Assembly: GCA_963803435.1 (NCBI GenBank)
Contig: CAWDML010000009.1
Span: 588,954 to 652,953 of the forward strand
DNA length: 64,000 bases
Source: an uncultured delta proteobacterium
GTDB taxonomy: Bacteria > Myxococcota > Kuafuiibacteriia > Kuafuiibacteriales > Kuafuiibacteriaceae
Direction of reading: 5' to 3'
Shown here: in pieces, positions 1 through 64,000 of the stretch
Numbering within the stretch: the first letter of the stretch is position 1
How the letters are laid out: each line of letters begins with the position of its first letter
Translations under genes and position numbers: made by a program
The notes under the pieces: model-generated
The model's database searches: none
Told to the model about the DNA's origin: nothing
What the model saw: the letters and a program-made list of their open reading frames with translations, nothing else

Positions 1-1
1 A

Positions 2-668
2 CGGCGTCACGCACTACAAGTTCGCGGCGATCCAGCTGGCGCAGACCACCACGCGCTCGATCATCGGCACGCTCGAGCTCGACCGCACCTTCGAGGAGCG
101 CGACGTCGTCAACGCCCGCGTGGTCGGTGTGCTCAACGAGGTCAGCGCCGAGTGGGGCATCCGCGTGCACCGCTACGAGGTGAAGAACATCGTCCCGCCG
201 CTCACGGTCCGGGAGGCGATGGAGCGGCAGATGGGCGCCGAGCGCGATCGACGCGCGACGATGGCCCGCGCCGAGGGCGAGGCGCAGACGCGGATCAACG
301 AGTCCGAGGGCCGGATGCGCGAGATGATCAATCGCTCCGAGGGCGAGATGCAGCGGCGCGTGAACGAGGCCGAGGGCAAGGCTCAGGAGGTCCTGGCGCT
401 GGCGCGTGCGACGGCCGAGTCGATCGAGAAGGTAGGCCTGGCGCTGTCTCAGCCCGGCGGCATCAAGGCGACCAACCTGCGGCTCGCGCAGCAGTACGTG
501 TCCAAGCTGGGCAGCTTGGCGCAGCCGCAGACCACGGTGATGTTGCCGTCGGATCTGAGCGGCGTCGACGCGCTCCTCGGCGCCGTCACCCTGGGGGAGC
601 CCGACGGGCGTCCGGTCCGGTCGCGGCTCGGCGACACCGTGCCCGCGGCGCCTGCGCGCGGAGACTGA
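2..668 (+). CDS. SPFH/band-7 (stomatin/prohibitin-like) protein, 5'-partial
   Basis: Frame 2 is open from the window start (GVTHYKFAAIQLAQTTTRSIIGTLELDRTFEERD...), continuing into the listed ORF 120..668. It shows the SPFH core followed by a Glu/Arg-rich coiled-coil tail typical of stomatin-like proteins. GC3-rich codon usage. Confidence 0.75.
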   Translation, partial: GVTHYKFAAIQLAQTTTRSIIGTLELDRTFEERDVVNARVVGVLNEVSAEWGIRVHRYEVKNIVPPLTVREAMERQMGAERDRRATMARAEGEAQTRINESEGRMREMINRSEGEMQRRVNEAEGKAQEVLALARATAESIEKVGLALSQPGGIKATNLRLAQQYVSKLGSLAQPQTTVMLPSDLSGVDALLGAVTLGEPDGRPVRSRLGDTVPAAPARGD

Positions 669-758
669 CGCCGATCGCACGCCGTGCGCGCCCGTGTCAC
701 ACTCCGCGACAGGGCGCGGCCTCGGGTGACGGCGCCTGTGTCACGATCCGAACGCTTC

Positions 759-1085
759 GTGCATGATGCGAGGCGCGTGAACGCCTGGGACGAGAGCCTC
801 AACCGCCTGAACGACGATGCCTATCTTTGGTGGCCGATCGACTTCATTCGGCCGAAGAAGCACGCGCCGATGACCGCGCGCGTGGTGCTCGTGATCGCCG
901 TCCTCTACGGCGTGCTCGGCGGCATGATCGCCAACATCGTGTTTGCGCTGGCCGGGAGCGGTCTGGCCCGCCAGCCGTACATCCTTCCGCTCGCCGTGCC
1001 GGCGGCGTGGTTCGTGGTGCATCGACTGACCCTGGCGCGCGCCTGGAACCGCCGTGCGGCCCGGCTCGCCGCCCACCGCTCCTGA
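759..1085 (+). CDS. hypothetical small membrane protein (2 predicted TM helices), start uncertain
   Basis: Part of ORF 684..1085. The non-Arg-rich portion begins near GTG 759/777 (VNAWDESLNRLNDDAYLWWPIDFIRPKK...), followed by hydrophobic segments VVLVIAVLYGVLGGMIANIVFALAG and ILPLAVPAAWFVV. Confidence 0.3.
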   Translation: MHDARRVNAWDESLNRLNDDAYLWWPIDFIRPKKHAPMTARVVLVIAVLYGVLGGMIANIVFALAGSGLARQPYILPLAVPAAWFVVHRLTLARAWNRRAARLAAHRS

Positions 1086-1327
1086 CTCCGTGCTGGCGCA
1101 GCCCCGCGTCGACAGCTCGCAGCTCGCAGCCGTCCGGCTCGGATCGAACGCCCACGCGGAGCGCTCAACGCTCCTGCTCGACCTTCGTGCGGAATCTGTA
1201 GAGCATCCGGCTGATCTCGTCGATCTCGGCGATCAAGCGCCCATTTGGTCACGCCTCTCTTGGCGCAGGTCTCCTCGCGTCGCGAATCAGATGCCCAGGA
1301 GGGGCACAAACCGCTAAGCTCCGGCCG

Positions 1328-1660
1328 ATGTTCGAGCGCGACTTCCTCATGCGCGAGGTCAAGCAGATCGTCGAGCTGATCGCGAAGATCGCGCGGCTCA
1401 AGAGCGAGTCGAAGCTGGAGGCCGCGCTCGGTGAGATCAACGCGGCCTACGATCGGCTCGGGATCAAGAAGAGCATGCTCGACTATCTCGACGCGGGATC
1501 GCTCGCTCGAATGATCGGCTCTCCGGAGGCGCTGGCGGCGGTGGGAGCGTTGATGGCGGAGGAGGCGGCGATCCTGGAGGCGGAGGGCGATCCGCGGGCC
1601 GAGGCCAAGCGACAGCGGGCGGAGGTGTTGATCGCCGCCGGGACCGTCGATCAGGGCTGA
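1328..1660 (+). CDS. hypothetical protein (110 aa)
   Basis: ORF MFERDFLMREVKQIVELIAKIARLK... has balanced composition and high GC3, and is not Arg/Pro-rich like the overlapping antisense ORFs. Confidence 0.45.
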   Translation: MFERDFLMREVKQIVELIAKIARLKSESKLEAALGEINAAYDRLGIKKSMLDYLDAGSLARMIGSPEALAAVGALMAEEAAILEAEGDPRAEAKRQRAEVLIAAGTVDQG

Positions 1661-1818
1661 CGTTCGCGATCGAACACGCAGGCCGCGTGACCGAGCACGG
1701 AGGGTCCGTCCCGGAGCGCCGTCGGCGTGGGCCGCCATCCTCGCGAGAGCCGCGCCTCGAGGAGCTCGTCCGCCGTCGGCGGGTGATCCCACACGGCGAC
1801 CGCCGTGACCGCGCCGAG

Positions 1819-1983
1819 TCAGGTGGTGTCGAAGACCAGGTGGGTCTCGCCCTCGTGGCGCACCACGACGTCGTGCGTGTACTCGTCCTGAACCACCACG
1901 TCGACGATGGGCTTCGGCGGGGTCGCGGCGCCGGCCCACCGGATGACGGCCTCCAGGGTTCGAAGCGGCGGCAGCTCGGGCAT
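1819..1983 (-). CDS. small hypothetical protein (54 aa), absent from the supplied ORF track
   Basis: Hand translation of the minus strand: ATG(1983) MPELPPLRTLEAVIRWAGAATPPKPIVDVVVQDEYTHDVVVRHEGETHLVFDTT TGA(1819). 50 of 53 codons end in G/C. GGTGGAAGG lies immediately 5' of the ATG. It is divergent from the anti-sigma/sigma operon. Confidence 0.4.
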   Translation of the reverse strand: MPELPPLRTLEAVIRWAGAATPPKPIVDVVVQDEYTHDVVVRHEGETHLVFDTT

Positions 1984-2137
1984 CCTTCCACCAACCCGCG
2001 CCTGGGCGCGGGCGATTCCGCTCGCCGTCGAAAAGACCGGAGGCCGGACTCAGTACGCTCATGGGGTGCACCGGAGCGATCGTGTATGTTCGGGCGTGGT
2101 GAGCGACGCCGATCACGATCTCCGGCTAGAGGAGGCC

Positions 2138-2836
2138 ATGAGGCGTGAACCTCGAACGGTCGGGGCGCACATCGACGACGGCGTTCTGCTTCGATACCGG
2201 GCCCAGCAGCTCGACGCGGAGACGGAGCGCGGGATCGACGAGCATCTCGCCACCTGTAGTGAGTGTCGGGCCCTGTTGCTGGCCCTCGCGGAGCCGGTCG
2301 CGGAGAAGCAGCGCAGCTGGGCCCAGGCCGAGCTGAGCGCGGCCCGCCGCGGCCGGTGGATCGGGCTGGCCGCGGGCCTCGCCGCGGTGGCGGCGGTGCT
2401 CCTGTTCGTCCTCCTCCGCCCGCCGCCCCGCGACTTCGCCGAGTACCGGCTCGACGGCCTCCACGGCCTGGTCAAGGTCGAGCGCGCCGCCTCCGCGCCC
2501 CAGACCGATCGCGTCACCCCCGACAGCCACATCAACCTCCGCCTCCTCCCGCCCGAGCCGAAGGACGAGGTCCTGGCCGCCGGCGTGTTCGCCGTGGCCG
2601 GCGGCAAGCTCACCCGCGTCCCTGCCCAGATCCGCCAGCGCCGCGGTGTCTTCGCCGTCGAGGTCGGTGGACGTGACCTCTTCGGGACCACGTACGGCCC
2701 GCGCCGGATGGTCGTGGTGCTCGCCGGTGACGAGGCTGCGCTCGCAGCCCTCGACGGCGCCTCCGCTACTTCCTCGGGTCCCGGCCTCCGCGCCTGGAGC
2801 TTCGATCTGACCTACGAAGCCGGAGGGCTCGAGTGA
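2138..2836 (+). CDS. anti-sigma factor, zinc-finger (ZAS-type HxxxCxxC) with one TM helix
   Basis: ATG 2138 is preceded by GGAGG (2131-2135). Motif DEHLATCSECRALL, then the TM segment WIGLAAGLAAVAAVLLFVLL, then a periplasmic domain. The 5' part of listed ORF 1907..2836 lacks coding character. Confidence 0.7.
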   Translation: MRREPRTVGAHIDDGVLLRYRAQQLDAETERGIDEHLATCSECRALLLALAEPVAEKQRSWAQAELSAARRGRWIGLAAGLAAVAAVLLFVLLRPPPRDFAEYRLDGLHGLVKVERAASAPQTDRVTPDSHINLRLLPPEPKDEVLAAGVFAVAGGKLTRVPAQIRQRRGVFAVEVGGRDLFGTTYGPRRMVVVLAGDEAALAALDGASATSSGPGLRAWSFDLTYEAGGLE

Positions 2837-3448
2837 GCGAGGACGGCGCCCTCGAGCTGATCCAAAAGGCGCGCGCCGGCCAATCCCAGGCGGCCCGCGT
2901 CCTGGTGGAGCGCCTCATGCCGGTGGTGCAGGCTCGCGTGCAGCGCCGCCTCGCCCGCACGGGCGGCCGCATCGGCGCCTACGATCGCGACGACCTGGTC
3001 CAGGAGATCTCGGGTCGCCCTGGTGAAGGACCAGCTCCGCGTCCTCGGGGCCTATGATCCCACCCGCGGCGCCAGCCTCGAGGGCTACGTCGGCATGATC
3101 GCCGAGCGCGAGCTCGGCAACATCCGCCAGAAGGAGCTCGACGCCCAGAAGCGCAAGACCAACACCCTCGCGATCGCCGTCGATCGGATCGATGAGGTCG
3201 CCCGCTCCACCGACTCCCCCGAGGAGAACCTCGAGGGCCGCCGCCTCTCCGAGCAGCTCGGCGTCTACCTCGAGGCGCAGCTCCCGCCCAAGGGGCGGAT
3301 GATCTGCCGCTACGTGTACGGTGATCATGCGCCGATCGAGCGGATCTCGGAGATCCTCGGCGTCTCCCGGCAGGTGGTCTACAACTGGCAGCACCGGATC
3401 CGGAAGCTGGCGCAGGAGTTCTTCGAGCGGCAGCGCGCGGCGACGTGA
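2833..3448 (+). CDS. ECF (sigma-70 family) RNA polymerase sigma factor, interrupted by a +1 single-base frameshift near 3009
   Basis: GTG 2833 overlaps the anti-sigma stop (GTGA). Frame 1 reads ...YDRDDLVQEI, then frame 2 continues ...ALVKDQLRVLGAYDPTRGASLEGYVGMIAEREL... (region 2/2.2), and the C-terminus has a region-4 HTH (ISEILGVSRQVVYNWQHRIRKL). Removing one C in gagatcTCgggtc restores EIWVALVKD. Confidence 0.7.
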
Positions 3449-3496
3449 GATCGGGCTCGGGTGACGGAGGTCCGCCGCGGGTGCTAGACAGGCCGC

Positions 3497-6146
3497 GTGT
3501 CCAAGCCGTTCGCGCTGGCACTGCTCCTGGCGGTTGGATGCGACCGGTGTGACGGGACCGCGATCTCTCTCGAGGATGTCGAGCTCCTCGGCTATCGAGA
3601 GCTCGCTCGGCGCTCCGACGGCGTCCTCGTCTACGTGTTCGACGAGGCCTGGTCTCCGCGGCTCCGGATCGATGCACCGCCCAACCTCGAGCTGGCGCTG
3701 GTTCTTGCGACCGCGGACGAAGAGCGGCGGGTTGCCGAGTCCGGTCGAAAGCGCAGGGATGATCGCACGCTGATCTCTTACCGGCTCCCCACCGAGACGC
3801 CCGCGATGGGCGATCTGACGCTGGTCGCTCGAGATGCGCAGGGCCGTCCGCTCCAAAGCTGGCCGGCGCGCTGGGACGGCCGGCCCTCGCAGCGGCCCGA
3901 GGTCCGGGCGGTGGTCGAGCTTCGGGAGACCGACCGCGCTGCCGCGATCGAAAGGGCGATGGCGTCGTCGGATCCGTGGGTCTGCAGCGAGGCGGTGGCG
4001 ACGTACCGCTTCGGGAACCAGCTCGACGCCGCCATCACGGCGACGATGCATTGCGCCGAGGTCGCCGGTGCCGCCGGGCTCGTCACAGAGCAAAGCCGTC
4101 ATCTTCGGGCAGCCGCATACATGCTGCGCGAGCGACGCCGTTATCGGGAGTCGATCGCGCTCCTCGACCGAGCCGAGCGAGAGGATCGCGAGGTGGGCAA
4201 CGCGCGCGGCCTGCTCTTGGCCGATTACTATCGCGGCACGATCGGGTGGGTCACCGGTGACTACCGGGCGGCGCGACTCAACCTGGCGCAGGCCATCGAT
4301 CTGGGGTGGCGGCTCGGCTACGACGCCGACGCCGCCAACGCTCAGAGCGCGCTCGCGCTGTGGTACCTGGAGCACGGATTGGTCGACCGCGCGCTCGAGC
4401 AAGCCGAGCTGGCGGTGCGCGTTCTCTCGAGGCCCGAGTCTTCTCCCGTCTGGCACGCAGTGGCCGAGGAGGATCTGGCGTGGGTGCTTGCTTCGGCCGC
4501 GTGTGCCCGCGACGACGCGCGCTGTCTCGCGCGCGCCCGCTCGCTCCAGTCCCACGCGCGGGACGTCTTCGAGCGATCCCGAGAGGCAGGGCAGCTCGCC
4601 ATTGCGCGCCTCAACCTCTCATACCTCTCGTTCCTCGAAGGGGACCTCGAGGCGGCCAAGTCGGAGCTCCTGGACCTCGACCCGGCCGCGCTCGGAGCGC
4701 AGGAGGTCTTCCGGCTGATCCTCTCCGCGGAGGTTGCGCTCGCGGAAGGATCGAAGGCCGAGGCGGTCGAGAAGGCCCGCGCGGCCGTCGACGCTGCCCG
4801 CGCGGCCAGAGAGGTCGACTATCGGTGGCGCGCCGTCCAGTCCCTCGGCCGGGCCCTCGAGGCGTCGGGTGAGCGCGACCAGGCGATCGAGCAGTACCTC
4901 CACGGGGTCGACCTCGTCGAGGAGAGCGTCCGCAACAGTCCGATTCGAGAGGGACGGGCGGCCTTCGTTCACGAGCGCCGTGGCCTCTATCAGGATGCGG
5001 TCGCGTTGCTGCTCGAAGGCGGTCGCGTCGCGGAGGCCTTCGCGATCGCTGATCGGTCGCAGAGTCGGGTCCTCCGCGATCTCGAGCTCGATCTTCGCGC
5101 CTCGCGGCTCGATGAAGAGCAGCGAGCTCGATTCCTTGAGCTCCTGGAGGTCGGCCGGAGAGGACGGGACGAGCTCGCGCGCGCCGCCGCGCAGCAGAGC
5201 GTCCTCGTGGGCACCGAGCTCGCGAAGGCCCGGGCTCGCCAGGCCCAGCTGGCGAGAGAGCAGGCTTCGACCTTCGAGTCGATGGTCGAGCTGCTCGACC
5301 AGCACGCCACCCCAGCGGTCTCGACGGCCCCGGCACCACGCCTCGAGGACCATGAGGCGCTCATCGAGGTCTTCGAGGGTCGAGATGCATCCGCTCTTCT
5401 TTCTACGTGACCGCCTGCGAACGCAGGTGTTCGACCAGGAGCCGGACCTCCTGAAGACGCTGAGCGCTCGCGATGACGTCGCCCACCTCTACGTGGTGGA
5501 CGGATCGGATCAGCCGCGACTTGCGGCGACGACCCTCGTCGCCGGGCAGCCCCTCTTCGCCCGGTTCACCATGAGCTATCTGCCGGCGGCGTCGTTCCTG
5601 GCGGAGCTCCCCGATCCGCACGTCGGCCCGCCGTTGGTGGTCGTCGATCCAGGCTCCGATCTGCCAGCGACTCGAGCCGAAGGGCTCGCCGCCGGCTCGC
5701 GTCTCTCCCAGCCCGAGGTCCTGGTGGGTGCGAAGGCTGATCGACGTTCGGTTCTGAACGCGATGCAGAGGGATCGGTCGCTCTTTCACTTTGCAGGTCA
5801 CGGCGTGCTCGTCGGTGCGGATCCCTGGGCGGCGCACCTGTCGCTGGCGGGTGGCGACGAGCTGACCGTGGAGGACATTCTGCTCGCCCGAGGCCATTCG
5901 CGGGTTGTGGTGTTGAACGCCTGCGAGGGGGGGCGGGCGGTGGGGCCCGAGCGGATGAGCGTCGCCCACGCCTTCCTGCTTGCGGGGGCCCGCACGGTGA
6001 TCGCGGCGAGTCGGACGGTGGACGATCGCGGTGCTCAGCGGATCATGACCGAGCTGTACCGGGCCGGGCTGGCCGAGGATCCGATCAAGGCCGTTCAGCG
6101 GGTGCCGGCGAGCTGGGAGATGCTGCGGGTCTACGGGCGGCCGTGA
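3497..6146 (+). CDS. TPR-repeat CHAT-domain (caspase-like) protease, putative lipoprotein; frameshift near 5390
   Basis: N-terminus MSKPFALALLLAVGCD (lipobox-like), followed by about 550 aa of TPR-like helical repeats ending ...HEALIEVFEGRD (3497..5410). The CHAT domain continues in another frame (good part of ORF 4734..6146): ...HLYVVDGSD...FHFAGHG...VVLNACEGG (His/Cys dyad). The Arg-rich 5' 600 nt of ORF 4734..6146 is non-coding overlap. Confidence 0.65.
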
Positions 6147-8492
6147 TTATTGCTGGAGAGTGATGATGGACTGATCGAGGCTCTGCCTGCCGTCGAGAGA
6201 GGTCACCACCAGGTTGAGAAAGACGCTGCCGGAGTCGCCGGCCATGACGTTCTGGACGGCGCCCTTGCAGGCCGGGTTGCCGTGGCAGGGATCCTTGAGG
6301 TTGGCGTTCTTGACCACGACCGTGTGGCCCGGGATCCATTGACCCTCGGACGAATAGATGAGGAGGTCGAGGCTCGCGATCTCGTTCTTGGCGTCGTCGT
6401 AGACGACCAGTCTGGGGCCCGTGAAGGTGACGCCATTGGGGTCGAAACCCGCGCTCAACCCGGCCGTGAGGTCGAGCGTCCCGATCGTCAGGTTGGCGAC
6501 GCGGCCGGGGCAGTCCGGGCAGGCCGTCGAGCCCGGCTGAGATCCGATGCTCCCCGCCGAGAAGCGATCGAGCGCCGTCTCGTTCGACGGAACGCCGGGC
6601 GGACAGGCGCCGTTGCCGCAGATGTCCACGCAGCCCGGATCGGTGGGGATACAGCTCGAGCCGCCGTTCGGGCACTCGATCTGCTGGACGAGCGAGCTCG
6701 GCCAGAACTGGACCGGGCTGTAGCTCGTGCATGCGTCGACCAGGCCGCACTTCGAGAGGGCGCTCGCACATCCGGAGAGCGTGGTCGGTCCGATCGGATG
6801 GTTCGGATCCCCATTCTGGGCGCACTTCAAGAGGGTCTCGCAGGCGATCGCTTGGTCGAGGCGGGCGACGTCGAGCCGACGGATGGGCGTTCCGTCGCTC
6901 CGCGCGCGGCAGGTCGGATCGCCGGTCAGGTACAACAGACGGGCGAGCGTGTCGCTGGAGAGCGCAGGCTGGTGCTTTCCGGCGATGCTCGCTTGCGCGT
7001 GGGCGGCGGCTCCGCTGGCGAGGGCCGCGGATACGGAGCTTCCGGAAAGCTCGCTGGGAAACTCGAAGAACTCGTCCAGCCCGAAGTTGGTGTTGCACTG
7101 GACCCCGTGCTCGTCCCCCGGAAGCGCCGGGTTGACCGCGAAGACGTTCTGGCCGGGAGCGACCAGCGCCGGCTCGACGTCCGCGAGGGCGAGGCCGGAG
7201 GGACGATCGCGATCGTCGACGGCGCCCACCGCGGTCGTGATGGCCCATGGTGTGGTGTACGAGAGATGAGCTCGCCGGCAGCTCGAGAGGTCGTTGTAAC
7301 CCGCTGGGAAGAAGTTGAACGGGAGGACCAGCGGAGCGCCATCTGCGGGCTGACACGGTGAGGGCGGGACGCTGCTGCTGAAGAACACCTGGGGGTCGTT
7401 GATGTGGCCGGCCCGGTTGCCCGCGGAGGAGAAGCTGGAGATGGCGCGGGTGCCTTGCGCGTCGAGGTGGCGGGCGACGTCGAGCACGTATCGGATCGGC
7501 TCGCCGAACGCGTCCTCCACCGCCGTGCAGACGTTGAGGGTGATCGGATTGACGCTCTGTACCAGCGCGGTGTGGGTGAGCTCCGGCGGGAACCCGAAGC
7601 TGAGGTTGAGGATCAAGGGCGAGGTGCCGTCATAGATGGCGGCGTCGATGGCCTGGGCGATGCTCCCTCCGGTGGCGACGCCCTGTTGGTCGATCACGCG
7701 GTAGGACCGCAGATCCACCTCGGGGGCGAGGTGGCGGATGAACGTCGCCATGGCCGAGCCGTGGAAGTGCGGGTTGGCGTCGTTGTTTGTGGCGATGCCC
7801 CCGGACGTGAATTGGCCGCCGTCCGAGATCGCCAGCGTCGTCGCGATGCCGGCCGGGATCTCGCTGTCGATCAGCGCCACCCGGACCTGCGAGACCGGTG
7901 AGATTCCGGGTGCGGCGGCGGGAACGCCCAGCCGGGTCCATTGCCAGGTCTGACCGGCAGCGGTCGCGTAGGGTGCGAGGCTCATCGAGCTCGCGTCGCA
8001 CTCCCGACCCATGCGGACGGTCCCGCTGGCGAGACCGGCGACCTGGGTCCGAAGGTCGTTCAGGACGGTGCAGATCTGCTCATGGAGCACGGCTCTCCTC
8101 AGCCCCGTCCCGTCGACGAACTGCAGTCGATAGAACCGACGGTCACCGTCGCTGCGCCAGCTCGAGGCGCGGTGGGGGAGCACTGGCAGCACTTGCACGT
8201 GCAGTCCGGCCAGGGACGCCAGACATGTATTGTCTGCACAAAACCAGCTCGGCTGGAGGATGCCGTTGACCACGCTCTCGAGGTTGGACGTGAAGGTCGA
8301 GGGGAAGGGGTCCTCCCAGAGCGGACGGTCGAAGAAGAACAGATCGTCGCGGCAGGGACGCGCCGAGACCGGAGGGGGCGGGTTGGGTCGATGGAGCGCG
8401 CTGGAGGCGACCGTGTCCTGATCCGGGCCAGCCCCGCATCCTGCGGCCCAAAGTGTGATCCCGAGCGCACCCCAACGAATTCTGAGCACCAT
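6147..8492 (-). CDS. subtilisin-like serine peptidase (S8 family) lipoprotein with a C-terminal Cys-rich extension
   Basis: Signal/lipobox LWAAGCGAG. Catalytic triad context: VALIDSEI (Asp), NPHFHGSAMATF (His), SGSSVSAALASGAAAHA (Ser). GGAGA RBS before ATG 8492. Confidence 0.85.
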   Translation of the reverse strand: MVLRIRWGALGITLWAAGCGAGPDQDTVASSALHRPNPPPPVSARPCRDDLFFFDRPLWEDPFPSTFTSNLESVVNGILQPSWFCADNTCLASLAGLHVQVLPVLPHRASSWRSDGDRRFYRLQFVDGTGLRRAVLHEQICTVLNDLRTQVAGLASGTVRMGRECDASSMSLAPYATAAGQTWQWTRLGVPAAAPGISPVSQVRVALIDSEIPAGIATTLAISDGGQFTSGGIATNNDANPHFHGSAMATFIRHLAPEVDLRSYRVIDQQGVATGGSIAQAIDAAIYDGTSPLILNLSFGFPPELTHTALVQSVNPITLNVCTAVEDAFGEPIRYVLDVARHLDAQGTRAISSFSSAGNRAGHINDPQVFFSSSVPPSPCQPADGAPLVLPFNFFPAGYNDLSSCRRAHLSYTTPWAITTAVGAVDDRDRPSGLALADVEPALVAPGQNVFAVNPALPGDEHGVQCNTNFGLDEFFEFPSELSGSSVSAALASGAAAHAQASIAGKHQPALSSDTLARLLYLTGDPTCRARSDGTPIRRLDVARLDQAIACETLLKCAQNGDPNHPIGPTTLSGCASALSKCGLVDACTSYSPVQFWPSSLVQQIECPNGGSSCIPTDPGCVDICGNGACPPGVPSNETALDRFSAGSIGSQPGSTACPDCPGRVANLTIGTLDLTAGLSAGFDPNGVTFTGPRLVVYDDAKNEIASLDLLIYSSEGQWIPGHTVVVKNANLKDPCHGNPACKGAVQNVMAGDSGSVFLNLVVTSLDGRQSLDQSIITLQQ

Positions 8493-8618
8493 ACCGTCTC
8501 CTTCCGAGCCCAGGCATCAGCAGATGCTGTGCCACCCGCGTGTGCACGGTGTACTTGAACGCGTCCGGAGTTCTTTTTTTCCTCCCTGCTCGTACTGAAT
8601 CCAGCCGCCGGTCTTTTC

Positions 8619-9143
8619 TCACCCGTTGCACGCCCCCCAGGCCTCATTCGCCTGCTGATAGCAGCTGCTGCTCTGCTGGCCGCACGCCTGCTGATCGTCC
8701 CCGCGCGCCAGGCAGGACTGATACCCCCGCTGGCAGCGGTCCTGATCGATGAGGTACGTCCGATAGCACAGCTGCTGCGGCATCAGCCCGTCGGCGCAGA
8801 TCCGCTCCACGTCCTGGCAGGGGTCGACCGCGTCGGGATCGGCCATGTCCGGAGGGCAGCCGTGGTCGCGCGTGCAGGCACCCGCGTCGATGATGCTGTC
8901 GGACAGCGAGGGCACGTCGAGGTAGCGGTCGACCGTCTCGCGAGGGAGCGAGGTCTCGCAGGTCAGCACGACCTGCTTCGGGTCGGCGAAGCGCTCCAGG
9001 CACGCGCTGATGCACATGGGCTCGAGCGGCTCCACGGCCGGGTTGCAGTCCGAGTAGAAGCGGCAGGTGTCCCGGCAGTGCTCTTCGGGCGTGGGCGGCG
9101 CGCAGGCGGCGAGGAGGAGCGCGGCGGCGAGGAGGCGGCTCAC
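8619..9143 (-). CDS. cysteine-rich secreted lipoprotein (174 aa, about 20 Cys)
   Basis: MSRLLAAALLLAACAPP lipobox, with many Cys in CxxxC/CxxC spacing. The start overlaps the stop of the upstream 993-aa gene by 4 nt. Confidence 0.6.
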   Translation of the reverse strand: MSRLLAAALLLAACAPPTPEEHCRDTCRFYSDCNPAVEPLEPMCISACLERFADPKQVVLTCETSLPRETVDRYLDVPSLSDSIIDAGACTRDHGCPPDMADPDAVDPCQDVERICADGLMPQQLCYRTYLIDQDRCQRGYQSCLARGDDQQACGQQSSSCYQQANEAWGACNG

Positions 9144-12121
9144 GGGAAGTGGAGGGTGCTCTCGCCGGTGCCGTCGACGCCGGTGCCGAGCTCGACCCTC
9201 TGGACCAGCGGATCCGCGTTGTTGGTGCTGCGCCAGATCGCGTCGTCGACCTTGCCGTCGATCGGGTTGCCCGAGAACGTGTAGCCGTCGGTGCCGCCGG
9301 CGTCGATGAAGACGCCGATCGAGGGGACCTTGCGCTTGGCGCTGCCGGGGTCGTCGCCCTCGAGGAGGCCGGCGCTGCCGATGCTGTAGAGGCTGGCAGC
9401 GGCGTACTGATCGTCACCGGCGTTGTCGACCAGGACGCCGATCCCGTTCGAGTTGCCGGAGCCGACGGTGATGCGCGAGCCGAAGTACATGTCGTCGCCG
9501 GACTCGTCGATGAGGAACACGGCGCTGTAGTCGTGGGCACCGGCGATCGTCACGTTCACGCGGGGGAGGTTCTGGCCGTAGGTGTCGTTGCCGCCGCCGT
9601 CGAGGAGCAGGCCCAGCGAGTAGTGGGCGGCGGAGGCCATCCCATACCAGAGGGAGTCGTAGGCGTCGTCGCCGGACTTGTCGGCGAGGATGCCGGTGCT
9701 GAACCAGAAGCCGCCGCCCTGGGCGAAGACGCTGCCCTGATAGCGATCGGCGCCCGCGCCGTCGATCAGGATTCCGACGCCGCCCGACATGAAGGCGCGA
9801 TCGGTGGTGTCGGCGCGCCGGCCGAAGCCGTAGCCCTGGCCGAGCGTGGTGTTGGCGCGGCCGGGGCGCTGGCCGCTGAAGTAGAGCGGATCGCCGCCGA
9901 CGGTCGGATCGCCCGGATCCATCAGGTAGTCGTCGTCGCCGTCGGTGTCGTAGATCAGGCCGACCGCCTGGGCGAACGCGAAGCCCTGGGCCATGGTGTA
10001 CGCCTCGCGGTGATCGTTGCCGCCCAGGTCGAGCAGCAATCCCAGCCCGAACGCGCCTGCGCCCTGGGCGACCGCCTCGGCGAGATAGGTGTCGTCGCCG
10101 CCGTCGTCGATCAGGACGCCCGTGCCGAAGATGCCGCTGCCCTGGGACATGCGGAGCGACTGGTAGTGGTCGTTGCCGCCGCCCAGATCCATCAGCACTG
10201 CCGTACCCATGCGCCCGCCGCCCTGCCGCGGGGTCTCGCTGAGGCTGATGGGGCCGTTGTCCATGTCGGGCGTGCTCCGGGGCTGGTAGCGCCCGCCGGC
10301 GTCCGAGGGGAGGCGCGCACCGTCGAGCATGTCGGGGACCTCGACGTAGCCGTAGTGGTCGTCGCCACCCAGATCGATGAGGACGCTGACCGCGTTGCTG
10401 CTGCTGGCGTTTCCGCCGGCCGGGACGCGGTAGGTGTCGTCGCCGCCCAGGTCGAGGAGCACGGCGAAGTCTCCGCCCGCCTCGGGATCGCTCGGATCGT
10501 AGATGCCGTTCTCGCCATCTCCGATCGCGATGCGTCCGATCGGCGTCGACTGCGAGAAGAGGAAGCCGGCGGTGGTGGCGGTGGTGGCGGTGGGGACCGC
10601 GGCGAAGCGGGCGAGGTCGGCGTCGGCGATCGCGTCGAGCAGATCGACGGCGCCGCCGTACATGTCGTCGTAGCCGAACGTCTGCGTCAGCAGTGTGCGG
10701 ACCGAGCTGTTCGCGGGCGCGAGGCCGAAGCCGTCGCGGCGCGGGGCCACGAAGGCGGCGCCGTAGTCGTAGAGCTGGCTGACCTGGGCGGCGTTGCCGA
10801 GCGCGTGGGTCCGAGCCACATAGGCGCGCTCGACGCCCTCGATCACGGTGGCGATCGCGATCTGCAGATCCATCGGGACGTCGGCGGCGTCGGCGCGGAG
10901 GGCGGCCAGATCGGGCGCGCCGCCGGCGGTGGTGATCAGCGCGGCCACGGCCTGCACCAGCGGTTCGGCCACGTCGATCGGCTGGGCGTCCTGCCGCACC
11001 GGCGGATGGTCCGCGAGCTGGGCCATCCGCTCGATCATGCGGGCCGCCTTCGCCGCCGGCGAGGCGGTGCCGTCGGCGGCGGTGTCGAGGTCGGCGATCA
11101 GGCGCTCGGCGAAGTCGGGGGCGCGCAGAGGCTCGTTGTGGACCGCGTCGTAGAAGGAGAAGCGGTAGGGATCGTTCTGTACGTCCGGCGGGACCAGCGT
11201 CCAGGCGAAGACGTCGAACAGCAGCGAGCACGGCGTCAACCCGACCTGCATGAGCGCCTCTTCGAGCAGATCGCGGGTCCCCGGCGCGCTCCCGGGGGGG
11301 AGGCGGCTCGCGTGGCAGGCGCAGCGATCGCTCAGACACACGTCGCCCCGGTGCGTGGTCCGGCAGGCGCGCTCGGCGTCGCATCCGGAGGCGGCGTCGC
11401 AGGCGAACGCGCAGACGCCCGGCAAACTGGGCTCGCTCCGCACGCAGATCGATCCGGGGAGCTCGCCGCAGTCGGTGTCGACGGCGCAGGGCCGCTCGCC
11501 GACGTCGTCGGTGCGCGCGCACATCTCCGCGGGCGCGACGTAGGTGGGATGGCAGACGTCGTCGCCGTCGTCGCCGGGGCCACACGCCCAGCCGGCGGGA
11601 CAATCGGACGGCATGGCGCAGGCGATCGTGCAGTAGCCGAAGTTGTGGAAGTCGCCCTCGCAGTGATCGGCGATCGGGAGGCAGGCCTCGGCGTCGCCGA
11701 TGCAGCGGGAGCCGAGGCCGATGCCACCCAGGCAGCTCGCGATCGGCGGCACGCAGAAGTAGGCAGGCGTGGCGCCGCCGCCCGTGACGTCGAGACACGT
11801 GAAGCCTTCGGTGCAGCCCTCGAGATCGGTGTCGCAGCGGTCGGAGCAGAACTGCTCGCCGGTGGACGCGCGCAGGCAGAGGGCCGCGTCGCAGGCGGCG
11901 CAGTCGGCGCAGGTCACCTCCGAGAAGCGGTCGGGCAGCACCGGGAGCGGTCCGGCGTCGATCGGTCCGGTGTCGACCTCGCCGGCGTCGGGGACCTCGG
12001 CGTCGGGCGCGAAGCCGAGGTCGGGCGGGCCGCTGTCCTTTTTCTGGAGGTCGTCGTCGCTCCCGCCGTCGCAGGCGAAGGTGGCGAGGGCGAGGGCGAG
12101 GACGGCGAGCGGTCGCACCAC
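9140..12121 (-). CDS. large secreted lipoprotein: N-terminal myxococcal-type Cys-rich repeats plus about 12 tandem Gly/Asp-rich repeats (consensus LhDxGGxDxY)
   Basis: GTG start. MVRPLAVLALALATFACDGG lipobox, about 250 aa Cys-rich region, then repeats such as LLDLGGDDTY, LIDLGGDDHY, LMDLGGGNDHY, LIDDGGDDTY, LLDLGGNDHR, LIDGAGADRY, LADKSGDDAY, LLDGGGNDTY, LIDESGDDMY, LVDNAGDDQY, FIDAGGTDGY. The frame is intact for 993 aa. Confidence 0.7.
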   Translation of the reverse strand: MVRPLAVLALALATFACDGGSDDDLQKKDSGPPDLGFAPDAEVPDAGEVDTGPIDAGPLPVLPDRFSEVTCADCAACDAALCLRASTGEQFCSDRCDTDLEGCTEGFTCLDVTGGGATPAYFCVPPIASCLGGIGLGSRCIGDAEACLPIADHCEGDFHNFGYCTIACAMPSDCPAGWACGPGDDGDDVCHPTYVAPAEMCARTDDVGERPCAVDTDCGELPGSICVRSEPSLPGVCAFACDAASGCDAERACRTTHRGDVCLSDRCACHASRLPPGSAPGTRDLLEEALMQVGLTPCSLLFDVFAWTLVPPDVQNDPYRFSFYDAVHNEPLRAPDFAERLIADLDTAADGTASPAAKAARMIERMAQLADHPPVRQDAQPIDVAEPLVQAVAALITTAGGAPDLAALRADAADVPMDLQIAIATVIEGVERAYVARTHALGNAAQVSQLYDYGAAFVAPRRDGFGLAPANSSVRTLLTQTFGYDDMYGGAVDLLDAIADADLARFAAVPTATTATTAGFLFSQSTPIGRIAIGDGENGIYDPSDPEAGGDFAVLLDLGGDDTYRVPAGGNASSSNAVSVLIDLGGDDHYGYVEVPDMLDGARLPSDAGGRYQPRSTPDMDNGPISLSETPRQGGGRMGTAVLMDLGGGNDHYQSLRMSQGSGIFGTGVLIDDGGDDTYLAEAVAQGAGAFGLGLLLDLGGNDHREAYTMAQGFAFAQAVGLIYDTDGDDDYLMDPGDPTVGGDPLYFSGQRPGRANTTLGQGYGFGRRADTTDRAFMSGGVGILIDGAGADRYQGSVFAQGGGFWFSTGILADKSGDDAYDSLWYGMASAAHYSLGLLLDGGGNDTYGQNLPRVNVTIAGAHDYSAVFLIDESGDDMYFGSRITVGSGNSNGIGVLVDNAGDDQYAAASLYSIGSAGLLEGDDPGSAKRKVPSIGVFIDAGGTDGYTFSGNPIDGKVDDAIWRSTNNADPLVQRVELGTGVDGTGESTLHFP

Positions 12122-12134
12122 GGAGACTCTACCG

Positions 12135-12350
12135 TCAGCCCGTACCGCCCAGGCTGTGATTCGTCTCTTCCAGATCCGGGGCCGGTGCTTCCAGGACCGA
12201 GCGCTTGAAATAGACGATCCGGTAGTTCGCCTTGTCGAGCAGCACGCTGACCAGCTCCCAGCCCTTCTCCCCGTGGAGGCCCAGGATCTCCTCGTCCACG
12301 TCGTAGTTCGACGCGGGGAGCACCAGGACCTTGTACTCGAACGTGGTCAT
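12135..12350 (-). CDS. DUF4177-like small protein (71 aa)
   Basis: MTTFEYKVLVLPASNYDVDEEILGLHGEKGWELVSVLLDKANYRIVYFKR. It lies 13 nt upstream of the large repeat-protein gene on the same strand. Confidence 0.5.
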   Translation of the reverse strand: MTTFEYKVLVLPASNYDVDEEILGLHGEKGWELVSVLLDKANYRIVYFKRSVLEAPAPDLEETNHSLGGTG

Positions 12351-12425
12351 TCCCCCGGAGGCTAGCCGCCCTTGAGGATGGCGTCATCTCCGTGGTCGGA
12401 TCGGGCCTCGAGGGCGCAGGACGCG

Positions 12426-13173
12426 GTGTTAGATCTCCACAATCACGTGCTTTTCGGCCTCGACGACGGCTGTCGCGCGCCCGCGGAGTCCCGCGCGCTG
12501 GCGGCGGCGGCCAAGGCGGCCGGGCACGCGGGGTTCGTGGCCACGCCCCACATCCGGCCGGGGATGTTCGACAACGATCCGGATCGGATTCCGCCGGCGG
12601 CGGGACGAGACGGCGCCGCTGGTGCGGGCCGAGGGGCTCGAGCTGTTCCTCGGCGCCGAGTACTACTTCGCCGGGGAGCTCCTCGAGGCGGCGCGCAAGA
12701 AGACGCTGCTGACGCTGGGGGAGTCGAGCCGCTACGTCCTGATCGAGTTTCCGCAAGACACCTTGCCGATGCGCTGGGAGCAGGTGCTCTTCGAGATCCG
12801 CACCCGGGGGTACGTCGCGGTGATCGCGCACCCGGAGCGATGCGCCGCGGTCCAGCGCGACCCGGACGATGTGCTCGAACGCCTCACCCGCACCGAGGCT
12901 CTCCTCCAGCTCGACCTGGGGAGCCTGATCGGTCACTACGGGAAAGCGGCGAAGAAGACCTCCGCCCACCTGGTGAAGCGCGGCGCGTATCACGTCGCCG
13001 CGTGCGACCTACATCGCCCCGAGGACGTGGCGGGCATCGTGGCGCCCGCGCGCGCCGAGCTCACCGCGCTCCTGAGGAAGGGGAAGAAGCAAGACAGGTT
13101 GACACTCCTGTTGGAGGTCAACCCACGGCGGATCGTGGCGGATGCAGCGCCTGACACGATCGAGCCCTTGTGA
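12426..13173 (+). CDS. CpsB/YwqE-like PHP-family protein-tyrosine phosphatase; +1 frameshift near 12591; start GTG 12426 or TTG 12429
   Basis: Frame 0: (V)LDLHNHVLFGLDDGCRAPAESRALAAAAKAAGHAGFVATPHIRPGMFDNDPDRI. Then frame 1: RRRRDETAPLVRAEGLELFLGAEYYF...YVLIEFP...VIAHPERC...AACDLHRP, which parallels CpsB (MIDIHSHIVFDVDDGP...ALIEF...VIAHIERY). An extra C at about 12591 separates the frames. Confidence 0.6.
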
Positions 13174-13185
13174 GATCATGAACCC

Positions 13186-13593
13186 GTGACGATGCGTCCG
13201 GCCGAGCGGCCGATGCCGCCCGAGCGAATCGGGTCGGCCACCGCCAAGATCGGTACCATCCAGCACTTTCGGTGGCTGAAGAACATCGTCTTCGCCACCC
13301 TGATCCTCAACGTCCTCGACGCGGTCTTCACGATGGTGTGGCTCTCGACCGGCGCGGCCACCGAGGCGAACCCGGTGCTCGCCGACATCGCGGAGCACGA
13401 TCCGGGTCTCTTCGTGACGGTGAAGTTCCTGCTGGTGGCGCTCGGCTCGCTCCTGTTGTGGATGAACCGCAAGCGGCCGGTGGCCGTGGTGGGGATCTTC
13501 GTCGCGTTTCTCGTGTACTACGGGATCCTGATCTACCACCTGCAGGCGATGAACCTGCACCTCTTGAGCCGCCTCCCTATTTGGTCACGGTAG
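13186..13593 (+). CDS. small integral membrane protein (3 predicted TM helices)
   Basis: GTG start; hydrophobic segments NIVFATLILNVLDAVFTMVWL, FLLVALGSLLLWM and VAVVGIFVAFLVYYGILIY. It lies 13 nt after the phosphatase gene. Confidence 0.5.
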   Translation: MTMRPAERPMPPERIGSATAKIGTIQHFRWLKNIVFATLILNVLDAVFTMVWLSTGAATEANPVLADIAEHDPGLFVTVKFLLVALGSLLLWMNRKRPVAVVGIFVAFLVYYGILIYHLQAMNLHLLSRLPIWSR

Positions 13594-16261
13594 CGGTGAA
13601 CGTCCCGGCGTTGCCGCCGTCGTCGGTCACGGTCAGCTCGAGGTGGTAGTCGCCGGCCGGGCCGCCTGCGATCGCCGGTGCGTCGACGCGGAAGCGCGCG
13701 CTGGTGTAGCTGCCGGCGGGCGACCAGGTGGGGGCGCCAGCGTCGTCGAACCCCGTGAGGCGGTCGCGGGCCTCGGTCACCTGCTCGAGCGTGGCGGTGC
13801 CGTCGATCGCCTCCGCCGCACCGCCCGCGGGACGGACCGTGCCGGCGACGCGCACCATGCTGCCGATCGGAACGGCGGCGCCGACCGCCCCGGGTGTCTC
13901 GATCGATCGCATCAGGAACGCGTTCAGCAGCGGTGGATCGGCGACGCGACCCTCGATGCCGTCGGCCGTCGCCGCGACGCCGTAGACGTGCAGCTTCTTG
14001 GACGCGACCACCTCGAACGACCGCGACGCGGTCTCGTAGTTGGTCACCGCGCCGTTCTTCAGCGCGAGCCCGTGCACGGAGAGCCGGTAGCGTCCGAGCG
14101 GGAAGTCGCGGCGCTCCTGCCAGCGGACGCGCCAGCGGTGCGAGTCGCAGTTCTTCCGCGAGCAGTGTCCCTCGTACATCACGATCATCTCGAAGCCGCT
14201 GTCGTCGTAGAGCAGGCCCCCCGGCTTGGTGACCGGGCCGAACGTGCCGCCGTCCTCCCGCTCCAGCACGATCACCGGAAGGTCCAGCCCTGGGTGACCG
14301 CCCGACCAGGCCAGCGTCACCTCGTCCAGGCGCTCCACCTCGGCCGGGATGTCCTCGAGGATCTCGGCGGGGTCGCCCTCGGTCTCGGTGAAGGGCACGG
14401 TCTGCCGCTTCTCCTCTGGATCGACCCAGTACATCGGCTTCAGGTTGCCGTTGGGCGGGAAGGTGCGGGCCTCTGGCTCCTTGGCCAGCTCGGCGGCGAT
14501 CTGGACCGAGCTCGTCACCAGGTAGGGCGCCAGCTTCCAGCCCCAGATGTCGCGCGACGGCTCGTAGCCGCCCTGGAACCAGTCGTCCTCGTTGAGCAGG
14601 TAGAAGTGGTGATCCTGCGAGTAGCCGAGCGTGACGGCGTCGGTGACGCCGGGGATCGCGTCCTTCACCCGGGCCGCCGCGTCGCGGCCGAACTGCGACA
14701 CGGGCTCACCGGGCATCGTCGGCAGGGCCAGCGTGCCCAGGCGCAGGACGGAGAGGTGCGTCTTCTGGAACTCGGGTACCGGATAGCCGCCGGTCAGACA
14801 CTCGATGCCGAACACGCAGGCGAGGTCGCCGTCGGAGAACGCGGTGCTCGGGTCTTCGTCCTCGAGATAGCCGTCGACGCACTGGAACGCGCCGTAGCGG
14901 AAGTAAGGCGGGGTGTCGTCGCAGCTCACGTCGGAGTCGTAGAACTCGCCGTCGCCGTAGCCGAGGATGTCGTGCGAGATGGGAATGCGGCCGTCGAAGA
15001 TCCCGACCTGGATCTGATCGCTGGTCTGGATCGCGTCGAGCTCGGGCTCCATCACGTCCCAGGCGCGCCGGCCGATCACCTGGAGCTGCTCCGCGTGGGT
15101 GTGTCCGCGATCCCCGCCGGAGGGCGACTGATCGCCGGCGTTGCCCTGGAGATAGAAGCCGAGGATCGGGTGGCCGTACTTCCGGCTCGCCTCCTCGGTG
15201 AGCGCCATCTCCACCCCGGTGCCGGCGTCGCCGGTGATCATGGGGTTGTCGTAGTCGAACACCGTCCCGTGCATGCCGAAGTTGGTGAGGAATGCGATCG
15301 GCTCGCCGCTGTCGTCGTCGACGCGCATCAGGAGCATGCGATCGTCCTTCTTCAGGTAGCCGGGGAGGTTGTCGTTGCGGTTGCGGCGGTCGTGGTGGAT
15401 GCGATCGTCGGGATCGAAGTCGTCGAGGACCACGTACCCGAGGCGAGCCGGCTGGAGATCGTCGAGGGCCATGACCACGGCGTCGGCGTACGTGGTGGTC
15501 ATCCGATCGAAGACCTCGTAGCTGAACTCGCCGTATCCGAAGAAGCCGAACGCCAGGCCGTCGACCAGGTGCCACCAGCGCGCCGGCAGCGAGTGGCTGT
15601 GGTTCGCGGAGGTGATCAGGTCGTCGAGGATGTTCACGCCGGTGCGCTCCTGCACCTTGCGCGCGGTGTCCGCGAGCATGAAGTCGGCGCTCCACGAGGT
15701 GGAGATGCGGAGGAGCACGGCGGTCTCCTTGCCGTCCGAGAAGACGATCGCGCGGGCGTCGGGCCGATCGAACCAGGCGTTGCTGCCCCCGAGCGTCTCC
15801 TGGTACGGCGTGCGCGGTCCGATGCGGCTGCCGTAGCCGGCCATGCTCACGCCCATCGGAAAGTCGAGCGGGACGCGGCCGAGGCCCACCATCAAGCGGC
15901 CGCGCTCGCCGCTCGGGAGGGGAGCGCCGTCGAAGGCGACCGGGTAGGGCGTGCAGACGCCGTTCAGGCAGTAGCCGTCGGAGGCGCAGTCGTTGTCGGT
16001 GACGCAGACGGGGAAGCAGCGGTGGCTGGCCTGGTCGCAGATGCACCGGTCGTCCGCGCAGATGGGAGCGGTGGCGCAGTTCGCACGCTCGAAGCAGGAG
16101 ACCGTCGGATGGCACTCGCCCAGATAGCAGACGCCGTCATGGTCGCAGTCCGAGTGATAGCCGCATTTGGCCTTCTCCGGCGGCTTCTGTACGTCGCTCT
16201 TGCAGGCCGTGGCGGCGAGCCCGACGAGCGCGGCCGCCCCTGCCCAGATCCCGAGACGCAT
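13577..16261 (-). CDS. neutral/alkaline ceramidase-family hydrolase lipoprotein with N-terminal Cys-rich repeats and C-terminal beta-sandwich region
   Basis: Lipobox LAATAC and Cys-rich modules (CGYHSDCDHDGVCYLGEC...). The ceramidase core shows the MGVSMAGYG, SANHSHS and NFGMHGT contexts. 894 aa, intact. Confidence 0.75.
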   Translation of the reverse strand: MRLGIWAGAAALVGLAATACKSDVQKPPEKAKCGYHSDCDHDGVCYLGECHPTVSCFERANCATAPICADDRCICDQASHRCFPVCVTDNDCASDGYCLNGVCTPYPVAFDGAPLPSGERGRLMVGLGRVPLDFPMGVSMAGYGSRIGPRTPYQETLGGSNAWFDRPDARAIVFSDGKETAVLLRISTSWSADFMLADTARKVQERTGVNILDDLITSANHSHSLPARWWHLVDGLAFGFFGYGEFSYEVFDRMTTTYADAVVMALDDLQPARLGYVVLDDFDPDDRIHHDRRNRNDNLPGYLKKDDRMLLMRVDDDSGEPIAFLTNFGMHGTVFDYDNPMITGDAGTGVEMALTEEASRKYGHPILGFYLQGNAGDQSPSGGDRGHTHAEQLQVIGRRAWDVMEPELDAIQTSDQIQVGIFDGRIPISHDILGYGDGEFYDSDVSCDDTPPYFRYGAFQCVDGYLEDEDPSTAFSDGDLACVFGIECLTGGYPVPEFQKTHLSVLRLGTLALPTMPGEPVSQFGRDAAARVKDAIPGVTDAVTLGYSQDHHFYLLNEDDWFQGGYEPSRDIWGWKLAPYLVTSSVQIAAELAKEPEARTFPPNGNLKPMYWVDPEEKRQTVPFTETEGDPAEILEDIPAEVERLDEVTLAWSGGHPGLDLPVIVLEREDGGTFGPVTKPGGLLYDDSGFEMIVMYEGHCSRKNCDSHRWRVRWQERRDFPLGRYRLSVHGLALKNGAVTNYETASRSFEVVASKKLHVYGVAATADGIEGRVADPPLLNAFLMRSIETPGAVGAAVPIGSMVRVAGTVRPAGGAAEAIDGTATLEQVTEARDRLTGFDDAGAPTWSPAGSYTSARFRVDAPAIAGGPAGDYHLELTVTDDGGNAGTFTATVTK

Positions 16262-16354
16262 GGCTCCTTATGGCCGCCCGGCCGCCCCCGCACCATCGGA
16301 TGCGAGGACGAGCGTCCACGGTCAATTCGCTTGCCAGGGCAGTCGGGGGGAGAC

Positions 16355-16660
16355 ATGCTCGCTGCCCGCATGAGCGTTTTGTACTGTCACAAGTGCGGCA
16401 ACCAGACGGAGCTGATCGACAAGGTCAAGCGCGCCGACACCTGCGAGCACTGCGGCGCCGACATGCACGCCTGCAAGAACTGCAAGTTCTTCGATCCCTA
16501 CGTCCACAACCAGTGCCGGGAGTCGACGACGGTCTGGGAGCCGGACAAGGAGAAGGCGAACTTCTGCACCTACTTCGTCCCGCGCGAGGGCGAGGCGGAG
16601 GAGTCCGAGGATCGGGATCAGGCCCTCTCCAAGCTCGAGAACCTCTTCAAGAAGAAGTAG
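16355..16660 (+). CDS. zinc-ribbon protein (about 101 aa, paired CxxC motifs)
   Basis: Only the 3' about 100 codons of listed ORF 13643..16660 look coding: MLAARMSVLYCHKCGN...CEHCGADMHACKNCKFF...C, with an acidic/Lys tail. ATG 16355 follows GGGGGGAGAC. Confidence 0.55.
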   Translation: MLAARMSVLYCHKCGNQTELIDKVKRADTCEHCGADMHACKNCKFFDPYVHNQCRESTTVWEPDKEKANFCTYFVPREGEAEESEDRDQALSKLENLFKKK

Positions 16661-16702
16661 TTTGCACCGATTGCGTCAGGTGATAAGAGCGTCGGCCCGA
16701 AG

Positions 16703-16776
16703 CGGTGGGGTAGCTCAGTCGGTTAGAGCGAGGGTCTCATAAGCCCTAGGTCGCCGGTTCGATTCCGGCCCCCACC
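16703..16776 (+). tRNA. tRNA-Met (anticodon CAU), elongator type; tRNA-Ile2 (lysidine) is also possible
   Basis: Hand-folded cloverleaf. Acceptor GGTGGGG/CCCCACC with a G1-C72 pair, so not an initiator. D arm GCTC-AGTCGGTTA-GAGC, anticodon arm AGGGT-CTCATAA-GCCCT, T arm GCCGG-TTCGATT-CCGGC, discriminator A. No encoded CCA. Confidence 0.85.
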
Positions 16777-16788
16777 ACTGTTCTCCTC

Positions 16789-17724
16789 GTGGAGGAGGTC
16801 CGCTACATCCGAACGCCCGACGGGGCGCGCCTGGCGCTCACCGAGATCCTCCACGGCGCACCGAAGGAGGGGCCCCGGTTCCTGCTCCTCCACGGCTTTG
16901 CCCAGAACCGCCTGGCCTTCACGCTCGGTCCGCTGCCGGACCTGCTGATCAGGCGCGGGGCCCGGGTGTTCGTCGGCGAGCTGCGCGGACACGGGCGGAG
17001 CCGGAGCCCCGAAAGCGGTGCCCGCCACTCCCTTGCAACCCACCTTGCGGTCGATCTGCCGGCGCTCATCCGTGAGATCGGCGCGCCGCTCCACGTGATC
17101 GGACACTCGATGGGCGGCCTGCTCGGCTACGCGATGCTGGACCGGCCCGAAGAGGGAGCGCTCGCATCGTTGACCACCATCGGGGCACCGGTGTTGCTCG
17201 GGCGCGGCCGCATGCTGGTGCGGTTGGCGGCGATCCTGACCGGCCCGCTCGGACGGCTCCCGGTGGACGAGCTGCCGATGGATCGCTTCCTGCGCCTGCT
17301 GTCCGTCATGCTCGCCCGGCCCAGCGCGACGGGCTCGATCCGCGCGCTCCAGCGGCTCACACGCCTGGCATCGCCCGAGCACGCGCCGCCCGCGGCCATC
17401 GAGGCGATCCTGGGTCACGCGGACCCGGCGTCGCCCGTGGTCTTCACCGAGCTGGCGCGGATGGCGATGGCGCGGGAGCCGACCGTGGCCGGTGTGTCGA
17501 TCGTTCGCGCGCTCCTCTCGTCCCCGATCCCGGTGGCGACGGTCGTGGGGAGCGAAGACATCTTCGGCGGCCGTCTCGCGGTGGCGCCGTTCGACGTGCC
17601 GGCGCAGGCCGGCCCCCGCCTGGTGCTCGAGGTTCAAGGCGCGACGCACGTCGACCTTACGATCGGGCATCACCTTCCCGAGACGGTGGCGCGCCTGTGG
17701 CCGTTCCTCACGGAAGGGCGTTGA
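16789..17724 (+). CDS. alpha/beta-fold hydrolase
   Basis: GTG start 12 nt after tRNA-Met. Nucleophile elbow VIGHSMGG, an HG box (LLLHGFAQN), and a C-terminal His region. Confidence 0.75.
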   Translation: MEEVRYIRTPDGARLALTEILHGAPKEGPRFLLLHGFAQNRLAFTLGPLPDLLIRRGARVFVGELRGHGRSRSPESGARHSLATHLAVDLPALIREIGAPLHVIGHSMGGLLGYAMLDRPEEGALASLTTIGAPVLLGRGRMLVRLAAILTGPLGRLPVDELPMDRFLRLLSVMLARPSATGSIRALQRLTRLASPEHAPPAAIEAILGHADPASPVVFTELARMAMAREPTVAGVSIVRALLSSPIPVATVVGSEDIFGGRLAVAPFDVPAQAGPRLVLEVQGATHVDLTIGHHLPETVARLWPFLTEGR

Positions 17725-17763
17725 CTTCGCGAAGGGCTTACCGTAGTCCACGAGGCTCCCACT

Positions 17764-17847
17764 GCGAGGGTGGCGGAATTGGTAGACGCGCAGGATTCAG
17801 GTTTCTGTGTCCGTATGGATGTGGGGGTTCGAGTCCCCCCCTTCGCA
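17764..17847 (+). tRNA. tRNA-Leu (anticodon CAG)
   Basis: Acceptor GCGAGGG/CCTTCGC, anticodon loop TTCAGGT, a long variable arm (TGTCCGTATGGATGT), T arm GGGGG-TTCGAGT-CCCCC, discriminator A. 84 nt. Confidence 0.85.
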
Positions 17848-17880
17848 TCGAGCCCCTGTTAGACGGAGCACCGGCGCCCG

Positions 17881-19530
17881 GTGCAGCTCTACACCAAGAT
17901 CCTGATCGGAATGGGCGCCGGGGTGGTCCTCGGGCTGCTCTTCGGTCCCAACTCCAACATCCTGCCGCAGACGGGCGTCGAGCTGGGCCCCGACGCCGCC
18001 GTCCTGGATCAGCCGGACGGGCGCGCCGTGCCGCAGGCGGTCGGGCTCTCGCGGGCGTCGGTGATCGAGGCCCACGACGACTGGATGCAGATCGAGTGGA
18101 CGCTCTCTCCCGCGGACGTCCTCCGGCTCAAGACCAAGGGGGTCGAGGCCAAGACGCACGTCCCGCTCGAGGGCTGGGTGAAGGAAGGCCCGAGCGTCCG
18201 CCGCTTCGCGCCGCTCGGCGAGACGCTGATCGACTCCACCGACTGGATCGGCCGCCTCTTCCTGGCGCTCATCAAGATGGTGGTCGTGCCGCTGGTGTTC
18301 TTCTCGCTGGTGGTGGGCGTGGCGTCGCTCGGCGATCTGCGCGCGCTCGGGCGGCTGGGCGGCCGCACGCTGGTCTACTTCATGGGCACGACCGTCGCTT
18401 CGCTGATCATCGGGGTCACGCTGGCGAACCTGATCGAGCCGGGCCGGCTCCTGTCGGAGGGCGATCGGGCGACGCTCCTCGCCAGCTACGGCGGTGACGC
18501 CGGATCGGCGGTGGCGCGGGCCGCGTCGGCGCCCTCGACGATCGACACGCTGGTCGGCATCGTCCCCGCCAACCCGATCGGCGCGCTCGCCTCGGGCGAC
18601 ATGCTCCAGATCATCTTCTTCGCGCTGATGCTCGGCATCGCGCTCACCATGCTCCAGGCCGATCGCGCCAAGCTGGTGGTCGACGTGTTCGCGCGTCTCA
18701 ACGACGCGATGGTGATGCTGGTCCACGTGGCGATGCTGCTCGCGCCCTACGGCGTCGCTGCGCTCCTGTTCAAGGTGGTCGGCTCGACGGGCTGGTCCGT
18801 TCTCCTGGCGCTGCTCGTCTACGGCCTGGTGGTGCTCGGCGGTCTCGCAATCCACTTCGTCTTCGTCTACGGCTCGGTGGTGCGCTTCGGCGCGCGGCTT
18901 CCGGTCTTGAAGTTCGTGGGCGCGGTGAAGGAGGCGCTCCTGGTCGCGTTTTCCACCTCGTCGTCCTCCGCGACGCTCCCGGTGACGATGGAGGCCTGCG
19001 AGGACAACCTCAACGTGTCGCCCAAGGTGGCCAGCTTCGTGCTCCCGCTGGGCGCGACGGTGAACATGGACGGGACGGCGCTCTACCAGGGGGTGGCGGC
19101 GGTCTTCATCGCGCAGATCTACGGCATGCACCTCTCGATGCTCGACCAGGCCACGATCGTCGTCTCCGCGACGCTCGCCTCGGTCGGCGCCGCCGGTGTC
19201 CCCGGGGCGGGCATCATCACCATCGCCACCGTCCTGACCGCGGTCGGCGTCCCCACGGAGGGCCTGGCGCTGATCCTGGGGGTCGACCGCCTGCTCGACA
19301 TGTTCCGGACCGCCACCAACGTCATGGGCGACGCCACCGCATCGGCGTTCATGGCGCGGCTCGAGGGTGACAATCTCCGGATCATGACGGACGCGCAGGA
19401 TCGTGCGGATCCCCACCGGGGCTTCGAGCGACGGCTGGAGAGCGGGACGCACCCCGTCACGGTGGAGGCTACGTCCGCTGGCTCCTCGGAAGCTCGATCA
19501 CGAACGAGCACCCCTCACCCGGACGATTGA
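17881..19530 (+). CDS. dicarboxylate/amino acid:cation symporter (DAACS/SLC1-like) with an about 110-aa inserted loop
   Basis: GTG start. Typical DAACS TM pattern (LFLALIKMVVVPLVFFSLVVGVASLGDL, SSSSATLPV, NMDGTAL, GVPGAGIITIA). The tail overlaps the convergent kinase gene. Confidence 0.8.
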   Translation: MQLYTKILIGMGAGVVLGLLFGPNSNILPQTGVELGPDAAVLDQPDGRAVPQAVGLSRASVIEAHDDWMQIEWTLSPADVLRLKTKGVEAKTHVPLEGWVKEGPSVRRFAPLGETLIDSTDWIGRLFLALIKMVVVPLVFFSLVVGVASLGDLRALGRLGGRTLVYFMGTTVASLIIGVTLANLIEPGRLLSEGDRATLLASYGGDAGSAVARAASAPSTIDTLVGIVPANPIGALASGDMLQIIFFALMLGIALTMLQADRAKLVVDVFARLNDAMVMLVHVAMLLAPYGVAALLFKVVGSTGWSVLLALLVYGLVVLGGLAIHFVFVYGSVVRFGARLPVLKFVGAVKEALLVAFSTSSSSATLPVTMEACEDNLNVSPKVASFVLPLGATVNMDGTALYQGVAAVFIAQIYGMHLSMLDQATIVVSATLASVGAAGVPGAGIITIATVLTAVGVPTEGLALILGVDRLLDMFRTATNVMGDATASAFMARLEGDNLRIMTDAQDRADPHRGFERRLESGTHPVTVEATSAGSSEARSRTSTPHPDD

Positions 19531-20530
19531 CCACGCGGATTGCACCGCCGTGCGCCTCGACCGCCTGCTTCACGATCATCAGCCCGAGCCCAAAGCCGCT
19601 CCGATCGTCGCCGACCTGCACGAACGGCTGGAACAGCCGCGAGGGCAGATCCTCGGGGAGGCCACCGCACTGATCCTCGACCTCGAAGAGGATGTGGTCC
19701 TCCCGATCGAGCGCCCGGATCCAGAGCCGCCCGCCCGCGTGGGTGAACTTCACCGCGTTCGTGATGAGGTTGGTGAGCGCCGAGAGCATGAGCTTCGGGT
19801 CGACCTCGACCTGCAGCGGCTCGACCTCGACCTCGATGGCCAGATTGCGGCGGTCGGCGGCCATCCGCACATCCTCGATCGCGGCCTCGATCAGCTGCGC
19901 GACGTCGATCGTCTGCGCGTGAAGCTGCGGCTGTCCCTGGAGACGGGCCTCGACCAGCGAGTTGTCGACCAGCGACGAGAGCTGAGCGAGCGCGCGATCG
20001 ACCCGCGCCATGTAGGGTGACGGGGCCGCGCCCTGCTGCGACATCAACGCCAGCCCCAGCCGCGCCGTGTGCAGTGGGGTGCGGATCTCGTGGGCCACGA
20101 AGGAGAAGTGGCGCGCCGTCTCCTCGGCGATCTGGCGGTCCCGCTTCTTGGCGTACTCGGTGACCGAGTCCGAGGTGCCGCGCCCGATCAACCGCACCAG
20201 CTCCTTGGCCTCGCGCATCGAGACCCGCAGCTTCTCGGCCTCCGCCATCTCGAGCACCGTCTCTCCGACCAGCGAGAACTCCTGTGCCAGCCCGCCGATG
20301 TCGAGACCGATCTCGACCCGATGCCGGCCATGGGATCGCGCGCTCGCGCTCTTCGGCCACTCCTCTGGCGGCGTCTCGAGGCACTCGGCCAGCTCGTCGA
20401 GGAAGCCGGGCAGGTCGTTGATCAGCTGGGGGCGGACATCCGCGTCGAGCGCGAGGCGCTCGGCGACGTTTCGCACCCAGCGACCCATGATCGCGTCTCG
20501 ATTTGCGCGAATGAACTCTCCCAACGACAC
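19469..20530 (-). CDS. cytoplasmic sensor histidine kinase (HisKA + HATPase_c), no TM
   Basis: H-box FVAHEIRTPLHTA, N-box LTNLITNAVKFT, and G-boxes (GGLPEDLPSRLFQPF, GFGLGL). Confidence 0.8.
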   Translation of the reverse strand: MSLGEFIRANRDAIMGRWVRNVAERLALDADVRPQLINDLPGFLDELAECLETPPEEWPKSASARSHGRHRVEIGLDIGGLAQEFSLVGETVLEMAEAEKLRVSMREAKELVRLIGRGTSDSVTEYAKKRDRQIAEETARHFSFVAHEIRTPLHTARLGLALMSQQGAAPSPYMARVDRALAQLSSLVDNSLVEARLQGQPQLHAQTIDVAQLIEAAIEDVRMAADRRNLAIEVEVEPLQVEVDPKLMLSALTNLITNAVKFTHAGGRLWIRALDREDHILFEVEDQCGGLPEDLPSRLFQPFVQVGDDRSGFGLGLMIVKQAVEAHGGAIRVVNRPGEGCSFVIELPRSQRT

Positions 20531-20637
20531 GGGCGGGACGAACGCACACGGCGTGCCGCTCGTTCGCGGCGCGTTCGCCCGCGCGCCGATCGGTGGCCGG
20601 TGCGTGCTGCCTCAGTGCTGTGCGGGCAGGCCTCACC

Positions 20638-21996
20638 TCACTCGAAGCTGAGCCCGCCCTCGACCGCCGCCGACGCCAGCGACAGCTCGCCCGTCTCCTG
20701 TTCCACCAGACTGAGCAGCCCGGCCCCGGCGGCGCCGAATCGCTCCTGGATCCTGCGGATCGCACGGCGTGCGCTCTCCTTCACGGCGCGGTGGGTGAAC
20801 AGCCCGCCGGCACAGTCGGTGAGATGCTCGATCGAGGAGAGCGTACCGACCAGACCGAGCGTGTAGGCCGACGCCAGCCGCACCCGCAGGTTGGGATGGT
20901 GGAGCAGCTCGATGAGGTCGCTCTCCACCGAGGCGTCGCCGATCGCACCCAGCGCGGCGACGGCGTCCACGAGCAGGTCGTTGCTCGGCCGCGGATCGCG
21001 CAGCATTTCGAGCACCTCGGGGAGCAGCTCGCGACGCTCCGAGGCCGCGATCGCACGAAGGGCGGCGCTCACCACGCTGGTGAACGGCGAGCTGAGGAGC
21101 CGCGAGAGCGTGTCCTCGACGACGGCGCCCCGATAGCGCATGGCCAGCTGCCGGATCGCGTACAGCTTCAGCGCCACGCTGACGCTCGGCTCGTCGATCG
21201 CACCGACGATCTGCGGCAGGCCGTCGACCCCGCGTCCCAGCGCCGCCGCCAGACGCACGACCGGGTCGGGATCGGCGCTGGCGATGGGGAGCGCGGTGCG
21301 TGCCTCGGGGGAGTCGGGGAAGTATTCGAACAGTAGCTGGAAGCTCTTGCGCCGGATGCCGTCCACGGGGTCCGCGAGGTTCCGGTCCAGCGCCCGCGGA
21401 ATGGCCGCGTCCTCGATCATGAGCGCTTCGGCGAGATCGCAGAGCATGTGGAGCACCCCGATCAGACGGCGCTCGCTCGCGATGTGGCCGAGCTCGCGAT
21501 GCGTGATGCGCCCATAGCCGACCGCAGCCCCGTGCATGCCGACCGCGAGCCTGACCAGCTCGCGCGTCTTCTGATCCAGGACGGCGGCGAGCCGCACCTC
21601 GTTGCCCTGTACCACCGTGAGGGTGTCGAGGGCCGCGTCGCCGGTGGACAGCCCGCTCCGCTCGCGCTCCTCGAGCATCCAGCCGGTCCGAAAGCGTCGC
21701 CGCATGCGGAACGTCATCGGGATGTTCTTCGGATCCTCGAGATGAAAGCGCGTCACCTCGGAGAGCCCGCTGCTCGTGCCCATCTGGGCCGTCTCGACGC
21801 GGATGTTGACCGACCCGATCGATCCGTACATCCGCAGGTCTGGGCCCACCTCGAGGACGAGACCGAGACGTTGCGCGGTGTGGCGCCAGGCATCCACCAG
21901 CTGGCTGCGGCGGCGGGCCTTGCGAAGCTGGACGGCGCGGCGGACGCCGGCTCCGACGAAGGCGATGGATCCGACCATCAAGAGCTCGCCGAGCAC
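20638..21996 (-). CDS. HEAT/PBS-lyase-type repeat protein
   Basis: Repeated helical-hairpin motifs (DPDPVVRLAAALGRG, HPNLRVRLASAYTLGLVG). Same strand as, and upstream of, the kinase. Confidence 0.6.
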   Translation of the reverse strand: MLGELLMVGSIAFVGAGVRRAVQLRKARRRSQLVDAWRHTAQRLGLVLEVGPDLRMYGSIGSVNIRVETAQMGTSSGLSEVTRFHLEDPKNIPMTFRMRRRFRTGWMLEERERSGLSTGDAALDTLTVVQGNEVRLAAVLDQKTRELVRLAVGMHGAAVGYGRITHRELGHIASERRLIGVLHMLCDLAEALMIEDAAIPRALDRNLADPVDGIRRKSFQLLFEYFPDSPEARTALPIASADPDPVVRLAAALGRGVDGLPQIVGAIDEPSVSVALKLYAIRQLAMRYRGAVVEDTLSRLLSSPFTSVVSAALRAIAASERRELLPEVLEMLRDPRPSNDLLVDAVAALGAIGDASVESDLIELLHHPNLRVRLASAYTLGLVGTLSSIEHLTDCAGGLFTHRAVKESARRAIRRIQERFGAAGAGLLSLVEQETGELSLASAAVEGGLSFE

Positions 21997-22014
21997 CGAG
22001 ACGATCGTATCACT

Positions 22015-23253
22015 TCACAGGTGCGGCCCGTCGAGCGCCGCGCTCAGGCCATACGCCGTGCCACCGATCACCAGGCCGGCGATCAAGCTGATCCATGGGG
22101 CCGAATCCTCCTCGAAGAGGGATCCGACGGTGAACGTGGCCCCGGCGCCGATGAGGCTGTATCCGAATGGACCCAAGAGGAGCCCCCGGGGGTTGACGTC
22201 TTCTGGCGCGGTGTCGTCCGCGTGGCGGGCGCCGAGAGTGGTGAATGCGGAGCCGCCCGAACAGTCGCCGCCCGGCTCGTCGAAGCAGGCCGTCACCAGA
22301 TCGCGGTCCTGCGTCGCGACGGCGGCGACCAGCACGCCGGCGCCGATCACCGACAGCGCGATGCCGCTCCAGAAGACGATCCGGTCTGCGATGCGGGATG
22401 GGTTGTTCTCGAGCGCTCGAAGATCGACGCTCACCGGCGCGGTCTGCCCGCGCTCCACCAGCACGCTCACGGTGAACGGTGCGTGCTTGGGATCGGTCAG
22501 CTCGATCACGTGCGTCCCAGGGCGGACCCGTCGGACCGCGATCGGCTCGTCCTGCGTGACGCCGACCGTGGTGCCGTCGATGGAAATGCCGGCGCCTTCG
22601 ACGTCGCAGGTAATCTCGAGGGCGCCGTAGGGCTCGTAGTACCCGGCCTCCTCGAGCGGAGGTCGCAGCGTCTTCGTGAAGAGATCGTTCATGAAGCCCC
22701 GGGCCAGGGCCGCGGTGGGGATCTCCTTGCGCCGGACCTCGGCGAGAACCGCGGACGCGGCGACGCGGGCCTCCAGATCGTCCTCCCAGCCATCCCTGCG
22801 TCGATCGGCCGCGTGAAAGAGGGCCAGCGCCTGATCCGTGTCGACCAGCAGCGCGGACATCCGGTCCGGCTGTCCCTCGCGAGTGACGTTCGTGAGGACC
22901 AGCAGATATCTCGAGTAGACGACGCCGTCGCGCCGCAGGCGATCGACATGCTCGCGAAATGGAGCGAGCTCGCCGCTGTCCGTCATCAGCGCCTCGCGCC
23001 GATAGTCGGGCCGTGCCTTGAGCGACAGGCAGACGAGCCGGCCCCGGCACTCGTCCATCAGGGAGGCGTCGAGCAGCACCGGGCGCAGATTCGTGTGCGC
23101 GGCGAAGAGCTCGTCGAGGATGCGGATGATCTCGGAGCTGTTGACGGCCGCAATCTCGCCGGTCGGCGTGCTCAGCAGGAACGAGAGCGGCTGCGGCTCC
23201 TCGAGGTGAACCTCGGGCGTCGCCGTCAGGAGCGCCAGGCCGAGGAGGAGCAC
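22015..23253 (-). CDS. secreted/membrane protein with a PEGA-like beta-sandwich domain and a C-terminal TM region
   Basis: GTG start. Signal-like MLLLGLALLTA. The segment ITCDVEGAGISIDGTTVGVT...PGTHVIELTDP is PEGA-like. Hydrophobic C-terminal helices. Confidence 0.5.
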   Translation of the reverse strand: MLLLGLALLTATPEVHLEEPQPLSFLLSTPTGEIAAVNSSEIIRILDELFAAHTNLRPVLLDASLMDECRGRLVCLSLKARPDYRREALMTDSGELAPFREHVDRLRRDGVVYSRYLLVLTNVTREGQPDRMSALLVDTDQALALFHAADRRRDGWEDDLEARVAASAVLAEVRRKEIPTAALARGFMNDLFTKTLRPPLEEAGYYEPYGALEITCDVEGAGISIDGTTVGVTQDEPIAVRRVRPGTHVIELTDPKHAPFTVSVLVERGQTAPVSVDLRALENNPSRIADRIVFWSGIALSVIGAGVLVAAVATQDRDLVTACFDEPGGDCSGGSAFTTLGARHADDTAPEDVNPRGLLLGPFGYSLIGAGATFTVGSLFEEDSAPWISLIAGLVIGGTAYGLSAALDGPHL

Positions 23254-23300
23254 GCGAAGATGGTAGCCTCAGATCGGCAGCACGGCCATGATGACCGGGC

Positions 23301-24398
23301 GTGGTGGAGTGCGACGTCGCCGTCATCGGAGGGGGCCCCGCAGGTGCAGCGGCCGCCACCGTCCTCGCGGGACACGGACATCGCGTGCACGTCCTCGAAC
23401 GCGCCCGGCTGCCTCGCGCGCACGTCGGTGAGTCGCTCCCCCCGAAGGTGGCGCCTCTTCTCGCGATCCTGGGAGTCGCCGAGCGCATCGACGCGGCCGG
23501 ATTCGAGCGGATGCGCGGGACCACGATCGCGCGGGGGAACGGGATCGACAGCCACGACTTCCACCCCGGCGGTGCGCTGCGAGGGTATCAGGTCGATCGG
23601 GCTCGGTTCGATCGGATCCTGATCGAACGGGCGCGAGAGGTCGGCGCGACGGTCCTGGAGGAGGCGGCCTTCACCGGGGTGCTGCGCGAGGGCTCACGCG
23701 TGGTCGGTGTCTGCTTCTCGCACGGCGGGGGTGCGGAGGAGCTCCGCGCCCGCTTCGTGGTCGACGCCTCCGGGACCCCGGCGGTGGTCTCGCGCGCGCT
23801 CGGGATGAAGCGCCGCGATGCGATCCGCACGGTCGCCCTGTCGGCGTACTGGGAAGGGACGCGGGCACCGGTGACGTTTCCGGCGACCAACACGCTCTTC
23901 GAGATGGTGGAGGACGGCTGGGTGTGGTCGCTCCTGCGCGCGGACGGGCTCCGAAACGTCACGCTCGGGCTCGATCCTGCAACCCTCCAGACCGCCGGGG
24001 TCTCGAAGCGAGAGGTCTATCTCGAGCGGGTGCGCGACGGGTTGCTGGTGGCGCCGCTGCTCGAGGGGGCGCGCCTCACCGGGACGGTCGAGATCGCCGA
24101 CGCCACCTGGTCATCGGCCGAGCGCTACGCGGGGGATGGCTTTCTGTTCGCCGGGGACGCGGCCTCCACCATCGACCCGCTCACGTCGCAGGGCGTCTAC
24201 AAGGCGCTCCAGTCCGGCATCGTGGGAGCGGCTGCGATCAACACCTGCTTGTCGCGCCCGGAGGACGCCGCCCTGGCGCTCGTCTACTACCAGGCGTCTC
24301 AGGAGGAGTTCCAGCGCAACTACGCCGAGATCGCGCTCGACCTTCTATCGCGCTTCACCGTTTCAGGAGGCGCCCTTTTGGAGGACGCGCATGCGCTC
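23301..24398 (+). CDS. FAD-dependent oxidoreductase, flavin-dependent (tryptophan-type) halogenase-like; the 3' end is undefined and the reading continues without a stop
   Basis: GTG start. Dinucleotide fold DVAVIGGGPAGAAAA..VHVLER. GESLPPK (halogenase GESL/Lys context), a GWVWSLL (WxW) segment, and FAGDAAS. After about residue 365 the in-frame reading becomes G/P/R-rich with no stop until 24788. Confidence 0.65.
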
Positions 24399-24853
24399 GG
24401 AGGCCCTGGCGGAGGCCGGCATCGACGCGGACCGCATCAAGGAGGAGCTCGACCGCCGCCTGGCCTTCTACGAGCGCCTCGGTCGCTCCGGCGGGTCGGG
24501 CCTGACGGCGGCGCGGCGGGCAGATTCTGTCCTGCGAGCTGCGGCCCGCCGCCGAGGGCGGGTTCATCGTCAAAAAGCCAATGCTCTCCGACGGAACGGC
24601 GCGCCCGGTCGACAGCGGGCGCCTCGACGCTCCGCTGCTCCTCGAGCTCCTCGACGGCCGCACGCTCTCCGAGGTGTTCGAGGCGTACGTCGCGCGGACC
24701 GGCGAGGAGCGCTCGTCCCGCCTCGGCCGCTCGCTTCTCACGACGGTGGCCCAGCTCGCGGCTCGGGATTCTGATCGAGGTGGTCTAGGCTGGTGTGCGC
24801 ATGCGCTGCGCGGGCGGCACCTGACGGACCTACCGGCAGGTCCGCTAGAGTGA
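24391..24853 (+). CDS. PqqD-family peptide-binding (RiPP recognition element) protein or domain; +1 frameshift near 24518. May be the C-terminal domain of the upstream FAD enzyme
   Basis: ATG 24391 is preceded by AGGAGG and GGAGGA. It reads MRSEALAEAGIDADRIKEELDRRLAFYERLGRSGGSGLTAARR and then, in the next frame, QILSCELRPAAEGGFIVKKPMLSDGTARPVDSGRLDAPLLLELLDGRTLSEVFEAYVARTGEE...RLGRSLLTTVAQLAA. Compare K. pneumoniae PqqD: ...[34 protein letters not shown]. Confidence 0.55.
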
Positions 24854-24860
24854 TTCTACC

Positions 24861-25265
24861 GTGACCGAGGATGCTTACGAGCTCACCACCGAGGATCTGA
24901 TCGAGACGTTCGACACCGACTCGATCGCGCCGCCGTCTGTGCAAGTTGGCTTGCCGACGCCGCGGACTCGCTCGAACGTCTCGGTGACCGGAGCGACGCC
25001 GCCTCCAGCGCCGACCGCCGACCGACCTCGGTTCGTGCCCTCGGCGCTCTCTCGGCCGATCAAGGAGCGGACGCGCAGCCAACGCGAGCTGAAGCTCGAC
25101 GAGGGGCCGACCAGCCTGGTGTCGAAGGCCGCCGCGTTCTTCGAGGAGGCGCTCGAGGCGGAGCGGGAAGGGGACGTAGCTGCTGCGATCCGCCACGTGA
25201 AGCTGGCGATGACGTTCAACCCCGCCGACCCACGGTATGCGGGCTTCCTCAGCAAGCTCCGCTGA
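24861..25265 (+). CDS. hypothetical protein (134 aa): acidic N-terminus, Pro-rich middle, helical C-terminus
   Basis: GTG start 8 nt after the PqqD-like stop. MTEDAYELTTEDLIETFDTD...AAAFFEEALEAEREGDVAAAIRHVKLAMTFNPADPRYAGFLSKLR. Good codon usage. Confidence 0.5.
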   Translation: MTEDAYELTTEDLIETFDTDSIAPPSVQVGLPTPRTRSNVSVTGATPPPAPTADRPRFVPSALSRPIKERTRSQRELKLDEGPTSLVSKAAAFFEEALEAEREGDVAAAIRHVKLAMTFNPADPRYAGFLSKLR

Positions 25266-25268
25266 AGC

Positions 25269-28200
25269 TCACTTCTCAGGCTCGGTGCCGGCGCGGAGCC
25301 CGTGTCCGTTGCTCGCTCCGTCCGACAGCGCGTTGAGCTTCATCAGCTCGATCAGCTCGAGCAGGGGCCTCGTCAAGCTCCGCACCTCTTCCAGGTTCTG
25401 CGCGGAAGAACGAACGAGCGGGAGCAGCGCCGCCTCCAGCTCCTTGGGGGCCTGGTTCTGGACCTCGACCCTGACCTCGGAGGGTGAGCTCAGCTTCGCC
25501 ACCGCCGAGTCGAGCCTCGCCAGATGCTGGTCGAGCCAGGCGTCGCTCCGCTCGGCGCCCATCGCCTCCGCGATCCGCATCTGGATCCGATCGAGGTGCT
25601 CGCCCAGGCTCCCGATCGTCGAGGTGACACGCACGACTGGGTCCTGATCGCCGCCGCCGGTGACCTGCACGCGCCGGAAGTCCTTCTTGATCTGCTCCCA
25701 GCGCTGCGACTCCTCGTCGGTGAGGCGCCCGCGCAGCTCGGCGAGCTTGAGCAGGTTGTGCTCGGCGCCGGTCGTCAGCGTCTGGGCCTCGCTCCGCGTA
25801 GTGATCGTCGATCAGCGCCTCCAGCTCGGCGTCGTTCATCGCCGGCACGACCTTCTCGGCGAGCTTGTTCATGTTGCGGTAGCTGCCCTGGAGCTTGAAC
25901 GGCGGCTCGGTGCGGAAGCGGTCGTCCTGCGACGCCGACGCGATGTACTCGCGGTTCACGGCCAGGAGCACCTCTCGCGCCGCGAACAGCCGCTGAGAGC
26001 ACCGCGACGATCTCCTCGCTCTCGACGCGGAGTAGGCGTGCGCGAAGTCGGTCGTCCGGGACCTCCTCGCCCCTCGCCATGCGGATGAGCTTGTAGGCGT
26101 CGTCGAGCGCGCGCGCGGCGAGCGGCGCGAGCACCGGGTTGGAGGTGAGCGCGTTCTCGACGTAGCAGAGCGCGAAGAGCTCGTCCTTGCCGTGGAGGAT
26201 GTCGCCGAGGTTGTAGGTGTCGGCGCGGTTCGCCAGCATGTCGGGGATCTGGAACTTCTCGCCGGACTCCGTGTACGGATTGCCCGGCCATGACCACGCA
26301 GAACTTCTTGCCGCGCAGGTCGTAGGTCCGCGTCTGGCCCTTCCAGACGCCCTCGATCCGCCGCTGCGCGTCGCACAGCGAGATGAACTTCTGCAGCAGC
26401 TCCGGGTTCGTGTGCTGGATGTCGTCGAGGTAGAGCATCACGTTGTTGCCCATCTCGAACGCGAGGTTGATCTTCTCGACCTCCTGGCGCGCGGTGGCGT
26501 TGGGCGCCTCGGCGGGATCGAGCGAGGTCACCTCGTGGCCGAGCGCCGGGCCGTTGACCTTCATGAAGACGAGCCCGAGCCGGCTGGCCACGTACTCCAT
26601 CAGCGTGGTCTTGCCGTAGCCGGGCGGCGAGACCAGCAGCAGCAGGCCCATCAGGTCGGTGCGCTTGCTCTCGCCGGCCGCGCCGATCTGCTTGGCGAGG
26701 TTGTCGCCGATCAGCGGCAGGTAGACCTCGTTGATCAGCCGGTTGCGCACGAAGGAGGTGAGCACGCGCGGCTTCAGCTCGTCGAGCCGCAGGCGGCGCC
26801 GCTCGCGCTCGACGATCTCGGCGCGCAGCGCGCGAAACGCTCGGAAGGCCGGCACCCGGACCTCGCGAGAACGCGGTCGAGCCGCGCGAGGAACTCGTCG
26901 AGGCGGAGGCGAAGGGTGCGCTCCACGATACGCGGGTGCTGGCCGAGCAGCCCCTCGATCGTGACTGCGGTGACGCGCTGCTCTCGACGCGCGGCAGGCC
27001 CTCCGTCACCAGCAGCACCGCCGCCTCGATCAGCGAGGGCGCCAACGCCTCGATCGCGCCCGAGCCGCCCTCGAGCAGCGCCTCGAGGTAGGCGAGGGCG
27101 ACGGACAGCTTCTCGGGAAGGCTCCGCTCGAGAGCCTCGAGGTCCTCCTCGAACAGCCGGAGCGTGCCCTCCAGCGTGACGTGCTGGAACAGGGCGTCGC
27201 GGAGCTTGACCGCGTCGCGCCCTGGTGAACGAAGGACGGTCCGCGATCAGCTCCTCGACCAGGTACCGCCCGGCCAGGCGTAGCGTGCCGGTCCGGTGCT
27301 CGATCGCGTGCGCCTCCAGGAAGTCCGCGATCGCACCCGAGAGCTCGCCGGCGAGGGTCTCCTCGGCGCGCTGGTGGGCGAAGGATCGCCGCGAGCCGCC
27401 CCAGGCTGCGGGCGCGCCGCTGCCAGAGCGCCTTGCGATCGGCGTCGTCGAGGTACGCCCAGAAGAGGCACGCCCACGCGCGCGGCTCGGGGCGAAGCGA
27501 AGCAGCCCGCGCTGTGGCGCAGCGCCGCCAGCAACTTGTCCAGGATCGCGGCCGCGTCGGCGTCGTGGACGCCGCGCTCGTAGCCCTCGTCGTAGCGGTC
27601 GGCCGCGTACCTTCGAACGGCCTCGAGCAGCTCGCCGCTCTCGAGGCGCGACGAGATCCGAGATCGCGCATCATCGAGGACGCGAGGTACTCGCCGCGGT
27701 AGACCGCGTCCGTCTCGGAGACGAGCTTCTGGTCCCAGAGCGCGCGGCCGGCCTCGAAGCGGGGATCGTCGATCTTCTCGTAGTACTGCGTGCCGGTGAG
27801 GTGCAGGTACATCGCGCCGTCGCGCGGCACCAGCGTGAGCTCGAGCGGCTGCGTGTTGACGTTGAACCGGTGCTGCCCGAGCTTGATGACGCTCTCGCCG
27901 TCGTCGTAGAGGTCCAGCTTGTCGCGCAGGTCCGCGGAGGCGTCCTGCTTGGCCGACTTCAGGCGCGACTCGATCTCGTCGGCCTTCACCGTGTCGCCGA
28001 GCTCGACGAGCTGCCCGACGAGCTCCCGGAGCTTGAGCACCATCGCGTCGGAGGCGAAGTACGCGTTGAGCTCGTCGTCCTCGCCGAAGCTCTTGGCGCG
28101 CCGATTCACGCTCTCCAGGATCCGCTCGGCCGCGGTGGCGATGTTCTGGGCCCGCCGCTGGCGCTCGTCGAGGAGCTGCTGCTTCTTGGCCTCGAAGGCC

Positions 28201-30480
28201 TCGTAGACCTCCTCGCGCTTGCTCGCGAGCTCGCCGAGGAACTCGTCGAACTCGCCGAACCGGCCCTCCAGCTCCTCGAGCTGGACCATCAGGCGCGAGA
28301 GCTGCTCGTCGCAATGCTCGGGCGTGTCGGCCAGGGCGATCGCGCTGGTCACGCTCTGGCCGAGCAGCTTGAACTGGGCGCCGAACTCGGCCTTGCCCTC
28401 CCTCGAGAGCAGCGTCGCTTGTGCGGTGACCAGCGTCGCGCGCACGCGGTTCAGGTGGGCGAACACCTCGGAGATGTGCTCCAGGATCTCGGTGCGCTGC
28501 GGTGGCGTCGTCGACCTCCAGCCCGGCCACCGTCTCGGAGAGGAGGTCGAGCCCCTGCGTGAGGATCGTCCAGCTCCTTCTCCAGCGGCACGAGCTCGGT
28601 TGGCCTTGTCGGTGTCCTCGACCTTGGCGAGCAGCGCCTCGAGCTGCTCGAGCAGCGGGGACAGCGCGTCGTCGGCGAGGAGGAAGGCGACGCAGTGCTT
28701 GCTGACGCGTCGAACTGCTCGACGACCTCCTGCTCGAGGCGGTCGAGCGCGGCCAGGTCGATGTAGCGCACCTCGCTCAGCGTGATGAGCTGGCCGCGCT
28801 GCTTCCTGAGCGCCGCCAGCGCGTCGAGGAACTCCGAGATCTGCTTCGAGTCTTCCGGACGGAGCTCGCGGACGATCGCCTTCTGCTGCTCCTCGGTCTG
28901 CTTCAGCGCCTGCTCGGCGCGTTCGCGGAGCGCCAGCACCTTCTCGAACTCGTCGACGATCAGCTCGGCGTGGTCTTGATCTCGATCGAGCGTGGTCTTG
29001 AAGTCGCCCGCCTCGGCCTCGCCGAGCCAGTAGTAGCTGTCGACGCATCCGGGTGACGTTCGCGATCAGGTCCTCGTAACTCTGGCGCGTCGGGCGCTCC
29101 TGATGGATCGGCGGACGCATCGAGTCAGGCGTCGGAGATCCCGCGCACCAGATCGGCGTTGCCGACCTTGGCCAGGTAGGAGCCGCGTCGGGGCGTGGCG
29201 GCCGCGAACTCGGCGGAGGTGAACGGGCGTCTGCCAGATCTGCATCGGGTGCACGCGGGTCGGCTCGTCTGAGACCGCGCGGAACACCACCATGTTGCCG
29301 TCGTCGAACAGGCTGAAGCCGTGGCAGACGGATCGGGTTCTGGACCTCCTTGCGGATCAGGTTGTAGGGGAGGAGCACGTAGCGTCCCGCGAGCTCGTGA
29401 TAGAAGACGTAGAGCACGTCCTCGCCGTTCGGGCGAGCTGATCGCCCGCATGAAGCTCGAGGTTCGTCGTAGTCGCCGTCGAAGACCTTGTGCTCGCCGG
29501 TCTGCAGGTAGTAGCCGCCGGGGAAGATGATCCCGTGGTCCTCGGGCAGCTGACGCAGGCCTCGCCGATCGCGTCGAGCCGGCGCACGTCCTTGGTCCGC
29601 GTGTTGAACACCAGGTGGCGCCAGGCGTTCTCGCGATAGGGCAGGATCTTGAGGAGAATCAGCGGACCCGACCTTCGCGTAGTGGATCTCGGCGTCGTCG
29701 AGCGTCTGGCGCGGGTCGTCGACCGGCTCGCGGTAGATGCCCAGCCCGTCCTCGGTGTTGTTCTCGACCTTGATCGTGAGATCGCCGCCGACGGTCTCGA
29801 CGAACACCTGGTCGAGGATCGAGACGTGCGGGTGGCGCCCCGAGACCTGGTCCTCGCGGGTGGTCTGGATCCACTCGAAGTCGATGCGGCGGCGGCAAGA
29901 CGTGGTCGCGCTCGCCCGCGGTTGTCGATGTACGTCGGGTTCCGTCGGGATCGAGCGACCAGCGGAGCACCTTGACGTCGTCGAGCGTCGCGGCCGACCT
30001 GGAACACCGCGAGCAGCTGCGTCTCGCTGCGAGATCTCGGATCACGAGCAGCTTGGCGTCCTTGTAGTACCGGTACAGCTCGTCGAAGTCGCGGGCGAAG
30101 CCGGGATCGACCAGCAGGCCGGGGACGCTGTCCGCCGGGGCCTGCGATAGATCGAAGCCACCCTCGGGGGTGCGCTCGAAGCGGTGCAGGCTGAAGACGT
30201 CGCCGACCTGGTCTCGGTGCTTGAGACCGATGAAGACGTTGTAGCCGAAGAGCAGCTGCCCGCCGACCTGGACGATGTCGCGGGGGACGCAGTTGTTCTC
30301 GGTGCGCACGCGCTCGTTGCCGATCACCGCGAGCTCGGTCCCGCCGAAGGTCTCCTTGCGGCGGGCGTTGAGCTGGTCCGCCTTCCCGGTCAGCACCTCG
30401 GCCGGCTCGAGAAGGCGGGATCGGATGACCTCGTAGCTCCCGCCCTCGAGGGCGTCGTTCGTCTGCTCGCCGTCGCTCAT
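25269..30480 (-). pseudogene. very large (about 1700 aa) AAA_5 (MoxR/McrB/dynein-like) ATPase gene, reading broken by at least 12 single-base indels
   Basis: Coding-like fragments across at least 5 listed ORFs or frames on the minus strand.
- N-terminal domain: MSDGEQTNDALEGGSYEVIRSRL...FGYNVFIGLKHRDQVGDVFSLHRFERTPEGGFDL.
- Middle: ...PEDHGIIFPGGYYLQTGEHKVFDGDYDEP...EDVLYVFYHELAGRYVLLPYNLIRKEVQNPI....
- About 290-aa coiled-coil stretch: TEILEHISEVFAHLNRV...GESVIKLGQHRFNVNTQPLELTLVPRDGAMYLHLTGTQYYEKIDDPRFEAG.
- AAA_5 core: LLLVSPPGYGKTTLMEYVASRLGLVFMKVNG...MLYLDDIQHTNPELLQKF...KKFCVVMAG|NPYTESGEKFQIPDMLANRADTYNLG....
- C-terminus: ...REVLLAVNREYIAS...LEALIDDHYA and ...ARLDSAVAKLSSPSEVRVEV....
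The start ATG overlaps the flotillin stop (TGATG). Confidence 0.6.
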
Positions 30481-32582
30481 CAGTTCGGCTCGTCGACTCC
30501 CAGCTCCTTGGCCTTTTCGACCAGGCTCTCGAGCTTCTTCTTCGTCTCACCGTCGGCGCCGGCCATCATCTTGCCGAGGAAGTTCGACACCGTGTCGCCG
30601 TTCGCCAGGTACTTTCCGAAGAGGTGCTGGACGTGGTTGCTGTTGTCGACCACGCCGTCGACCGCCTGGCCCACCGAGACCGCGTTGATGAACCGGTCGA
30701 AGAACTGTCCGTCGCCGCCGACGATGTTGATGTTCGCCTCCTCCAAGGCCTCGCACATGATCTTCGCGCGCTGCTCGGCGATCGCCTTGCGGGCCTCGAT
30801 CTCGGCCAGCGCCACCTGACGGTCCATGTCGAGCCGCAGCCGGAACTCCTCGTGGCCGCGGCTGGCCTCGTCGAGCAGCTTCATCGCGGCGGCCTTCTCG
30901 CGGATCGCCAGGGCCTCCGCCACGCCTTCCTTCTCCCGGACCTCGGCGCCTCGGCCTCGCCGATCCGCGCGCCGACCAGGCCCTGCTCCTCGCGCCCTTG
31001 GCCTCGGCCAGCAGCTTCTCGCGGACGATCGAGGCCTCGGCGACGCCGCGCTTCTCGATCGCGTGGGCCTCGGCCTCCTGGACGCTGACCCTCGCCAGGC
31101 CCTTCTCCTGCTCACCGGCGGCCTCCGCCTCCAGCTGTCCGCGCGTGACGCGGGCCTTGGCGTTGCCCTCCTTCTCGATCGCGACCGCGTCGGCCTCCTT
31201 GACGCGGACCTCGGCCAGGCCCTCGGCGGCAGCCTCGGCCTGGGTGCCCTCGGCCAGCCGGATCTTGGCCTTGGCGTGCTTGTCGGCGGCCTCGAGCTCG
31301 GCGTCGGCCAGCGTGAGCTTCTCCTTGGCCTTGAACTTGGCCGCCTCTTCGCTGGCCTCGGCGGCGCGCACGGTCTTCACCAGCCTTCCTGCGCCTCGGC
31401 CTCGGCGTGCGATGACCTGGACCTCCTTCTTCCGCTTGGCCTCGGCCACCGCGCGGACGTCCTTGATCCGCTCCTCCTCCTCGGCGACCGTCTTGTCGAC
31501 CGCGATGCGCGCGCGGATGACGTCCGCGATCTCCTTCTTCTCGATCTCGAGCTCCTTCTCCTTGGCGATCCGCTTGACAGCTCGGTCTCGCGCTCGCGGA
31601 TGATCTGCCTCCAGGGCCTGGTCCTTCTCGACGCGCTCGTTCTCGACGGCACCACGCGCTCCTGGTTCTTCTTCGCGACCTCGATCTGGCGGTTCTTCGC
31701 CTCTTCGCTGACCTCGACCTCTTCCTCGGCCTTGATTCGCGCGATCTCGGCCTTCTGGTGCTCCTCGGCCTGGACCTCTGGGTCTCGGCCTCCTCGCGCG
31801 CCCTCACGGTCGCGATCTCGCGGGCCTGCTTGGCCGCGGCGTCCGCACAGCTGCCGCTCGAGCTCCAGGATCGCCTCCTCGGCCTCGACGTTCTGCTTCT
31901 TGATCTGCTTGCGCTCGGTCTGCTTGAGGTCGTTGGTCTGAACGCTCTGGAGCGTGGTCAGCTCGGTGATCTTGCGGATGCCCTGGGCGTCGAGGATGTT
32001 GTGCGGGTCGAGGGACTCCATCGGGGTCTGCTCGAGGAAGTCGATCGCCGCGTCGTCGAGGACGTAGCCGTTGAGGTCGCGGCCGATCGTCCTGGATGAT
32101 CTGGTCCTTGAAGCTCGTCCCGCTTGGTGTAGAGCTCCTCGAAGTCGAGCTGCTTGCCGACGGTCTTGAGGGCCTCGGAGAACTTGGCGCTGGAACAGCT
32201 CCTCGAGCGTCCTCTGGTCCGAAGCGCGCGCGCAGCCGACCTGCTGGGCGACCTTGAGCACGTCCTCGGTGGTCTTGTTCACCCGCACGAAGAACGTGAC
32301 CTTGATGTCCGCCCGGATGTTGTCCTTGCAGATCAGGCCTTCCTTGCCGCGCCGATCGATCTCGATGGTCTTGACCGAGATGTCCATGACCTCGGCCCGA
32401 TGGATCACCGGGAGCACCAGGCCGCCGGTGAAGGTCACGATCGGATCCTTGCTCATCTTGTTGACGATCAGGGCCTTGCCTTGATCGACCTTTCGATAGA
32501 ACTTGGCCACCATCGCGGCGAACCCGGCGATGATGATCGCCAGGACCACGACTACGACTGCAGCGACTATCAGGTTTTGCAT
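30480..32582 (-). pseudogene. flotillin-like SPFH protein (YqiK/FloT family) with long Ala/Glu-rich coiled-coil tail; reading broken by about 6 indels
   Basis: ATG 32582 follows GAGGTCGAGGTAACG.
- N-terminus: MQNLIVAAVVVVVLAIIIAGFAAMVAKFYRKVDQGKALIVNKMSKDPIVTFTGGLVLPVIHRAEVMDISVKTIEIDRRGKEGLICKDNIRADIKVTFFVRVNKTTEDVLKVAQQVG.
- In-frame patches: ...TIGRDLNGYVLDDAAIDFLEQTPMESLDPHNILDAQGIRKITELT...
- Out-of-frame patches of 25-40 codons, e.g. QRQVLRGPQDRRQAARLRG... and CGRRGQAGPRDRDREG....
- The tail continues in two further frames (30547..31449, 30480..31115), ending ...NSNHVQHLFGKYLANGDTVSNFLGKMMAGADGETKKKLESLVEKAKELGVDEPN. Confidence 0.7.
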
Positions 32583-32595
32583 CGTTACCTCGACC

Positions 32596-33381
32596 TCACT
32601 TGGTTTGGCCTTGCCGTTGGGCATGGCCGGCCCGCTTCTTGGCGAGCTCGTTCTTTTCAGCGGAGCGAAGGGGCTCCACCCGGAAGGCATCGCGTTCGGC
32701 GTCCCACCCGATGATCAGCGCCTCGTCCCCCCGGTTCAGCTCGGAGGGACGATCGGAGCGGACCTGGATCTTGTGCTCGGTGCCGCCGTCTCGCGCGATC
32801 GCCTGGCCGAACTTGGCGTCGACGGATCCCGTATCGATGATGCAGGTGCGTCCGATCAGGTCGCGGTTGCGCTCGGCCTCGTGGGTGATGAACAGCGGTC
32901 CTAGAGGTCGAGCGACCACGTTGGCGGTGGGGAGCGCGGCCACCATCGAGATCAGCAGGACCCCGATGCCGGTGAGCCACGCGGGGAGAACGACGTCGAG
33001 CGCCGGCGCCAGGTAGGCCATCGCGAAGTAGCTGAGCACCCATCCGGAGAGCGCGAACAGGCTGAGGATGACGGTGACGGGCGCGGGACGCTTGCCGAGG
33101 AGCCCGTAGAACGTGAGGAGGCCCTCGCCGGCGTCGTGCACCTCGTGGATCTCGTGTGCGCCCTCTGCGGCGCCCTCCGCGGCGCCCTCTGCGGCCCCTT
33201 CCGCCGCGCCTTCCATCGTACCCTCGGCGCCGCCCTCGGCGGCGCCTTCCAGGCTGTCGAACATGTGGATGTCGAGCGCGCCGATGATCACGAACATCCA
33301 GTAGATGAGCACCACGCCGAGCATCACGGTGAAGACCACGGTGGGGAACGATGTGATCGATTCGACCAGTGTCATCATCAT
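32596..33381 (-). CDS. NfeD/YqiJ-like membrane protein (flotillin partner) with internal (GAAE)n repeat
   Basis: MMMTLVESITSFPTVVFTVMLGVVLIYWMFVIIGAL, then EGAAEGGAEGTMEGAAEGAAEGAAEGAAEGA, then TM helices, then a C-terminal OB-fold-like region (DAKFGQAIARDGGTEHKIQVRSD). It lies 13 nt upstream of the flotillin ATG. Confidence 0.7.
   Translation of the reverse strand: MMMTLVESITSFPTVVFTVMLGVVLIYWMFVIIGALDIHMFDSLEGAAEGGAEGTMEGAAEGAAEGAAEGAAEGAHEIHEVHDAGEGLLTFYGLLGKRPAPVTVILSLFALSGWVLSYFAMAYLAPALDVVLPAWLTGIGVLLISMVAALPTANVVARPLGPLFITHEAERNRDLIGRTCIIDTGSVDAKFGQAIARDGGTEHKIQVRSDRPSELNRGDEALIIGWDAERDAFRVEPLRSAEKNELAKKRAGHAQRQGQTK
33158..33253. repeat. imperfect 12-nt tandem repeat x8 (gcgccctcYgcg) inside nfeD, encoding (GAAE)n
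   Basis: Read directly: gcgccctctgcg gcgccctccgcg gcgccctctgcg gccccttccgcc gcgccttccatc gtaccctcggcg ccgccctcggcg gcgccttccagg. Confidence 0.6.
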
Positions 33382-33512
33382 TCCACCCGACCGGGACCGG
33401 GCTCTGAGAAGCTATGAAAGCACGTGAGGCCGCCGGTCCAGAGCGACGGGTCTACTACCGACCGGAGGTTGCCGCAACGTGAGGAGCGCTTATCATCCCG
33501 GAGCCGCCCCTG

Positions 33513-36110
33513 ATGCGCAGCTTGTACTTCGTCGAACATCAGACCCATCAGGCGACCGTTGTCGAAGTGGTCGTCCGGCTCATCGGTTTCGCGCCCACGC
33601 GGTTCATCACGGCTGAAGGTGCGACCCGCGCCGTCGAAGGCGGATTCCCGGATCTCTTGCTGACGGATCTCGTCCTGCCGGGTCGCGACGGCCTCTCGTT
33701 GATCCGAGCCACCAAGGCCCGCGCCCCGGCGACCTTCTGTATCCTCCTCTCCTCCGTCCCTCCTGGGCTGTCGCCCTCCGCACCGGCGCGCTACGGCCTC
33801 GACGCCGTGATCGTGCGGCGTGGCGCGTGGGCCTCGCAGCTCGCCGAGCACGGAGGCCCCGACGCGGGCGCCCGCCGCTTGCTCGCGCTGATCGATCGAG
33901 GCTCGGCGGCGTTCGAGGCGCTGTCGGACGAGCTGAGCTCGGACCGGCTCACCGCGATGCAGCGCGTGCTCGTCCTCCGCTACCTGGCGGCCGCGTTCGA
34001 TCCCGATCGGGTGCTCGCCGTCCTGGAACGATCGATCCGCAAAGAAGGCATCCACTCGGTCGCGCTCGAGCTGGCGATCGGCCTCGGCGCCGCCGGCTTC
34101 GGCGTGGTGGGCGAGATGGCGACCGCGCCCGACGCCGGCGCCGAGACGCGCGGGCGCGCGATGCGGCATCTCGCGCGCTGCTTTCCACACGACGTCGTGA
34201 TGCCGCTTCTGCAATCCAACCTGCACGATCCTGCACCCTTGATCCGACTCGACGCCGCCCAGGCGGCGTTCGACAGCGCGGTGCGTGTAGGCGAAGGAGG
34301 ACTGGTGACGCTGCAGGAGATAGCCGAAGCGCGCGACTTGCCCGACGCGCTCCGGATCGCAGCGCTCGAGCACGTGGCCCGCGATCTGCCGCGCCCGGCC
34401 GTGAAGCCCGTGCTTTGTCGTGCGCTGGCGAGCGAGCGGCCCGCCCTGGTGCAGGCGGCCTCGACGCTCGCGATGCGGAGCGACGGCGTGGATGTGGAGT
34501 CGCTCGCCGGCCAGGCGGAGTCGGGACCGCTCAAATCTCGCCTCCGGGCGCTCGAGACCCTCGCGGCCGACTTTCCCAAGGACGCGGTGGTCCCGATCCT
34601 CGAGCGCTTCCAGAGCGCCTCCAATCCGGCGCTCCGCCGCTCGGCGTTCGAGCTCACGCTGGGCCGCGCCGACACCGGCTTCGAGGCGACCGTCCAGCGC
34701 GCCGCCGCCGAGGAGCGCGGGATGCTCGAGGCCTGCCTCCTGGGTGCGCTCCGGCTGGGACCCGCAGGCTTCGCGGCGGTCCGTCGGATCGCCGAGGAGG
34801 AGACGGCCGACCCGGAGGTCCGCGCGATGGCGGTCCGCATGCTCGGGGTCCGGTTCGACGCGGCGCGCGCAGCGGCGGCGCTGGAGGGGCTGGCAGCCTC
34901 GCCGGAGTTCGAGGTGGCGTCGGCGGCGCTCCTCGCCGCGATCCATTTGGGCGCCCCCGGCTTCGCGGTGCTGCGAGCAGCGCAGAGCTCGGCACCCATC
35001 CCGGCGATCCGCGAGCTGGCGCTGATCCACCTCGAGGAGTACGCGCCCGACCCAGTGTTCAAGCCCGCGCTGCAGCGCGCCCTGCGGGATCAGGATCCAG
35101 CAGTGTGCGCGCGCGCGGTCGAGCTCTGGATGCGCCGGCTCGGCGGCGAGTTCGCGCCGCTGCTGGCGCGCCTGGCCCGATCCGGACGTCCCGAGCTCCA
35201 GCAAGCCGCGCTCGACGGTGCGCTCGCGCTGGGTGAGGGCGGCTTCACCGCGATCGCGGCGCTGGCCGGGACGCTCGAGATCGATCGCGCCGTGCGAAAG
35301 CGCGCCCGCGCGGTGCTGGCCGCCCGGTTTCCGCCCGAGGACACCCGAGAGATCTTGGAGGCGCTCTCGAAGCCCACCGAACCGGCCATGCCCGCAGCGG
35401 CCACGCCGGACACCGGTCCGACCCGCCCGTCGCCCCCCGCCAACGCCCGCGCGTCGCGCGAGCGTGCCCTCCTGGCGCTGGAAGCCGCCGTGCGACGCGG
35501 GCGCGCCGGCTACCGAGCGATCCGAGCGCTGGCCGCGTCCACCCGGATCGCCGAGGAGGTCCGGATCCTGGCGATCCGAAGGCTCGCCGGCGACTTCGCG
35601 GGCGAAGAGGTCGTGCCCGTGCTCGAGCAGGCGATCGCCGATCCGTCGGACGGCGTGCGGAGCGCAGGCCTCGGCTGTCTCGTGCTCCGGAAGGACGCGC
35701 GCCTCCCTCCGCTCGCCGTCCTCGCGCGCGATCGCTCCGCCGAGCCTTCGCTCCGGATCCGGGCCCTCCGCTTCCTGGCGTCACGCTTCCCGAAGGAGGA
35801 GGTGCGTCCGATCCTCGAGCCGCTCCTCGAAGAGGGGGATCACGAGGTGCGGCGTGCTGCACTCGACTCTCTGTTCACGTCGCTCCGCTTCGTCCCTCCG
35901 GACCGTGTCGAGGAGCACCTGATCAACCTCCTGACCGAGCACGAGAGCGAGGAGGTGAAGATCGCCGCCGCGCGGGCGCTGGGCGTCTTCGGTGGCGCGC
36001 GCGCGCTTCGAGCGCTGGCCCGCTACTCGGGTGCGTTCGCCGGCCCTGCGGTGAAGGAGGCGGCCCAGCAGGCCTCGCTCCGCCTGCGTGGATACCGCGA
36101 CGCGCTCTGA
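33513..36110 (+). CDS. response-regulator receiver (atypical) fused to about 650 aa of HEAT/PBS-lyase-like repeats
   Basis: Receiver-like N-terminus with phospho-acceptor context LLLTDLVLPGRDGLSLIRATK, but no N-terminal acidic pair (VEHQTH). About 20 repeats follow, e.g. DPAPLIRLDAAQAA, NPALRRSAFELTLG, DPEVRAMAVRMLG. 865 aa, intact. Confidence 0.7.
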   Translation: MRSLYFVEHQTHQATVVEVVVRLIGFAPTRFITAEGATRAVEGGFPDLLLTDLVLPGRDGLSLIRATKARAPATFCILLSSVPPGLSPSAPARYGLDAVIVRRGAWASQLAEHGGPDAGARRLLALIDRGSAAFEALSDELSSDRLTAMQRVLVLRYLAAAFDPDRVLAVLERSIRKEGIHSVALELAIGLGAAGFGVVGEMATAPDAGAETRGRAMRHLARCFPHDVVMPLLQSNLHDPAPLIRLDAAQAAFDSAVRVGEGGLVTLQEIAEARDLPDALRIAALEHVARDLPRPAVKPVLCRALASERPALVQAASTLAMRSDGVDVESLAGQAESGPLKSRLRALETLAADFPKDAVVPILERFQSASNPALRRSAFELTLGRADTGFEATVQRAAAEERGMLEACLLGALRLGPAGFAAVRRIAEEETADPEVRAMAVRMLGVRFDAARAAAALEGLAASPEFEVASAALLAAIHLGAPGFAVLRAAQSSAPIPAIRELALIHLEEYAPDPVFKPALQRALRDQDPAVCARAVELWMRRLGGEFAPLLARLARSGRPELQQAALDGALALGEGGFTAIAALAGTLEIDRAVRKRARAVLAARFPPEDTREILEALSKPTEPAMPAAATPDTGPTRPSPPANARASRERALLALEAAVRRGRAGYRAIRALAASTRIAEEVRILAIRRLAGDFAGEEVVPVLEQAIADPSDGVRSAGLGCLVLRKDARLPPLAVLARDRSAEPSLRIRALRFLASRFPKEEVRPILEPLLEEGDHEVRRAALDSLFTSLRFVPPDRVEEHLINLLTEHESEEVKIAAARALGVFGGARALRALARYSGAFAGPAVKEAAQQASLRLRGYRDAL

Positions 36111-36112
36111 CT

Positions 36113-37102
36113 TCAGGATGCTGCGGCAGGCGAGGGCAGCGACGCATCCGCGCTGATGTCCGGCTCCACGAACACCCACCGGATCTCCGGCATGCGTGTC
36201 TTGAGCTCGCTCTCGAACGCGTTGATCGCGGTGCAGAGCTCGTGCGCCGACAGGCCCTCGCGCGGGAGGATCTTGATCGACACCATCACCTCCCCGGGGC
36301 CCTGCTGGATCGTGAACATCGTGATCAACTCCCCGAGCTCGGTCCGCTGCGCCAGGACCTCGCGCACGGCGGCGTCGATCTCCGGATCGGCCGACTCCCC
36401 CACGAGGAGCGACTGGACCTCGACCGCGAGGAAGATCGCGACCGCCACCAGAACGATTCCGATGGCGAGGCTCCCCACTGCGTCCCAGCGCGCGTCACCG
36501 GTGTAGTGCGCCATCCCGATCGAGGCGAGGGCGAACGTCAGCCCGACCGTCGCCGCGGAGTTCTCGCCCATCACCACCACGAAGTCCGAGTCCTTGGTCT
36601 GGCGCAGGTAACGAAAGAACGGCGTGCTCCCGCGACGCTTGTTGGCCTCGCGAATGTTGGAGAGGGTCGCGTAGCCCTCGAGCGCCATCGAGAAGAGCAG
36701 GATCCCGACCGCCACCAGGATGTTGTCGATCGGCTCCGGCTTCAGGATCTTGTGGACGCCCTCGTAGATGGAGAAGACGCCGCCGCCGGTGAAGAGGAGC
36801 AGCGCCACCATGAAGGACCAGAAGTAGAGCGCGCGCCCGTACCCCAGCGGGTGCGAGGGATCCGGCGGCGCCTTGGCGCGCCGGACGCCGAGGAGGAGCA
36901 GGATCTGATTCCCGCAGTCGGCGCTGGAGTGGATCGTCTCTGCGAGCATTGCGCCCGAACCGGTGAGGACCGCCGCGACACCCTTGGCGGCGGCGATCGC
37001 GACGTTGACCGCTAGGGATTCGAAGATGTGTTTGGTCGAGTCCTCCGACACGCCGCGCAGTCTGTACCACGAGTGGACGGAGCCTTCGACCCGTGAGATC
37101 AC
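36113..37102 (-). CDS. cation diffusion facilitator (CDF) family metal efflux transporter
   Basis: CDF signature AETIHSSADCGNQ, six TM segments, and a C-terminal cytoplasmic domain. Confidence 0.8.
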   Translation of the reverse strand: MISRVEGSVHSWYRLRGVSEDSTKHIFESLAVNVAIAAAKGVAAVLTGSGAMLAETIHSSADCGNQILLLLGVRRAKAPPDPSHPLGYGRALYFWSFMVALLLFTGGGVFSIYEGVHKILKPEPIDNILVAVGILLFSMALEGYATLSNIREANKRRGSTPFFRYLRQTKDSDFVVVMGENSAATVGLTFALASIGMAHYTGDARWDAVGSLAIGIVLVAVAIFLAVEVQSLLVGESADPEIDAAVREVLAQRTELGELITMFTIQQGPGEVMVSIKILPREGLSAHELCTAINAFESELKTRMPEIRWVFVEPDISADASLPSPAAAS

Positions 37103-37108
37103 GGATCC

Positions 37109-37600
37109 ATGCGACGCCTGCTTGCCGCGCTCCTCGCCGTCTTTCTGCTCACGGCGACGCCGCAGACCGCCCGCGCCGAGACCGACAGCGTCGCCGTCGC
37201 GGTCGGCTTCTTCTTCCTGTTCGTCCTGGATACGGCGGCGAGCGTCGGCGGCACGGTCACCGGTATCGGCAGCCTGGTTCAGCTCAACCGCGATCCGCCC
37301 GGGCTCGGCTGGTCGATCGCCTCGATCGTCGTCGGCGTCCTCGACGGCCTGGTCGGGGCGATCACGCTGGCGGCGCTGGTGGGCACGGACGCGTTCGACG
37401 GTGCGCCCGGGTTCTGGGTCTTCGCGGGCGTCCCGCTCTTTCTCACGGCCACGAACCTCACGCTCGGCATCATCAACTTCTCTCGCTGGGGAAGCGCGCG
37501 GCGACGACCGCCGGATCCGGAGGAGGACAGCGAAGACGCACCGGAGGACGAGTGGAGCCGGGGACTGGCGCCCGGCGTGACGCTGTCGTTCAGCTTCTGA
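37109..37600 (+). CDS. hypothetical secreted/membrane protein with an acidic C-terminus
   Basis: Signal peptide MRRLLAALLAVFLLTATPQTARA, hydrophobic segments, and the tail RPPDPEEDSEDAPEDEW. Confidence 0.45.
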   Translation: MRRLLAALLAVFLLTATPQTARAETDSVAVAVGFFFLFVLDTAASVGGTVTGIGSLVQLNRDPPGLGWSIASIVVGVLDGLVGAITLAALVGTDAFDGAPGFWVFAGVPLFLTATNLTLGIINFSRWGSARRRPPDPEEDSEDAPEDEWSRGLAPGVTLSFSF

Positions 37601-37606
37601 TCGGTC

Positions 37607-40009
37607 TCAGGGGGTCAGCGAGAGCTCGTACGTGTTCCCCTGGACGGTTCCCAGGTCCTGATACAGGTAGACGTGCAGCGTGAACACGCCGCTCACGTTC
37701 GCGGTCCCGGCGATGTTCTCGTTGTTCGTCGTGCTCTCAGAGGTCGCGGCGACGGTCCCGTCGGGCCCCAAGAGCTCGATGTCGATGTCGCCCTCGGCGT
37801 GGGTGAACAGGACGTCCATGTTGATCGAGTCGCCGCTGGTCAGCGGGATCGCGTAGTAGTCGTCGTCCCCGCAGGCGCCCAGGTTCGGGTAGCTTCCGAG
37901 GGACATCGTGGGCGCCGTGGTGGGCGTATCGTTCGGCTCGAAGGTGTCCACCGGGCACCCGACCGGGTTCGACCCGGAGACGGACACGTTCAGGGAGTAG
38001 GTATTGCCGAGCGTCGAGCCCGCGTCGGCGTAGAGCAACACGTGCAGGTAGTACGTGCCTGCGGTGACCACGGTGAACGAGACGTTCTCGCTGTTGTTCG
38101 AGGTGGAGCTCGAGTCCAGCACGGTCCCCGAGCCGTCGAGCAGCTCGAGGTCGATGTCGCCCTCGCCGTTGGTGAAGCTCGCGGTGGCGTCGATCTGGTC
38201 GTTCGCCGCCAGCGTAATCTGGTAGTAGTCGTCGTCACCGGTGCAGGTGTTGAGGTTGGTGTGGTTGCCCGTCGAGATCGTCTTGGCCGTCGCCCGGGTG
38301 TCGTTCTCCTCGAAGCTGTCCGCCGGGCACGTCTGCGGCTGCCCCTGGGTGATGATCACCTGGAGTTGATACGGATTGCCGGGCATCGAGCCCATGTCCT
38401 GATAGAGGGTGACGAGGATCTTCAGCAGCCCCCCGTTCTGCTGCGTGTACGTCACCGATTCGTTGTCCGTGACACTGGCAGAGGTGGCCACCGGGAGCGT
38501 GAGCTGGTTCAAGAGCGCCAGGTCGATGTCGCCCTCCGCCTGGCTGAACAGCACGTTCACCGTGATGGTCTCGCCGGCGTTGACGTAGATGTTGAAGTAG
38601 TCATCGTCGCCGTCGCAGACGTTGAGACCGTTGGTCGAGCCGGCCGAGACGAGGGGCGCCAGGAACGGTGAGTCGTTGTCCTCGAAGCTGTCGTCGGGGC
38701 ACGGCGAGGCCTGGGTGTCGATCCGGATCGAGTAAGTGTTGCCGGGCGTGGGCCCGAGATCCTGGGTCAGGAACACGCGGACCGCGTAGTCGCCGGCGGC
38801 GGCCGCCGTGTACTGGATGGTCTCGTTGTTGCCGGTACCGTTCGACATCGCGACCACCGAGCCGCCCGCGTTCACGAGCTCGATGTCGATGTTGCCCTCG
38901 CCGTTGACGAAGTCGACCGTGATGGTGACGTCGTCGCCGGCGCCGAGCGTGAAGCGGTGGAAGTCGACGTCGCCGGCGCAGATCGTCAGCTGCGTCTGGA
39001 GACCGCCGCCGGCGGAGGCCTGCGCGAACGTATCGTTGGGCTCCAGGCGATCGGGCATGCACATCCGCGAGCCGAAGCAGTGCCCGGAGGCCTGATCGCA
39101 GGTGTCCGGGCTGGTGCAGCCGGTCATCGCGCACCCCGGGTCGCAGCCGCCCGTGACCAGGTTGCAGATCTCGCTCGGCGTGTTGCACTCGAGATCCGAG
39201 AGGCAGATATCACCGACCTGCGTGCAGCGCCCGGTGCTCGGATTGCACTGCTGGCCGCCCGGACACTGCACGCCGCCGAACTCGGTGCAGCCCGGGATGC
39301 ACTGCCCGAACTCGCAGACCTCGGTCGGAGGGTTGCAGTCGGGGTCGGCCATGCACGGGCCGCGGATCGACACGCAGCGGCCGGTGTTCGTGTCGCAGAC
39401 CTGGCCGTTCATGCACTCGACGCCGTTGGGCTGGCCGCAGCCGAGCGTACAGGCGCCGGAGACGCAGATCTGGGTGGGCGGGCTGCACTGGGGGTCCGTG
39501 CTGCAGACGCCCGTCATGTTCTGGACGCAGGTGTTGTCGATGCAGGTCTGGTCCGCGGCGCACTGGGAGGCGTCGAGGCACTGGACGCACTCGGCGTTCG
39601 GGATGTCGCAGTGCTGGCCTCCGCTGCACTCCTCGTCGCCCGCGCACGCCGGACCGCGATCGATGCAGACGCCGGTCAGCGTGTTGCAGCGCTGGCTCTT
39701 GGCGCACATGGAGTCGTCGGTGCAGTCGGTGACCGTCGGGGTGAGGCAGGTCTGGGTGGCCTGATCGCAGATCTGGCCGAAGTCGCAGTTCTCGTCGGTC
39801 GTGCAGTTGCCGAGCACGGCCGGCGTGCAGGCGCCGCTCACGCACGCCTCGCCGGAGGCGCAGTCTCGGCTCGACGTGCAGGTACCGCCCGCACCGCCGC
39901 GACAAGCGCTGAGGAAGAGGAGGGTGAGGGTGGAGAGGCCGAGGGCAGTCCTCACGGGCTGAATTGTGGGGGGGCCGGCCGGAGGCGACCATCGGTTGAC
40001 CGACGTCAC
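37607..40009 (-). CDS. secreted lipoprotein: N-terminal myxococcal Cys-rich repeats plus four bacterial pre-peptidase C-terminal (PPC) domains
   Basis: Lipobox LLFLSACRGG. About 300 aa of CxxxxC repeats. Then four modules with the pattern EPND/EDND...GDVDFHRF / DGDDDYFNIY / GDDDYYQI / GDDDYYAI ... GEGDIDLELL ... YYLHV / NTYSL. Confidence 0.75.
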   Translation of the reverse strand: MTSVNRWSPPAGPPTIQPVRTALGLSTLTLLFLSACRGGAGGTCTSSRDCASGEACVSGACTPAVLGNCTTDENCDFGQICDQATQTCLTPTVTDCTDDSMCAKSQRCNTLTGVCIDRGPACAGDEECSGGQHCDIPNAECVQCLDASQCAADQTCIDNTCVQNMTGVCSTDPQCSPPTQICVSGACTLGCGQPNGVECMNGQVCDTNTGRCVSIRGPCMADPDCNPPTEVCEFGQCIPGCTEFGGVQCPGGQQCNPSTGRCTQVGDICLSDLECNTPSEICNLVTGGCDPGCAMTGCTSPDTCDQASGHCFGSRMCMPDRLEPNDTFAQASAGGGLQTQLTICAGDVDFHRFTLGAGDDVTITVDFVNGEGNIDIELVNAGGSVVAMSNGTGNNETIQYTAAAAGDYAVRVFLTQDLGPTPGNTYSIRIDTQASPCPDDSFEDNDSPFLAPLVSAGSTNGLNVCDGDDDYFNIYVNAGETITVNVLFSQAEGDIDLALLNQLTLPVATSASVTDNESVTYTQQNGGLLKILVTLYQDMGSMPGNPYQLQVIITQGQPQTCPADSFEENDTRATAKTISTGNHTNLNTCTGDDDYYQITLAANDQIDATASFTNGEGDIDLELLDGSGTVLDSSSTSNNSENVSFTVVTAGTYYLHVLLYADAGSTLGNTYSLNVSVSGSNPVGCPVDTFEPNDTPTTAPTMSLGSYPNLGACGDDDYYAIPLTSGDSINMDVLFTHAEGDIDIELLGPDGTVAATSESTTNNENIAGTANVSGVFTLHVYLYQDLGTVQGNTYELSLTP

Positions 40010-40038
40010 CCGGCGATCCGAGCGGCGGAAAAACCGAG

Positions 40039-40467
40039 CTATTCCTGGGTGTTCTCATGTGCTACCGCCCTCAACCTCGCCTGGACCTGGGCCATCTCTT
40101 CGGGTCCTCGATAGGCGTGGCGCGGCCAAAAGAAGCCCTTCAGCCCGTCCTTCTTGTTACGGGGGACCACGTGGACGTGCAGGTGCGGGACGCTCTGGGA
40201 CACGGTGTTGTTGATGGCGACGAACGTGCCGGCGGCCTGCATCCCCTCCTCTACGATCCGGGCGGTGCGCTGGACCGTGGTGAAGAACGGGTCGAGCATC
40301 GCGGCCGGGAGGTCGGTCAGCGTCTCGAAATGGGTGGTCGGCACGACCAGACAGTGGCCGGGAAACAGCGGGCGCTTGTCCAGGAAGACGAGCGCGCCCT
40401 CGTCGCGGAGGATCGCGTAGGCGTCCAGGTCGCCGCGCACGATCTCACAGAAGATACAGCCCGCCAT
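40039..40467 (-). CDS. HIT-family (histidine triad) hydrolase
   Basis: MAGCIFCEI... and HLHVHVVPR. The start is taken at the internal Met of listed ORF 40039..40479. Confidence 0.8.
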   Translation of the reverse strand: MAGCIFCEIVRGDLDAYAILRDEGALVFLDKRPLFPGHCLVVPTTHFETLTDLPAAMLDPFFTTVQRTARIVEEGMQAAGTFVAINNTVSQSVPHLHVHVVPRNKKDGLKGFFWPRHAYRGPEEMAQVQARLRAVAHENTQE

Positions 40468-40490
40468 CTCGGCCGGCACGATAGAGCGCG

Positions 40491-43400
40491 ATGAGCGGCG
40501 GCGACAAGGATCCCTCGGGCACCAAGAAGGACCGGCCGGCCACCGTTCCTGCGAGCGACATCGCCACCGACTCCTTCGGCGATACGCTGCGGACCAGCGA
40601 TCTGTCGGCGCAGCTGGGACACGAGTTTCCGACCGTGGATCCGGAGGCCTACGTGATCGGCGACGAGTTCGCGCGCGGCGGCCTGGGCCGGATCCTCGAG
40701 GCCCGGGACAAGCGGCTCAAGCGGCTGGTCGCCGTCAAGGAGCTGCTCACCCGCGAGCCCCGGGCCGAGGCCCGCTTCATCCGCGAGGCGCTCATCACGG
40801 CGCGGCTCGAGCACCCGAACATCGTGCCGATCCACGAGGCCGGCCGCTGGCCCGACGGCAAGCGCTTCTACGCGATGAAGCTCGTCGAAGGCCGCACGCT
40901 CAGCGCCGCCCTCGAGCATGCGAGCACCAAGGAGGAGCGCCTCGCGCTGCTGCCGCACGTGATCGACGTGGCGGACGCCGTCGCGTATGCGCACTCCGAG
41001 GGCGTGCTGCACCGCGACCTGAAGCCCTCGAACGTGCTGGTGGGCGCGTTCGGCGAGACCGTGCTGATCGACTGGGGCCTCGCGAAGGACCTCCAGGATC
41101 CATCCGACAGCCTCGATACGATGCCTGTGGTGCCGGCGGTCTCGACGCTCCGCACCGGCGACGGGATCGTGGTGGGCACGCCGCCGTACATGGCACCCGA
41201 GCAGGCGGCGGCGCGTCCGCTCGACGAGCGCGCGGACGTCTACTCCATCGGTGCCATGCTCTATCAGGTCCTCTCGGGTTGCCGGCCCTACGACGAGGTG
41301 GAGCCGCACCTGATCCTGCGCGAGGTGGTGACCCGTCCACCGCGCGCGCTGCGCGAGCTGGCGCCCGAGGTGGCGCCCGACTTGATCGCCATCGTGGAGA
41401 AGGCGATGTCGCGCGATCCCGACGACCGCTATCCGTCGGCGCGGGAGATGGCGGAGGAGCTGCGGCGCTTCACGGCGGGACAGCTGGTGGTCGCCCATCA
41501 GTACTCGCCCTGGGAGATCGTCCGCCGCTTCCTGCGCCGCCAGATCGCGGCGGTGGCCACCGCCCTCCTGGCGATGGCGCTCTTGCTGGCGGGCACGGTC
41601 TGGAGCCTGGAGAACATCAAGAGCGAGCGGAACCAGGCGCAGGCGAACGCGGAGCTGGCGCGCGCCCAGGTCGAGCAGCTCAAGCTGGAGAAGGCGCGTG
41701 CGCTGCTCGACGTCGACCCGACGCTCGCGCTCGCGTGGGAGAAGGAGCTCGAGGCTCCGCTCCCGGGCGCCGCTTCGATCGCGTCCGAGGCGATCGATCG
41801 AGGCGTGGCGCGCCACGTGCTCGATGGCCACGTCGATCGCGTGCTGATGGTGCGGGTCTCGCCGACGGGCGATCGCATCGCTTCGTCGAGCGACGACGGC
41901 ACGGTGCGCCTGTGGGATCCCGCCACCGGCGCGAGTCAGAGACTGAGCGGCCACGCCGCGCGCGTCTCGGCGATCGCGTTCTCGCCCGACGGTCGCCGGC
42001 TGGCCAGCGGCAGCCACGATCACACGGTGCGGATCTGGGACGTGGCGACGGCGACCTCGGTCGTGCTCACCGGACATGAGGGCGGCGTGATGCACGTGGC
42101 CTGGTCCCCGGACGGGCGCTGGGTCGCGTCGAGCAGTGAGGACGAGACCGTGCGCGTCTGGGATCTGCGGGGACAGACCCCTGCCCCCGCGCCGTTTCGC
42201 ATCTTCCCGGCGCCGGACGCCACCCGCAACGTGATCTCGGCCTTCTCGCCGGACGGCCGCTGGCTGGTCACCGGCGGTCACGGCGCAACGATCGATCTGT
42301 TCGACGTGGAGAGCGGGGCGCGCACGCGGCTGACGGGGCACAGCGGCGAGGTCACCCACGTAGCGTTCGCACCGGACGGTCGCACGTTCGCCTCCGCGAG
42401 CGAGGACGGCACGGTACGGATCTGGTCGGTCGCGAACGGGAGCGCGCAGGTGTTCGACGGTCACGAGGGCGCGGTGCTCTTCGTGGCCTACGCCCCCGAC
42501 GGCGCGACGCTCGCCTCGGCGGGGCTCGACGGGACGGTCCGCCTGTTCACGCGGGAGGGCCGGCCGATCTCGGTGTTGCGCGGTCACTCCGAGCGCGTGC
42601 GCGAGCTGGCGTTCTCGCCGTCGGGAGGCCGCCTCGCCTCGGCCTCGTGGGATCACACGGTCCGCGTCTTCAATCTCGAGAACGGTGAGAGCCAGGAGCT
42701 GCTCGGTCACACCGAGTTCGTCGCCTCGGTCGACTTCGCGCCCGACGGCCGGCTGCTCGCCTCCGGCTCGTGGGACCATACGGTCCGGGTGTGGATGCTG
42801 GAGGCGTACCGGCGGCGCGTGCTTCGCGGCCATCGCGTCGGGGTGCACGCGGTCGACTTCTCACCCGACGGCCAGCGCATCGCCTCGGGCGGGCACGATG
42901 ACGCGGTCCGGATCTTCGATCTGGAGACGGGTCGAAGCCGCGCCTTCCTCGGTCATCGCGACCACATCTTCCGCGTGCTGTTCTCGCCGAGTGGCGAGCA
43001 GGTGGCGAGCTCGAGCGACGATCGGACCGTCCGCCTCTGGAACGTCGCCGACGGCAGCAGCATGGTGCTGACGGGGCACCAGGCCGACGTGGAGGAGCTC
43101 GCGTTCTCGCCCGACGGCAAGCGGCTGGCATCGGCGGGGGAAGACGACGTCGTCCGCCTCTGGGACACGGTGAGCGGCGCCTCGATCGCCCTCACCGGGC
43201 ATCGCGCGGCCGTCACCGCGGTGGCGTTCGATCCGTCGGGTGCGCACCTGGTGTCCGCCAGCCGCGACGGCACCGCCCGCATCTGGCCCATGGCGGGCGG
43301 CGACCCGGTCGTGCTCTCGGGACACGACGACGAGGTCTGGGACGCGGTCTTCTCTCCCGACGGTCGCACAGTGGCCACCGCCTCCGTCGACGGGTCGCTC

Positions 43401-43847
43401 CGGATCTGGTCGCTCGAGGGCGCGAAGGTCCGGGCCTACGACGGCCTGGGACGCATGAGGCTGGTGGCCTTCTCCCCCGACGGCGAGCGCATCGCCGTGG
43501 GCGGCGAGAAGCTGTGGCTGTGCGGGCGGCGCTCGACGGTGTGCCGGCTGGTCGTCGGCCATCACGCGGAGGTGCTCGACCTCGCGTTCAACCGCGCGGG
43601 CTCGCTCGCGACCGCCTCGGCCGACGAGACGGTGCGGCTGTGGGATCCGAGCACGCTCGAGTCCCACGTCCTGCGGGGTCATCGCGCGGCCGTGTTCGAC
43701 GTCGCCGTCTCGCCGAAAGGTGATCGGGTCGCCTCGGCGAGCGGAGACGCCGACGTGCGGATCTGGCCCTTCGTGCTGCCACCGAAGCCGAGCGAGCTGT
43801 CCTCGTGGCTGTCAGCCACGACGTCGCTGACGGTCGAGGACCCGTGA
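40491..43847 (+). CDS. Ser/Thr protein kinase fused to about 14 WD40 repeats (1118 aa)
   Basis: Kinase motifs: VAVKEL, HRDLKPSNVLV, DWGLAKD, APEQ. A TM-like segment IAAVATALLAMALLLAGTVW. Then WD40 units with repeated GH...WD contexts (SGSHDHTVRIWD, ...). Intact. Confidence 0.85.
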   Translation: MSGGDKDPSGTKKDRPATVPASDIATDSFGDTLRTSDLSAQLGHEFPTVDPEAYVIGDEFARGGLGRILEARDKRLKRLVAVKELLTREPRAEARFIREALITARLEHPNIVPIHEAGRWPDGKRFYAMKLVEGRTLSAALEHASTKEERLALLPHVIDVADAVAYAHSEGVLHRDLKPSNVLVGAFGETVLIDWGLAKDLQDPSDSLDTMPVVPAVSTLRTGDGIVVGTPPYMAPEQAAARPLDERADVYSIGAMLYQVLSGCRPYDEVEPHLILREVVTRPPRALRELAPEVAPDLIAIVEKAMSRDPDDRYPSAREMAEELRRFTAGQLVVAHQYSPWEIVRRFLRRQIAAVATALLAMALLLAGTVWSLENIKSERNQAQANAELARAQVEQLKLEKARALLDVDPTLALAWEKELEAPLPGAASIASEAIDRGVARHVLDGHVDRVLMVRVSPTGDRIASSSDDGTVRLWDPATGASQRLSGHAARVSAIAFSPDGRRLASGSHDHTVRIWDVATATSVVLTGHEGGVMHVAWSPDGRWVASSSEDETVRVWDLRGQTPAPAPFRIFPAPDATRNVISAFSPDGRWLVTGGHGATIDLFDVESGARTRLTGHSGEVTHVAFAPDGRTFASASEDGTVRIWSVANGSAQVFDGHEGAVLFVAYAPDGATLASAGLDGTVRLFTREGRPISVLRGHSERVRELAFSPSGGRLASASWDHTVRVFNLENGESQELLGHTEFVASVDFAPDGRLLASGSWDHTVRVWMLEAYRRRVLRGHRVGVHAVDFSPDGQRIASGGHDDAVRIFDLETGRSRAFLGHRDHIFRVLFSPSGEQVASSSDDRTVRLWNVADGSSMVLTGHQADVEELAFSPDGKRLASAGEDDVVRLWDTVSGASIALTGHRAAVTAVAFDPSGAHLVSASRDGTARIWPMAGGDPVVLSGHDDEVWDAVFSPDGRTVATASVDGSLRIWSLEGAKVRAYDGLGRMRLVAFSPDGERIAVGGEKLWLCGRRSTVCRLVVGHHAEVLDLAFNRAGSLATASADETVRLWDPSTLESHVLRGHRAAVFDVAVSPKGDRVASASGDADVRIWPFVLPPKPSELSSWLSATTSLTVEDP

Positions 43848-45976
43848 TACGGTCGGCCGTGGGGTGGCCGGAGGAGCGTCGGGCGGACGGGGACGTGGGC
43901 GCACAGCATGATCTCGAATCGGTCGTCCGACACTTCGCCGAACCGCGCGAGCTCTCGATCAAGCTGCTCGCCACCTGCGAGGAGGCGCACGGCAACCCGT
44001 TCGGGGCCGAGCTGCGCGCGTGGATCCGTCTCTTCGAGGCCTACGAGCTCGAGGTCTCCGACCCGGCGTCCGCGGAGCTTCGCATGCCTTCGATGCGGCC
44101 GACGCTCCGGGCGCTGATCGAGCAGCAGGGCGCCTCCTGGATCGCCGACTTCATCGGGTGCTTCACGGCGAGCACGGTGGTGATCCAGCAGGACGAGATG
44201 AGCTATCTCGCGTCCTGGCACAGCACGTCCGGCGGTCAATCCAAAGTCTTCTACTTCCACCCGAACGACTGGGGTCTGTGGCCGACGGAGGGCTCGCTCC
44301 TGGCGCGGCTCTACCGGCTGCTCCAGGAGGAGGAGCGCGAGCGCTGGGAGGAGGACGCGTCCATCGAAGCGCAGGTGCTCCTGCTCGAGCGCGAGGCGAG
44401 ACAGGAGAAGCTCTCGCCGCACCTCGATCCGGCGTCGCTGTTCCCGCGCGTCGACTGGCTGGTGCACGCGCTCCTGGGCGTCGGACGCGATCTGGGCCGC
44501 GAGCTGGTCCGTGCCGCGCCGCTCGGGCAGTGGAAGAAGGAGCGGCCTCTCCTCGAGGGCGCCCCGCACCTCGCCACCTACTGGATCTGGTCGCACTACC
44601 TGCTCGACAACCAGGAAGCGCTCGAGGATCTGCTCGAGGTCACCGCCGGCGAGAGCAACGGTGTGTTCGCCGACGCCCGTGAGCTGGTGGTCGCGCTGGT
44701 GGACGGAAAGGCGACGAGGCTCGGCGATCGCAACAACGCCGCCTTCGCCGAGCTCAAGCAGAAGATCGAGGCGGCGGCGCCGGTCGGGGTCTTCGGTGAG
44801 GAAGCCCTGGCGCGGCGCAAGCGGCGCGAGGAGGAGGCCGAGTCCCGCGGTGGCCCCGAGGCGGCGGCGCTGTCGGTGCTGGAGGCGCGCGCCCAGAGCG
44901 AGCCGCGGATCGCGGAGGCCCTCCGACTGCTCGACCACCTCTCGCGCGGCGGCGCCCATCGTCCCCAAGCCACGCAGTCGGTCCCGCTCGATGCGGACGC
45001 CGCGATGGCCCGCCTCTACGAGCTGGTCGACCCGCGGTTTCGCGATCTGATCGAGGCGCGCGTCCGCCGGACCGCCCTGTTCGCCGACACCCATCGGGAG
45101 GCCTCCTGGGGGCTCCTGCTCGCGTGGGCCGCCGTCGCCGAAGACCTGGCGGACTTCGAAGCGCTGCTGGAGAAGGCCGGGACCAAGAACCTGGGACCGA
45201 GGCGCATGACCGAGCTCTACCGTGCGTACGCGACCTTCTCCGATCGCCGCGCGACCGAGATCCTCGCGCTCGGCGCGACGCAGTGGATCGACGATGTCGA
45301 GGACTGGATCCGGATGACGCCGAGCGAGCCCGTCCTGCGCCTGCTGGAGCGCGACGTGCTCGAGACGCACCAGATGATGGCGGGGCTGCTCGAGCGTGCC
45401 AGCTTCTCCGGCGCCAACTGGGAGGTCTGTGTCCGGGTGGCGTGCGCCGCCGGCGAGCTCCGATCGACGCGTGCGGTCAAAGGCCTCGAGCGCGCCGTCG
45501 ACAAGCAGCTCGGCCGCATCGACGACGGCACGCGGGCCGAGGTGGTGCGCGCGCTCTATCTGGCGGCCGGAACCAGCGCGCGCGCGTTCCTGGAGAAGCA
45601 GGCGGAGCGAAAGATCGCTGCGATCCGCTACGCCGATCCCGCGGACGTGCCGCTGCTCGAGAAGGATCTGGCGTGCCTGCTCTCGGGCCTGCTCCCGGCG
45701 GCACCCGACGACGAGCACGTGATCCGGCAGGCTTCGGAGCTCCTCGGCGCTCTGGTGTCGACGATCGAGCGGGCGGGCCGCCGGCTCCAGCTGGAGGGGA
45801 CGATCGCGGCCGCCGAAGCGATCGTCCGCGGCGCCGCGCTCGGTGAGGTGCGGGCGCTCTCGGGTCGTGTCGCCGAAGTGGCGTCGCTGTCGGCCCCCGA
45901 CCGCGGACCCGCCGCTCGCAAGATCGAGGCGCTGGCCGCGCTGGCGCGCACGGTGGCCGCGGATCTCTCGGCGTGA
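43844..45976 (+). CDS. hypothetical protein (about 710 aa), translationally coupled to the kinase
   Basis: GTG 43844 overlaps the kinase TGA (GTGA). Coding-like throughout (...SWHSTSGGQSKVFYFHPNDWGLWPTEGSLLARLYRLL...). No recognisable catalytic motifs. Confidence 0.55.
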   Translation: MIRSAVGWPEERRADGDVGAQHDLESVVRHFAEPRELSIKLLATCEEAHGNPFGAELRAWIRLFEAYELEVSDPASAELRMPSMRPTLRALIEQQGASWIADFIGCFTASTVVIQQDEMSYLASWHSTSGGQSKVFYFHPNDWGLWPTEGSLLARLYRLLQEEERERWEEDASIEAQVLLLEREARQEKLSPHLDPASLFPRVDWLVHALLGVGRDLGRELVRAAPLGQWKKERPLLEGAPHLATYWIWSHYLLDNQEALEDLLEVTAGESNGVFADARELVVALVDGKATRLGDRNNAAFAELKQKIEAAAPVGVFGEEALARRKRREEEAESRGGPEAAALSVLEARAQSEPRIAEALRLLDHLSRGGAHRPQATQSVPLDADAAMARLYELVDPRFRDLIEARVRRTALFADTHREASWGLLLAWAAVAEDLADFEALLEKAGTKNLGPRRMTELYRAYATFSDRRATEILALGATQWIDDVEDWIRMTPSEPVLRLLERDVLETHQMMAGLLERASFSGANWEVCVRVACAAGELRSTRAVKGLERAVDKQLGRIDDGTRAEVVRALYLAAGTSARAFLEKQAERKIAAIRYADPADVPLLEKDLACLLSGLLPAAPDDEHVIRQASELLGALVSTIERAGRRLQLEGTIAAAEAIVRGAALGEVRALSGRVAEVASLSAPDRGPAARKIEALAALARTVAADLSA

Positions 45977-45992
45977 GCGCCGGCGTTCTGTT

Positions 45993-46008
45993 TTGACACC
46001 CTCGTCAA
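45993..46008. promoter_or_regulatory. palindrome TTGAC-N6-GTCAA (also TTGACA -35-like) in the AT-richer intergenic region upstream of 46054
   Basis: Read directly: ttgacaccctcgtcaa. It lies in the only clearly AT-enriched stretch of this part of the window. Confidence 0.2.
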
Positions 46009-46053
46009 AGACAACGACCTCCGCCCCTCATCCATTCGTGAATCCAGCTACTT

Positions 46054-47784
46054 ATGCCTGGATCAGCTGTTGCTTTGGGTGGCTCCATGTCGCTTCCCGC
46101 CTCACTGGACGCTCTGTCGCCCCGAACGACCGCGGCAGGTCGCGCCGCGCCGCGGACCGAGTCGGGCCCCACCGGCGCCGGCGTGGGCCAGTCCGTCCGT
46201 CGGGGGCTCGGTGCCGTCGATACGGAGCGCCGTACCCAGATCCAGCACCTCGAACAGCTCTTCGAGCGCGCCGAGATGCGCCGGCGCGAGCGGCGCGACA
46301 CGCCCGCCGAGCGGATGCTCGCCCTGTCCCGGGCGCTCGCCTCGCCGGAGGACCAGAAGGCCCGCGGGATCATCCGCCGGGAGATCGCGCTGAGCGTTCC
46401 GCGCCTGGGCCTGGTCGCCTTCGTCCGCAGCCACGGACATAGCAAGCAGCCTCTCACCCTCGTCTCTGCCCTCCTGGGCAGCGGCCTGATCAAGCGCGCC
46501 AACGAGCTGCTCGGGCAGTCGATGGTCGATGTGCGGGTGCTGCCGCGGCTGTCGGCGGCGTACGGCGCCGCGGCCCGAGACCTCCGCCACTTCGGGATCG
46601 AGGCGCGGATCATCCGGACCGCGTACGACGGCGTCGAGCTGGGCGTGATCGGCGACCTCGACGACGCCGGTCTGGCGACCATCCACGAGATCCTCGAGCG
46701 GCGCGTCCGCCAGGTCCTCGAAGGCTTCCACCTCGCGCTCGACATCCAGCTCGCCGATCTCGACTTCGCGATCACGGTCGGCGCGGCGGCGATCGTCGAC
46801 ACCACCTTCCCCGCGCTCCTCACTGCGCACATGCGGGCCGGCGGGGCCGCCAAGGCGGCGCGCGTGAGGGGCGGAAGCTGCTCTCACTCGGTCGACCTCG
46901 CCCTCGAGATCCTCGGCGACTACCGTCGCTGGGTCGAGTCGTCCGGCGTCACCAAGATCGCGGGCATGCCCGCGGTGACGTACGATCCGGTGGGCGGGCG
47001 GATGCGCATCAACCTCGAGCTGCTCTCGGCGCAGCGCGCCGGTACGCTGCCGCTCGCGATCACCCGCCGGCTCGCGCCCGTGCGCGCCGCGCTCAACGTG
47101 CTCGACTGGGTCTACTATCAACGGTCCGACCGCTGGGCCGAGGACGCCGGACGCGCCGCGCGCGCGCTCGAATGGATCGATCGTCTCGGCGAGGCCGAGC
47201 CCCTCTCGCCCGCGCAGCGCGACGGCCTCGAAGCGTTCCTGGTCGAGATCCACCCCCGGCTCGCGTTCGTGCGCGCCGCCGCCGAGGGGCCGTGGACCAC
47301 GTTCGTCGTCGACATGAAGAAGCTCGGTCCGCGCGGGCTGTCCATCTGCGAGCGCGTCGCGCGCCAGCTCCTCGAGCGCGACCACGTCGGGGACGACGAT
47401 CTCGATCTCGCCCGCATCCGCCAGAACGATCTCATCCAGGATCTCAAGCAGGTCCTCGACGTCGCGGTGGAGACCGTGCGGGCCCGCGCCGGGGAGGGCG
47501 CCCAGATCTTCGCGGCCAAGGGTGGTGACGACGTGATCATCGGCGTGCGCACCCGAGGAGCCGCGCTCCCGAAGTCACTGCGCTGGGGGATCGCGGCGGT
47601 GCTGGCCACGCTCCCGGGCGTGCGCGTGGGCTCCGGTGAGAGCTCGGGCGTGCCGGCGCAGATCGACCAGGACATCGGGCTGCTCGAGCAGCAGGTGTCG
47701 TCCACGCTCAAGAAGGTCGAGCGGTTGGATCGTCCCGGCTGTTACTTCCTCGACCAGAATCGAGTGGTGACGGTGGCGCTCTGA
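46054..47784 (+). CDS. hypothetical protein (about 560-576 aa), start uncertain (ATG 46054 or 46087)
   Basis: Intact ORF with good codon usage and no recognisable motifs. It is preceded by a relatively AT-rich 78-bp intergenic region with a palindrome. Confidence 0.55.
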   Translation: MPGSAVALGGSMSLPASLDALSPRTTAAGRAAPRTESGPTGAGVGQSVRRGLGAVDTERRTQIQHLEQLFERAEMRRRERRDTPAERMLALSRALASPEDQKARGIIRREIALSVPRLGLVAFVRSHGHSKQPLTLVSALLGSGLIKRANELLGQSMVDVRVLPRLSAAYGAAARDLRHFGIEARIIRTAYDGVELGVIGDLDDAGLATIHEILERRVRQVLEGFHLALDIQLADLDFAITVGAAAIVDTTFPALLTAHMRAGGAAKAARVRGGSCSHSVDLALEILGDYRRWVESSGVTKIAGMPAVTYDPVGGRMRINLELLSAQRAGTLPLAITRRLAPVRAALNVLDWVYYQRSDRWAEDAGRAARALEWIDRLGEAEPLSPAQRDGLEAFLVEIHPRLAFVRAAAEGPWTTFVVDMKKLGPRGLSICERVARQLLERDHVGDDDLDLARIRQNDLIQDLKQVLDVAVETVRARAGEGAQIFAAKGGDDVIIGVRTRGAALPKSLRWGIAAVLATLPGVRVGSGESSGVPAQIDQDIGLLEQQVSSTLKKVERLDRPGCYFLDQNRVVTVAL

Positions 47785-47815
47785 GCGGCCGAGCTGATAA
47801 ACACATCTCTCGACG

Positions 47816-48358
47816 ATGACGCGCGGGCTTTTGGTGCTCCTCCTCCTCCTCCCGTTCGCCGACGCCCACGCGGCCGGTACGGAGCAGCTCGCCGTCGGGG
47901 ACGAAGCCCCCCAGTTCGTCCTGAAGGCGCTCAACCCGAAGCAGTCGAACATGACGACCTTCGCGCTCCGTAAGTTCGTCGGTGTGGACGCCACCGAGCC
48001 GAAGCGCGCCGTCGTCCTCAGCTTCGCCGCCTCCTACTGCGAGCCCTGCAAGCGGGAGCTCGGCGAGCTCAAGAAGCTCGAGGCCAAGCTGGGCGCGTCG
48101 AACGTGGTCCTCGCGGTGGTGGTGATCGACACGGAGGCCGAGGGTATCGAGAAGATGCGCAAGCTGACCGTCGAGGAGCTCGGCCTCACGTATCCCGTGC
48201 TCACCGACCGCTTCGGCGTCCTCGCCAAGCGGTACCACGCGAGCATGCTGCCGATGACCGTGGTCGTGAAGCCGGACGGGAAGATCAAGTGGTTGAGCTC
48301 CGGCTTCCGCGAGGGCGCGATCGACGCGCTCCTCGGCGAGCTCGCGATCGAGAAGTGA
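47816..48358 (+). CDS. TlpA/ResA-like secreted thiol-disulfide oxidoreductase (thioredoxin fold)
   Basis: Signal peptide MTRGLLVLLLLLPFADAHA. CxxC active site SYCEPCK. Confidence 0.75.
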   Translation: MTRGLLVLLLLLPFADAHAAGTEQLAVGDEAPQFVLKALNPKQSNMTTFALRKFVGVDATEPKRAVVLSFAASYCEPCKRELGELKKLEAKLGASNVVLAVVVIDTEAEGIEKMRKLTVEELGLTYPVLTDRFGVLAKRYHASMLPMTVVVKPDGKIKWLSSGFREGAIDALLGELAIEK

Positions 48359-48359
48359 C

Positions 48360-49905
48360 TCAAAAGCTGACGTCGATGGGCCCGATCCCGAGCGGCGGCT
48401 CCCCGCTGTCCTTCGTCAGCACGATCGCGGTGACCGTGCCCGCGGCGGCCACCGCGACGCCCGCCGCCACGGCCCAGACCCACCAGGGGATGGCGACCGC
48501 GGGCAGGTGCTCGCCCCGCTCGATGGGGAGCGACACCGGGTCGGGATCGCCGAAGCTGTCGATCACCACGCCCGAGAGGTCGCGGAGGAACACCTTCACC
48601 AGGATCTGACCGGTGTAGGTCTCCATGTTGCCGGTGTCCTCGATCGTGCCGGCGAGCTCGCGCCGTCCATTCCTCTCAGTGGATCGGGGTCGGTCGGCCG
48701 CGAACATGGCGCCGCCGCTGCCCCAGATCTGGAGGTCGCCACCCTCGACGAGGCCGAACGGATCGCCGCCGATGTCGGCGACGACGCGATAGACCAGCCC
48801 GTGCTCGCCCTGATCGCGCAGCACGTGGACCTCGGTGATCCGGATCGGCTCGGTGCAGGGGCTCCTCGCCTGCGCCTCGCGGAACGCGGCCGCCAGCGCG
48901 CGGACCGGCACCGTCGAAGGCAGGCCCGGCTCAGCGCAGAGCGCCTGCCCGAAGGTCCGCTCGGAGAGATCGGTGCGCCCGCGGGCCCGCTGGATCGCGC
49001 CGAGCATCTCGAGGGCCTCGGCCAGCTCCCGCCTCTCGAGGTGTCCGTTGTTGCGCAGCTTCACCAGCATGCCCTCGGCGTCGTCGAGCCGGAGGTTCCC
49101 GAGGGCCTTTTCTGCCAGGGCGAGGGCGTCACCGGTGGTGAGCCCGTCGATCGCAGCCGCCGTCTGGGACGGTCCGCTCGGTCCCTGGGTGAGGCCGCCG
49201 ACCGCACGGATGGCCGCCGTCTCGAGGCTCGGATCGCTGGCGTGGGCCGCCGCCACCAGCCGGCGGCGCGCCAGCTCGGCCCGCAGGCGGTGGTGGAGAA
49301 ACTGCGAGAAGTCGCTCAGGCGCTCGGGCGGGACGCGCGCCAGCGGAGGCGGCCGCGTGAAGCGATCGAGCCGCAGCTCGGCCGCCACCGGGCCGAGGTG
49401 CGGGAGCGCCTCCAGGGCGCGCGCCTGGTGGTGGTGATAGGCGAGGGCGTCGAGGGCGATCGCGTCGGCGGTGGGCGCCGGCGGCGTCACGCTGATCTCC
49501 CTGGACCAGCGCCTTCTTCGCCACGAGCCCGCCCTGGCGATTGCGGATCTCCAGGGTGGCCTCGACCTTTGCCGTCCCGACCGGGCGCGCGGGTCCAACG
49601 ACCAACGCATAGACGATCACCACCGCCCCTGGGCGTTGATCGATCACCTCGACCCAGGGCGCGATGCCGAGCCCCTGGTCGGCGTGAACGCCGGTGGCCC
49701 GTCCCTCGAGCTCGCCGCGGGCGTCGTCGACCGGGAGCTCCGTGCGGACGAGGAGCGTGTCGCCGGCGGCGATCGACAGCGTCGCCCGAGCGGGCACCGT
49801 TCGCTCGGTGCGGGCCTCGATCGCGAGGATGCGCTTCTCTTTCTCGCTCGCGGGCGCGTCGAGCTCGGCCCCCGTCTGTGCCACGAGCGCCAGCAGAGCC
49901 AGCAC
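48360..49905 (-). CDS. hypothetical secreted protein with C-terminal TM anchor; a -1 frameshift near 49500; start approximate
   Basis: Signal-like (M)LALLALVAQTGAELDAP... then ...ATLEIRNRQGGLVAKKALVQ in one frame. It continues REISVTPPAPTADAIALDALAYHHHQ... (ORF 48360..49610) and ends with AVAIPWWVWAVAAGVAVAAAGTVTAIVL. Confidence 0.4.
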
Positions 49906-49959
49906 GCCGCGGAGAGTAGCACCTCGACTCCCGACCCTCGACTCAGTATCGTGCGCGCA

Positions 49960-50487
49960 ATGGCGCGCCCTGTGGTCGCCGCGCTCGTGTTGGTGTCGGC
50001 GTGCGGAGGTGACGTGCGCTTTCGCCCGCTGGCGCTCGACGTTCAGGGCTTGTCCGGCCGCGCCGAGCGGCTGGTGGTGCTGGTCTTTCCGGCGAGCTCC
50101 GAGCAATCGTGCGCAGGCATCGATCTCGACAACGTTCGGTCGCTGGACGCGCCCTTCTCGGCGGAGTGGGTCCGCAGCACGGACGGGAGCGCGCGCCACC
50201 TCGAGCTGCCGGCGATCGAGGAGCGCAGCGTCACCATCATCGCCTACAGTGAAGATGCTCAGGGTATGCCGATTCAGCTCGGCTGTACCGAGGTCGACTT
50301 CGTCGACATCGAGTCGCCCGAGGCCTCGCTCCGACTGTCGATGCGCATGGCGAGTCGATTCCGTATAGTACCCGCGTGCCCCAGTTCGGGCCCTTCGAGC
50401 TCGAGCGTTTGCTCGGTCGCGGTGGGATGGCGGAGGCGTTCCTCGGCTATCGAAAGAGCGATCCACGCCATCACCCGCTGGTCCTGA
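49960..50487 (+). CDS. putative lipoprotein; 3' end uncertain (overlaps the kinase start)
   Basis: MARPVVAALVLVSACGGD lipobox. Coding-like for about 130 aa (...IIAYSEDAQGMPIQLGCTEVDFVDIESPEASLRLSMR). It is divergent from 48360..49905. Confidence 0.45.
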   Translation: MARPVVAALVLVSACGGDVRFRPLALDVQGLSGRAERLVVLVFPASSEQSCAGIDLDNVRSLDAPFSAEWVRSTDGSARHLELPAIEERSVTIIAYSEDAQGMPIQLGCTEVDFVDIESPEASLRLSMRMASRFRIVPACPSSGPSSSSVCSVAVGWRRRSSAIERAIHAITRWS

Positions 50488-51605
50488 AGCGCATCCGTCC
50501 CGATCTCGCGCAGAACGAAGAGTATTACCGGCGCTTCGTGCTCGAGGCGCAGGTCGCGTCTCGGCTCGACCATCCGAACCTGGTGCGCTTCCTCGAGTTC
50601 GGTCGTGTCGGTCGCTGTCATTACATCGCGATGGATCAGGTGCGCGGCTTCAGCCTCAAGCGAATGCTCGAGCCGGTGTTCTCGTCCGGTCGCGGTCCCT
50701 CGCCCGCGGCCGCCGTCTATCTCGGTGCCGGGATCCTCGATGGTCTGGCCGCGATGCACTCGGTGAAGGACGAGAAGGGCGAGCCGCGCCCGATGCTCCA
50801 CCGGGACGTTACGCCCGCCAACATCATCATCGCGCACGACGGCCGTCCGGTGATCATCGACTTCGGGATCACGAAGGACGTGCTCGGCCCGCAGATCACG
50901 CTCCCGGGCCGCGTGATCGGCACAATGCGATACATGGCGCCCGAGCACCGCAAGGCCGAGTTCATCGATGCGCGCGCCGACGTGTTCTCGGCGAGCGTGA
51001 TCCTGTTCGAGCTCCTGGCGGCGCGACCGCCCTGGCCGCCGATCGAGGGCCTGCGTGAGCTGCTCCGCGTGACCTTCGACGCACCCGAGATCTCCGACGA
51101 GATGAAGGCGCGGGTCCCCGACGAGGTCTGGCAGGTGGTGCTGAAGGGACTCGAGTGCGAGCCAACCCAGCGCTTCCCGGACGCCACCGCGATGAGCCGC
51201 GCGCTCAAGGGGTGCGCCACGTTCGCTCGCGCCGAGGCCGAGGGTGCCGCCGACGTGCGGCGTTGGGCGGCGGAGCAGCATCTCTCCGCGGACGAGGATC
51301 TGGAGCACCCGGTGGTGGATCGGGTGGCCGAGGGCGGCGAGGCCGAAGTGGTGATGTGGACCTCCAACGGGGTCCTCAGCTCGCCCGACGTGCCGGAGCC
51401 GGAGCTCATCGAGGATCCCGACGATCTCGACGCCCGGGTCCTGACGATCCCGCCGCTCCCACCCCGGCGCGACTCCGTCCTCGACGGCGCCACCACGGAG
51501 GATCTCCGGCGCATGGTGGTAGCGGGTAAGCCAGGATGGCTGTGGCCCGGCATCGGCTTGGGCGTGGCGCTGGTGGCGATGATCTGGCTGCTGTTGCGGA
51601 TGTGA
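50376..51605 (+). CDS. Ser/Thr protein kinase with C-terminal TM anchor
   Basis: GTG start. LGRGGMAEAF, VLKRI, HRDVTPANIII, DFGITKD, APE. C-terminal WLWPGIGLGVALVAMIWLLL. Confidence 0.8.
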   Translation: MPQFGPFELERLLGRGGMAEAFLGYRKSDPRHHPLVLKRIRPDLAQNEEYYRRFVLEAQVASRLDHPNLVRFLEFGRVGRCHYIAMDQVRGFSLKRMLEPVFSSGRGPSPAAAVYLGAGILDGLAAMHSVKDEKGEPRPMLHRDVTPANIIIAHDGRPVIIDFGITKDVLGPQITLPGRVIGTMRYMAPEHRKAEFIDARADVFSASVILFELLAARPPWPPIEGLRELLRVTFDAPEISDEMKARVPDEVWQVVLKGLECEPTQRFPDATAMSRALKGCATFARAEAEGAADVRRWAAEQHLSADEDLEHPVVDRVAEGGEAEVVMWTSNGVLSSPDVPEPELIEDPDDLDARVLTIPPLPPRRDSVLDGATTEDLRRMVVAGKPGWLWPGIGLGVALVAMIWLLLRM

Positions 51606-51642
51606 GCGGCGAACCGGGTTCAGGTAAGATCGCCCCGGACTG

Positions 51643-53796
51643 TTGACCGAGAAAAGGCAATCTTTCTCCGTCGATATCACGGGCCTGCTCGAGGCGCTGA
51701 CCGAGCAGTTCCCGGAGCCGCTCCTCTGTGTCCGCGAGCTGGTGCAAAACGCCGCCGATGCGGGGGCGCAGCGCATCGAGGTCGACGTCGCCTACGACGG
51801 CCTCCGCAACCTCCTGCGCCTCTCCGTCCGCGACGACGGCCGCGGCATGAACGAGAAGGAGGTCGAGGGCTACCTCACCATCGGCTTCTCCGAGAAGGAT
51901 CCGAAGGCCGATCGCGGTCGCTTCGGCGTCGGCAAGCTCTCGCCCTACGCCCTGGGCATCGTCCGCATGGTGGTCGAGACCTCGGGCGGCGCGATCACTC
52001 ACCGCATCATCTTCAACCGCGACGGCAGCGGCACCATCACGCGGCACGATGCGCGGCCGCGTGGTACCACGGTCCGCGTCTACAAGGAGTGCGGACGCGA
52101 TGAGGCCGAGAGCCTGGCCGAGCGTACGTTCGAGCTGGTGCAGGGGACCTGCGGGTCCATCCCGATCCCGCTGTTCGTCAACGGCACCCCGGTCAACCGA
52201 GACGTCGCGCTGCCGACGATCTACTCGCTCCCGTTCGAGACGGGGATGGGCAAGGGCGTGCTCGGGATCGTGTCCGATCCGGTCCACGTGCTGATGGGCG
52301 GCGGCATCGTGCTCGAGAACGACGCCCCCATCCTGGGACCCGAGGTCTCGTACATCCTCGACTCGCCACGCCTCGCGCCGACGCTCTCGCGTAACGCTGT
52401 GCGCCGCGACCAAGCCTTCGACGAGATGCTCCGCGCCGCCCGCGCCAAGCTCCCCGACTTCACGGCGCACGTGGCGCGGCAGCTCCGCGTGCGCACCGAT
52501 CGGCTCCGGCAGGAGGGCGTACCGGTCGAGCGGGGGCTCGACTCCAACGATCGCGCGGCGCTCGAGTGGCTCCGCTCGCTGCTGCTCGAGGAGGAGGAGG
52601 CGCCCGATCCCGTGGTGCGGGACGCGCCCGTGCTCGAGACGGCCGACGGCGGCCTGGTCTCGTGCAACGAGCTGATCGAGGTCCTGCGCCGCGAGACGCG
52701 CGTGCCGATCTCCCGAGTGCCGCGCACGCGCGACGAGATCAGCGCCTACGCCGATCGCGGCGTGATGGTGCTCTTGCTCTATCGCGACCTCGAGGACTTC
52801 CTCGAGCGGCAAGGGATCGAGCAGGTCGAGGTCGACGGCCTCGACGACGGGCTGGAGATCGCGGAGTACCACTGGGGACGCGGCGAGGCGGCCCTGGCGG
52901 CGCGTCCCTCGGTCCTCCGGCCGGCCTATCTGCGTCCGCTCACCTTCGCCGCGGCCACTGCCTTCGCGGTGGCCCTCGCGATGGTCGCGATCCAGCTCCG
53001 CCCGAGCGCGCCCCCGAACGCGCCGCCCTCCGCCGTCGCGCGGGCGCCCGAACCGGCGAAAGAGGTCGCGGCCGGACCCGCCGCCGATCCTGCGCCGCCC
53101 GTCGTGGTTGCGCCGCCATCCGAGCGCACCGCCGATCTGGTGCACGTTCCTCGGCACCCGGGTCCCAAGAACAAGCTGCTGGTGATGCTGGCCGCGATCG
53201 TCGCCGCGCTCTCGGCGGCCGCCGGATGCGCGATGATCTACTTCACCTTCGCCGCCCGAAAGCGGGCCACCGCCAGCTGGCTCCGCGCGGAGGCCGGCGC
53301 GCCGCTGACGGTGGGCGAGAGCCGCAAGCGTCGCTTCAACGTCTGGAGCCGGGCGCTGCTCCACCCGATCGACTTCTTCGTGGCCCGCGGCTGGTCGGTG
53401 CGCGCCTCCGGTCCCAAGCCGCTCGCGGCGTCCGCCTCGATCAAGGGCTATCGCGAGCTGGCGCCGGAGACGCCGATCCGCTCGGGCGTCAGGCTCGATC
53501 TCGATCGCGTGAAGATCGGCTTCGTCGATCTGGTGTCGCAGAGCGGTGATCCCCATGACGGCCGGACCTTGATCCGGCGTCAGGACCGGGTGCTGCTCAA
53601 CCGCAACCACCCGACCGTCCGCGATCTCATCACGATCGCGGAGCTCGACGAGCGCCGCGCGCGGTTGTTGCTCGACGTGCTCTTGGCGACGGACGCGGAG
53701 CTGTCGAAGGGCACCGATCCGCGGCAGGTCGAGTGGGATCTCCTGGGACGCGCCGAAGGCTCGCTCCGCTCGGGCCGCAGGAAGAGGCCGGTGTGA
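51643..53796 (+). CDS. GHKL-superfamily ATPase (MORC/sacsin/Hsp90-like Bergerat fold) with C-terminal TM helices and an about 200-aa C-terminal domain
   Basis: N box PLLCVRELVQNAADAGAQRIEVDV, G1 LSVRDDGRGMNEKE, G2 GRFGVGKLSPYALG. TM segments LTFAAATAFAVALAMVAI and LLVMLAAIVAALSAAAGCAMIYF. 717 aa, intact. Confidence 0.65.
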   Translation: MTEKRQSFSVDITGLLEALTEQFPEPLLCVRELVQNAADAGAQRIEVDVAYDGLRNLLRLSVRDDGRGMNEKEVEGYLTIGFSEKDPKADRGRFGVGKLSPYALGIVRMVVETSGGAITHRIIFNRDGSGTITRHDARPRGTTVRVYKECGRDEAESLAERTFELVQGTCGSIPIPLFVNGTPVNRDVALPTIYSLPFETGMGKGVLGIVSDPVHVLMGGGIVLENDAPILGPEVSYILDSPRLAPTLSRNAVRRDQAFDEMLRAARAKLPDFTAHVARQLRVRTDRLRQEGVPVERGLDSNDRAALEWLRSLLLEEEEAPDPVVRDAPVLETADGGLVSCNELIEVLRRETRVPISRVPRTRDEISAYADRGVMVLLLYRDLEDFLERQGIEQVEVDGLDDGLEIAEYHWGRGEAALAARPSVLRPAYLRPLTFAAATAFAVALAMVAIQLRPSAPPNAPPSAVARAPEPAKEVAAGPAADPAPPVVVAPPSERTADLVHVPRHPGPKNKLLVMLAAIVAALSAAAGCAMIYFTFAARKRATASWLRAEAGAPLTVGESRKRRFNVWSRALLHPIDFFVARGWSVRASGPKPLAASASIKGYRELAPETPIRSGVRLDLDRVKIGFVDLVSQSGDPHDGRTLIRRQDRVLLNRNHPTVRDLITIAELDERRARLLLDVLLATDAELSKGTDPRQVEWDLLGRAEGSLRSGRRKRPV

Positions 53797-55812
53797 GCGG
53801 CTCGGACCCGAGCGAACCGGACGAGCCGACGCCGGACGAGTTGGCGACGACCGCCGACCAGACCGAGCCCGAGGTGGAGCCGCCGCCTTCGACCCTGGTG
53901 TTCCCCAGACCGCACGACCCCCGATCTCCGGAGGATCTCCCGAGCGATCTGTTCGAGCGGATCGACGTTTCGAGCGCGCGGGTGGCCACGGCGCATCCGA
54001 GCGGGTCGACGCAGATCGAGCCCAAGCGCCGTCCCCTCTATCGCGCCGACCCGGACCGCGTGCTGCGCGTGCTCTCGGCGAACCAGTTCGAAGACCCGTT
54101 CCTGGCGTTCCGCGAGCTCTACGCGAACGCGCTCGACGCGGTGCGTGGCAAGAAGAGCCCGTTCATCGATCTGCGCGTCGCCTCCGACCGGGTCGTGGTC
54201 GAGGACAACGGCACCGGCCTCGACGACGGCGGCCTGGAGGCCCTCACCACCCTCGGGATGTCGACGCGCCGGGGGCAGGACGCGATCGGACGCTTCGGGA
54301 TCGGCTTTGCCTCCATCTTCGATCCGCAGCTCGGGATCGGACGCGTCGAGTTTCAGGCGGCGCGGTACGGTCAGGACGAAGGCGTCCGGATCCGCTTCAA
54401 CCCCGACGTCAGCGGCGGCGTATCGATCCAGGTCGACAGCGCGCCCAGGCCCAAGAACGGCGGGAGCCGCGTGGAGATCTACTTCGATCCGGCGCGCGCG
54501 CCCGAAGATCGCGTCGCGCGCGTGATCGCCGTGTTCGAGACCCACGCCGCCTATTCGGGTGTCGAGACCGAGCTCAACAGCCGGCTGCTGGGGAGGGATC
54601 TCGCCGACTACATCAAGACCGAGATCAAGGATGGCGAGTGGAGCAACGTCGAGCGGTCGTTGATCGCGGCCACCGCGGTGCGGGGCCCGGTCGGCGTGGC
54701 CGCGATCGATCCATCGCGCTCCGAGTCGAAGTTCCGCGCCTATCAGCGCGGCCTCTACGTCTGCGAGATCCCGCTCAACCGCGTCCAGGGCAAGCCGTGG
54801 CCCCGGGGCGTCTTCGGCGCCGTCCACGCGGAGGGTCTCGACCTGGTGGCGAGCCGCAACGCCTTCGTGGAGAACGAGCTGTTCGAGCGCTTCCAGGAGG
54901 AGCTACGGCGGCTCGCCTACGAGGCCGCCTATCGCGTGGTCCGCTACTACGAGCAGATCAACGACGCGTACGCGCGCATCGTGCTGCTCGACGCCATCCG
55001 CCGAGGGCTGAGGAGCACCACGCCCGAGGGCATGCTCGCAGAATCGGACGATCTGTTCAGCAAGGCGGTGGTGCGCTCGCCGCTGTTTCGGGCCTGGGGC
55101 ACCAGGAAGACGTACTCGTTCGAGGAGCTGGTCGCGTTCAAGCAGCAGGACAAGTTCCGGGCGTTGGCGTACCGGCCGGCCTGGCGCGATCGCGAGGACG
55201 GTCCGATCATGCGCGCCGACGACTCGATCGAGCGCGACATCTTCCGCAAGCTCTCCGGTCTTCGCGACATGCCCGCGGCCGCGCGCGCCGAGGAGATTGC
55301 GCGGCCGTCGCTCCTGTCGCGGCTGCGCGACAAGCTCATGTCGGGACCGCGCGCGGAGTACTCGCTGTTTCAGCGACCGGTCGACGTCCACCGCGTCGAC
55401 GCGGGGACGCGCCGGATTGTCGAGGCGCTCCAGGAGTTTCTCGGTCGACGAAGAGGTGAGCGAGGCGCTGGCCCGCTTGCTGCCCGGCCCGCTGCCGACG
55501 CTCAGCTTCGGCGTGTCGCGGAACGCGTTCGGACCGGTGGCCGCCTATCGCATGGGTGAGATCCGCTTCAACGTGGCGCATCGTGCGGTGCGCCGGCTGT
55601 CCAAGCAGTCGAACCCAGAGCTTGGCGCACGCGCGCTGTTGCCGGTGCTCGCGCACGAGCTCGCGCACATGTGCCACGAGCTCCACGATCTCGATTTCTA
55701 TCGGACCAGCCGGGCGATCCTCCGCGCGCTGGCCACCGCCGCCGCCAAGGTCGATGCCCGGAGCCTCGAGCTCGAGACCATGGGTGTCCGACTCGCGCCC
55801 GAGCCGAGCTGA
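53793..55812 (+). CDS. paralogous GHKL ATPase with a C-terminal HExxH (YgjP/DUF45-like) metallohydrolase motif; -1 frameshift near 55440
   Basis: GTG 53793 overlaps the upstream TGA. Bergerat motifs PFLAFRELYANALDAV, RVVVEDNGTGLDDG, GRFGIGFASIFDP. After ...RRIVEALQEFLG the frame shifts to VDEEVSEALARLLPGP...ARALLPVLAHELAHMCHELHDLDFY... Confidence 0.6.
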
Positions 55813-57512
55813 TGATCGACGAGACCGCGTCCGAGCCCGTGAAGCGCCGGTTGCGGGAAGCGATGGGCCTGCCGCCCGACGGCGACGGGGCTCTCCCGAC
55901 CGTTCCCCTCCGCTTCGTGGGTCCGGGCCGGACGCGGGCGCTTGCCGGCCGGGGTCGGATCACGCTTGAGGACGGCGCGGTGCGTTCGGTCGAGGGTGCG
56001 CTGCCGGACGATCTGCCGATTGGTTATCACCGGCTCGAGATGGACGGCGGGGGTGAGCCGATCCGCCTCTTCGTCACCCCCCGCGCCTGCGTGCTCCCGG
56101 CGCGCCGGCTGTCGGGCCTGGCGGCGCAGCTCTACGCGGCCCGCTCCCGGCGGTCCTGGGGATCGGCGATTCTCGGCGACCTTTCGCGGCTGTTCGAGGT
56201 GATGGGGCGGACGCTGGGCATGGACACCGTGCTCGCGAACCCGCTCTGCGCGGTGCCGCCGATCCACCCGCAGGAGTCGAGCCCCTACTCCCCGTCGAGT
56301 CGACGCTACCTCAACCCGCTCTACCTCTCCATCACCGACGTGCCGGGCGCGCGCGAGGTCCTCGACCTGGAGGCGCTCTCGGCGAAGGGTCGCGCGCTGT
56401 CGGAGGCGCGGATGATTGATCGCGACGCCGTCTACTCGCTGAAGATGTCGGCGCTCGAGGAGGTCTGGCGCACGCGCCCGCGGGCGGTCGAGCCCGACGC
56501 CTCGCTGGTGCGCTTCGCCGTCTACTCGACGCTGGCCGAGCAGCTCGGCCCCGACTGGCGGCGCTGGCCGGAGGGCCTCCGCCGGATGGACACCGGCGCG
56601 GTCGACCGGGTTCGCGCCGAGCAGCCCGGGCGGGTCGACTTCTTCGCCTGGCTGCAGGTCGAGCTCGATCGACAGCTCGGGGCGGCCGCCCGGGCCGGCA
56701 CGCTGATCCTCGATCTCCCGATCGGCTTTCGGAGCGACGGCGCCGACGCGTGGGAGTGGCAGGACCTCCTCGCGAGCGGAGCGTCGATCGGCGCCCCGCC
56801 GGATGCCTTCAACGAGGAGGGCCAGGACTGGGGCCTGCCGCCCTTCGTCCCGCACCAGCTCCGGGCCGCGTTCTACCAGCCTTTCATCCAGACGCTGCGG
56901 GCCGCCTTCGCGCATGCCGGCGGGCTCCGGATCGATCACGTGATGGGTCTGTTCAGGCTCTACTGGGTCCCGCACGGCGCGGACGCGCGAAGCGGCGCCT
57001 ACGTCCGGTTCCAGGCCGACGAGATGCTCGACATCCTCGCGATCGAGAGCCACCGCGCGGGGGCCTTCGTGATCGGCGAGGACCTCGGGACGGTCGAGCC
57101 CGGCGTCCGCGAGGTACTCCACGATCGCAACGTGTTGTCGTGCCGCCTCCTCTGGTTCGAGCCGGAGGCGCCGGAGCGATGGCCGGTGCGAGCGCTGGCC
57201 TCGATCACCACGCACGATCTTCCCACTATCGCCGGGATCTGGACCGGCGCCGATCCGGTCCCCGAGCTTCGGGATCGGCTGCGCGACTGGGGCGGGATTC
57301 CGGACGACGCTCCGGTGGAGCGCGCGGTCGAAGCTGCCGCCGATCTATTGAAACGAAGCCCATCGCTCGTGGTGATGATGCAGCTCGAGGACGCCTTCTT
57401 GGTGTCCGAACGACCGAACGTCCCCGGGACGATCGATCGCCCGAATTGGTGCTTGGCCTTGCCGGAGCCGATCGAAGCGTTGGGTGACGGAAACCCCTTG
57501 CAGTCCGGGTGA
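55812..57512 (+). CDS. malQ: 4-alpha-glucanotransferase (amylomaltase, GH77)
   Basis: ATG overlaps the upstream TGA by 1 nt. YSPSSRRYLNPLYL, RIDHVMGLFRLYWVP, FVIGEDLGTV and NVPGTIDRPNWCLAL. Confidence 0.85.
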   Translation: MIDETASEPVKRRLREAMGLPPDGDGALPTVPLRFVGPGRTRALAGRGRITLEDGAVRSVEGALPDDLPIGYHRLEMDGGGEPIRLFVTPRACVLPARRLSGLAAQLYAARSRRSWGSAILGDLSRLFEVMGRTLGMDTVLANPLCAVPPIHPQESSPYSPSSRRYLNPLYLSITDVPGAREVLDLEALSAKGRALSEARMIDRDAVYSLKMSALEEVWRTRPRAVEPDASLVRFAVYSTLAEQLGPDWRRWPEGLRRMDTGAVDRVRAEQPGRVDFFAWLQVELDRQLGAAARAGTLILDLPIGFRSDGADAWEWQDLLASGASIGAPPDAFNEEGQDWGLPPFVPHQLRAAFYQPFIQTLRAAFAHAGGLRIDHVMGLFRLYWVPHGADARSGAYVRFQADEMLDILAIESHRAGAFVIGEDLGTVEPGVREVLHDRNVLSCRLLWFEPEAPERWPVRALASITTHDLPTIAGIWTGADPVPELRDRLRDWGGIPDDAPVERAVEAAADLLKRSPSLVVMMQLEDAFLVSERPNVPGTIDRPNWCLALPEPIEALGDGNPLQSG

Positions 57513-57537
57513 TTTGAGGCGAGGGTGCCGGCCGATG

Positions 57538-59172
57538 GCCACCGTGACAATCGACGGGAAGGCGATCGAGTTCCAGCCCGGGACGACCATCATCCGGGCC
57601 GCGCTCGATCACGGGATCGACATCCCATACTACTGTTGGCACCCGCAGGCTCTCGATCGCGGCGAACTGCCGGATGTGCCTGGTCGAGGTGGAGAAGGCG
57701 CCCAAGCTGCTGCCGGCCTGCGAGGTCCAATGCCGCGACGGAATGGTGGTCGCACACGCGGTCCCAGAAGGCCCTCGAGTCGCGCTCGGCCGTCATGGAG
57801 TTCCTCCTGATCAACCACCCGATCGACTGCCCGATCTGCGATCAGGCCGGCGAGTGCAAGCTGCAGGACTACTACATGAAGCACGATCGGAGCGGCACGC
57901 GCTTCGACGAGATCAAGGTCCCGAAGAAGAAGGCCGTCCCGCTCGGGCCCGACCGTCATTCTCGACGAGGAGAGGTGCATCAACTGCACGCGCTGCGTCC
58001 GCTTCATGGACGAGGTCGCGCACAACCCTCTGCTCGGACAGTTCGAGCGCGGTGATCGCGCCGTGATCGGGACCTTCCCGGGCAAGCCCCTCGAGGATCC
58101 GTACTCGGCCAACGTGGTGGACATCTGCCCGGTGGGTGCGCTGACCAGTCGTGACTTCCGCTTCAAGGTGCGGAGCTGGTTCCTCAAGTCGACCAACAGC
58201 GTCTGCCCCGGCTGCGCCCGCGGCTGCAACACGATCGTCGACCACTACAACAACGAGATCCAGCGGATGCGGGCCCGCGACAACGACCAGGTCAACCAGG
58301 GTTGGCTCTGCGACGCCGGCCGCGCCACCTACAAAGACGTGCACGATCCCGAGCGGCAGGTCTCGGTGCCGCACCTCAGGAACGCCGACGGCGTGCTCGC
58401 TCCGATCTCCTGGGACGAGGCGCGTCTCCGCTTGGCCGAGATCCTCTCCTCGTACGTCGGCGAGACCGACGGCACGCTGGGGCTGACCCTCTCTGCGGGC
58501 CTCACCACCGAGGGCGTCACGGCGTTCGTGGAGCTGGCGGAGCAGGTCCTCCAGGTGGACACGTATGCGATCCTGGGCCGCCCCGACTGGGAGGGCGACA
58601 ACTTCCTGCGCGTCCCCGATCGCAACCCGAACCGGGCGGGTGCCGAGCTCGTGCTCGAGGCGTACTCGATCTTCGACGAGGGCGCCGAGCTGCTCCGCCG
58701 CGGCCTGGAGAACAAGAGCGTGCGAACGCTGCTGATGGTCGGCGCCGACGCCCTCGAGCCTGACGAGGCCTGGTTGAAGGCGCTCTCGGGCGCGACCGTC
58801 GTCGCCTTCACCTCCAGCTGGAGCGAAGCCGCGCGCAACGCTGCGCTGGTCCTTCCGCTCGCCAGCTATGCGGAGCAGGACGGCACCTTCGTGAACGTGC
58901 AGGGGCGCATGCAGCGCGTGAACAAGGCGCTCGACCCCATCGAGGGGCGCAAGACCGAGATCGACGCGGCGGCCTTCGTCGCGGAGTCGCTGGGCGCGCG
59001 CGCGTGGAAGATCCGGAGCTGGGTCGGTGCCTTCAACGAGCTCAAGAAGCACACGGACCTCCTGAAGAACGTGAAGCCGCTCGAGCTCGGTCCGTGGGGG
59101 ATCGTGCTCGAATCGGAAGAGCTGAAGCCGCGGCCCGCCGCCGAGGCCGAGGCCGCGCGCGCCGGAGCGTGA
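57538..59172 (+). CDS. nuoG: NADH-quinone oxidoreductase subunit G (short form) with three single-base insertions in the first about 420 nt
   Basis: MATVTIDGKAIEFQPGTTIIRAALDHGIDIPYYCWHPQ |+1| LSIAANCRMCLVEVEKAPKLLPACEVQCRDGMVV |+1| HTRSQKALESRSAVMEFLLINHPIDCPICDQAGECKLQDYYMKHDRSGTRFDEIKVPKKKAVPLGP |+1| TVILDEERCINCTRCVRFMDEVAHN.... Then an intact 1.2 kb to the stop. Shift points are at about 57645, 57757 and 57949. Confidence 0.75.
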
Positions 59173-59181
59173 GGAGAGGCC

Positions 59182-60273
<1,092 letters not shown>

Positions 60274-60281
60274 GGTAGCCG

Positions 60282-60920
60282 ATGTCAGAGCCGACGAACA
60301 AACCTCCGCGCATCGGGATCAAGCGGGTCTCCCGCGAGGTCAACACGACGGACCGCATGTTCGTCCCAGGCATCGCCGCCGGCCTGGGCGCGACCGTGAA
60401 GCACTTCGTCAAGAACGTCTTCGGGACGAAGAAGGTAAAGTACACGCAGACGATCCAGTACCCCGACGTGAAGGTGGAGTATCCGCACCGCTTTCGCGGG
60501 ATGCATCGCCTGGTCCCGCGCGAGGACGGCGGACCGCGCTGCGTCGCCTGCTTCATGTGTCAGACGGCCTGTCCTGCGCGCTGCATCCACATCGTGGCGG
60601 GCGAGACCGACGACACTCGGATCGAGAAGTATCCGGTCATCTTCGAGATCGATGAGCTCCGCTGCGTGGTGTGTGGTCTCTGCGTCGAGGCGTGCCCGTG
60701 TGACGCCATCCGGATGGACACCGGCTTCCATCCCAAGCCGGTTTACAGCCGCGAGGACGCCGACTTCGGTAAGGCGGATCTGCTGGGCATCCTGGGTCGC
60801 GAGGAGAAGGGTCGCGCCGAGCGCAGCCAGGCCAAGCCGCCACCCACGGCGGCCGGGACCGGTCGCGTCGATCGCGCCCACGGCGATCGCGGCGCGGGCG
60901 GCTCGAGCGGTGGCTACTGA
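60282..60920 (+). CDS. nuoI: NADH-quinone oxidoreductase subunit I (2x[4Fe-4S] ferredoxin)
   Basis: CVACFMCQTACP and CVVCGLCVEACP motifs. It has an unusual Gly/Arg-rich C-terminal extension. Confidence 0.9.
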   Translation: MSEPTNKPPRIGIKRVSREVNTTDRMFVPGIAAGLGATVKHFVKNVFGTKKVKYTQTIQYPDVKVEYPHRFRGMHRLVPREDGGPRCVACFMCQTACPARCIHIVAGETDDTRIEKYPVIFEIDELRCVVCGLCVEACPCDAIRMDTGFHPKPVYSREDADFGKADLLGILGREEKGRAERSQAKPPPTAAGTGRVDRAHGDRGAGGSSGGY

Positions 60921-61338
60921 CGAGCTCCGGCTCTCGGGGAGCCTCGCGATCCCGGCGTCCGAGCTCGCGGTCGAGTATGCGCGCTCGGGCGGGCCCGGCG
61001 GGCAGCACGTCAACAAGACCGAGACCAAGGTGACGCTGCGGCTCGACGTGCCCGCGTCCTCGCTCCCCGATCATGTGAAGGCCAAGCTGATGGTGCGGCT
61101 GGCGCCGCGGCTCACCAAGAACGGCGAGCTCCTCGTCTCCTGCGACGAGCACCGCGAGCGGCCGCGCAACCTCGAGAAGGCGCGCGAGCGGTTGATCGAG
61201 ATCCTGAAGCAGGCGCTGGTCGAGCCGAAGAAGCGCAAGCCGACCAAGCCGAGCCGCGGCGCCAAGGCCCGCCGTCTGTCCGAGAAGAAGCGCACCTCCG
61301 AGAAGAAGCAGACCCGCGGGCGGGTTCGAGACGACTAG
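60910..61338 (+). CDS. arfB: alternative ribosome-rescue factor ArfB (peptidyl-tRNA hydrolase, GGQ)
   Basis: GTG 60910 overlaps the nuoI 3' end by 11 nt. ...YARSGGPGGQHVNKTETKVTLRLDV..., and a basic C-terminal tail (KKRKPTKPSRGAKARRLSEKKR). Confidence 0.75.
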   Translation: MATDELRLSGSLAIPASELAVEYARSGGPGGQHVNKTETKVTLRLDVPASSLPDHVKAKLMVRLAPRLTKNGELLVSCDEHRERPRNLEKARERLIEILKQALVEPKKRKPTKPSRGAKARRLSEKKRTSEKKQTRGRVRDD

Positions 61339-61344
61339 GCCCCG

Positions 61345-62190
61345 ATGTCCTCCCCTGCCGACTACGAGATCCGGGTCTTGGGCGCGCCGCGCACGCCGGT
61401 CCGGGACTTCTACTTCGCGCTCCGGCGACTCAACTGGCCGCTGACCGTCGCGGTCATCGCCGGCGGCTACCTGGTCCTCAACGCGCTCTTCGCGTTCGCA
61501 TACCTGGCCGTGGGCGGGATCGAGCCGGCCGCGCGCTCGGGCTCGTGGAGCGCCGCCTTCTTCTTCAGCGTGCAGACCATGGGGACGATCGGCTACGGGG
61601 CGATGTGGCCCTCCACCTCCACGGCCAACGTGCTGGTGGTGGTGGAGTCCGTGGTGTCGCTGGTGTTCACGGCGCTCTCGACCGGCCTGGTCTTCGCCAA
61701 GTTCTCGCTGCCGTCCGCGCGGCTGATGTTCTCTCGCGAGGCCACGATCTCGAAGATGGACGGCGCGCCCACGCTGGCGTTCCGGGTGGGCAACCTGCGG
61801 AGCAACCGGATCGTCGAAGCGGCGGTGCGGGTCGCGATGGTCCGGACCGAGCGAACAGCGGAGGGCAAGACCTTCTATCGCATGCTCGACCTACCGCTGG
61901 TCAGGGAACGGATCCTCTCCCTGTCGCGGTCGTGGAGCGTCCTGCACGTGATCGACGAACGGAGCCCTCTGTTCGGCGAGACTGCCCGCTCGCTCGAGGA
62001 GAAGGAGGCGGAGGTCCTGATCTCGATCGTGGGGATCGACGATCTCTGGATGCAGAACGTCCATGCCACGCATCGATACCTCCACACCGAGATCGCGTGG
62101 GGCATGCGCCATACCGACATTCTGTCGGACGACGGTAAGGCATTGATCCTCGATCTCCGTCGCTTCCATGATCTGGAGCCAGCCGACTGA
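61345..62190 (+). CDS. inward-rectifier-type potassium channel (KirBac-like)
   Basis: Two TM helices with a pore helix and the selectivity filter TIGYG. Cytoplasmic Kir-type beta-rich C-terminal domain. Confidence 0.8.
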   Translation: MSSPADYEIRVLGAPRTPVRDFYFALRRLNWPLTVAVIAGGYLVLNALFAFAYLAVGGIEPAARSGSWSAAFFFSVQTMGTIGYGAMWPSTSTANVLVVVESVVSLVFTALSTGLVFAKFSLPSARLMFSREATISKMDGAPTLAFRVGNLRSNRIVEAAVRVAMVRTERTAEGKTFYRMLDLPLVRERILSLSRSWSVLHVIDERSPLFGETARSLEEKEAEVLISIVGIDDLWMQNVHATHRYLHTEIAWGMRHTDILSDDGKALILDLRRFHDLEPAD

Positions 62191-62211
62191 CGGCCATGGT
62201 ATGGGTTCGGC

Positions 62212-64000
62212 GTGGCGCGGTTCATCGGGCGCCACCGAGAGCTCGATCGTGTGCGGCGGTGGCTCGGCGGTGGTGAGCGGCTGATCTCGATCGTCGGCCC
62301 GCCCGGCATCGGTAAGACCACGCTTGCCCGCCGCATCGCGGACAGCGCCGAGCACTACCGGGGCGGGGTCCGCGTGGTGGATGTCGGGCATGCGCATACG
62401 GCCGAGGCGCTGGCGGTCGCCGTCGCGCACGCTTTTGATCTCGACCTGACCCGGGACGGCGGACGGGACGTGGTGCAGGAGGTCGGCCGCCGCCTCGCCC
62501 ACCGCGGCCCCACGCTGATCGTGCTCGACGCGCTCGAGCACGCGTCGGAGCATGCCGATCGTACGGTGCGCCTCTGGCTGGAGGCGGCGCCGCGCGTCGC
62601 GTTCCTGGTCACGTCGCGGGTCGCGCTCCGGCTCCCCAGCGAGATTCGCTTCGATCTCCCGCCCCTGTTGCACGAGGACGCGCGCCGGCTCTTCGTGGAG
62701 CGCGCCCAGGCGATCCGCTCCGACTTCGAGCTCGGGGAGGACGGGCGGCTCCTCGACGAGGTCCTCGCGCACCTCGACTGCATCCCGCTCGCGATCCTGC
62801 TGGCGGCCGGTCGGATGGGTGTGCTCTCGCTCCGGGCGCTGGCCGCACGGCTGTCCCGTCGCTTCGACCTCATGCCCGATCTGGGCGGCGCGCTCGAGGA
62901 CGGGTGGACCTCGCTGTCGGCCGAGGACCGCGCGCTCCTGGTGCAGTGCGCCGCCTTCCCCGACGGCTTCTTCCTCGACGATGCGGAGGCGGTGATCGAC
63001 GGGGGCGAGCTGCTCGAACGGCTGGAGAGCCTGCGCGATCGCTCGTTCATCTGCACGCGCGCCTCCACGGTGGTGCCGGGCGAGGTGCGCTATCTGCTCT
63101 ACGAGTCGATCCGGGCCTTTGTAATCGAGCGCGCGGGCGGCGAGCTCCCCGCGGTGGTGGATCGCATCGAGCGCTACTACCTCGACCGTGAGGCACGTTA
63201 TCGCGAGGGGCCGCTGCGGCTGGCGGCGGAGTACCAAAACCTGATCGCGATCCATCGCTCAGAGCGGCCCGACCGCGTGGCCCGCGCGGGCGCCATCCTG
63301 AACGCGTTCTTCGTCTCGCGCGGTCCGTCGCGCCTGCATCTCGACATTCTCGAGCGATCGATCGAGGCCGCGCAGGGGACCGAGCTGGAGGTCGAGCTGC
63401 GGCTCCAGGCCGCCGAGGCGCTCCGCATGTACGGGCGCGCCGTGGATGCGCGGCGCGCGCTCCCCGACGGCGCCCGCGGCACGTTCGAGGGCGAGAACAT
63501 CGCCGGAAAGATCTGGTTCTCGCTGGGCGAGCTCGACCAGGCGGGCGCCTGCTTCGGTCGCGCGCGGGACGCAGCCCCGTCGGATCGAGAGCGTGCGATC
63601 GCCGTCGCCAACCTGGGGCTGATCGCGCTGCACCGGACCGACTATTCGGAGGCCGAGCGGCTGTATCGCTCGGCGTTGGAGTCGCATCGGCGAGCGCAGG
63701 ATCGTCGCTCCGAGGCCTTGGCGCTGGCCAACCTGGGCATCCTCTTTCACGAGATCAACGCGCTCGATCAGGCCGAGGCCCACCTCGCCGAGGCCTGGGA
63801 GCTGGCGCTCGAGCTCTCCGAGCGCCGCCTGGAGGGCGCGATTCTGGGAACGCAAGGTATCTTGCATCAGGAGCAGGGCCACCCGGAGGCGGCGAGGGCG
63901 GCCTTCACCTCGGCGCTCGGCATCCATCGCGAGGTGGGGGCGGAGGCCGACGAGGCGATGTTCCTCACCCACCTGGCGATCCTCGACTTCGAGCGGCGCG
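62212..64000 (+). CDS. STAND-type P-loop NTPase (NB-ARC/AAA-like) with C-terminal TPR repeats; 3'-partial. Not in the supplied ORF track because the frame has no stop before the window end
   Basis: Hand translation of frame 1 from GTG 62212, right after the Kir stop: (M)ARFIGRHRELDRVRRWLGGGERLISIVGPPGIGKTTLARRIA... Walker B LIVLDALE, then ...TPR-like helices (ANLGLIALHRTDYSEAERLYRSALESHRRAQDR...). Open to position 64000. Confidence 0.65.
   Translation, partial: MARFIGRHRELDRVRRWLGGGERLISIVGPPGIGKTTLARRIADSAEHYRGGVRVVDVGHAHTAEALAVAVAHAFDLDLTRDGGRDVVQEVGRRLAHRGPTLIVLDALEHASEHADRTVRLWLEAAPRVAFLVTSRVALRLPSEIRFDLPPLLHEDARRLFVERAQAIRSDFELGEDGRLLDEVLAHLDCIPLAILLAAGRMGVLSLRALAARLSRRFDLMPDLGGALEDGWTSLSAEDRALLVQCAAFPDGFFLDDAEAVIDGGELLERLESLRDRSFICTRASTVVPGEVRYLLYESIRAFVIERAGGELPAVVDRIERYYLDREARYREGPLRLAAEYQNLIAIHRSERPDRVARAGAILNAFFVSRGPSRLHLDILERSIEAAQGTELEVELRLQAAEALRMYGRAVDARRALPDGARGTFEGENIAGKIWFSLGELDQAGACFGRARDAAPSDRERAIAVANLGLIALHRTDYSEAERLYRSALESHRRAQDRRSEALALANLGILFHEINALDQAEAHLAEAWELALELSERRLEGAILGTQGILHQEQGHPEAARAAFTSALGIHREVGAEADEAMFLTHLAILDFERR

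What the first reader, a model, noticed from the sequence alone, without database searches (positions are those of the whole stretch)
23301..25265. Flavin-dependent halogenase-like enzyme followed by (or fused to) a PqqD-type RiPP recognition element: candidate peptide-modification module
The first about 365 codons carry FAD-fold and Trp-halogenase-family signatures (GGGPAG, GESLPPK, W-x-W segment). That reading then degenerates with no stop.

The +1 frame holds an ATG (24391) behind AGGAGG/GGAGGA. After correcting one extra G at about 24518, it reads ...GFIVKKPMLSDGTARPVDSGRLDAPLLLELLDGRTLSEVFEAYVARTGEE.... This parallels PqqD (...[31 protein letters not shown]...).

PqqD/RRE domains recruit leader peptides to RiPP tailoring enzymes. 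A halogenase-like FAD enzyme next to or fused with an RRE is rare. It occurs here without any YcaO, lasso cyclase, LanB or radical-SAM partner. A co-transcribed 134-aa acidic protein (24861..25265) follows 8 nt later and could be the substrate or a scaffold.
Basis: partly seen in the sequence, partly recalled or inferred. Interest (0 to 1): 0.75.

Follow-up and report, generated by a model that had tools for sequence, protein, structure and literature searches.

The report
Frameshifted QhpG/CmlS-like flavoenzyme gene
This is one ordinary gene, broken on paper by three single-base sequence errors, for a halogenase-like flavin enzyme with a built-in winged-helix tail, an architecture already known from QhpG and CmlS; it lacks the lysine that halogenases need, and nothing links it to the small gene downstream.

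Summary
The ORF at 23301..24788 is real, but it is one gene, not two. Deleting three single extra bases (C 24342; one base within 24506-24527, best T 24526; T 24770) restores a 494-aa protein. That protein aligns end to end (95-99% coverage, 41-67% identity) with about 50 intact 490-510-aa proteins, mostly from Myxococcota MAGs. Neighbouring genes in the window carry many similar frameshifts, so assembly error is the likely cause.

The N-terminal 350 residues are a CmlS/CndH/QhpG-type FAD fold. The catalytic lysine of flavin halogenases is Met in 58 of 62 family members and never Lys, so a monooxygenase is more likely than a halogenase.

The same two-domain architecture is already solved in CmlS (2010) and QhpG (2021).

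No RiPP enzymes or precursor genes are conserved nearby. The 134-aa ORF is absent from homologous loci, and its own homologues sit in unrelated contexts. The substrate remains unknown.

The parts
23301..24788 (+). One gene for a 494-aa two-domain flavoprotein. As assembled it contains three single-base insertions. The deposited genome calls it as a 467-aa ORF whose last roughly 150 residues are out of frame.
   Evidence: ORF list. Three-frame translation. The reconstructed protein matches about 50 intact homologues over 95-99% of its length. Deleting 24342, 24526 and 24770 gives a clean 494-codon ORF. P0003 is the same broken ORF in the public record.
23301..24341 (+). Frame-1 segment, residues 1-347. 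It holds most of the FAD-binding, halogenase-like catalytic domain: GGGPAG at 23328-23345, GESLPPK, GDAAS-IDPLTSQGVYKA.
   Evidence: Pfam PF04820 4.9e-22 and PF01494 4.4e-21. NCBIfam QhpG 2.3e-68, CmlS 4e-51, LodB 3.3e-42. Family profile against PDB: CmlS 2.6e-82, CndH 6.2e-74, QhpG 1.4e-47.
23511..23513 (+). Codon for Met71, at the position of the catalytic lysine of flavin-dependent halogenases (CmlS K71, CndH K76).
   Evidence: HMM alignments to 3I3L, 8ZOP and 3E1T put their Lys opposite this column. The column is Met in 52 of 54 and in 58 of 62 family members, and never Lys.
23919..23927 (+). W207-V-W209, the W-x-W of the halogenase WxWxIP motif. The following 'IP' is replaced by S-[VL]-L.
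   Evidence: Column counts are W 53/54 and W 54/54, followed by S 49/54. CmlS, CndH and FasV have WxWxIP in the same alignment.
24342..24342 (+). Frameshift 1: an extra C (GAC|C|TTC). Reading moves from frame 1 to frame 2.
   Evidence: The peptide NYAEIALD ends at 24341 in frame 1 and FYRASPF starts at 24343 in frame 2. Homologues read ...AL[ST]FYRxSP... without interruption.
24343..24525 (+). Frame-2 segment, residues 348-408. It covers the end of the catalytic domain (invariant F359, W360, R363) and a helical linker. It contains the ATG at 24391, which is internal and not a start.
   Evidence: The full-length model of homologue P0002 has helices at 357-395.
24506..24527 (+). Frameshift 2: one extra base in this interval (best guess T 24526, GAT|T|CTG). 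Reading moves from frame 2 to frame 3.
   Evidence: Frame 3 has a stop at 24503-24505, and LSCELRP starts at 24527 in frame 3. ...RRADLSCELRP aligns with the homologue stretch ...RDLALEERP.
24490..24785 (+). C-terminal winged-helix domain, residues about 397-494. It has a beta-hairpin, three helices and a C-terminal strand, and it spans frameshifts 2 and 3.
24770..24770 (+). Frameshift 3: an extra T (GAT|T|CTG). Reading returns to frame 1, giving ...LAARDLIEVV and the stop TAG at 24786-24788.
   Evidence: QLAARD ends at 24769 in frame 3 and LIEVV starts at 24771 in frame 1. Homologues end ...LAARDLIEV....
24861..25265 (+). The 134-aa ORF downstream. It is probably a real small gene, but I judge it unlinked to the enzyme.
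   Evidence: Coding-like GC3 of 0.84. Only 4 homologues, at 46-48% identity. They lie next to gnd or a cyclase gene, not next to the flavoenzyme. It is absent from syntenic homologous loci. It has no Trp and no Cys.
22015..23253 (-). Divergently transcribed gene for a PEGA-domain membrane protein, 47 bp from the flavoenzyme start. It is the only neighbour that recurs, and only within one lineage.
   Evidence: A PEGA protein is adjacent and divergent in the window, P0002, P0007/L001, P0036/L006 and L008. In L002 it lies one gene further away. It is absent from L003, L004 and L009-L013.

Best explanation
SHOWN
- Bases 23301..24788 are a single gene. Three single-base insertions in the assembled sequence disguise it as a degenerating ORF followed by an out-of-frame domain.
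- The corrected product is 494 aa. It belongs to a small family of 490-510-aa proteins, mostly from Myxococcota MAGs, that has not been characterised.
- The family has an N-terminal FAD domain of the CmlS/CndH/QhpG 'variant B halogenase-like' type, a helical linker and a C-terminal winged-helix domain. This is the domain plan of the solved enzymes CmlS and QhpG.

INFERRED
- The halogenase lysine is a conserved Met, while the FAD motifs, Glu44 and the W-x-W pair are kept. The enzyme therefore most likely uses reduced FAD and O2 to form a C4a-hydroperoxyflavin and hydroxylates its substrate directly, as QhpG, LodB and GoxB do. It probably does not make HOCl or a lysine chloramine.
- The winged-helix domain sits over the catalytic domain. 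By analogy with QhpG, it probably forms one wall of a large cleft that holds a bulky substrate, plausibly an aromatic residue on a peptide or protein.
- It may be a distant relative of PqqD-type recognition elements, but that is not established.
- The substrate gene is not adjacent. The enzyme is a stand-alone gene and is not part of a RiPP cluster with the 134-aa ORF.
For: - Single gene: 95-99% coverage by about 50 intact homologues. The alignment is continuous across all three junctions. GC3 periodicity follows the frame switches.
- Assembly error: 3 frame changes in this gene, about 10 in the adjacent 5.2-kb DUF3686 gene and 2 in the next gene.
- Fold and architecture: the P0002 model has pLDDT 94.7 and pTM 0.92. 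CmlS matches at TMq 0.81 over 548 columns, including the C-terminal domain, and QhpG at TMq 0.64 over 498 columns.
- QhpG domain plan: catalytic residues 1-344 plus winged helix 349-429, with the substrate pocket between them (PMC7876137).
- Not a halogenase: Lys is replaced by Met in 58 of 62 members, with zero Lys. Loss of this Lys abolishes halogenation in characterised enzymes, for example SrpI K84A (PMC10858898).
- Monooxygenase relatives: the best NCBIfam model is QhpG (231 bits), and LodB and GoxB also hit.
- Winged-helix domain.
- No cluster.
Against: - By catalytic-domain sequence the family is closer to true halogenases (CmlS 280 bits, CndH 253 bits) than to QhpG (166 bits) in the PDB profile search.
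- The QhpG model score of 231 is under its cut-off of 240.
- No qhp, lodA or goxA genes are nearby.
- The role of the winged-helix domain in CmlS is not known to involve peptides.
- No substrate candidate was found, so 'peptide or protein substrate' rests only on analogy.
- The invariant K301 and near-invariant K49 have unknown roles. A relocated catalytic lysine cannot be excluded by sequence alone.
- Whether the indels are errors or real mutations was not tested with reads.
Confidence: 0.6

Rival explanations
1. It is a small-molecule enzyme. The family hydroxylates, or otherwise oxidises or reduces, a free or carrier-bound small metabolite, as CmlS, CndH, PltA and FasV-type enzymes act on small substrates. 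The winged-helix domain is then only a structural lid, as in CmlS, with no peptide-recognition role.
For: - The highest sequence and whole-protein structural similarity is to CmlS, FasV, CndH, RadH and PltA.
- The gene stands alone, with no precursor gene and no conserved partner.
- The geranylgeranyl-reductase superfamily model also hits, at 1.7e-35.
- The beta3 region of the C-terminal domain is variable.
Against: - The best NCBIfam model is the peptidyl-Trp dihydroxylase QhpG, and LodB and GoxB also match.
- The C-terminal domain's best matches include QhpG's substrate-cleft domain, PqqD and RREs.
- No PKS, NRPS or carrier-protein genes are nearby.
Confidence: 0.28
2. One reading: a RiPP tailoring module in which a PqqD-type RRE recruits a leader peptide, and the downstream 134-aa acidic protein is the substrate or scaffold.
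- Weak but recurrent PF05402 hits.
- The orf134 looks coding and lies on the same strand, 72 nt downstream.
Against: - orf134 is missing from the syntenic loci of the closest homologues, and its own homologues lie in unrelated contexts.
- It has no Trp or Cys.
- No RiPP enzymes, protease or exporter are conserved nearby.
- No PqqD/RRE model is significant.
- Foldseek returns no RRE.
Confidence: 0.05
3. It is a true pseudogene. The three insertions are real mutations and the locus is decaying.
For: - The deposited genome carries the same sequence (P0003).
- There are three independent indels in 1.5 kb.
Against: - There are no in-frame stops in the corrected reading, and codon-position GC bias is intact in each segment.
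- The corrected sequence keeps every invariant family residue.
- Neighbouring large conserved genes carry even more frame changes, which points to consensus errors in the assembly.
Confidence: 0.1
4. It is a genuine halogenase that uses a different lysine (K49 or the invariant K301) in place of the canonical one.
For: - K301 is invariant and K49 is present in 50 of 54 members.
- The closest solved relatives are halogenases.
- Glu44 and W-x-W are retained.
Against: - I know of no precedent for a relocated catalytic Lys in this family.
- The 'IP' of WxWxIP is lost. In halogenases that motif is thought to keep the substrate away from the flavin (established knowledge of the family).
- By numbering offset alone, K49 may correspond to QhpG Arg47, a substrate-affinity residue at the channel entrance (PMC7876137). 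I could not obtain an alignment to the QhpG sequence to confirm this.
Confidence: 0.05

Closest known systems
QhpG, peptidyl-tryptophan dihydroxylase of quinohemoprotein amine dehydrogenase maturation (PDB 7CTQ; NCBIfam NF049967)
   Same: [quoted passage not shown]
- It is the best NCBIfam model (2.3e-68).
- It is the best sequence and structural match for the C-terminal domain alone.
- W-x-W is retained.
- It acts as a monooxygenase on a peptide-borne Trp held in the cleft between the two domains (PMC7876137).
   Different: - The score of 231 is below the 240 cut-off.
- The window protein has a helical linker about 60 residues longer.
- There is no qhpABCDEF context.
- The catalytic domain is closer in sequence to CmlS and CndH than to QhpG.
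- The substrate is unknown.
CmlS, chloramphenicol FADH2-dependent halogenase (PDB 3I3L)
   Same: - It gives the best whole-protein structural coverage (TMq 0.81 over 548 columns) and the best PDB sequence match (2.6e-82).
- It has the same plan: catalytic domain, linker and C-terminal winged helix.
- The GESL(L/P)P, GDAA..DPL.SQGV and FW..R motifs are shared.
   Different: - The catalytic Lys71 is Met here, and WxWxIP is reduced to WxWS.
- The NF033113 score is 174 against a cut-off of 900.
- There is no chloramphenicol-type cluster.
- CmlS Asp277, the covalent flavin link, aligns one column away from the family's conserved Asp267, so that feature is unresolved.
LodB / GoxB, flavoprotein maturases of CTQ quinoproteins
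   Same: They share the halogenase-like FAD fold and act on a protein-borne Trp. Both models hit (3.3e-42 and 8.9e-37).
   Different: - Scores of 145 and 127 are far below the cut-off of 400.
- LodB and GoxB are about 360 aa and, by model length, have no C-terminal domain.
- No lodA or goxA gene is adjacent.
PqqD / RiPP recognition elements (PF05402; PDB 3G2B, 5V1U, 6JX3)
   Same: - Small beta-sheet plus three-helix winged-helix fold.
- The helices align in register, with LLDGR opposite LVDGR.
- Weak PF05402 hits in 7 of 43 members.
   Different: - Nothing reaches significance: 16.5 bits against 23.4, and hhalign P 0.02.
- Foldseek finds no RRE.
- The third strand, which binds the leader peptide, is short and variable.
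- There is no precursor peptide or RiPP enzyme nearby.
Peptide-modifying flavin halogenases (SrpI, MibH, ChlH)
   Same: They are flavoenzymes of the halogenase superfamily that act on peptide Trp residues.
   Different: - They keep the catalytic Lys, and SrpI K84A is inactive.
- SrpI has no embedded RRE (PMC10858898).
- They belong to the Trp-halogenase branch rather than the CmlS/CndH branch.

Membership tests
Flavin-dependent halogenases (PF04820 / CmlS-CndH variant B) | Pfam Trp_halogenase model above the gathering score, and the GxGxxG FAD motif | tested here: met
   PF04820 scores 78.8 bits against a cut-off of 21. GGGPAG is at residues 10-15.
Flavin-dependent halogenases (PF04820 / CmlS-CndH variant B) | Catalytic lysine above the flavin (CmlS K71, CndH K76, PrnA K79) | tested here: not met
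   The aligned column is Met in 58 of 62 members, with V in 3 and S in 1, and never Lys.
Flavin-dependent halogenases (PF04820 / CmlS-CndH variant B) | WxWxIP motif | tested here: not met
   W207 and W209 are conserved, but 'IP' is replaced by S-[VL]. CmlS, CndH and FasV show WxWxIP in the same alignment.
QhpG (NF049967, equivalog) | Model score at or above the curated cut-off | tested here: not met
   231 bits against a cut-off of 240, a near miss.
QhpG (NF049967, equivalog) | Catalytic domain plus C-terminal winged-helix domain | tested here: met
QhpG (NF049967, equivalog) | Located in a qhp operon with qhpC (substrate), the radical-SAM qhpD, the protease qhpE and the exporter qhpF | tested here: not met
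   None of these genes lies within 8 kb in the window's syntenic relatives or in any other homologous locus.
QhpG (NF049967, equivalog) | Dihydroxylation of a peptidyl Trp | not testable with these tools
   This needs enzyme assays.
LodB / GoxB maturases (NF038171, NF038174) | Model score at or above the cut-off, and an adjacent lodA or goxA quinoprotein gene | tested here: not met
   Scores are 145 and 127 bits against cut-offs of 400. No such neighbour was found.
PqqD / RiPP recognition element (PF05402) | Significant match to a PqqD/RRE sequence model | tested here: not met
   The best score is E 0.011 and 16.5 bits against a cut-off of 23.4. hhalign against 22 PqqDs gives P 0.02. A profile search of 1.84 billion proteins finds no PqqD-family protein.
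PqqD / RiPP recognition element (PF05402) | Three-stranded sheet plus three-helix winged-helix fold | tested here: inconclusive
PqqD / RiPP recognition element (PF05402) | Genomic association with a precursor peptide and RiPP-modifying enzymes | tested here: not met
   Contexts vary between homologous loci. In the syntenic loci only 24-72 bp lie upstream and 4-11 bp downstream of the gene, which leaves no room for a precursor gene.
PqqD / RiPP recognition element (PF05402) | Binds a leader peptide | not testable with these tools
   This needs binding assays, or complex prediction against a candidate peptide. No candidate was identified.

The most novel reading that the evidence does not exclude
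The family could be an orphan, lineage-wide protein- or peptide-residue hydroxylase that works like QhpG. Its embedded winged-helix domain would be a diverged recognition element that captures a substrate encoded elsewhere in the genome, for example to install a hydroxy-Trp or quinone-type modification in an unlinked protein. If so, the C-terminal domains of QhpG, CmlS and this family would be a previously unrecognised branch of the RRE superfamily, fused to halogenase-like flavoenzymes.
Probability: 0.2. Interest if true: 0.6.

Novelty: new member of a known kind. Interest (0 to 1): 0.3.

Why it matters
- The practical result is a correction. The apparent 'enzyme plus out-of-frame RRE plus substrate' module is one gene damaged by assembly errors. 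Its two-domain plan is already represented by solved structures (CmlS, QhpG).
- Public records label homologues 'tryptophan 7-halogenase'. The conserved Lys-to-Met change makes that label doubtful for the whole family.
- The modest scientific interest is that about 50 proteins, mostly from Myxococcota MAGs, form an uncharacterised clade between true halogenases and the peptidyl-Trp hydroxylases. If their substrate proves to be a protein or peptide, this would extend QhpG-type chemistry beyond quinoprotein operons.
- It would also support reading the QhpG/CmlS winged-helix domain as a substrate-recognition element.

Tried and rejected
- Two-gene reading with a start at ATG 24391. Rejected, because homologues are continuous across it.
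- Pfam and NCBIfam on the uncorrected C-terminal piece. No PqqD hit. After correcting the third frameshift, only a sub-threshold hit appears.
- hhalign of the domain profile against 3 and then 22 genuine PqqDs. P values of 0.049 and 0.02, covering the helices only. The third large protein search returned mostly near-identical Klebsiella and Xanthomonas PqqDs, so the PqqD profile stayed shallow.
- HMM of the C-terminal domain against 1.84 billion representatives. It found only the same family and its fragments.
- Genome-contig scan for more loci. Only 7 were found, in Myxococcota, 'Eisenbacteria' and one Planctomycetota-labelled MAG.
- All-against-all comparison of neighbours. No partner is conserved across the family. 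My GC3-based ORF lists were too noisy to add anything.
- A lead from memory that the PEARL-pathway Trp hydroxylase BhaC1 is QhpG-like. Wrong: BhaC1 is an FMN/TPR enzyme (PMC9850906).
- Promoter and terminator scan of 23100-25400. Nothing found.
- Looking up the source record through P0003. Not on record, so the organism is inferred only from homologues.
- Handing the reconstructed protein to the structure predictor. I used the window's exact frame-3 fragment and the intact homologue P0002 instead.
- Systematic GATC-to-GATTC error as the cause of the frameshifts. Not supported: the window has 852 GATC and 28 GATTC.
- Conservation of the covalent-flavin Asp of CmlS. The alignment is off by one column, so this is unresolved.
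- An alignment to the QhpG sequence itself. I could not obtain one, so equivalence of QhpG Arg47, Arg70 and Trp183 was not tested residue by residue.
Full report
**What is in the sequence**

The window is 69.5% G+C. The ORF 23301..24788 (+) is listed as 495 aa. Only its first 347 codons read like a protein; after ...QRNYAEIALD the frame-1 translation becomes Arg/Pro/Ser/Gly-rich noise.

The three-frame translation shows where the sensible reading goes:
- It continues in frame 2: FYRASPFQEAPFWRTRMRSEALAEAGIDADRIKEELDRRLAFYERLGRSGGSGLTAARR.
- It then moves to frame 3: ..LSCELRPAAEGGFIVKKPMLSDGTARPVDSGRLDAPLLLELLDGRTLSEVFEAYVARTGEERSSRLGRSLLTTVAQLAARD.
- It then returns to frame 1: LIEVV*.

Peptide coordinates place the junctions as follows:
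- 24342, an extra C in GAC|C|TTC.
- Within 24506-24527, best the extra T at 24526 in GAT|T|CTG.
- 24770, an extra T in GAT|T|CTG.

Deleting these three bases gives a clean 494-codon ORF that ends at TAG 24786-24788. Codon-position G+C (high GC3, low GC2) follows the frame switches.

**One gene, not two**

A search with the reconstructed protein found about 50 intact proteins of 486-523 aa. They cover 94-99% of it at 41-67% identity. The multiple alignment is continuous across all three junctions, including the WRTRMR stretch that holds the ATG at 24391. That ATG is therefore an internal Met and not a start codon.

P0003 (467 aa, from a 1.8-Mb NCBI/ENA contig) is the window's own ORF with the same out-of-frame tail. 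The indels are therefore in the deposited assembly.

The frameshifts are not peculiar to this gene. tblastn with the neighbours of homologue P0007 gave these results:
- The 1753-aa DUF3686/AAA gene (window 25.3-30.4 kb, minus strand) is split over about 10 frame segments.
- The next 712-aa gene is split over 3 segments.
- The PEGA gene has no frame change.

That is more than one frame change per kb across conserved genes. The corrected reading has no internal stops and keeps every invariant family residue. This points to consensus errors in the assembly rather than gene decay, although only reads can prove it.

**The catalytic domain**

- Pfam gives Trp_halogenase 4.9e-22 and FAD_binding_3 4.4e-21.
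- NCBIfam ranks QhpG first (2.3e-68, 231 bits against a cut-off of 240). CmlS (174 bits), LodB (145) and GoxB (127) follow.
- A profile of the family against PDB sequences ranks the true halogenases first: CmlS 2.6e-82, FasV 8ZOP 3.7e-79 and CndH 6.2e-74. QhpG comes at 1.4e-47, but its alignment runs on into the C-terminal region.

In the printed alignments, the catalytic lysines of CmlS (K71, checked against the chain numbering) and CndH (K76), and the corresponding Lys of FasV, all face one column of the family. That column is Met in 52 of 54 members and in 58 of 62 in a larger set, and it is never Lys.

The W-x-W pair is kept (W207 53/54, W209 54/54), but the 'IP' of WxWxIP is S-[VL]. Glu44, the GD and DP motifs, and F359/W360/R363 are invariant or nearly so. 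K301 is invariant and K49 is present in 50 of 54 members.

The lysine is essential for halogenation in characterised enzymes, for example SrpI K84A (PMC10858898). The label 'tryptophan 7-halogenase' that some homologues carry is therefore doubtful. A direct flavin-hydroperoxide monooxygenase, as in QhpG, LodB and GoxB, is the more likely chemistry. This step is inference.

**The C-terminal domain**

Without the third frameshift correction, Pfam and NCBIfam find nothing. With the correct ending (...LAARDLIEVV), the results are:
- PF05402 (PqqD) appears at E 0.011 and 16.5 bits, against a cut-off of 23.4.
- PqqD is the only family that recurs among members, in 7 of 43.
- hhalign of the domain profile against genuine PqqDs aligns the three helices in register (LLDGR opposite LVDGR). 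The P value is only 0.049 with 3 sequences and 0.02 with 22.
- A profile search of 1.84 billion representative proteins returns 41 hits. Nearly all are this family or fragments of it, three are multi-stretch matches in unrelated longer proteins, and none is a PqqD-family protein.
- The best PDB sequence hit of the domain profile is QhpG residues 349-413 (E 0.024). According to the QhpG paper, that is its C-terminal winged-helix domain (residues 349-429), which forms a large substrate pocket with the catalytic domain (PMC7876137).

AlphaFold2 on the window's own 83 frame-3 residues, with 40 aligned sequences, gives pLDDT 94.4. The model has two 9-residue strands, a one-residue bridge and three helices.

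- Lower down, MibB, TfuB1, PbtF, TbtB and TglI.

Foldseek supports only QhpG (probability 0.75, TMq 0.54). CmlS reaches a similar TMq of 0.53 but with probability 0.14 at rank 36, and there is no RRE among the top 50.

The segment that would be the leader-binding third strand of an RRE is the most variable and indel-rich part of the domain.

My reading is that this is a QhpG/CmlS-type winged-helix domain with RRE-like topology. Homology to PqqD is possible but unproven.

**Whole-protein architecture**

The intact homologue P0002 (67% identical) models as one compact protein: pLDDT 94.7 and pTM 0.92. It has a helical linker at 357-395 and a C-terminal domain at 400-494.

Foldseek gives CmlS TMq 0.81 over 548 columns, covering the whole protein including the winged helix. 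QhpG gives TMq 0.64 over 498 columns.

**Genomic context**

- In the window and in the loci of P0002, P0007/L001, P0036/L006 and L008, the gene sits between two neighbours. Upstream is a divergent PEGA-domain membrane protein, with 24-72 bp between the starts. Downstream is a convergent DUF3686/DUF7902/AAA giant gene, 4-11 bp after the stop.
- In P0028/L002 the neighbours are DUF2330 and a peptidase M2.
- In P0019, P0041, P0052 and the Eisenbacteria and other loci, the neighbours are unrelated.
- No radical-SAM, YcaO, LanB, lasso, protease or exporter gene recurs, and no small ORF recurs.

**The 134-aa ORF**

- The ORF 24861..25265 looks coding. It occupies a spacer that the syntenic loci lack.
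- tblastn finds it in none of the homologous loci.
- It has only four database homologues. These lie beside gnd (L014-L017) or a cyclase gene (L018), not beside a flavoenzyme.
- It has no Trp or Cys.

**How it most likely works**

Shown:
- It is a single gene.
- It has a CmlS/QhpG-type two-domain fold.
- The halogenase lysine is absent.
- There is no conserved cluster.

Inferred:
- Reduced FAD, from an unknown donor as in QhpG, reacts with O2.
- The flavin hydroperoxide hydroxylates a substrate that enters the re-face channel.
- The winged-helix domain forms part of the cleft that positions a bulky substrate, possibly a peptide or protein.

Rivals:
- A small-molecule enzyme in which the winged helix is a structural lid, as may be the case in CmlS.
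- A real pseudogene.
- A halogenase with a relocated lysine.

**Verdict**

The feature is a new, frameshift-damaged member of a known kind of enzyme. It has modest interest as an uncharacterised clade, mostly from Myxococcota MAGs, whose substrate is unknown.

Noticed in passing
window 25269-32525 (minus strand), and the whole window: Conserved genes are riddled with frame changes. The DUF3686/DUF7902/AAA homologue (about 1750 aa) is split over about 10 frame segments, and the adjacent 712-aa gene over 3. The assembly behind this window appears to have more than one indel error per kb, so any 'degenerating ORF' or 'overlapping frame' observation in this window should be treated with suspicion.
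   Followed up: partly
window 24523-24529 and 24767-24773: Two of the three frameshifts lie in the same heptamer, GATTCTG, where the corrected sequence would be GATCTG. The window has 852 GATC and only 28 GATTC, so this is not a wholesale motif error. The coincidence is unexplained.
   Followed up: partly
window 24826-24843: A perfect 6-bp inverted repeat with a 6-nt loop (GGACCT ACCGGC AGGTCC) lies between the flavoenzyme stop and the 134-aa ORF. No T-run follows it, and the terminator scan did not flag it.
   Followed up: no
window 24861-25265: The 134-aa ORF belongs to a very small family (4 homologues, 46-48% identity, 101-133 aa) with an acidic N-terminus and a conserved helical C-terminus (..AAAFFEEALEAEREGD..A...KLAM.FNP.DPRY...). 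It has no Pfam match. It appears in different contexts, after gnd or after a cyclase gene. Its function is unknown.
   Followed up: partly
window 22015-23253 (minus strand) and loci L001, L002, L006, L008: A PEGA-domain membrane protein of about 410-428 aa is divergently paired with the flavoenzyme gene, with 24-72 bp between the starts, in one Myxococcota lineage (41-44% identity to the window's copy in the paired loci; L002's, one gene away, is 40%). This could be shared regulation or simply inherited synteny. It is not conserved outside that lineage.
   Followed up: partly
homologues P0007, P0033, P0052, P0053, P0091, P0095 (public names): Public records call these proteins 'tryptophan 7-halogenase'. 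Among those included in the family alignments (P0007, P0033, P0052), the column of the catalytic lysine is never Lys (Met in 58 of 62 sequences), so the name is probably a family-wide over-annotation.
   Followed up: yes
residue 267 of the corrected protein (window about 24099-24101): A nearly invariant Asp (the H-D-A-T-W motif) aligns one column away from CmlS Asp277, the residue that forms the covalent 8-alpha-flavin ester in CmlS. Whether this family also binds FAD covalently is open.
   Followed up: partly
loci L010-L013 and L009: More distant members of the family (33-44% identity) occur in Candidatus Eisenbacteria/Eiseniibacteriota MAGs and in one MAG labelled Planctomycetota. The family is therefore not strictly confined to Myxococcota.
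   Followed up: no

Follow-up and report, generated by a model that had tools for sequence, protein, structure and literature searches.

Three neighbouring genes in the window (the whole stretch of 64,000 nucleotides analysed here) encode a small membrane protein, a flotillin and a giant ATPase, and the reading frames of the last two are broken many times over in the deposited sequence. The locus raises the question of whether these genes form a genuine operon, whether their broken frames reflect loss of the genes by the host or errors in the assembly, and what function such an operon might have.

Organization of the locus

The three genes are co-directional and occupy positions 33381-25269 of the minus strand:

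32596..33381, minus strand: YqiJ/NfeD-like small membrane protein, 261 aa; a single ORF with 0 frameshifts
30480..32582, minus strand: YqiK-type flotillin, SPFH/Band_7 domain and long EA-rich helical region, about 700 aa as reconstructed
25269..30480, minus strand: giant ATPase of the DUF3686/"DNA repair ATPase" family (Pfam matches), ~1,735 codons
29000..30400 (limits approximate), minus strand: N-terminal helix and DUF3686 of the ATPase, predicted beta-propeller
25990..26640 (limits approximate), minus strand: MoxR-like AAA+ module of the ATPase (AAA_5, motifs, model)

The gene couplings described in the original prediction are exact when read off the sequence. The yqiJ-like gene ends with TGA at 32598-32596 and is followed by a 13-nt spacer, which holds GAGG, and by the flotillin ATG at 32582-32580. 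The flotillin stop codon (TGA, 30482-30480) overlaps the ATG of the ATPase gene (30480-30478) in the sequence TGATG. With their common orientation, these couplings support the proposal that the genes constitute a single operon.

The YqiJ-like protein and the flotillin

The YqiJ-like protein starts with a TM segment, continues with an acidic Gly-Ala-Glu repeat linker and more TM segments, and ends in a beta domain. Its best Pfam match is YqiJ_N, below threshold (E 0.051). Within its family of 39 members, YqiJ_N is matched by 10 (best 3.8e-5) and Pfam NfeD by one. Comparison of E. coli YqiJ with the profile of these 39 proteins, which includes that of the window, gave an hhalign match of 96.9% (E 1.3e-10, 176 columns) and the alignment continues through the C-terminal beta region. 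At the level of sequence comparison, the protein is homologous to YqiJ over both its membrane region and its C-terminal domain. Its gene is located directly upstream of the SPFH gene on the same strand, an order which is alike in related loci.

The N-terminus of the reconstructed flotillin matches Band_7 (1.3e-13; 51.8 bits for a cut-off of 23.6). A hydrophobic stretch, LIVAAVVVVVLAIIIAGFAAMVA, is directly readable and the SPFH (Band_7) domain follows this N-terminal membrane anchor; EA-rich helical sequence can also be seen by eye. The L001/L002 orthologues, which are intact, share 64% identity with the reconstruction. BLASTP aligns the L002 orthologue with E. coli YqiK over 437 aa (29% identity, E 3e-37), and its homology with this named flotillin is therefore not confined to the SPFH core. 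Pfam gave no match for full-length flotillin orthologues, and no match was obtained between the flotillin and PDB sequences. The two E. coli comparisons support the initial assignment of the first two genes to the yqiJ/yqiK type. The E. coli pair is homologous and arranged in the same order, but YqiK is shorter (553 aa compared to ~700 aa) and no ATPase gene is found downstream, where sibD/ibsD are located instead.

The ATPase

The ATPase is composed of a predicted DUF3686 beta-propeller, a helical middle of ~800 aa and a MoxR-like AAA+ module. Once reconstructed, it can be aligned with homologues over its whole length and is 62-63% identical to the L001/L002 proteins. Pfam searches with fragments from the window yielded DUF3686 (3.1e-41), DUF7902 and AAA_5/AAA, and the intact L002 orthologue carries PF12458, PF25472 (DUF7902) and a C-terminal AAA+ P-loop. 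Judged by its sequence, the window protein belongs to the DUF3686 "DNA repair ATPase" family, which combines the three domains in one protein of ~1,600-1,900 aa. What had been taken for an unfamiliar N-terminal domain of ~150 aa corresponds to the initial third of the 448-aa Pfam domain DUF3686 (PF12458). The beta-propeller fold was predicted from a model of the N-terminal half of a database fragment.

The AAA+ module scores 34.6 bits with AAA_5 (cut-off 22), with a similar score for PF00004, and is ~70% identical across phyla. Its motifs are invariant in 56 homologues: Walker A (GYGKT), Walker B (DDIQH, with an unusual Asp-Asp), the sensor-1 Asn in AGNPYTE and an Arg in MLANRAD. The best TM-scores of its model (pLDDT 86) are with the MoxR ATPases NorQ and CbbQ2 (TMt 0.55-0.64), and RuvB and MCM match too. 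The earlier description of an AAA_5, MoxR-like protein with a VSPPGYGKTT motif agrees with the Walker A motif, the AAA_5 match and the fold comparison. Searches of PDB sequences returned weak classic-AAA matches only, and NCBIfam and PADLOC provided no meaningful family for the ATPase. Like the MoxR family (NorQ, CbbQ, RavA), it has an AAA_5 signature with NP-x-E...P-x-x-L-x-x-R, and its nearest folds are from that family. In contrast to MoxR proteins, it is about six times larger, includes extra domains, has DD rather than DE in Walker B and is without a VWA/MIDAS partner gene; a VWA domain was detected neither in the operon's three proteins nor in the genes that flank them. The model points to a MoxR-like motor, yet one which is not part of a canonical MoxR system.

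Distribution of the operon

Among the loci with enough upstream sequence, the flotillin gene lies directly upstream of the ATPase gene, on the same strand, in all but one (53/54). They are distributed over at least six phyla (Myxococcota, Verrucomicrobiota, Actinomycetota, Gammaproteobacteria, Bacteroidota and Acidobacteriota). The trio also occurs on pQBR103, where it adjoins yjfK/L/M/C-like genes (DUF2491, DUF350, DUF1190, glutathionylspermidine synthase) and a PLD gene, and on a Deinococcus plasmid. Co-occurrence of ATPase and flotillin in other genomes, which the original prediction proposed to check, is thus near-universal, and the arrangement, there considered non-standard, is the rule for this ATPase and already known from comparative genomics (PMC11237479). 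An operon including a flotillin, an AAA+ protein with coiled coil and beta-propeller and a YqiJ-YuaF protein was described by Ravi et al. (mSystems 2024; PMC11237479), in a full form with an adjacent CesT/Tir-PspA dyad and in an "abbreviated" form consisting of the trio alone.

The window copy contains the same trio and, since it is flanked by HEAT-repeat, cation-efflux, PEGA and halogenase-like genes, represents the abbreviated form. No CesT/Tir-PspA dyad, PLD or PspA gene adjoins the operon in the window and, as deposited, this copy is riddled with indels. The locus is a genuine copy of the conserved yqiJ-like/flotillin/AAA+ ATPase operon in a high-GC Myxococcota-like genome.

Number and distribution of frame breaks

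Frame breaks were called by frameshift-aware alignment to 10 intact homologues, and sites on which at least five homologues agreed were considered as consensus. The individual alignments contain 31–39 events in the ATPase and 9–13 in the flotillin. This yielded 43 consensus single-base indel sites, 30 in the ATPase (30035 to 25791) and 13 in the flotillin (32189 to 30945). These are far beyond chance since intact control loci give only 0–6 and 0–1 events with the same method. The hopping of the coding signal between frames every about 100-400 nt, noted initially, is borne out by the GC3 phase, which switches at this interval across the flotillin and ATPase genes, and GC3 within every frame segment remains 0.9-1.0. 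The shifts are real, but the first estimate (at least 12 in the ATPase and about six in the flotillin) was an undercount.

The breaks define a tract whose limits differ from those of the genes and of the operon:

24339..32189, no strand: indel-dense tract, ~45 single-base indels in 7.85 kb

At one end it reaches the convergent halogenase-like neighbour, which is frameshifted at ~24339 and probably also at ~24512. At the other, frame breaks are absent from the whole yqiJ-like gene (at the rate of the tract, ~5 events would be expected there; 0 were seen) and from the initial ~390 nt of the flotillin gene. Two housekeeping genes elsewhere in the window are also affected: nuoG, with three frameshifts clustered within ~300 nt (57.6-57.95 kb), and cpsB, with one at 12573/4. 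In both, single Pfam domains span the frameshift junctions. The claim that neighbouring large genes are intact holds for the biggest ORFs, such as 33513-36110, 37607-40009 and 40491-43847, but not for the halogenase-like gene, nuoG and cpsB.

The consensus indels include 29 insertions and 14 deletions (about 2:1). They show no enrichment in homopolymers (21% compared to 22% of random positions). No in-frame stop codon occurs in the reconstructed flotillin or ATPase and there are no larger indels specific to the window: those unique to it amount to a 1-aa deletion and 3 inserted aa, as in intact homologues. The window retains 151 of the 153 ATPase columns which are invariant in 47 intact homologues; homologues left out one at a time violate 0–12 such columns (mean 1.1). 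The tract has no flanking repeats and no GC anomaly, and no composition break was observed at its ends. Scans of genomes and metagenomes revealed no relative above ~70% aa identity, and the frameshifted ORF is present in the public record as P0053, on a contig of 1.8 Mb.

Origin of the frame breaks

The pattern of the ~45 one-base frame breaks indicates that they almost certainly arose as errors during the sequencing or assembly of the deposited sequence and that the three genes are most likely intact in the cell. The absence of stop codons and of larger indels, the 2:1 excess of insertions, the conservation of invariant residues, a tract which ignores gene limits and the additional frameshifts in nuoG and cpsB all argue for a technical origin. 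Of the two explanations initially offered, decay and poor assembly, these observations favour the second. The most likely source would be a stretch of ~8 kb in which a long-read consensus of low coverage was poorly polished, with random, insertion-biased errors which we take to be those of PacBio CLR or of a low-coverage consensus. As a counterpoint, a very recent burst of indels would likewise leave invariant residues untouched.

The artefact might instead stem from mis-polishing rather than low coverage, in a consensus of co-assembled diverged strains or at a chimeric metagenome join. This would fit the observations that the closest relatives are without exception MAGs, many of which have contigs named in the style of long-read assemblies, that the errors are patchy, as in nuoG, and that the database ATPase fragments P0108, P0005 and P0007, from large ENA contigs, are likewise out of frame. 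We consider it unlikely: a mixture of strains would be expected to introduce substitutions, yet the invariant columns are kept, and the tract ends without any repeat or break in composition.

Genuine decay, in which the flotillin and ATPase genes would be pseudogenes gathering frameshift mutations in the organism, is quite improbable. It would explain why the density of breaks in the tract is 30-40 times that in the rest of the window, and the operon is accessory, patchy and sometimes plasmid-borne, so that its loss should be tolerable. However, natural bacterial indels are deletion-biased, variable in size and concentrated in homopolymers, whereas all lesions observed here are of +/-1 nt, favour insertions and avoid no context. 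Decay is also difficult to reconcile with uninterrupted reconstructed frames, with invariant residues and GC3 preserved throughout, with a tract extending past the operon into a convergent gene and with frameshifted housekeeping genes.

Homopolymer-type error (454, Ion Torrent or classic ONT) was rejected as the main signature for want of homopolymer enrichment. Programmed frameshifting or recoding was also discarded, since 43 irregular shifts in both directions and with no common motif would be undecodable.

Possible functions of the operon

The operon would most likely specify an SPFH membrane scaffold served by its own AAA+ remodeller under envelope stress, in a logic similar to that of HflK/C-FtsH. 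HflK/C-FtsH, an SPFH cage which encloses an AAA+ protease, is the best precedent for such a pairing, and in both systems an SPFH membrane scaffold is coupled genetically to an AAA+ machine. Unlike FtsH, the window ATPase is soluble, has no protease domain and belongs with the MoxR-like proteins, not with the classic clade; it also has a beta-propeller and the ~800-aa helical region. The flotillin and its YqiJ partner would form a scaffold or cage on the inner membrane, on which the cytoplasmic ATPase, probably a MoxR-type ring with long helical arms tipped by beta-propellers, would dock. ATP would then drive the assembly, remodelling or clearing of membrane-associated complexes during envelope stress, and the ATPase may cooperate with a PspA homologue encoded elsewhere. 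This proposal is based on domain content, on the MoxR-like AAA+ and DUF3686 beta-propeller folds and on the neighbours of the pQBR103 copy. Against it are the lack of the VWA partner typical of MoxR systems, the lack of an adjacent PspA gene and the odd Asp-Asp Walker B.

That the ATPase is instead a DNA-repair or anti-phage defence protein, with an incidental link to the flotillin, is highly improbable. Its Pfam and RefSeq names ("DNA repair ATPase"), weak structural matches to RuvB and MCM and a weak PADLOC match to LmuB in the helical region (4e-5) would point in this direction. However, domain searches of the protein revealed neither a nuclease nor a helicase and no domain for DNA binding, NCBIfam RuvB scores 20 bits for a cut-off of 282, no significant PADLOC system was detected, the flanks in the window are not a defence island and no experiment that would justify the name is on record in the searchable literature. 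The near-universal linkage to a membrane scaffold also argues against it.

Taken as a whole, the reading which combines a genuine conserved operon, assembly errors and an SPFH/AAA+ membrane function is the best explanation of the locus, with a probability of roughly 0.78. A more specific version, in which the trio is a physical machine with a flotillin/YqiJ cage serviced by a giant MoxR-like AAA+ ring through its beta-propeller-tipped helical arms, is tentative and, in our estimate, falls somewhat short of even odds. The near-obligate linkage, the folds and the AAA+ identity across phyla allow it but do not demonstrate it.

Implications

The apparent shattering of the operon should be regarded as a local problem of assembly quality (~24.3-32.2 kb and smaller patches such as that in nuoG) and not as a loss of genes, and the contig would have to be re-polished before any conclusion on pseudogenes or metabolism is drawn from it. 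The ATPase is unusually conserved and tied to a flotillin almost wherever it is present; its name, "DNA repair ATPase", is a database mislabel. Unbroken copies in hosts amenable to experiment, with the P. fluorescens SBW25 plasmid pQBR103, Proteus mirabilis and Vibrio campbellii as candidates, would provide a practical entry to the function of bacterial flotillin scaffolds. If the trio does form a physical machine, it would stand next to HflK/C-FtsH as an independent, second partnership of SPFH and AAA+ proteins, and bacterial flotillins would gain a defined biochemical client.

Operon organization and conservation

The GC content of the window is ~70%. The operon includes a YqiJ/NfeD-like gene, a YqiK-type flotillin gene and a giant ATPase gene:

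33381 to 25269, minus strand: the three genes, all co-directional
33381-32596, minus strand: YqiJ-type first gene, a single intact ORF of 261 aa

A 13-nt spacer carrying GAGG separates the stop codon of the first gene (TGA, 32598-32596) from the flotillin ATG at 32582. The flotillin stop (TGA, 30482-30480) and the ATPase start (ATG, 30480-30478) overlap as TGATG and the ATPase reading ends with a stop codon at 25271-25269. The coordinates and gene couplings of the original prediction, including both the spacer and the overlap, are therefore exact as read from the sequence.

The same prediction considered this arrangement as not standard and proposed a search for co-occurrence of the ATPase and flotillin in other genomes. 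Sequence reaching 2.6 kb or more upstream of the ATPase is available for 54 loci; in 53 of them flotillin lies directly upstream on the same strand, and in most of these it is itself preceded by a YqiJ-like gene. The loci surveyed are from Myxococcota, Verrucomicrobiota, Actinomycetota, Gammaproteobacteria, Bacteroidota and Acidobacteriota. The three genes are translationally coupled and nearly always linked; the arrangement is not unusual. The sole exception is a Beggiatoa MAG (L031, QKBZ01000451.1), where flotillin is absent and genes for a quinolinate phosphoribosyltransferase and an aspartyl protease lie upstream of the ATPase. In Roseibacillus persicicus (L040, 7419-7865), a 148-aa ORF resembling IS200/RAYT-type transposases separates flotillin and ATPase; insertions of this kind may account for the 0.5-1 kb gaps in several Verrucomicrobiota loci.

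Exactly this flotillin/ATPase/YqiJ operon has already been described (Ravi et al., mSystems 2024, PMC11237479), in two forms: one with a CesT/Tir-PspA dyad and PLD, and a widespread abbreviated form which may cooperate with PspA encoded elsewhere. The window operon, whose neighbours are HEAT-repeat, cation-efflux, PEGA and halogenase-like genes, corresponds to the abbreviated form. The trio is also plasmid-borne, on a Deinococcus plasmid and on pQBR103 of P. fluorescens SBW25 (L073, NC_009444.1, 87106-106269), where it is annotated as hypothetical, SPFH and "DNA repair ATPase". There it is preceded by DUF2491, DUF350, DUF1190 and glutathionylspermidine-synthase genes, with a phospholipase D (PLD) gene ~8.6 kb downstream, a context which agrees with the extended, PSP-linked form (PMC11237479). 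No papers came up in literature searches for DUF3686 (PF12458), for "DNA repair ATPase" with flotillin, or for YqiK with MoxR. The window operon adds one more case to a gene neighbourhood which is already described and experimentally untouched.

Protein components

E. coli YqiJ matches a profile of 39 orthologues that includes the window protein (hhalign 96.9%, E 1.3e-10). Pfam YqiJ_N matches 10 of the 39 family members and is below threshold for the window protein alone. A 12-nt tandem repeat (33158-33205, minus strand) encodes an acidic Gly-Ala-Glu (EGAA) linker between TM segments, whose length varies widely among YqiJ-like orthologues. In the flotillin, a hydrophobic N-terminal anchor accompanies a Band_7 domain scoring 51.8 bits; between an orthologue and E. 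coli YqiK the match is at 3e-37.

The ATPase belongs to a family labelled "DNA repair ATPase" in databases and unites DUF3686, whose 448 aa are covered in full in orthologues, with DUF7902 and an AAA+ P-loop module. The N-terminal domain thought unfamiliar in the original prediction is already catalogued: it belongs to DUF3686, with a predicted propeller fold. The AAA+ module of a close homologue, modelled with AlphaFold (pLDDT 86), gave its best TM-scores with the MoxR ATPases NorQ and CbbQ2, and also matched RuvB and MCM. Conserved across the family are GYGKT, the sensor-1 Asn, the Arg in MLANRAD and Walker B in the unusual form DDIQH. Asp-Asp (LDDIQH) takes the place of Asp-Glu in Walker B in all 56 aligned homologues, and the AAA+ core is ~70% identical between phyla, which is unusually high. 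The ATPase is a soluble protein that combines a predicted propeller and a helical region with a MoxR-like motor.

Frame breaks in the operon

GC3 phase switches every 100-400 nt across the operon, always with minus-strand polarity. A codon-usage Viterbi path gives >35 frame segments in 25.27-32.63 kb and, elsewhere in the window, mostly long single-frame genes ending at stops. We aligned intact orthologues from related loci to the DNA using a purpose-written protein-to-DNA aligner permitting +/-1 frameshifts. With a strict penalty and two homologues, 30-31 events were called in the ATPase, 8-9 in the flotillin and none in the first gene, and these alignments met no in-frame stops. A laxer penalty with ten homologues gave 31-39 (ATPase) and 9-13 (flotillin), compared to 0-6 and 0-1 in intact control loci under identical settings. 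Clusters backed by at least five homologues define 43 consensus sites, 13 in flotillin (32189-30945) and 30 in the ATPase (30035-25791), comprising 29 insertions and 14 deletions with a median spacing of 82 nt. The frame hopping originally noticed is therefore real, and its extent had been undercounted.

Errors or mutations

Such breaks could reflect either a poorly assembled region or a decaying operon. Of 153 columns that lie away from junctions and are invariant among 47 intact homologues, all full-length and drawn from several phyla, the reconstructed window protein retains 151; intact homologues, each left out in turn, violate 0-12 (mean 1.1). Its unique size changes, one 1-aa deletion and 3 aa of insertions, are comparable to those of intact homologues, so that the lesions are essentially all of +/-1 nt. 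Pseudogene indels are deletion-biased and variable in size, and spontaneous bacterial frameshifts are concentrated in homopolymer runs. Here insertions exceed deletions 2:1 among consensus sites, with no homopolymer enrichment (21% vs 22% at random positions); poorly corrected long reads typically carry single-base indels that are random and rich in insertions.

Nor do the limits of the indel-dense tract follow those of the operon. No events fall in the YqiJ-like gene or in the initial ~390 nt of flotillin, against an expectation of ~5, and other genes are broken in a similar manner:

23301-24853, plus strand: FAD-dependent halogenase-like gene, downstream of and convergent with the ATPase; frameshift at ~24339
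57533-57951, plus strand: nuoG N-terminus (complex I subunit G); three frame changes, near 57647, 57750 and 57951
12366-13173, plus strand: CpsB/CapC-type PHP tyrosine phosphatase gene; frameshift at 12573/12574

Alignment with PDB halogenases is continuous through the ~24339 junction and a second frameshift is probably present at ~24512; the tract therefore reaches past the operon. A single Fer2_4 domain spans two of the three nuoG junctions, and the CpsB/CapC Pfam domain is unbroken over its junction (profile positions 2-233 of 234). With its three lesions nuoG, a housekeeping gene, holds a second patch of single-base indels, a small one. The codon-usage path shows more frame switches without stop codons (~3011, ~4940-5378, ~49498, ~50347 and ~55441), in genes including an ECF-sigma-like and an HSP90-like ATPase gene, and these may be indel errors as well. 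Breaks are in 30-40-fold excess within the tract, whose flanks show neither repeats nor a change in composition.

Several independent tests point to the frame breaks being errors and not mutations, a strong inference rather than proof; poor assembly is well supported and decay very unlikely. The frameshifted ORF 25956-26855 is itself an entry in the public protein collection (P0053, on a 1.8-Mb NCBI/ENA contig) and the errors therefore belong to the deposited assembly. Genome and metagenome scans found no relative above 69% aa identity. Three further database entries (P0108, P0005 and P0007, from ENA contigs of 210-340 kb) are ATPase fragments with out-of-frame Arg/Pro-rich tails soon after the AAA+ core, and other assemblies of this long, high-GC gene therefore seem to include similar frameshift errors.

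Possible function

The sole matches in favour of a role of the ATPase in DNA repair or defence, as implied by its database name, are weak, generic AAA+ and SMC-like ones. In the likeliest model, flotillin and YqiJ would form a membrane scaffold or cage, as solved SPFH complexes do. The ATPase ring would dock on this scaffold via propeller-tipped arms and, when the envelope is under stress, spend ATP on assembling or remodelling complexes associated with the membrane. We infer this model as a whole with a probability of roughly 0.4.

Follow-up and report, generated by a model that had tools for sequence, protein, structure and literature searches.

Between positions 49,960 and 55,812 of the window (the whole stretch of 64,000 nucleotides of DNA that was analysed), a small lipoprotein gene and a Ser/Thr kinase (STK) gene are followed by genes for two GHKL ATPases, here called subunits A and B. 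The ATPase part of subunit B leads into a zinc metalloprotease domain that is read in another frame. The features are as follows.

49960–50355, + strand: small lipoprotein gene, with the lipobox MARPVVAALVLVSAC in its translation
50376–51605, + strand: tail-anchored Hanks-type Ser/Thr kinase, 409 aa (Pkinase, 1.2e-30)
51643–53796, + strand: GHKL subunit A, 717 aa, TTG start (HATPase_c_3, 1.2e-13)
51733–51936, + strand: Bergerat ATP-binding motifs of subunit A, placed by motif location
52939–53250, + strand: membrane hairpin of subunit A, from hydropathy across 40 homologues
53793–55448, + strand: GHKL subunit B, in-frame part, aa 1–552 (HATPase_c_3, 1.6e-5)
55449, + strand: extra base C breaking the frame of subunit B, from the frame switch in tblastn and from homologues that read through
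55450–55812, + strand: zinc metalloprotease domain of WLM/Wss1 type at the C-terminus of subunit B, read in another frame than the upstream part

Both ATPases show the hallmarks of the GHKL superfamily (N-box ExxxNxxD, G1 DxGxG, G2 GxxGxG and the Bergerat fold). In subunit A these are RELVQNAADA (51733–51762), DDGRGM (51832–51849) and GRFGVGK (51916–51936), and in subunit B RELYANALDA, DNGTGL and GRFGIGF, with the N-box glutamate at E32 in A and at aa 108 in B. Both subunits retain all residues for ATP binding and hydrolysis, and their middle domains have an 'SRN' arginine loop of Hsp90 type; across 40 sequences per family the ATPase motifs do not vary. The Hsp90-like N and middle domains form aa 1 to ~420 of subunit A; in subunit B they follow a disordered acidic and Pro-rich N-terminus and precede a helical linker. 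An hhalign comparison of A with B (probability 98.8%, E 1e-16, about 330 columns) spans both domains, including SRNAVRRD in A versus SRNAFVED in B, and bears out the original prediction that these are two paralogous ATPases of Hsp90/sacsin/MORC-like type.

The first ATPase was also predicted to be membrane anchored, and two hydrophobic helices, kept in almost all of the 40 homologues, agree with this. TM1 (aa 433–452, 52939–52998) and TM2 (aa 512–536, 53176–53250) are joined by a variable, poorly conserved and Pro/Ala-rich loop, and the predicted structure has helices at 430–451 and 508–544. The positive-inside rule predicts that the soluble parts on both sides of this hairpin are cytoplasmic.

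The tail of subunit B carries the zinc motif HELAHMCHELHDLDFY at 55654–55701, which reads HExxHx5HDxxFY, i.e. HExxH, a third histidine six residues on and then DxxFY, the arrangement found in WLM/Wss1 proteases, set in a minigluzincin fold. The motif lies in one ORF with the ATPase in 39 of 40 aligned homologues, several of which have a precomputed PF08325 match, and a profile match to Wss1p has E 1.1e-6. The fragment present in the window scores 22.7 bits on WLM, which is under the Pfam gathering threshold of 26 bits, versus 18.0 bits on YgjP/DUF45 (PF01863), for which it falls short of Pfam membership. The DUF45-like label first given to this tail was rejected on these scores in favour of a WLM/Wss1-like identity.

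Only subunit B has an intact site of this type. The C-terminal domain of subunit A (aa ~620–717) resembles a WLM domain, but both HExxH histidines are missing: LLATD stands where subunit B has HELAH, and the A subunits of low-GC archaeal type have xCExxxS there. Aligned with the WLM domain, the A C-terminus gives a probability of 87.6% and E 3.5e-6 when archaeal A subunits are included; the comparison of the A and B C-termini with Myxococcota sequences alone is weak (E 0.023) and becomes informative after the archaeal sequences are added. From this alignment the end of subunit A looks like a WLM domain that has lost its zinc site.

The original prediction had placed HExxH on the second ATPase by splicing two frames. 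The zincin motif itself was confirmed, but in the window it lies in a different frame (ORF 55297–55812) from the ATPase, whose own frame stops at 55559 after a compositionally odd tail. A frameshift had been flagged as possible, and tblastn with an intact homologue indeed changes frame between 55442 and 55450, where the window reads ggt cga C gaa gag and homologues read ...LQAFLGREEVTEAL... in one ORF. At least five frame breaks occur within about 10 kb, three of them in nuoG, which is in four frame pieces with its breaks within 400 nt; a 416-aa gene at 48360–49610 on the minus strand is broken as well. Because nuoG and another neighbour are also affected, we take the extra C at 55449 to be, most likely, an indel error of sequencing or assembly, although it could be a real frameshift. 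A programmed frameshift was considered and rejected, since ggtcgaCgaagag contains no slippery run, the homologues need no shift and the neighbours are broken too. We consider it quite improbable that subunit B is truly a pseudogene or split gene in the source genome, with a 588-aa ATPase lacking the protease and a separate 86-aa HExxH peptide starting from the ATG at 55552. The deposited assembly does carry the break, the source annotation gives the 588-aa product (P0108), and the ATG, in ATGGGTGA, overlaps the frame-0 stop at 55557–55559. Against this stands the single ORF of the homologues (39 of 40). Homologues of the tail that frame 0 encodes beyond 55449 (GRRRGERGAGPLAARP...) are lacking, whereas from 55450 onwards the translation in the other frame matches P0107 at 84% identity. 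Judged from the structure model, an 86-aa peptide would be missing beta-strands 1 and 2 of the WLM domain, and breaks in nuoG, an essential complex I subunit, point to indel errors.

The GTG start of subunit B at 53793 overlaps the TGA stop of subunit A within GTGA (53793–53796), as had been noted, and the two genes are likely to be translationally coupled. Overlaps of 4–8 nt recur in L001, L003 and L004, the Myxococcota loci for which genes are called, as well as in five archaeal-type loci of low GC; in one other bacterial locus (L032) the genes are 24 nt apart. Subunit B lies 3' of subunit A in all 19 Myxococcota loci that could be judged; at L002 a single inverted histidine-kinase gene stands between them. 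The five archaeal-type loci and L032 have orthologous A and B subunits but neither the kinase nor the membrane hairpin, which in the Myxococcota clade is inserted before the C-terminal domain of A. This orthology is seen in profile scores, as archaeal upstream proteins reach 129–221 bits on the A profile versus 41–63 on the B profile, the downstream proteins 129–166 bits on B versus 38–48 on A, and the proteins of L032 follow the same A-with-A, B-with-B pattern. As judged from sequence, conservation of the pair extends from DPANN-type archaea to the Myxococcota clade.

The kinase is a membrane Ser/Thr kinase as predicted, with its kinase domain at aa 7–267, the G-loop, VxxK (K38), HRD, DFG and APE motifs of the Hanks type, and a C-terminal TM helix (aa 388–407, 51537–51596); no sensor domain is present in 50376–51605. 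Of the 22 Myxococcota loci, 12 have an orthologue directly 5' of the A/B pair, 2 have it in an inverted block, and in 7 none was found upstream of the pair; no archaeal-type locus has one, nor does L032, although A and B are kept there. The conserved unit is the A/B pair and not the kinase trio first proposed. The lipoprotein, which has no Pfam match, is a frequent companion of the kinase/GHKL block and its upstream neighbour in 14 Myxococcota loci; at L008 it is directly 5' of subunit A with no kinase between. Its ORF in the window extends to 50487, and the extra length is possibly another indel, the L004 orthologue aligning by tblastn to 49963–50340. Kinase and lipoprotein are probably lineage-specific accessories that would regulate or localize the A/B machine and would not be core parts of it.

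Among the closest known systems is Hsp90 (TRAP1, GRP94 and HtpG), whose Bergerat fold A and B share along with the N-box glutamate and the G1 and G2 motifs, an N domain followed by a middle domain, and a catalytic arginine loop in the latter (SRN here and SRE in Hsp90); ATP-driven dimeric clamping would be their expected mode of action. They differ from Hsp90 in forming an obligate-looking pair of paralogues in place of a homodimer, in ending in a WLM or pseudo-WLM domain and not in the Hsp90 dimerization domain, and in the membrane hairpin of A. Scores on HtpG (PRK05218, 14.8 versus a cut-off of 371) and on the NCBIfam 'HSP90 family protein' PRK14083 (49.7 and 38.6 bits versus 455) are far under the family cut-offs, so that an ordinary HtpG was rejected. 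The NCBIfam sacsin-domain model gives 43–48 bits on the N-terminal ATP-binding region, versus a cut-off of 50. A histidine-kinase reading was likewise rejected for want of a DHp domain; no HisKA/DHp domain was found in A or B and none of the adjacent genes in the window encodes a receiver, as first reported, and NCBIfam histidine-kinase models reach only 12–18 bits, on the ATP-binding domain. The original prediction had named membership of an ordinary HtpG or histidine-kinase family with conserved housekeeping synteny as evidence against itself; such synteny is indeed conserved, but the proteins belong to neither family.

The division of labour between the subunits resembles MutL-alpha, in which only one of two paralogous subunits has a catalytic C-terminal site; in MLH1-PMS1/PMS2 the endonuclease motif is in the PMS subunit only. 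Unlike MutL and MORC, A and B have an arginine and not a lysine loop, and they seem to lack the MutL C-terminal endonuclease/dimerization domain and the CW or coiled-coil elements of MORC. The zinc site of subunit B, HExxHx5H followed by DxxFY, is that of Wss1/WLM proteases (minigluzincins), but subunit B is prokaryotic and fused to its GHKL ATPase, whereas the ATPase partner of Wss1 is a protein of its own, the AAA ATPase Cdc48. Motifs for binding SUMO, ubiquitin or Cdc48 were not found in A or B. FtsH offers a functional analogy only, being an ATPase with an HExxH protease that two TM helices hold at the cytoplasmic face of the membrane. In FtsH a single polypeptide supplies both the AAA+ ring and the M41 protease, whereas here a GHKL dimer and a WLM-type protease would be split over two subunits. 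Our literature searches (GHKL/sacsin/WLM/SprT combinations, and HATPase_c_3 in Myxococcota) found no description of the pair, in keeping with the earlier statement that the trio is not known to have been described.

The locus had been placed in a defence context, in which the kinase, the two ATPases and the HExxH tail would form a system for phage defence or conflict, the kinase serving as its sensor and the protease as its effector. Some GHKL/sacsin-like proteins and some kinases do belong to defence systems, giant sacsin-like relatives with a C-terminal HExxH exist (some of 1500–1900 aa also end in HExxH...H..FY), and the PADLOC models TmtA and PD-T4-6 match the N-terminal GHKL and the kinase domain. 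These matches are, however, local: the TmtA models, 1302–1655 positions long, are matched over 25–81 residues of A and B only, those of the kinase (PD-T4-6 and mad6) are generic and at domain level, and PADLOC-DB v2 gave no full-length match to any system protein and none of any kind for the HExxH tail. The pair also differs from TmtA of the Tiamat system in size, pairing and context; a literature search on Tiamat/TmtA returned only unrelated papers. Each genome examined yielded one A/B locus, and nuoGHI and a WD40 kinase block are part of the chromosomal synteny that the 22 Myxococcota loci share. Identities across these loci are 49–81% for GHKL-A and 52–87% for GHKL-B, levels that match those of nuoG (55–74%), with 48–66% for the STK. 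The malQ-nuoGHI neighbourhood had been called odd, but nuoGHI adjacency is the ordinary synteny of the clade, and the malQ insertion occurs, among the loci compared, in the source genome only. No integrase or transposase was present among the Pfam-scanned neighbours, scans around the locus found neither tRNA genes nor flanking repeats, and the GC content is even. With the kinase missing from the loci given above, we regard a defence role as very improbable, and the A/B pair looks like a core cellular machine.

The reading that we favour, though with only about even confidence, is a heterodimeric ATP-driven clamp of chaperone-like character with a single protease site, vertically inherited and serving a core proteostasis function. 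Two archaeal-type loci have proteostasis genes beside the pair, for a Cdc48-like AAA ATPase in L029 and for PAC2 in L024. That A and B form a heterodimer we infer from their paralogy, adjacency and overlap. ATP binding would close the N-domains of the two subunits into a clamp, as in Hsp90, MutL and MORC; a client protein would be held or remodelled by the clamp and then offered to the single protease site of B, so that clamp and protease together would act as an ATP-gated chaperone-protease. In the Myxococcota clade the machine would be tethered at the cytoplasmic face of the inner membrane, and the module behaves like one of the clade's core functions, passed on vertically, which would lie in proteostasis or regulated proteolysis; it does not behave like an anti-phage system. 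A DNA-directed machine, in which a MORC/MutL-like DNA clamp would be joined to a Wss1-type protease that clears DNA-protein crosslinks or trapped proteins, seems to us unlikely. PDB sequence searches match the N-domains of MutL, PMS2 and MORC4 first, the tail of B is homologous to Wss1, itself a DNA-protein crosslink protease (PMC4559962, PMC7782752), the one-catalytic-subunit design resembles that of eukaryotic MutL-alpha, and a single-gene version in the archaeal-type locus L028 adjoins HerA/NurA. The best and longest structural matches, however, are Hsp90 paralogues, with 395–428 aligned residues versus about 286 for MORC2, and the SRN arginine loop is invariant and Hsp90-like, MutL and GyrB having a lysine at this position. 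In addition, Myxococcota subunit A is membrane anchored, no DNA-binding domain was detected in A or B, and the neighbours in the 22 Myxococcota loci include no DNA-repair genes.

It is possible, as a tentative extension of the clamp-protease reading, that A and B represent an unrecognized class of ATP-dependent protease in which an Hsp90-like GHKL clamp, and not an AAA+ ring, gates a single Wss1-type zinc protease site. That such a class is of ancient origin, its A and B subunits having orthologues in Myxococcota, other bacteria and DPANN-type archaea, is put forward just as cautiously, and we would venture no more firmly that it is related, as a prokaryotic counterpart, to the WLM/Wss1 proteases of eukaryotes and to Hsp90-like modules of sacsin type.

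In current annotation, proteins of the two families go by 'ATP-binding protein', 'hypothetical protein' and even 'histidine kinase', and Pfam thresholds miss the protease domain of subunit B. To our knowledge archaea are usually described as having hardly any Hsp90-type proteins, and WLM proteases are regarded as a eukaryotic family; the module combines an Hsp90-like ATPase with a WLM-type protease, both in the Myxococcota clade and in DPANN-type archaea. Its one live and one degenerate catalytic tail echo MutL-alpha and may provide a tractable model for asymmetric GHKL dimers. The well-studied energy-dependent proteases that we know of all couple an AAA+ ATPase to a protease, and a GHKL/Hsp90-like ATPase hard-wired to a protease would, if this reading is true, be a different answer to energy-dependent proteolysis.

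The GHKL locus was mapped from + strand ORFs filtered by GC3 together with direct translation, and lies in DNA of ~70% GC that runs through the window without a compositional break at this point. Its genes are as follows.

Genes of the GHKL locus and the evidence for each
50376-51605, + strand: Ser/Thr kinase gene (ORF map, translation, Pfam)
51643-53796, + strand: subunit A gene, GHKL ATPase of 717 aa (ORF map, translation)
53793 (GTG start), frame closing at 55559, + strand: subunit B gene, second GHKL ATPase (ORF map, translation)
downstream of subunit B, + strand: malQ, then nuoG, nuoH and nuoI (ORF map, Pfam)

The GTGA overlap of the two ATPase genes was confirmed at 53793-53796. The HExxH stretch (55654-55701), which the original prediction had read in frame with the second ATPase, lies instead in the ORF 55297-55812. 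A tblastn search of the window with P0107, the best full-length homologue of subunit B (84% identity, covering the repaired query end to end), matches one frame up to 55442 and another from 55450, and an extra C is found at 55449 (ggt cga C gaa gag). About 85 homologues of subunit B were retrieved from public data; in 12 of 12 C-termini inspected, ...EALQxFLxxxEVxEAL...LPVLAHELAHMCHELHDLDFYRTSR is read in one ORF, and the subunit B motif is present in 39 of 40 aligned homologues. The source genome is annotated with the shortened 588-aa product P0108 (100% identity, 1.8 Mb contig).

The window assembly is indel-rich. The essential complex I gene nuoG (57535-59124) is in four frame pieces (57535-57645, 57647-57769, 57753-57947 and 57946-59124), with three indels in ~400 nt relative to the intact 548-aa orthologue of locus L001, and a conserved - strand gene with no Pfam match (48360-49900; 509 aa in L001) changes frame near 49500. 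As nuoG is broken three times in 400 nt, the frame breaks point to assembly indel errors and not to biology, and subunit B was handled as a single protein of 672 aa, with aa 1-552 encoded by 53793-55448 and a further 120 aa by 55450-55809. On two long-read MAG contigs, L013 and L014, the tblastn match to subunit A stops near residue 421-425, which may be a frame break or just the poorly conserved TM/loop region; the subunit B match in L013 is in two frame pieces.

The kinase (Pfam protein kinase, 1.2e-30) has the full set of Hanks motifs and one C-terminal TM helix (aa 388-407), and is therefore a tail-anchored kinase without a sensor domain. GHKL domains are found in both ATPases (HATPase_c_3, 1.2e-13 for A and 1.6e-5 for B), with the predicted Bergerat motifs confirmed in the sequences and the ATP-binding and hydrolysis residues complete in each. 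In their N-terminal and middle domains the two are paralogous: hhalign pairs them over ~330 columns (probability 98.8%, E 1e-16), among which is the loop SRNAVRRD / SRNAFVED. In the AlphaFold model of P0107 (pLDDT 80, pTM 0.70) the closest structural matches after the Hsp90 paralogues are MORC2 (17.5), ParE/topoisomerase II (~17) and MutL (15). Neither protein approaches the curated thresholds of the HtpG, PRK14083 Hsp90, MutL or histidine-kinase families; A and B are Hsp90-like in fold and in mechanism-relevant residues, yet outside these families.

A profile of the C-terminal domain of B (A4), built from Myxococcota and archaeal sequences, matches Wss1p in the PDB (E 1.1e-6), pairing HELTHNLFGPHDKKFYNK with the conserved HExxHx5HDxxFY, and by this match the tail is a predicted WLM-type minigluzincin. 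The DUF45/YgjP family first proposed for it scores lower than WLM and aligns only over the HExxH helix. The C-terminal domain of A is modelled with the same strand-strand-strand-helix layout and, with archaeal sequences added, matches the WLM profile (probability 87.6%, E 3.5e-6), carrying LLATD (Myxococcota) or xCExxxS (archaeal) at the position of HELAH in B. One paralogue thus has an intact zinc-protease site and the other a related domain without zinc ligands. The model of A also has two long TM helices (430-451 and 508-544) on either side of a disordered loop, a hairpin shared by almost all of the 40 homologues.

The A and B families each form roughly 100 clusters at 90% identity; the named matches, and all 19 species in a GTDB scan, are uncultured Myxococcota or 'Deltaproteobacteria' MAGs. 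Among 22 Myxococcota loci compared, B follows A in all 19 in which the contig permits judgement, once with an inverted histidine-kinase gene inserted between them. The kinase, originally grouped with the ATPases as a trio, is a looser partner: it is directly upstream of A in 12 of the 22; in 2 it sits in a neighbouring block that is inverted, and in 7 the upstream sequence that is available contains no such gene. Amino-acid identities of A (49-81%) and B (52-87%) track those of nuoG (55-74%) and exceed those of the kinase (48-66%). The supposedly odd malQ-nuoGHI neighbourhood is odd only in part, as nuoGHI recurs downstream of the pair in 11 of 22 loci, while malQ is between subunit B and nuoG in 0 of 23 related loci fetched and is therefore an insertion specific to the window genome. 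This malQ (4-alpha-glucanotransferase, 2.4e-88; 55812-57512) probably starts at ATG 55812, overlapping the stop of repaired subunit B (TGATG).

A wider block (WD40 kinase, 750-aa protein, AhpC-like protein, - strand gene and small lipoprotein) recurs at 47-50% identity and is clade-wide chromosomal collinearity. In the window, a 1120-aa Ser/Thr kinase with ~14 WD40 repeats precedes two large proteins (750 and 576 aa) without a Pfam match (40485-47784), and in loci as low as 47% identity both this kinase and the protein of 750 aa are again found upstream of the GHKL pair. The small lipoprotein gene (49960-50487, lipobox LVSAC), whose ORF in the window has no stop where expected and extends 111 nt into the kinase gene, is kept in 14 related loci, and in L008, which lacks the kinase, it directly precedes GHKL-A. 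A KirBac-like inward-rectifier-type K+ channel gene (IRK_C 7e-26, plus Ion_trans_2) lies at 61339-62190.

With the B alignment as profile, an exhaustive search returned 22 proteins below 1e-30 and, as a second tier, proteins of 590-664 aa that combine a GHKL domain at the N terminus with HExxHx5HxxxFY at the C terminus. The second-tier contigs are AT-rich (26-37% GC) with archaeal-type neighbours (RNA polymerase subunit L, PAC2, AsnC-type regulators, diphthamide synthase, an intein and a Cdc48-like AAA ATPase), and one protein is assigned by NCBI to a Candidatus Pacearchaeota archaeon. In five archaeal-type loci a second GHKL gene (540-678 aa; no TM segment, no HExxH) lies upstream, overlapping the B-like gene by 4-8 nt. 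The upstream proteins score 129-221 bits with the A profile and 41-63 with the B profile, the downstream proteins 129-166 with B and 38-48 with A, which shows clean orthology of A with A and B with B. In a still more distant bacterial locus (L032, 59% GC), a B-like gene that carries HELAH lies directly after an A-like one. The A/B duplication is therefore old, and the membrane hairpin, found in A within the Myxococcota clade, and the kinase are, on these comparisons, Myxococcota-specific additions.

HExxH lies within the last 130 residues of 26 of the 122 long relatives listed, including sacsin-like proteins of 1500-1900 aa; HExxH...H..FY tails occur on such proteins with two GHKL modules (P0225, P0257, P0259, P0328). 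Such tails are also carried by another bacterial family, of ~650 aa (motif LPILCHELAHR), with a GHKL paralogue upstream (L032, 4072-7950), and in an archaeal-type locus a single-gene GHKL-WLM version (L028, 371-3006) adjoins HerA/NurA. GHKL proteins with zincin tails may form a broad, unannotated superfamily.

A and B are two co-inherited paralogues, probably translationally coupled because their genes overlap. By analogy with characterised GHKL ATPases they would pair as a heterodimer by ATP-driven closure of their N-domains, the mode by which, to our knowledge, every GHKL ATPase of this type with a characterised structure dimerises; the clamp would bind a client, which the single WLM site of B would cut. 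Under the positive-inside rule the two soluble parts of A should be cytoplasmic, which would place the machine on the inner membrane face, next to the tail-anchored kinase, a possible regulator. The chief alternative is that the pair acts on DNA, as a MORC/MutL-like clamp with a Wss1-like crosslink protease; we consider this unlikely, although the fold data on their own are compatible with it. A Cdc48-like double-AAA ATPase follows the pair in L029 (7930-10824) and L030, an adjacency of note because eukaryotic Wss1 acts together with Cdc48, and a PAC2 proteasome-assembly-chaperone homologue follows it in L024 (10043-10756) and L025; proteostasis neighbours of this kind in two archaeal-type loci lean weakly towards protein quality control. 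The role in defence suggested by the original prediction is more improbable still: PADLOC models gave only generic kinase-domain matches and 25-81 residues of the GHKL N terminus, no flanking repeats were found in the repeat scan and no tRNA genes near the locus (the window's two lie ~33 kb upstream), and the locus has the conservation and synteny of core genes.

The component folds of A and B are already well known. Full-text literature searches turned up neither a GHKL-WLM protein nor the A/B pair, in line with the original view that this is not a described system; the fusion of GHKL with WLM, the asymmetric pairing and the occurrence in both archaea and bacteria appear to be undescribed. 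The A/B pair is classed here with the dimeric GHKL ATPases and might, as a tentative proposal, represent a distinct class of ATP-dependent protease.
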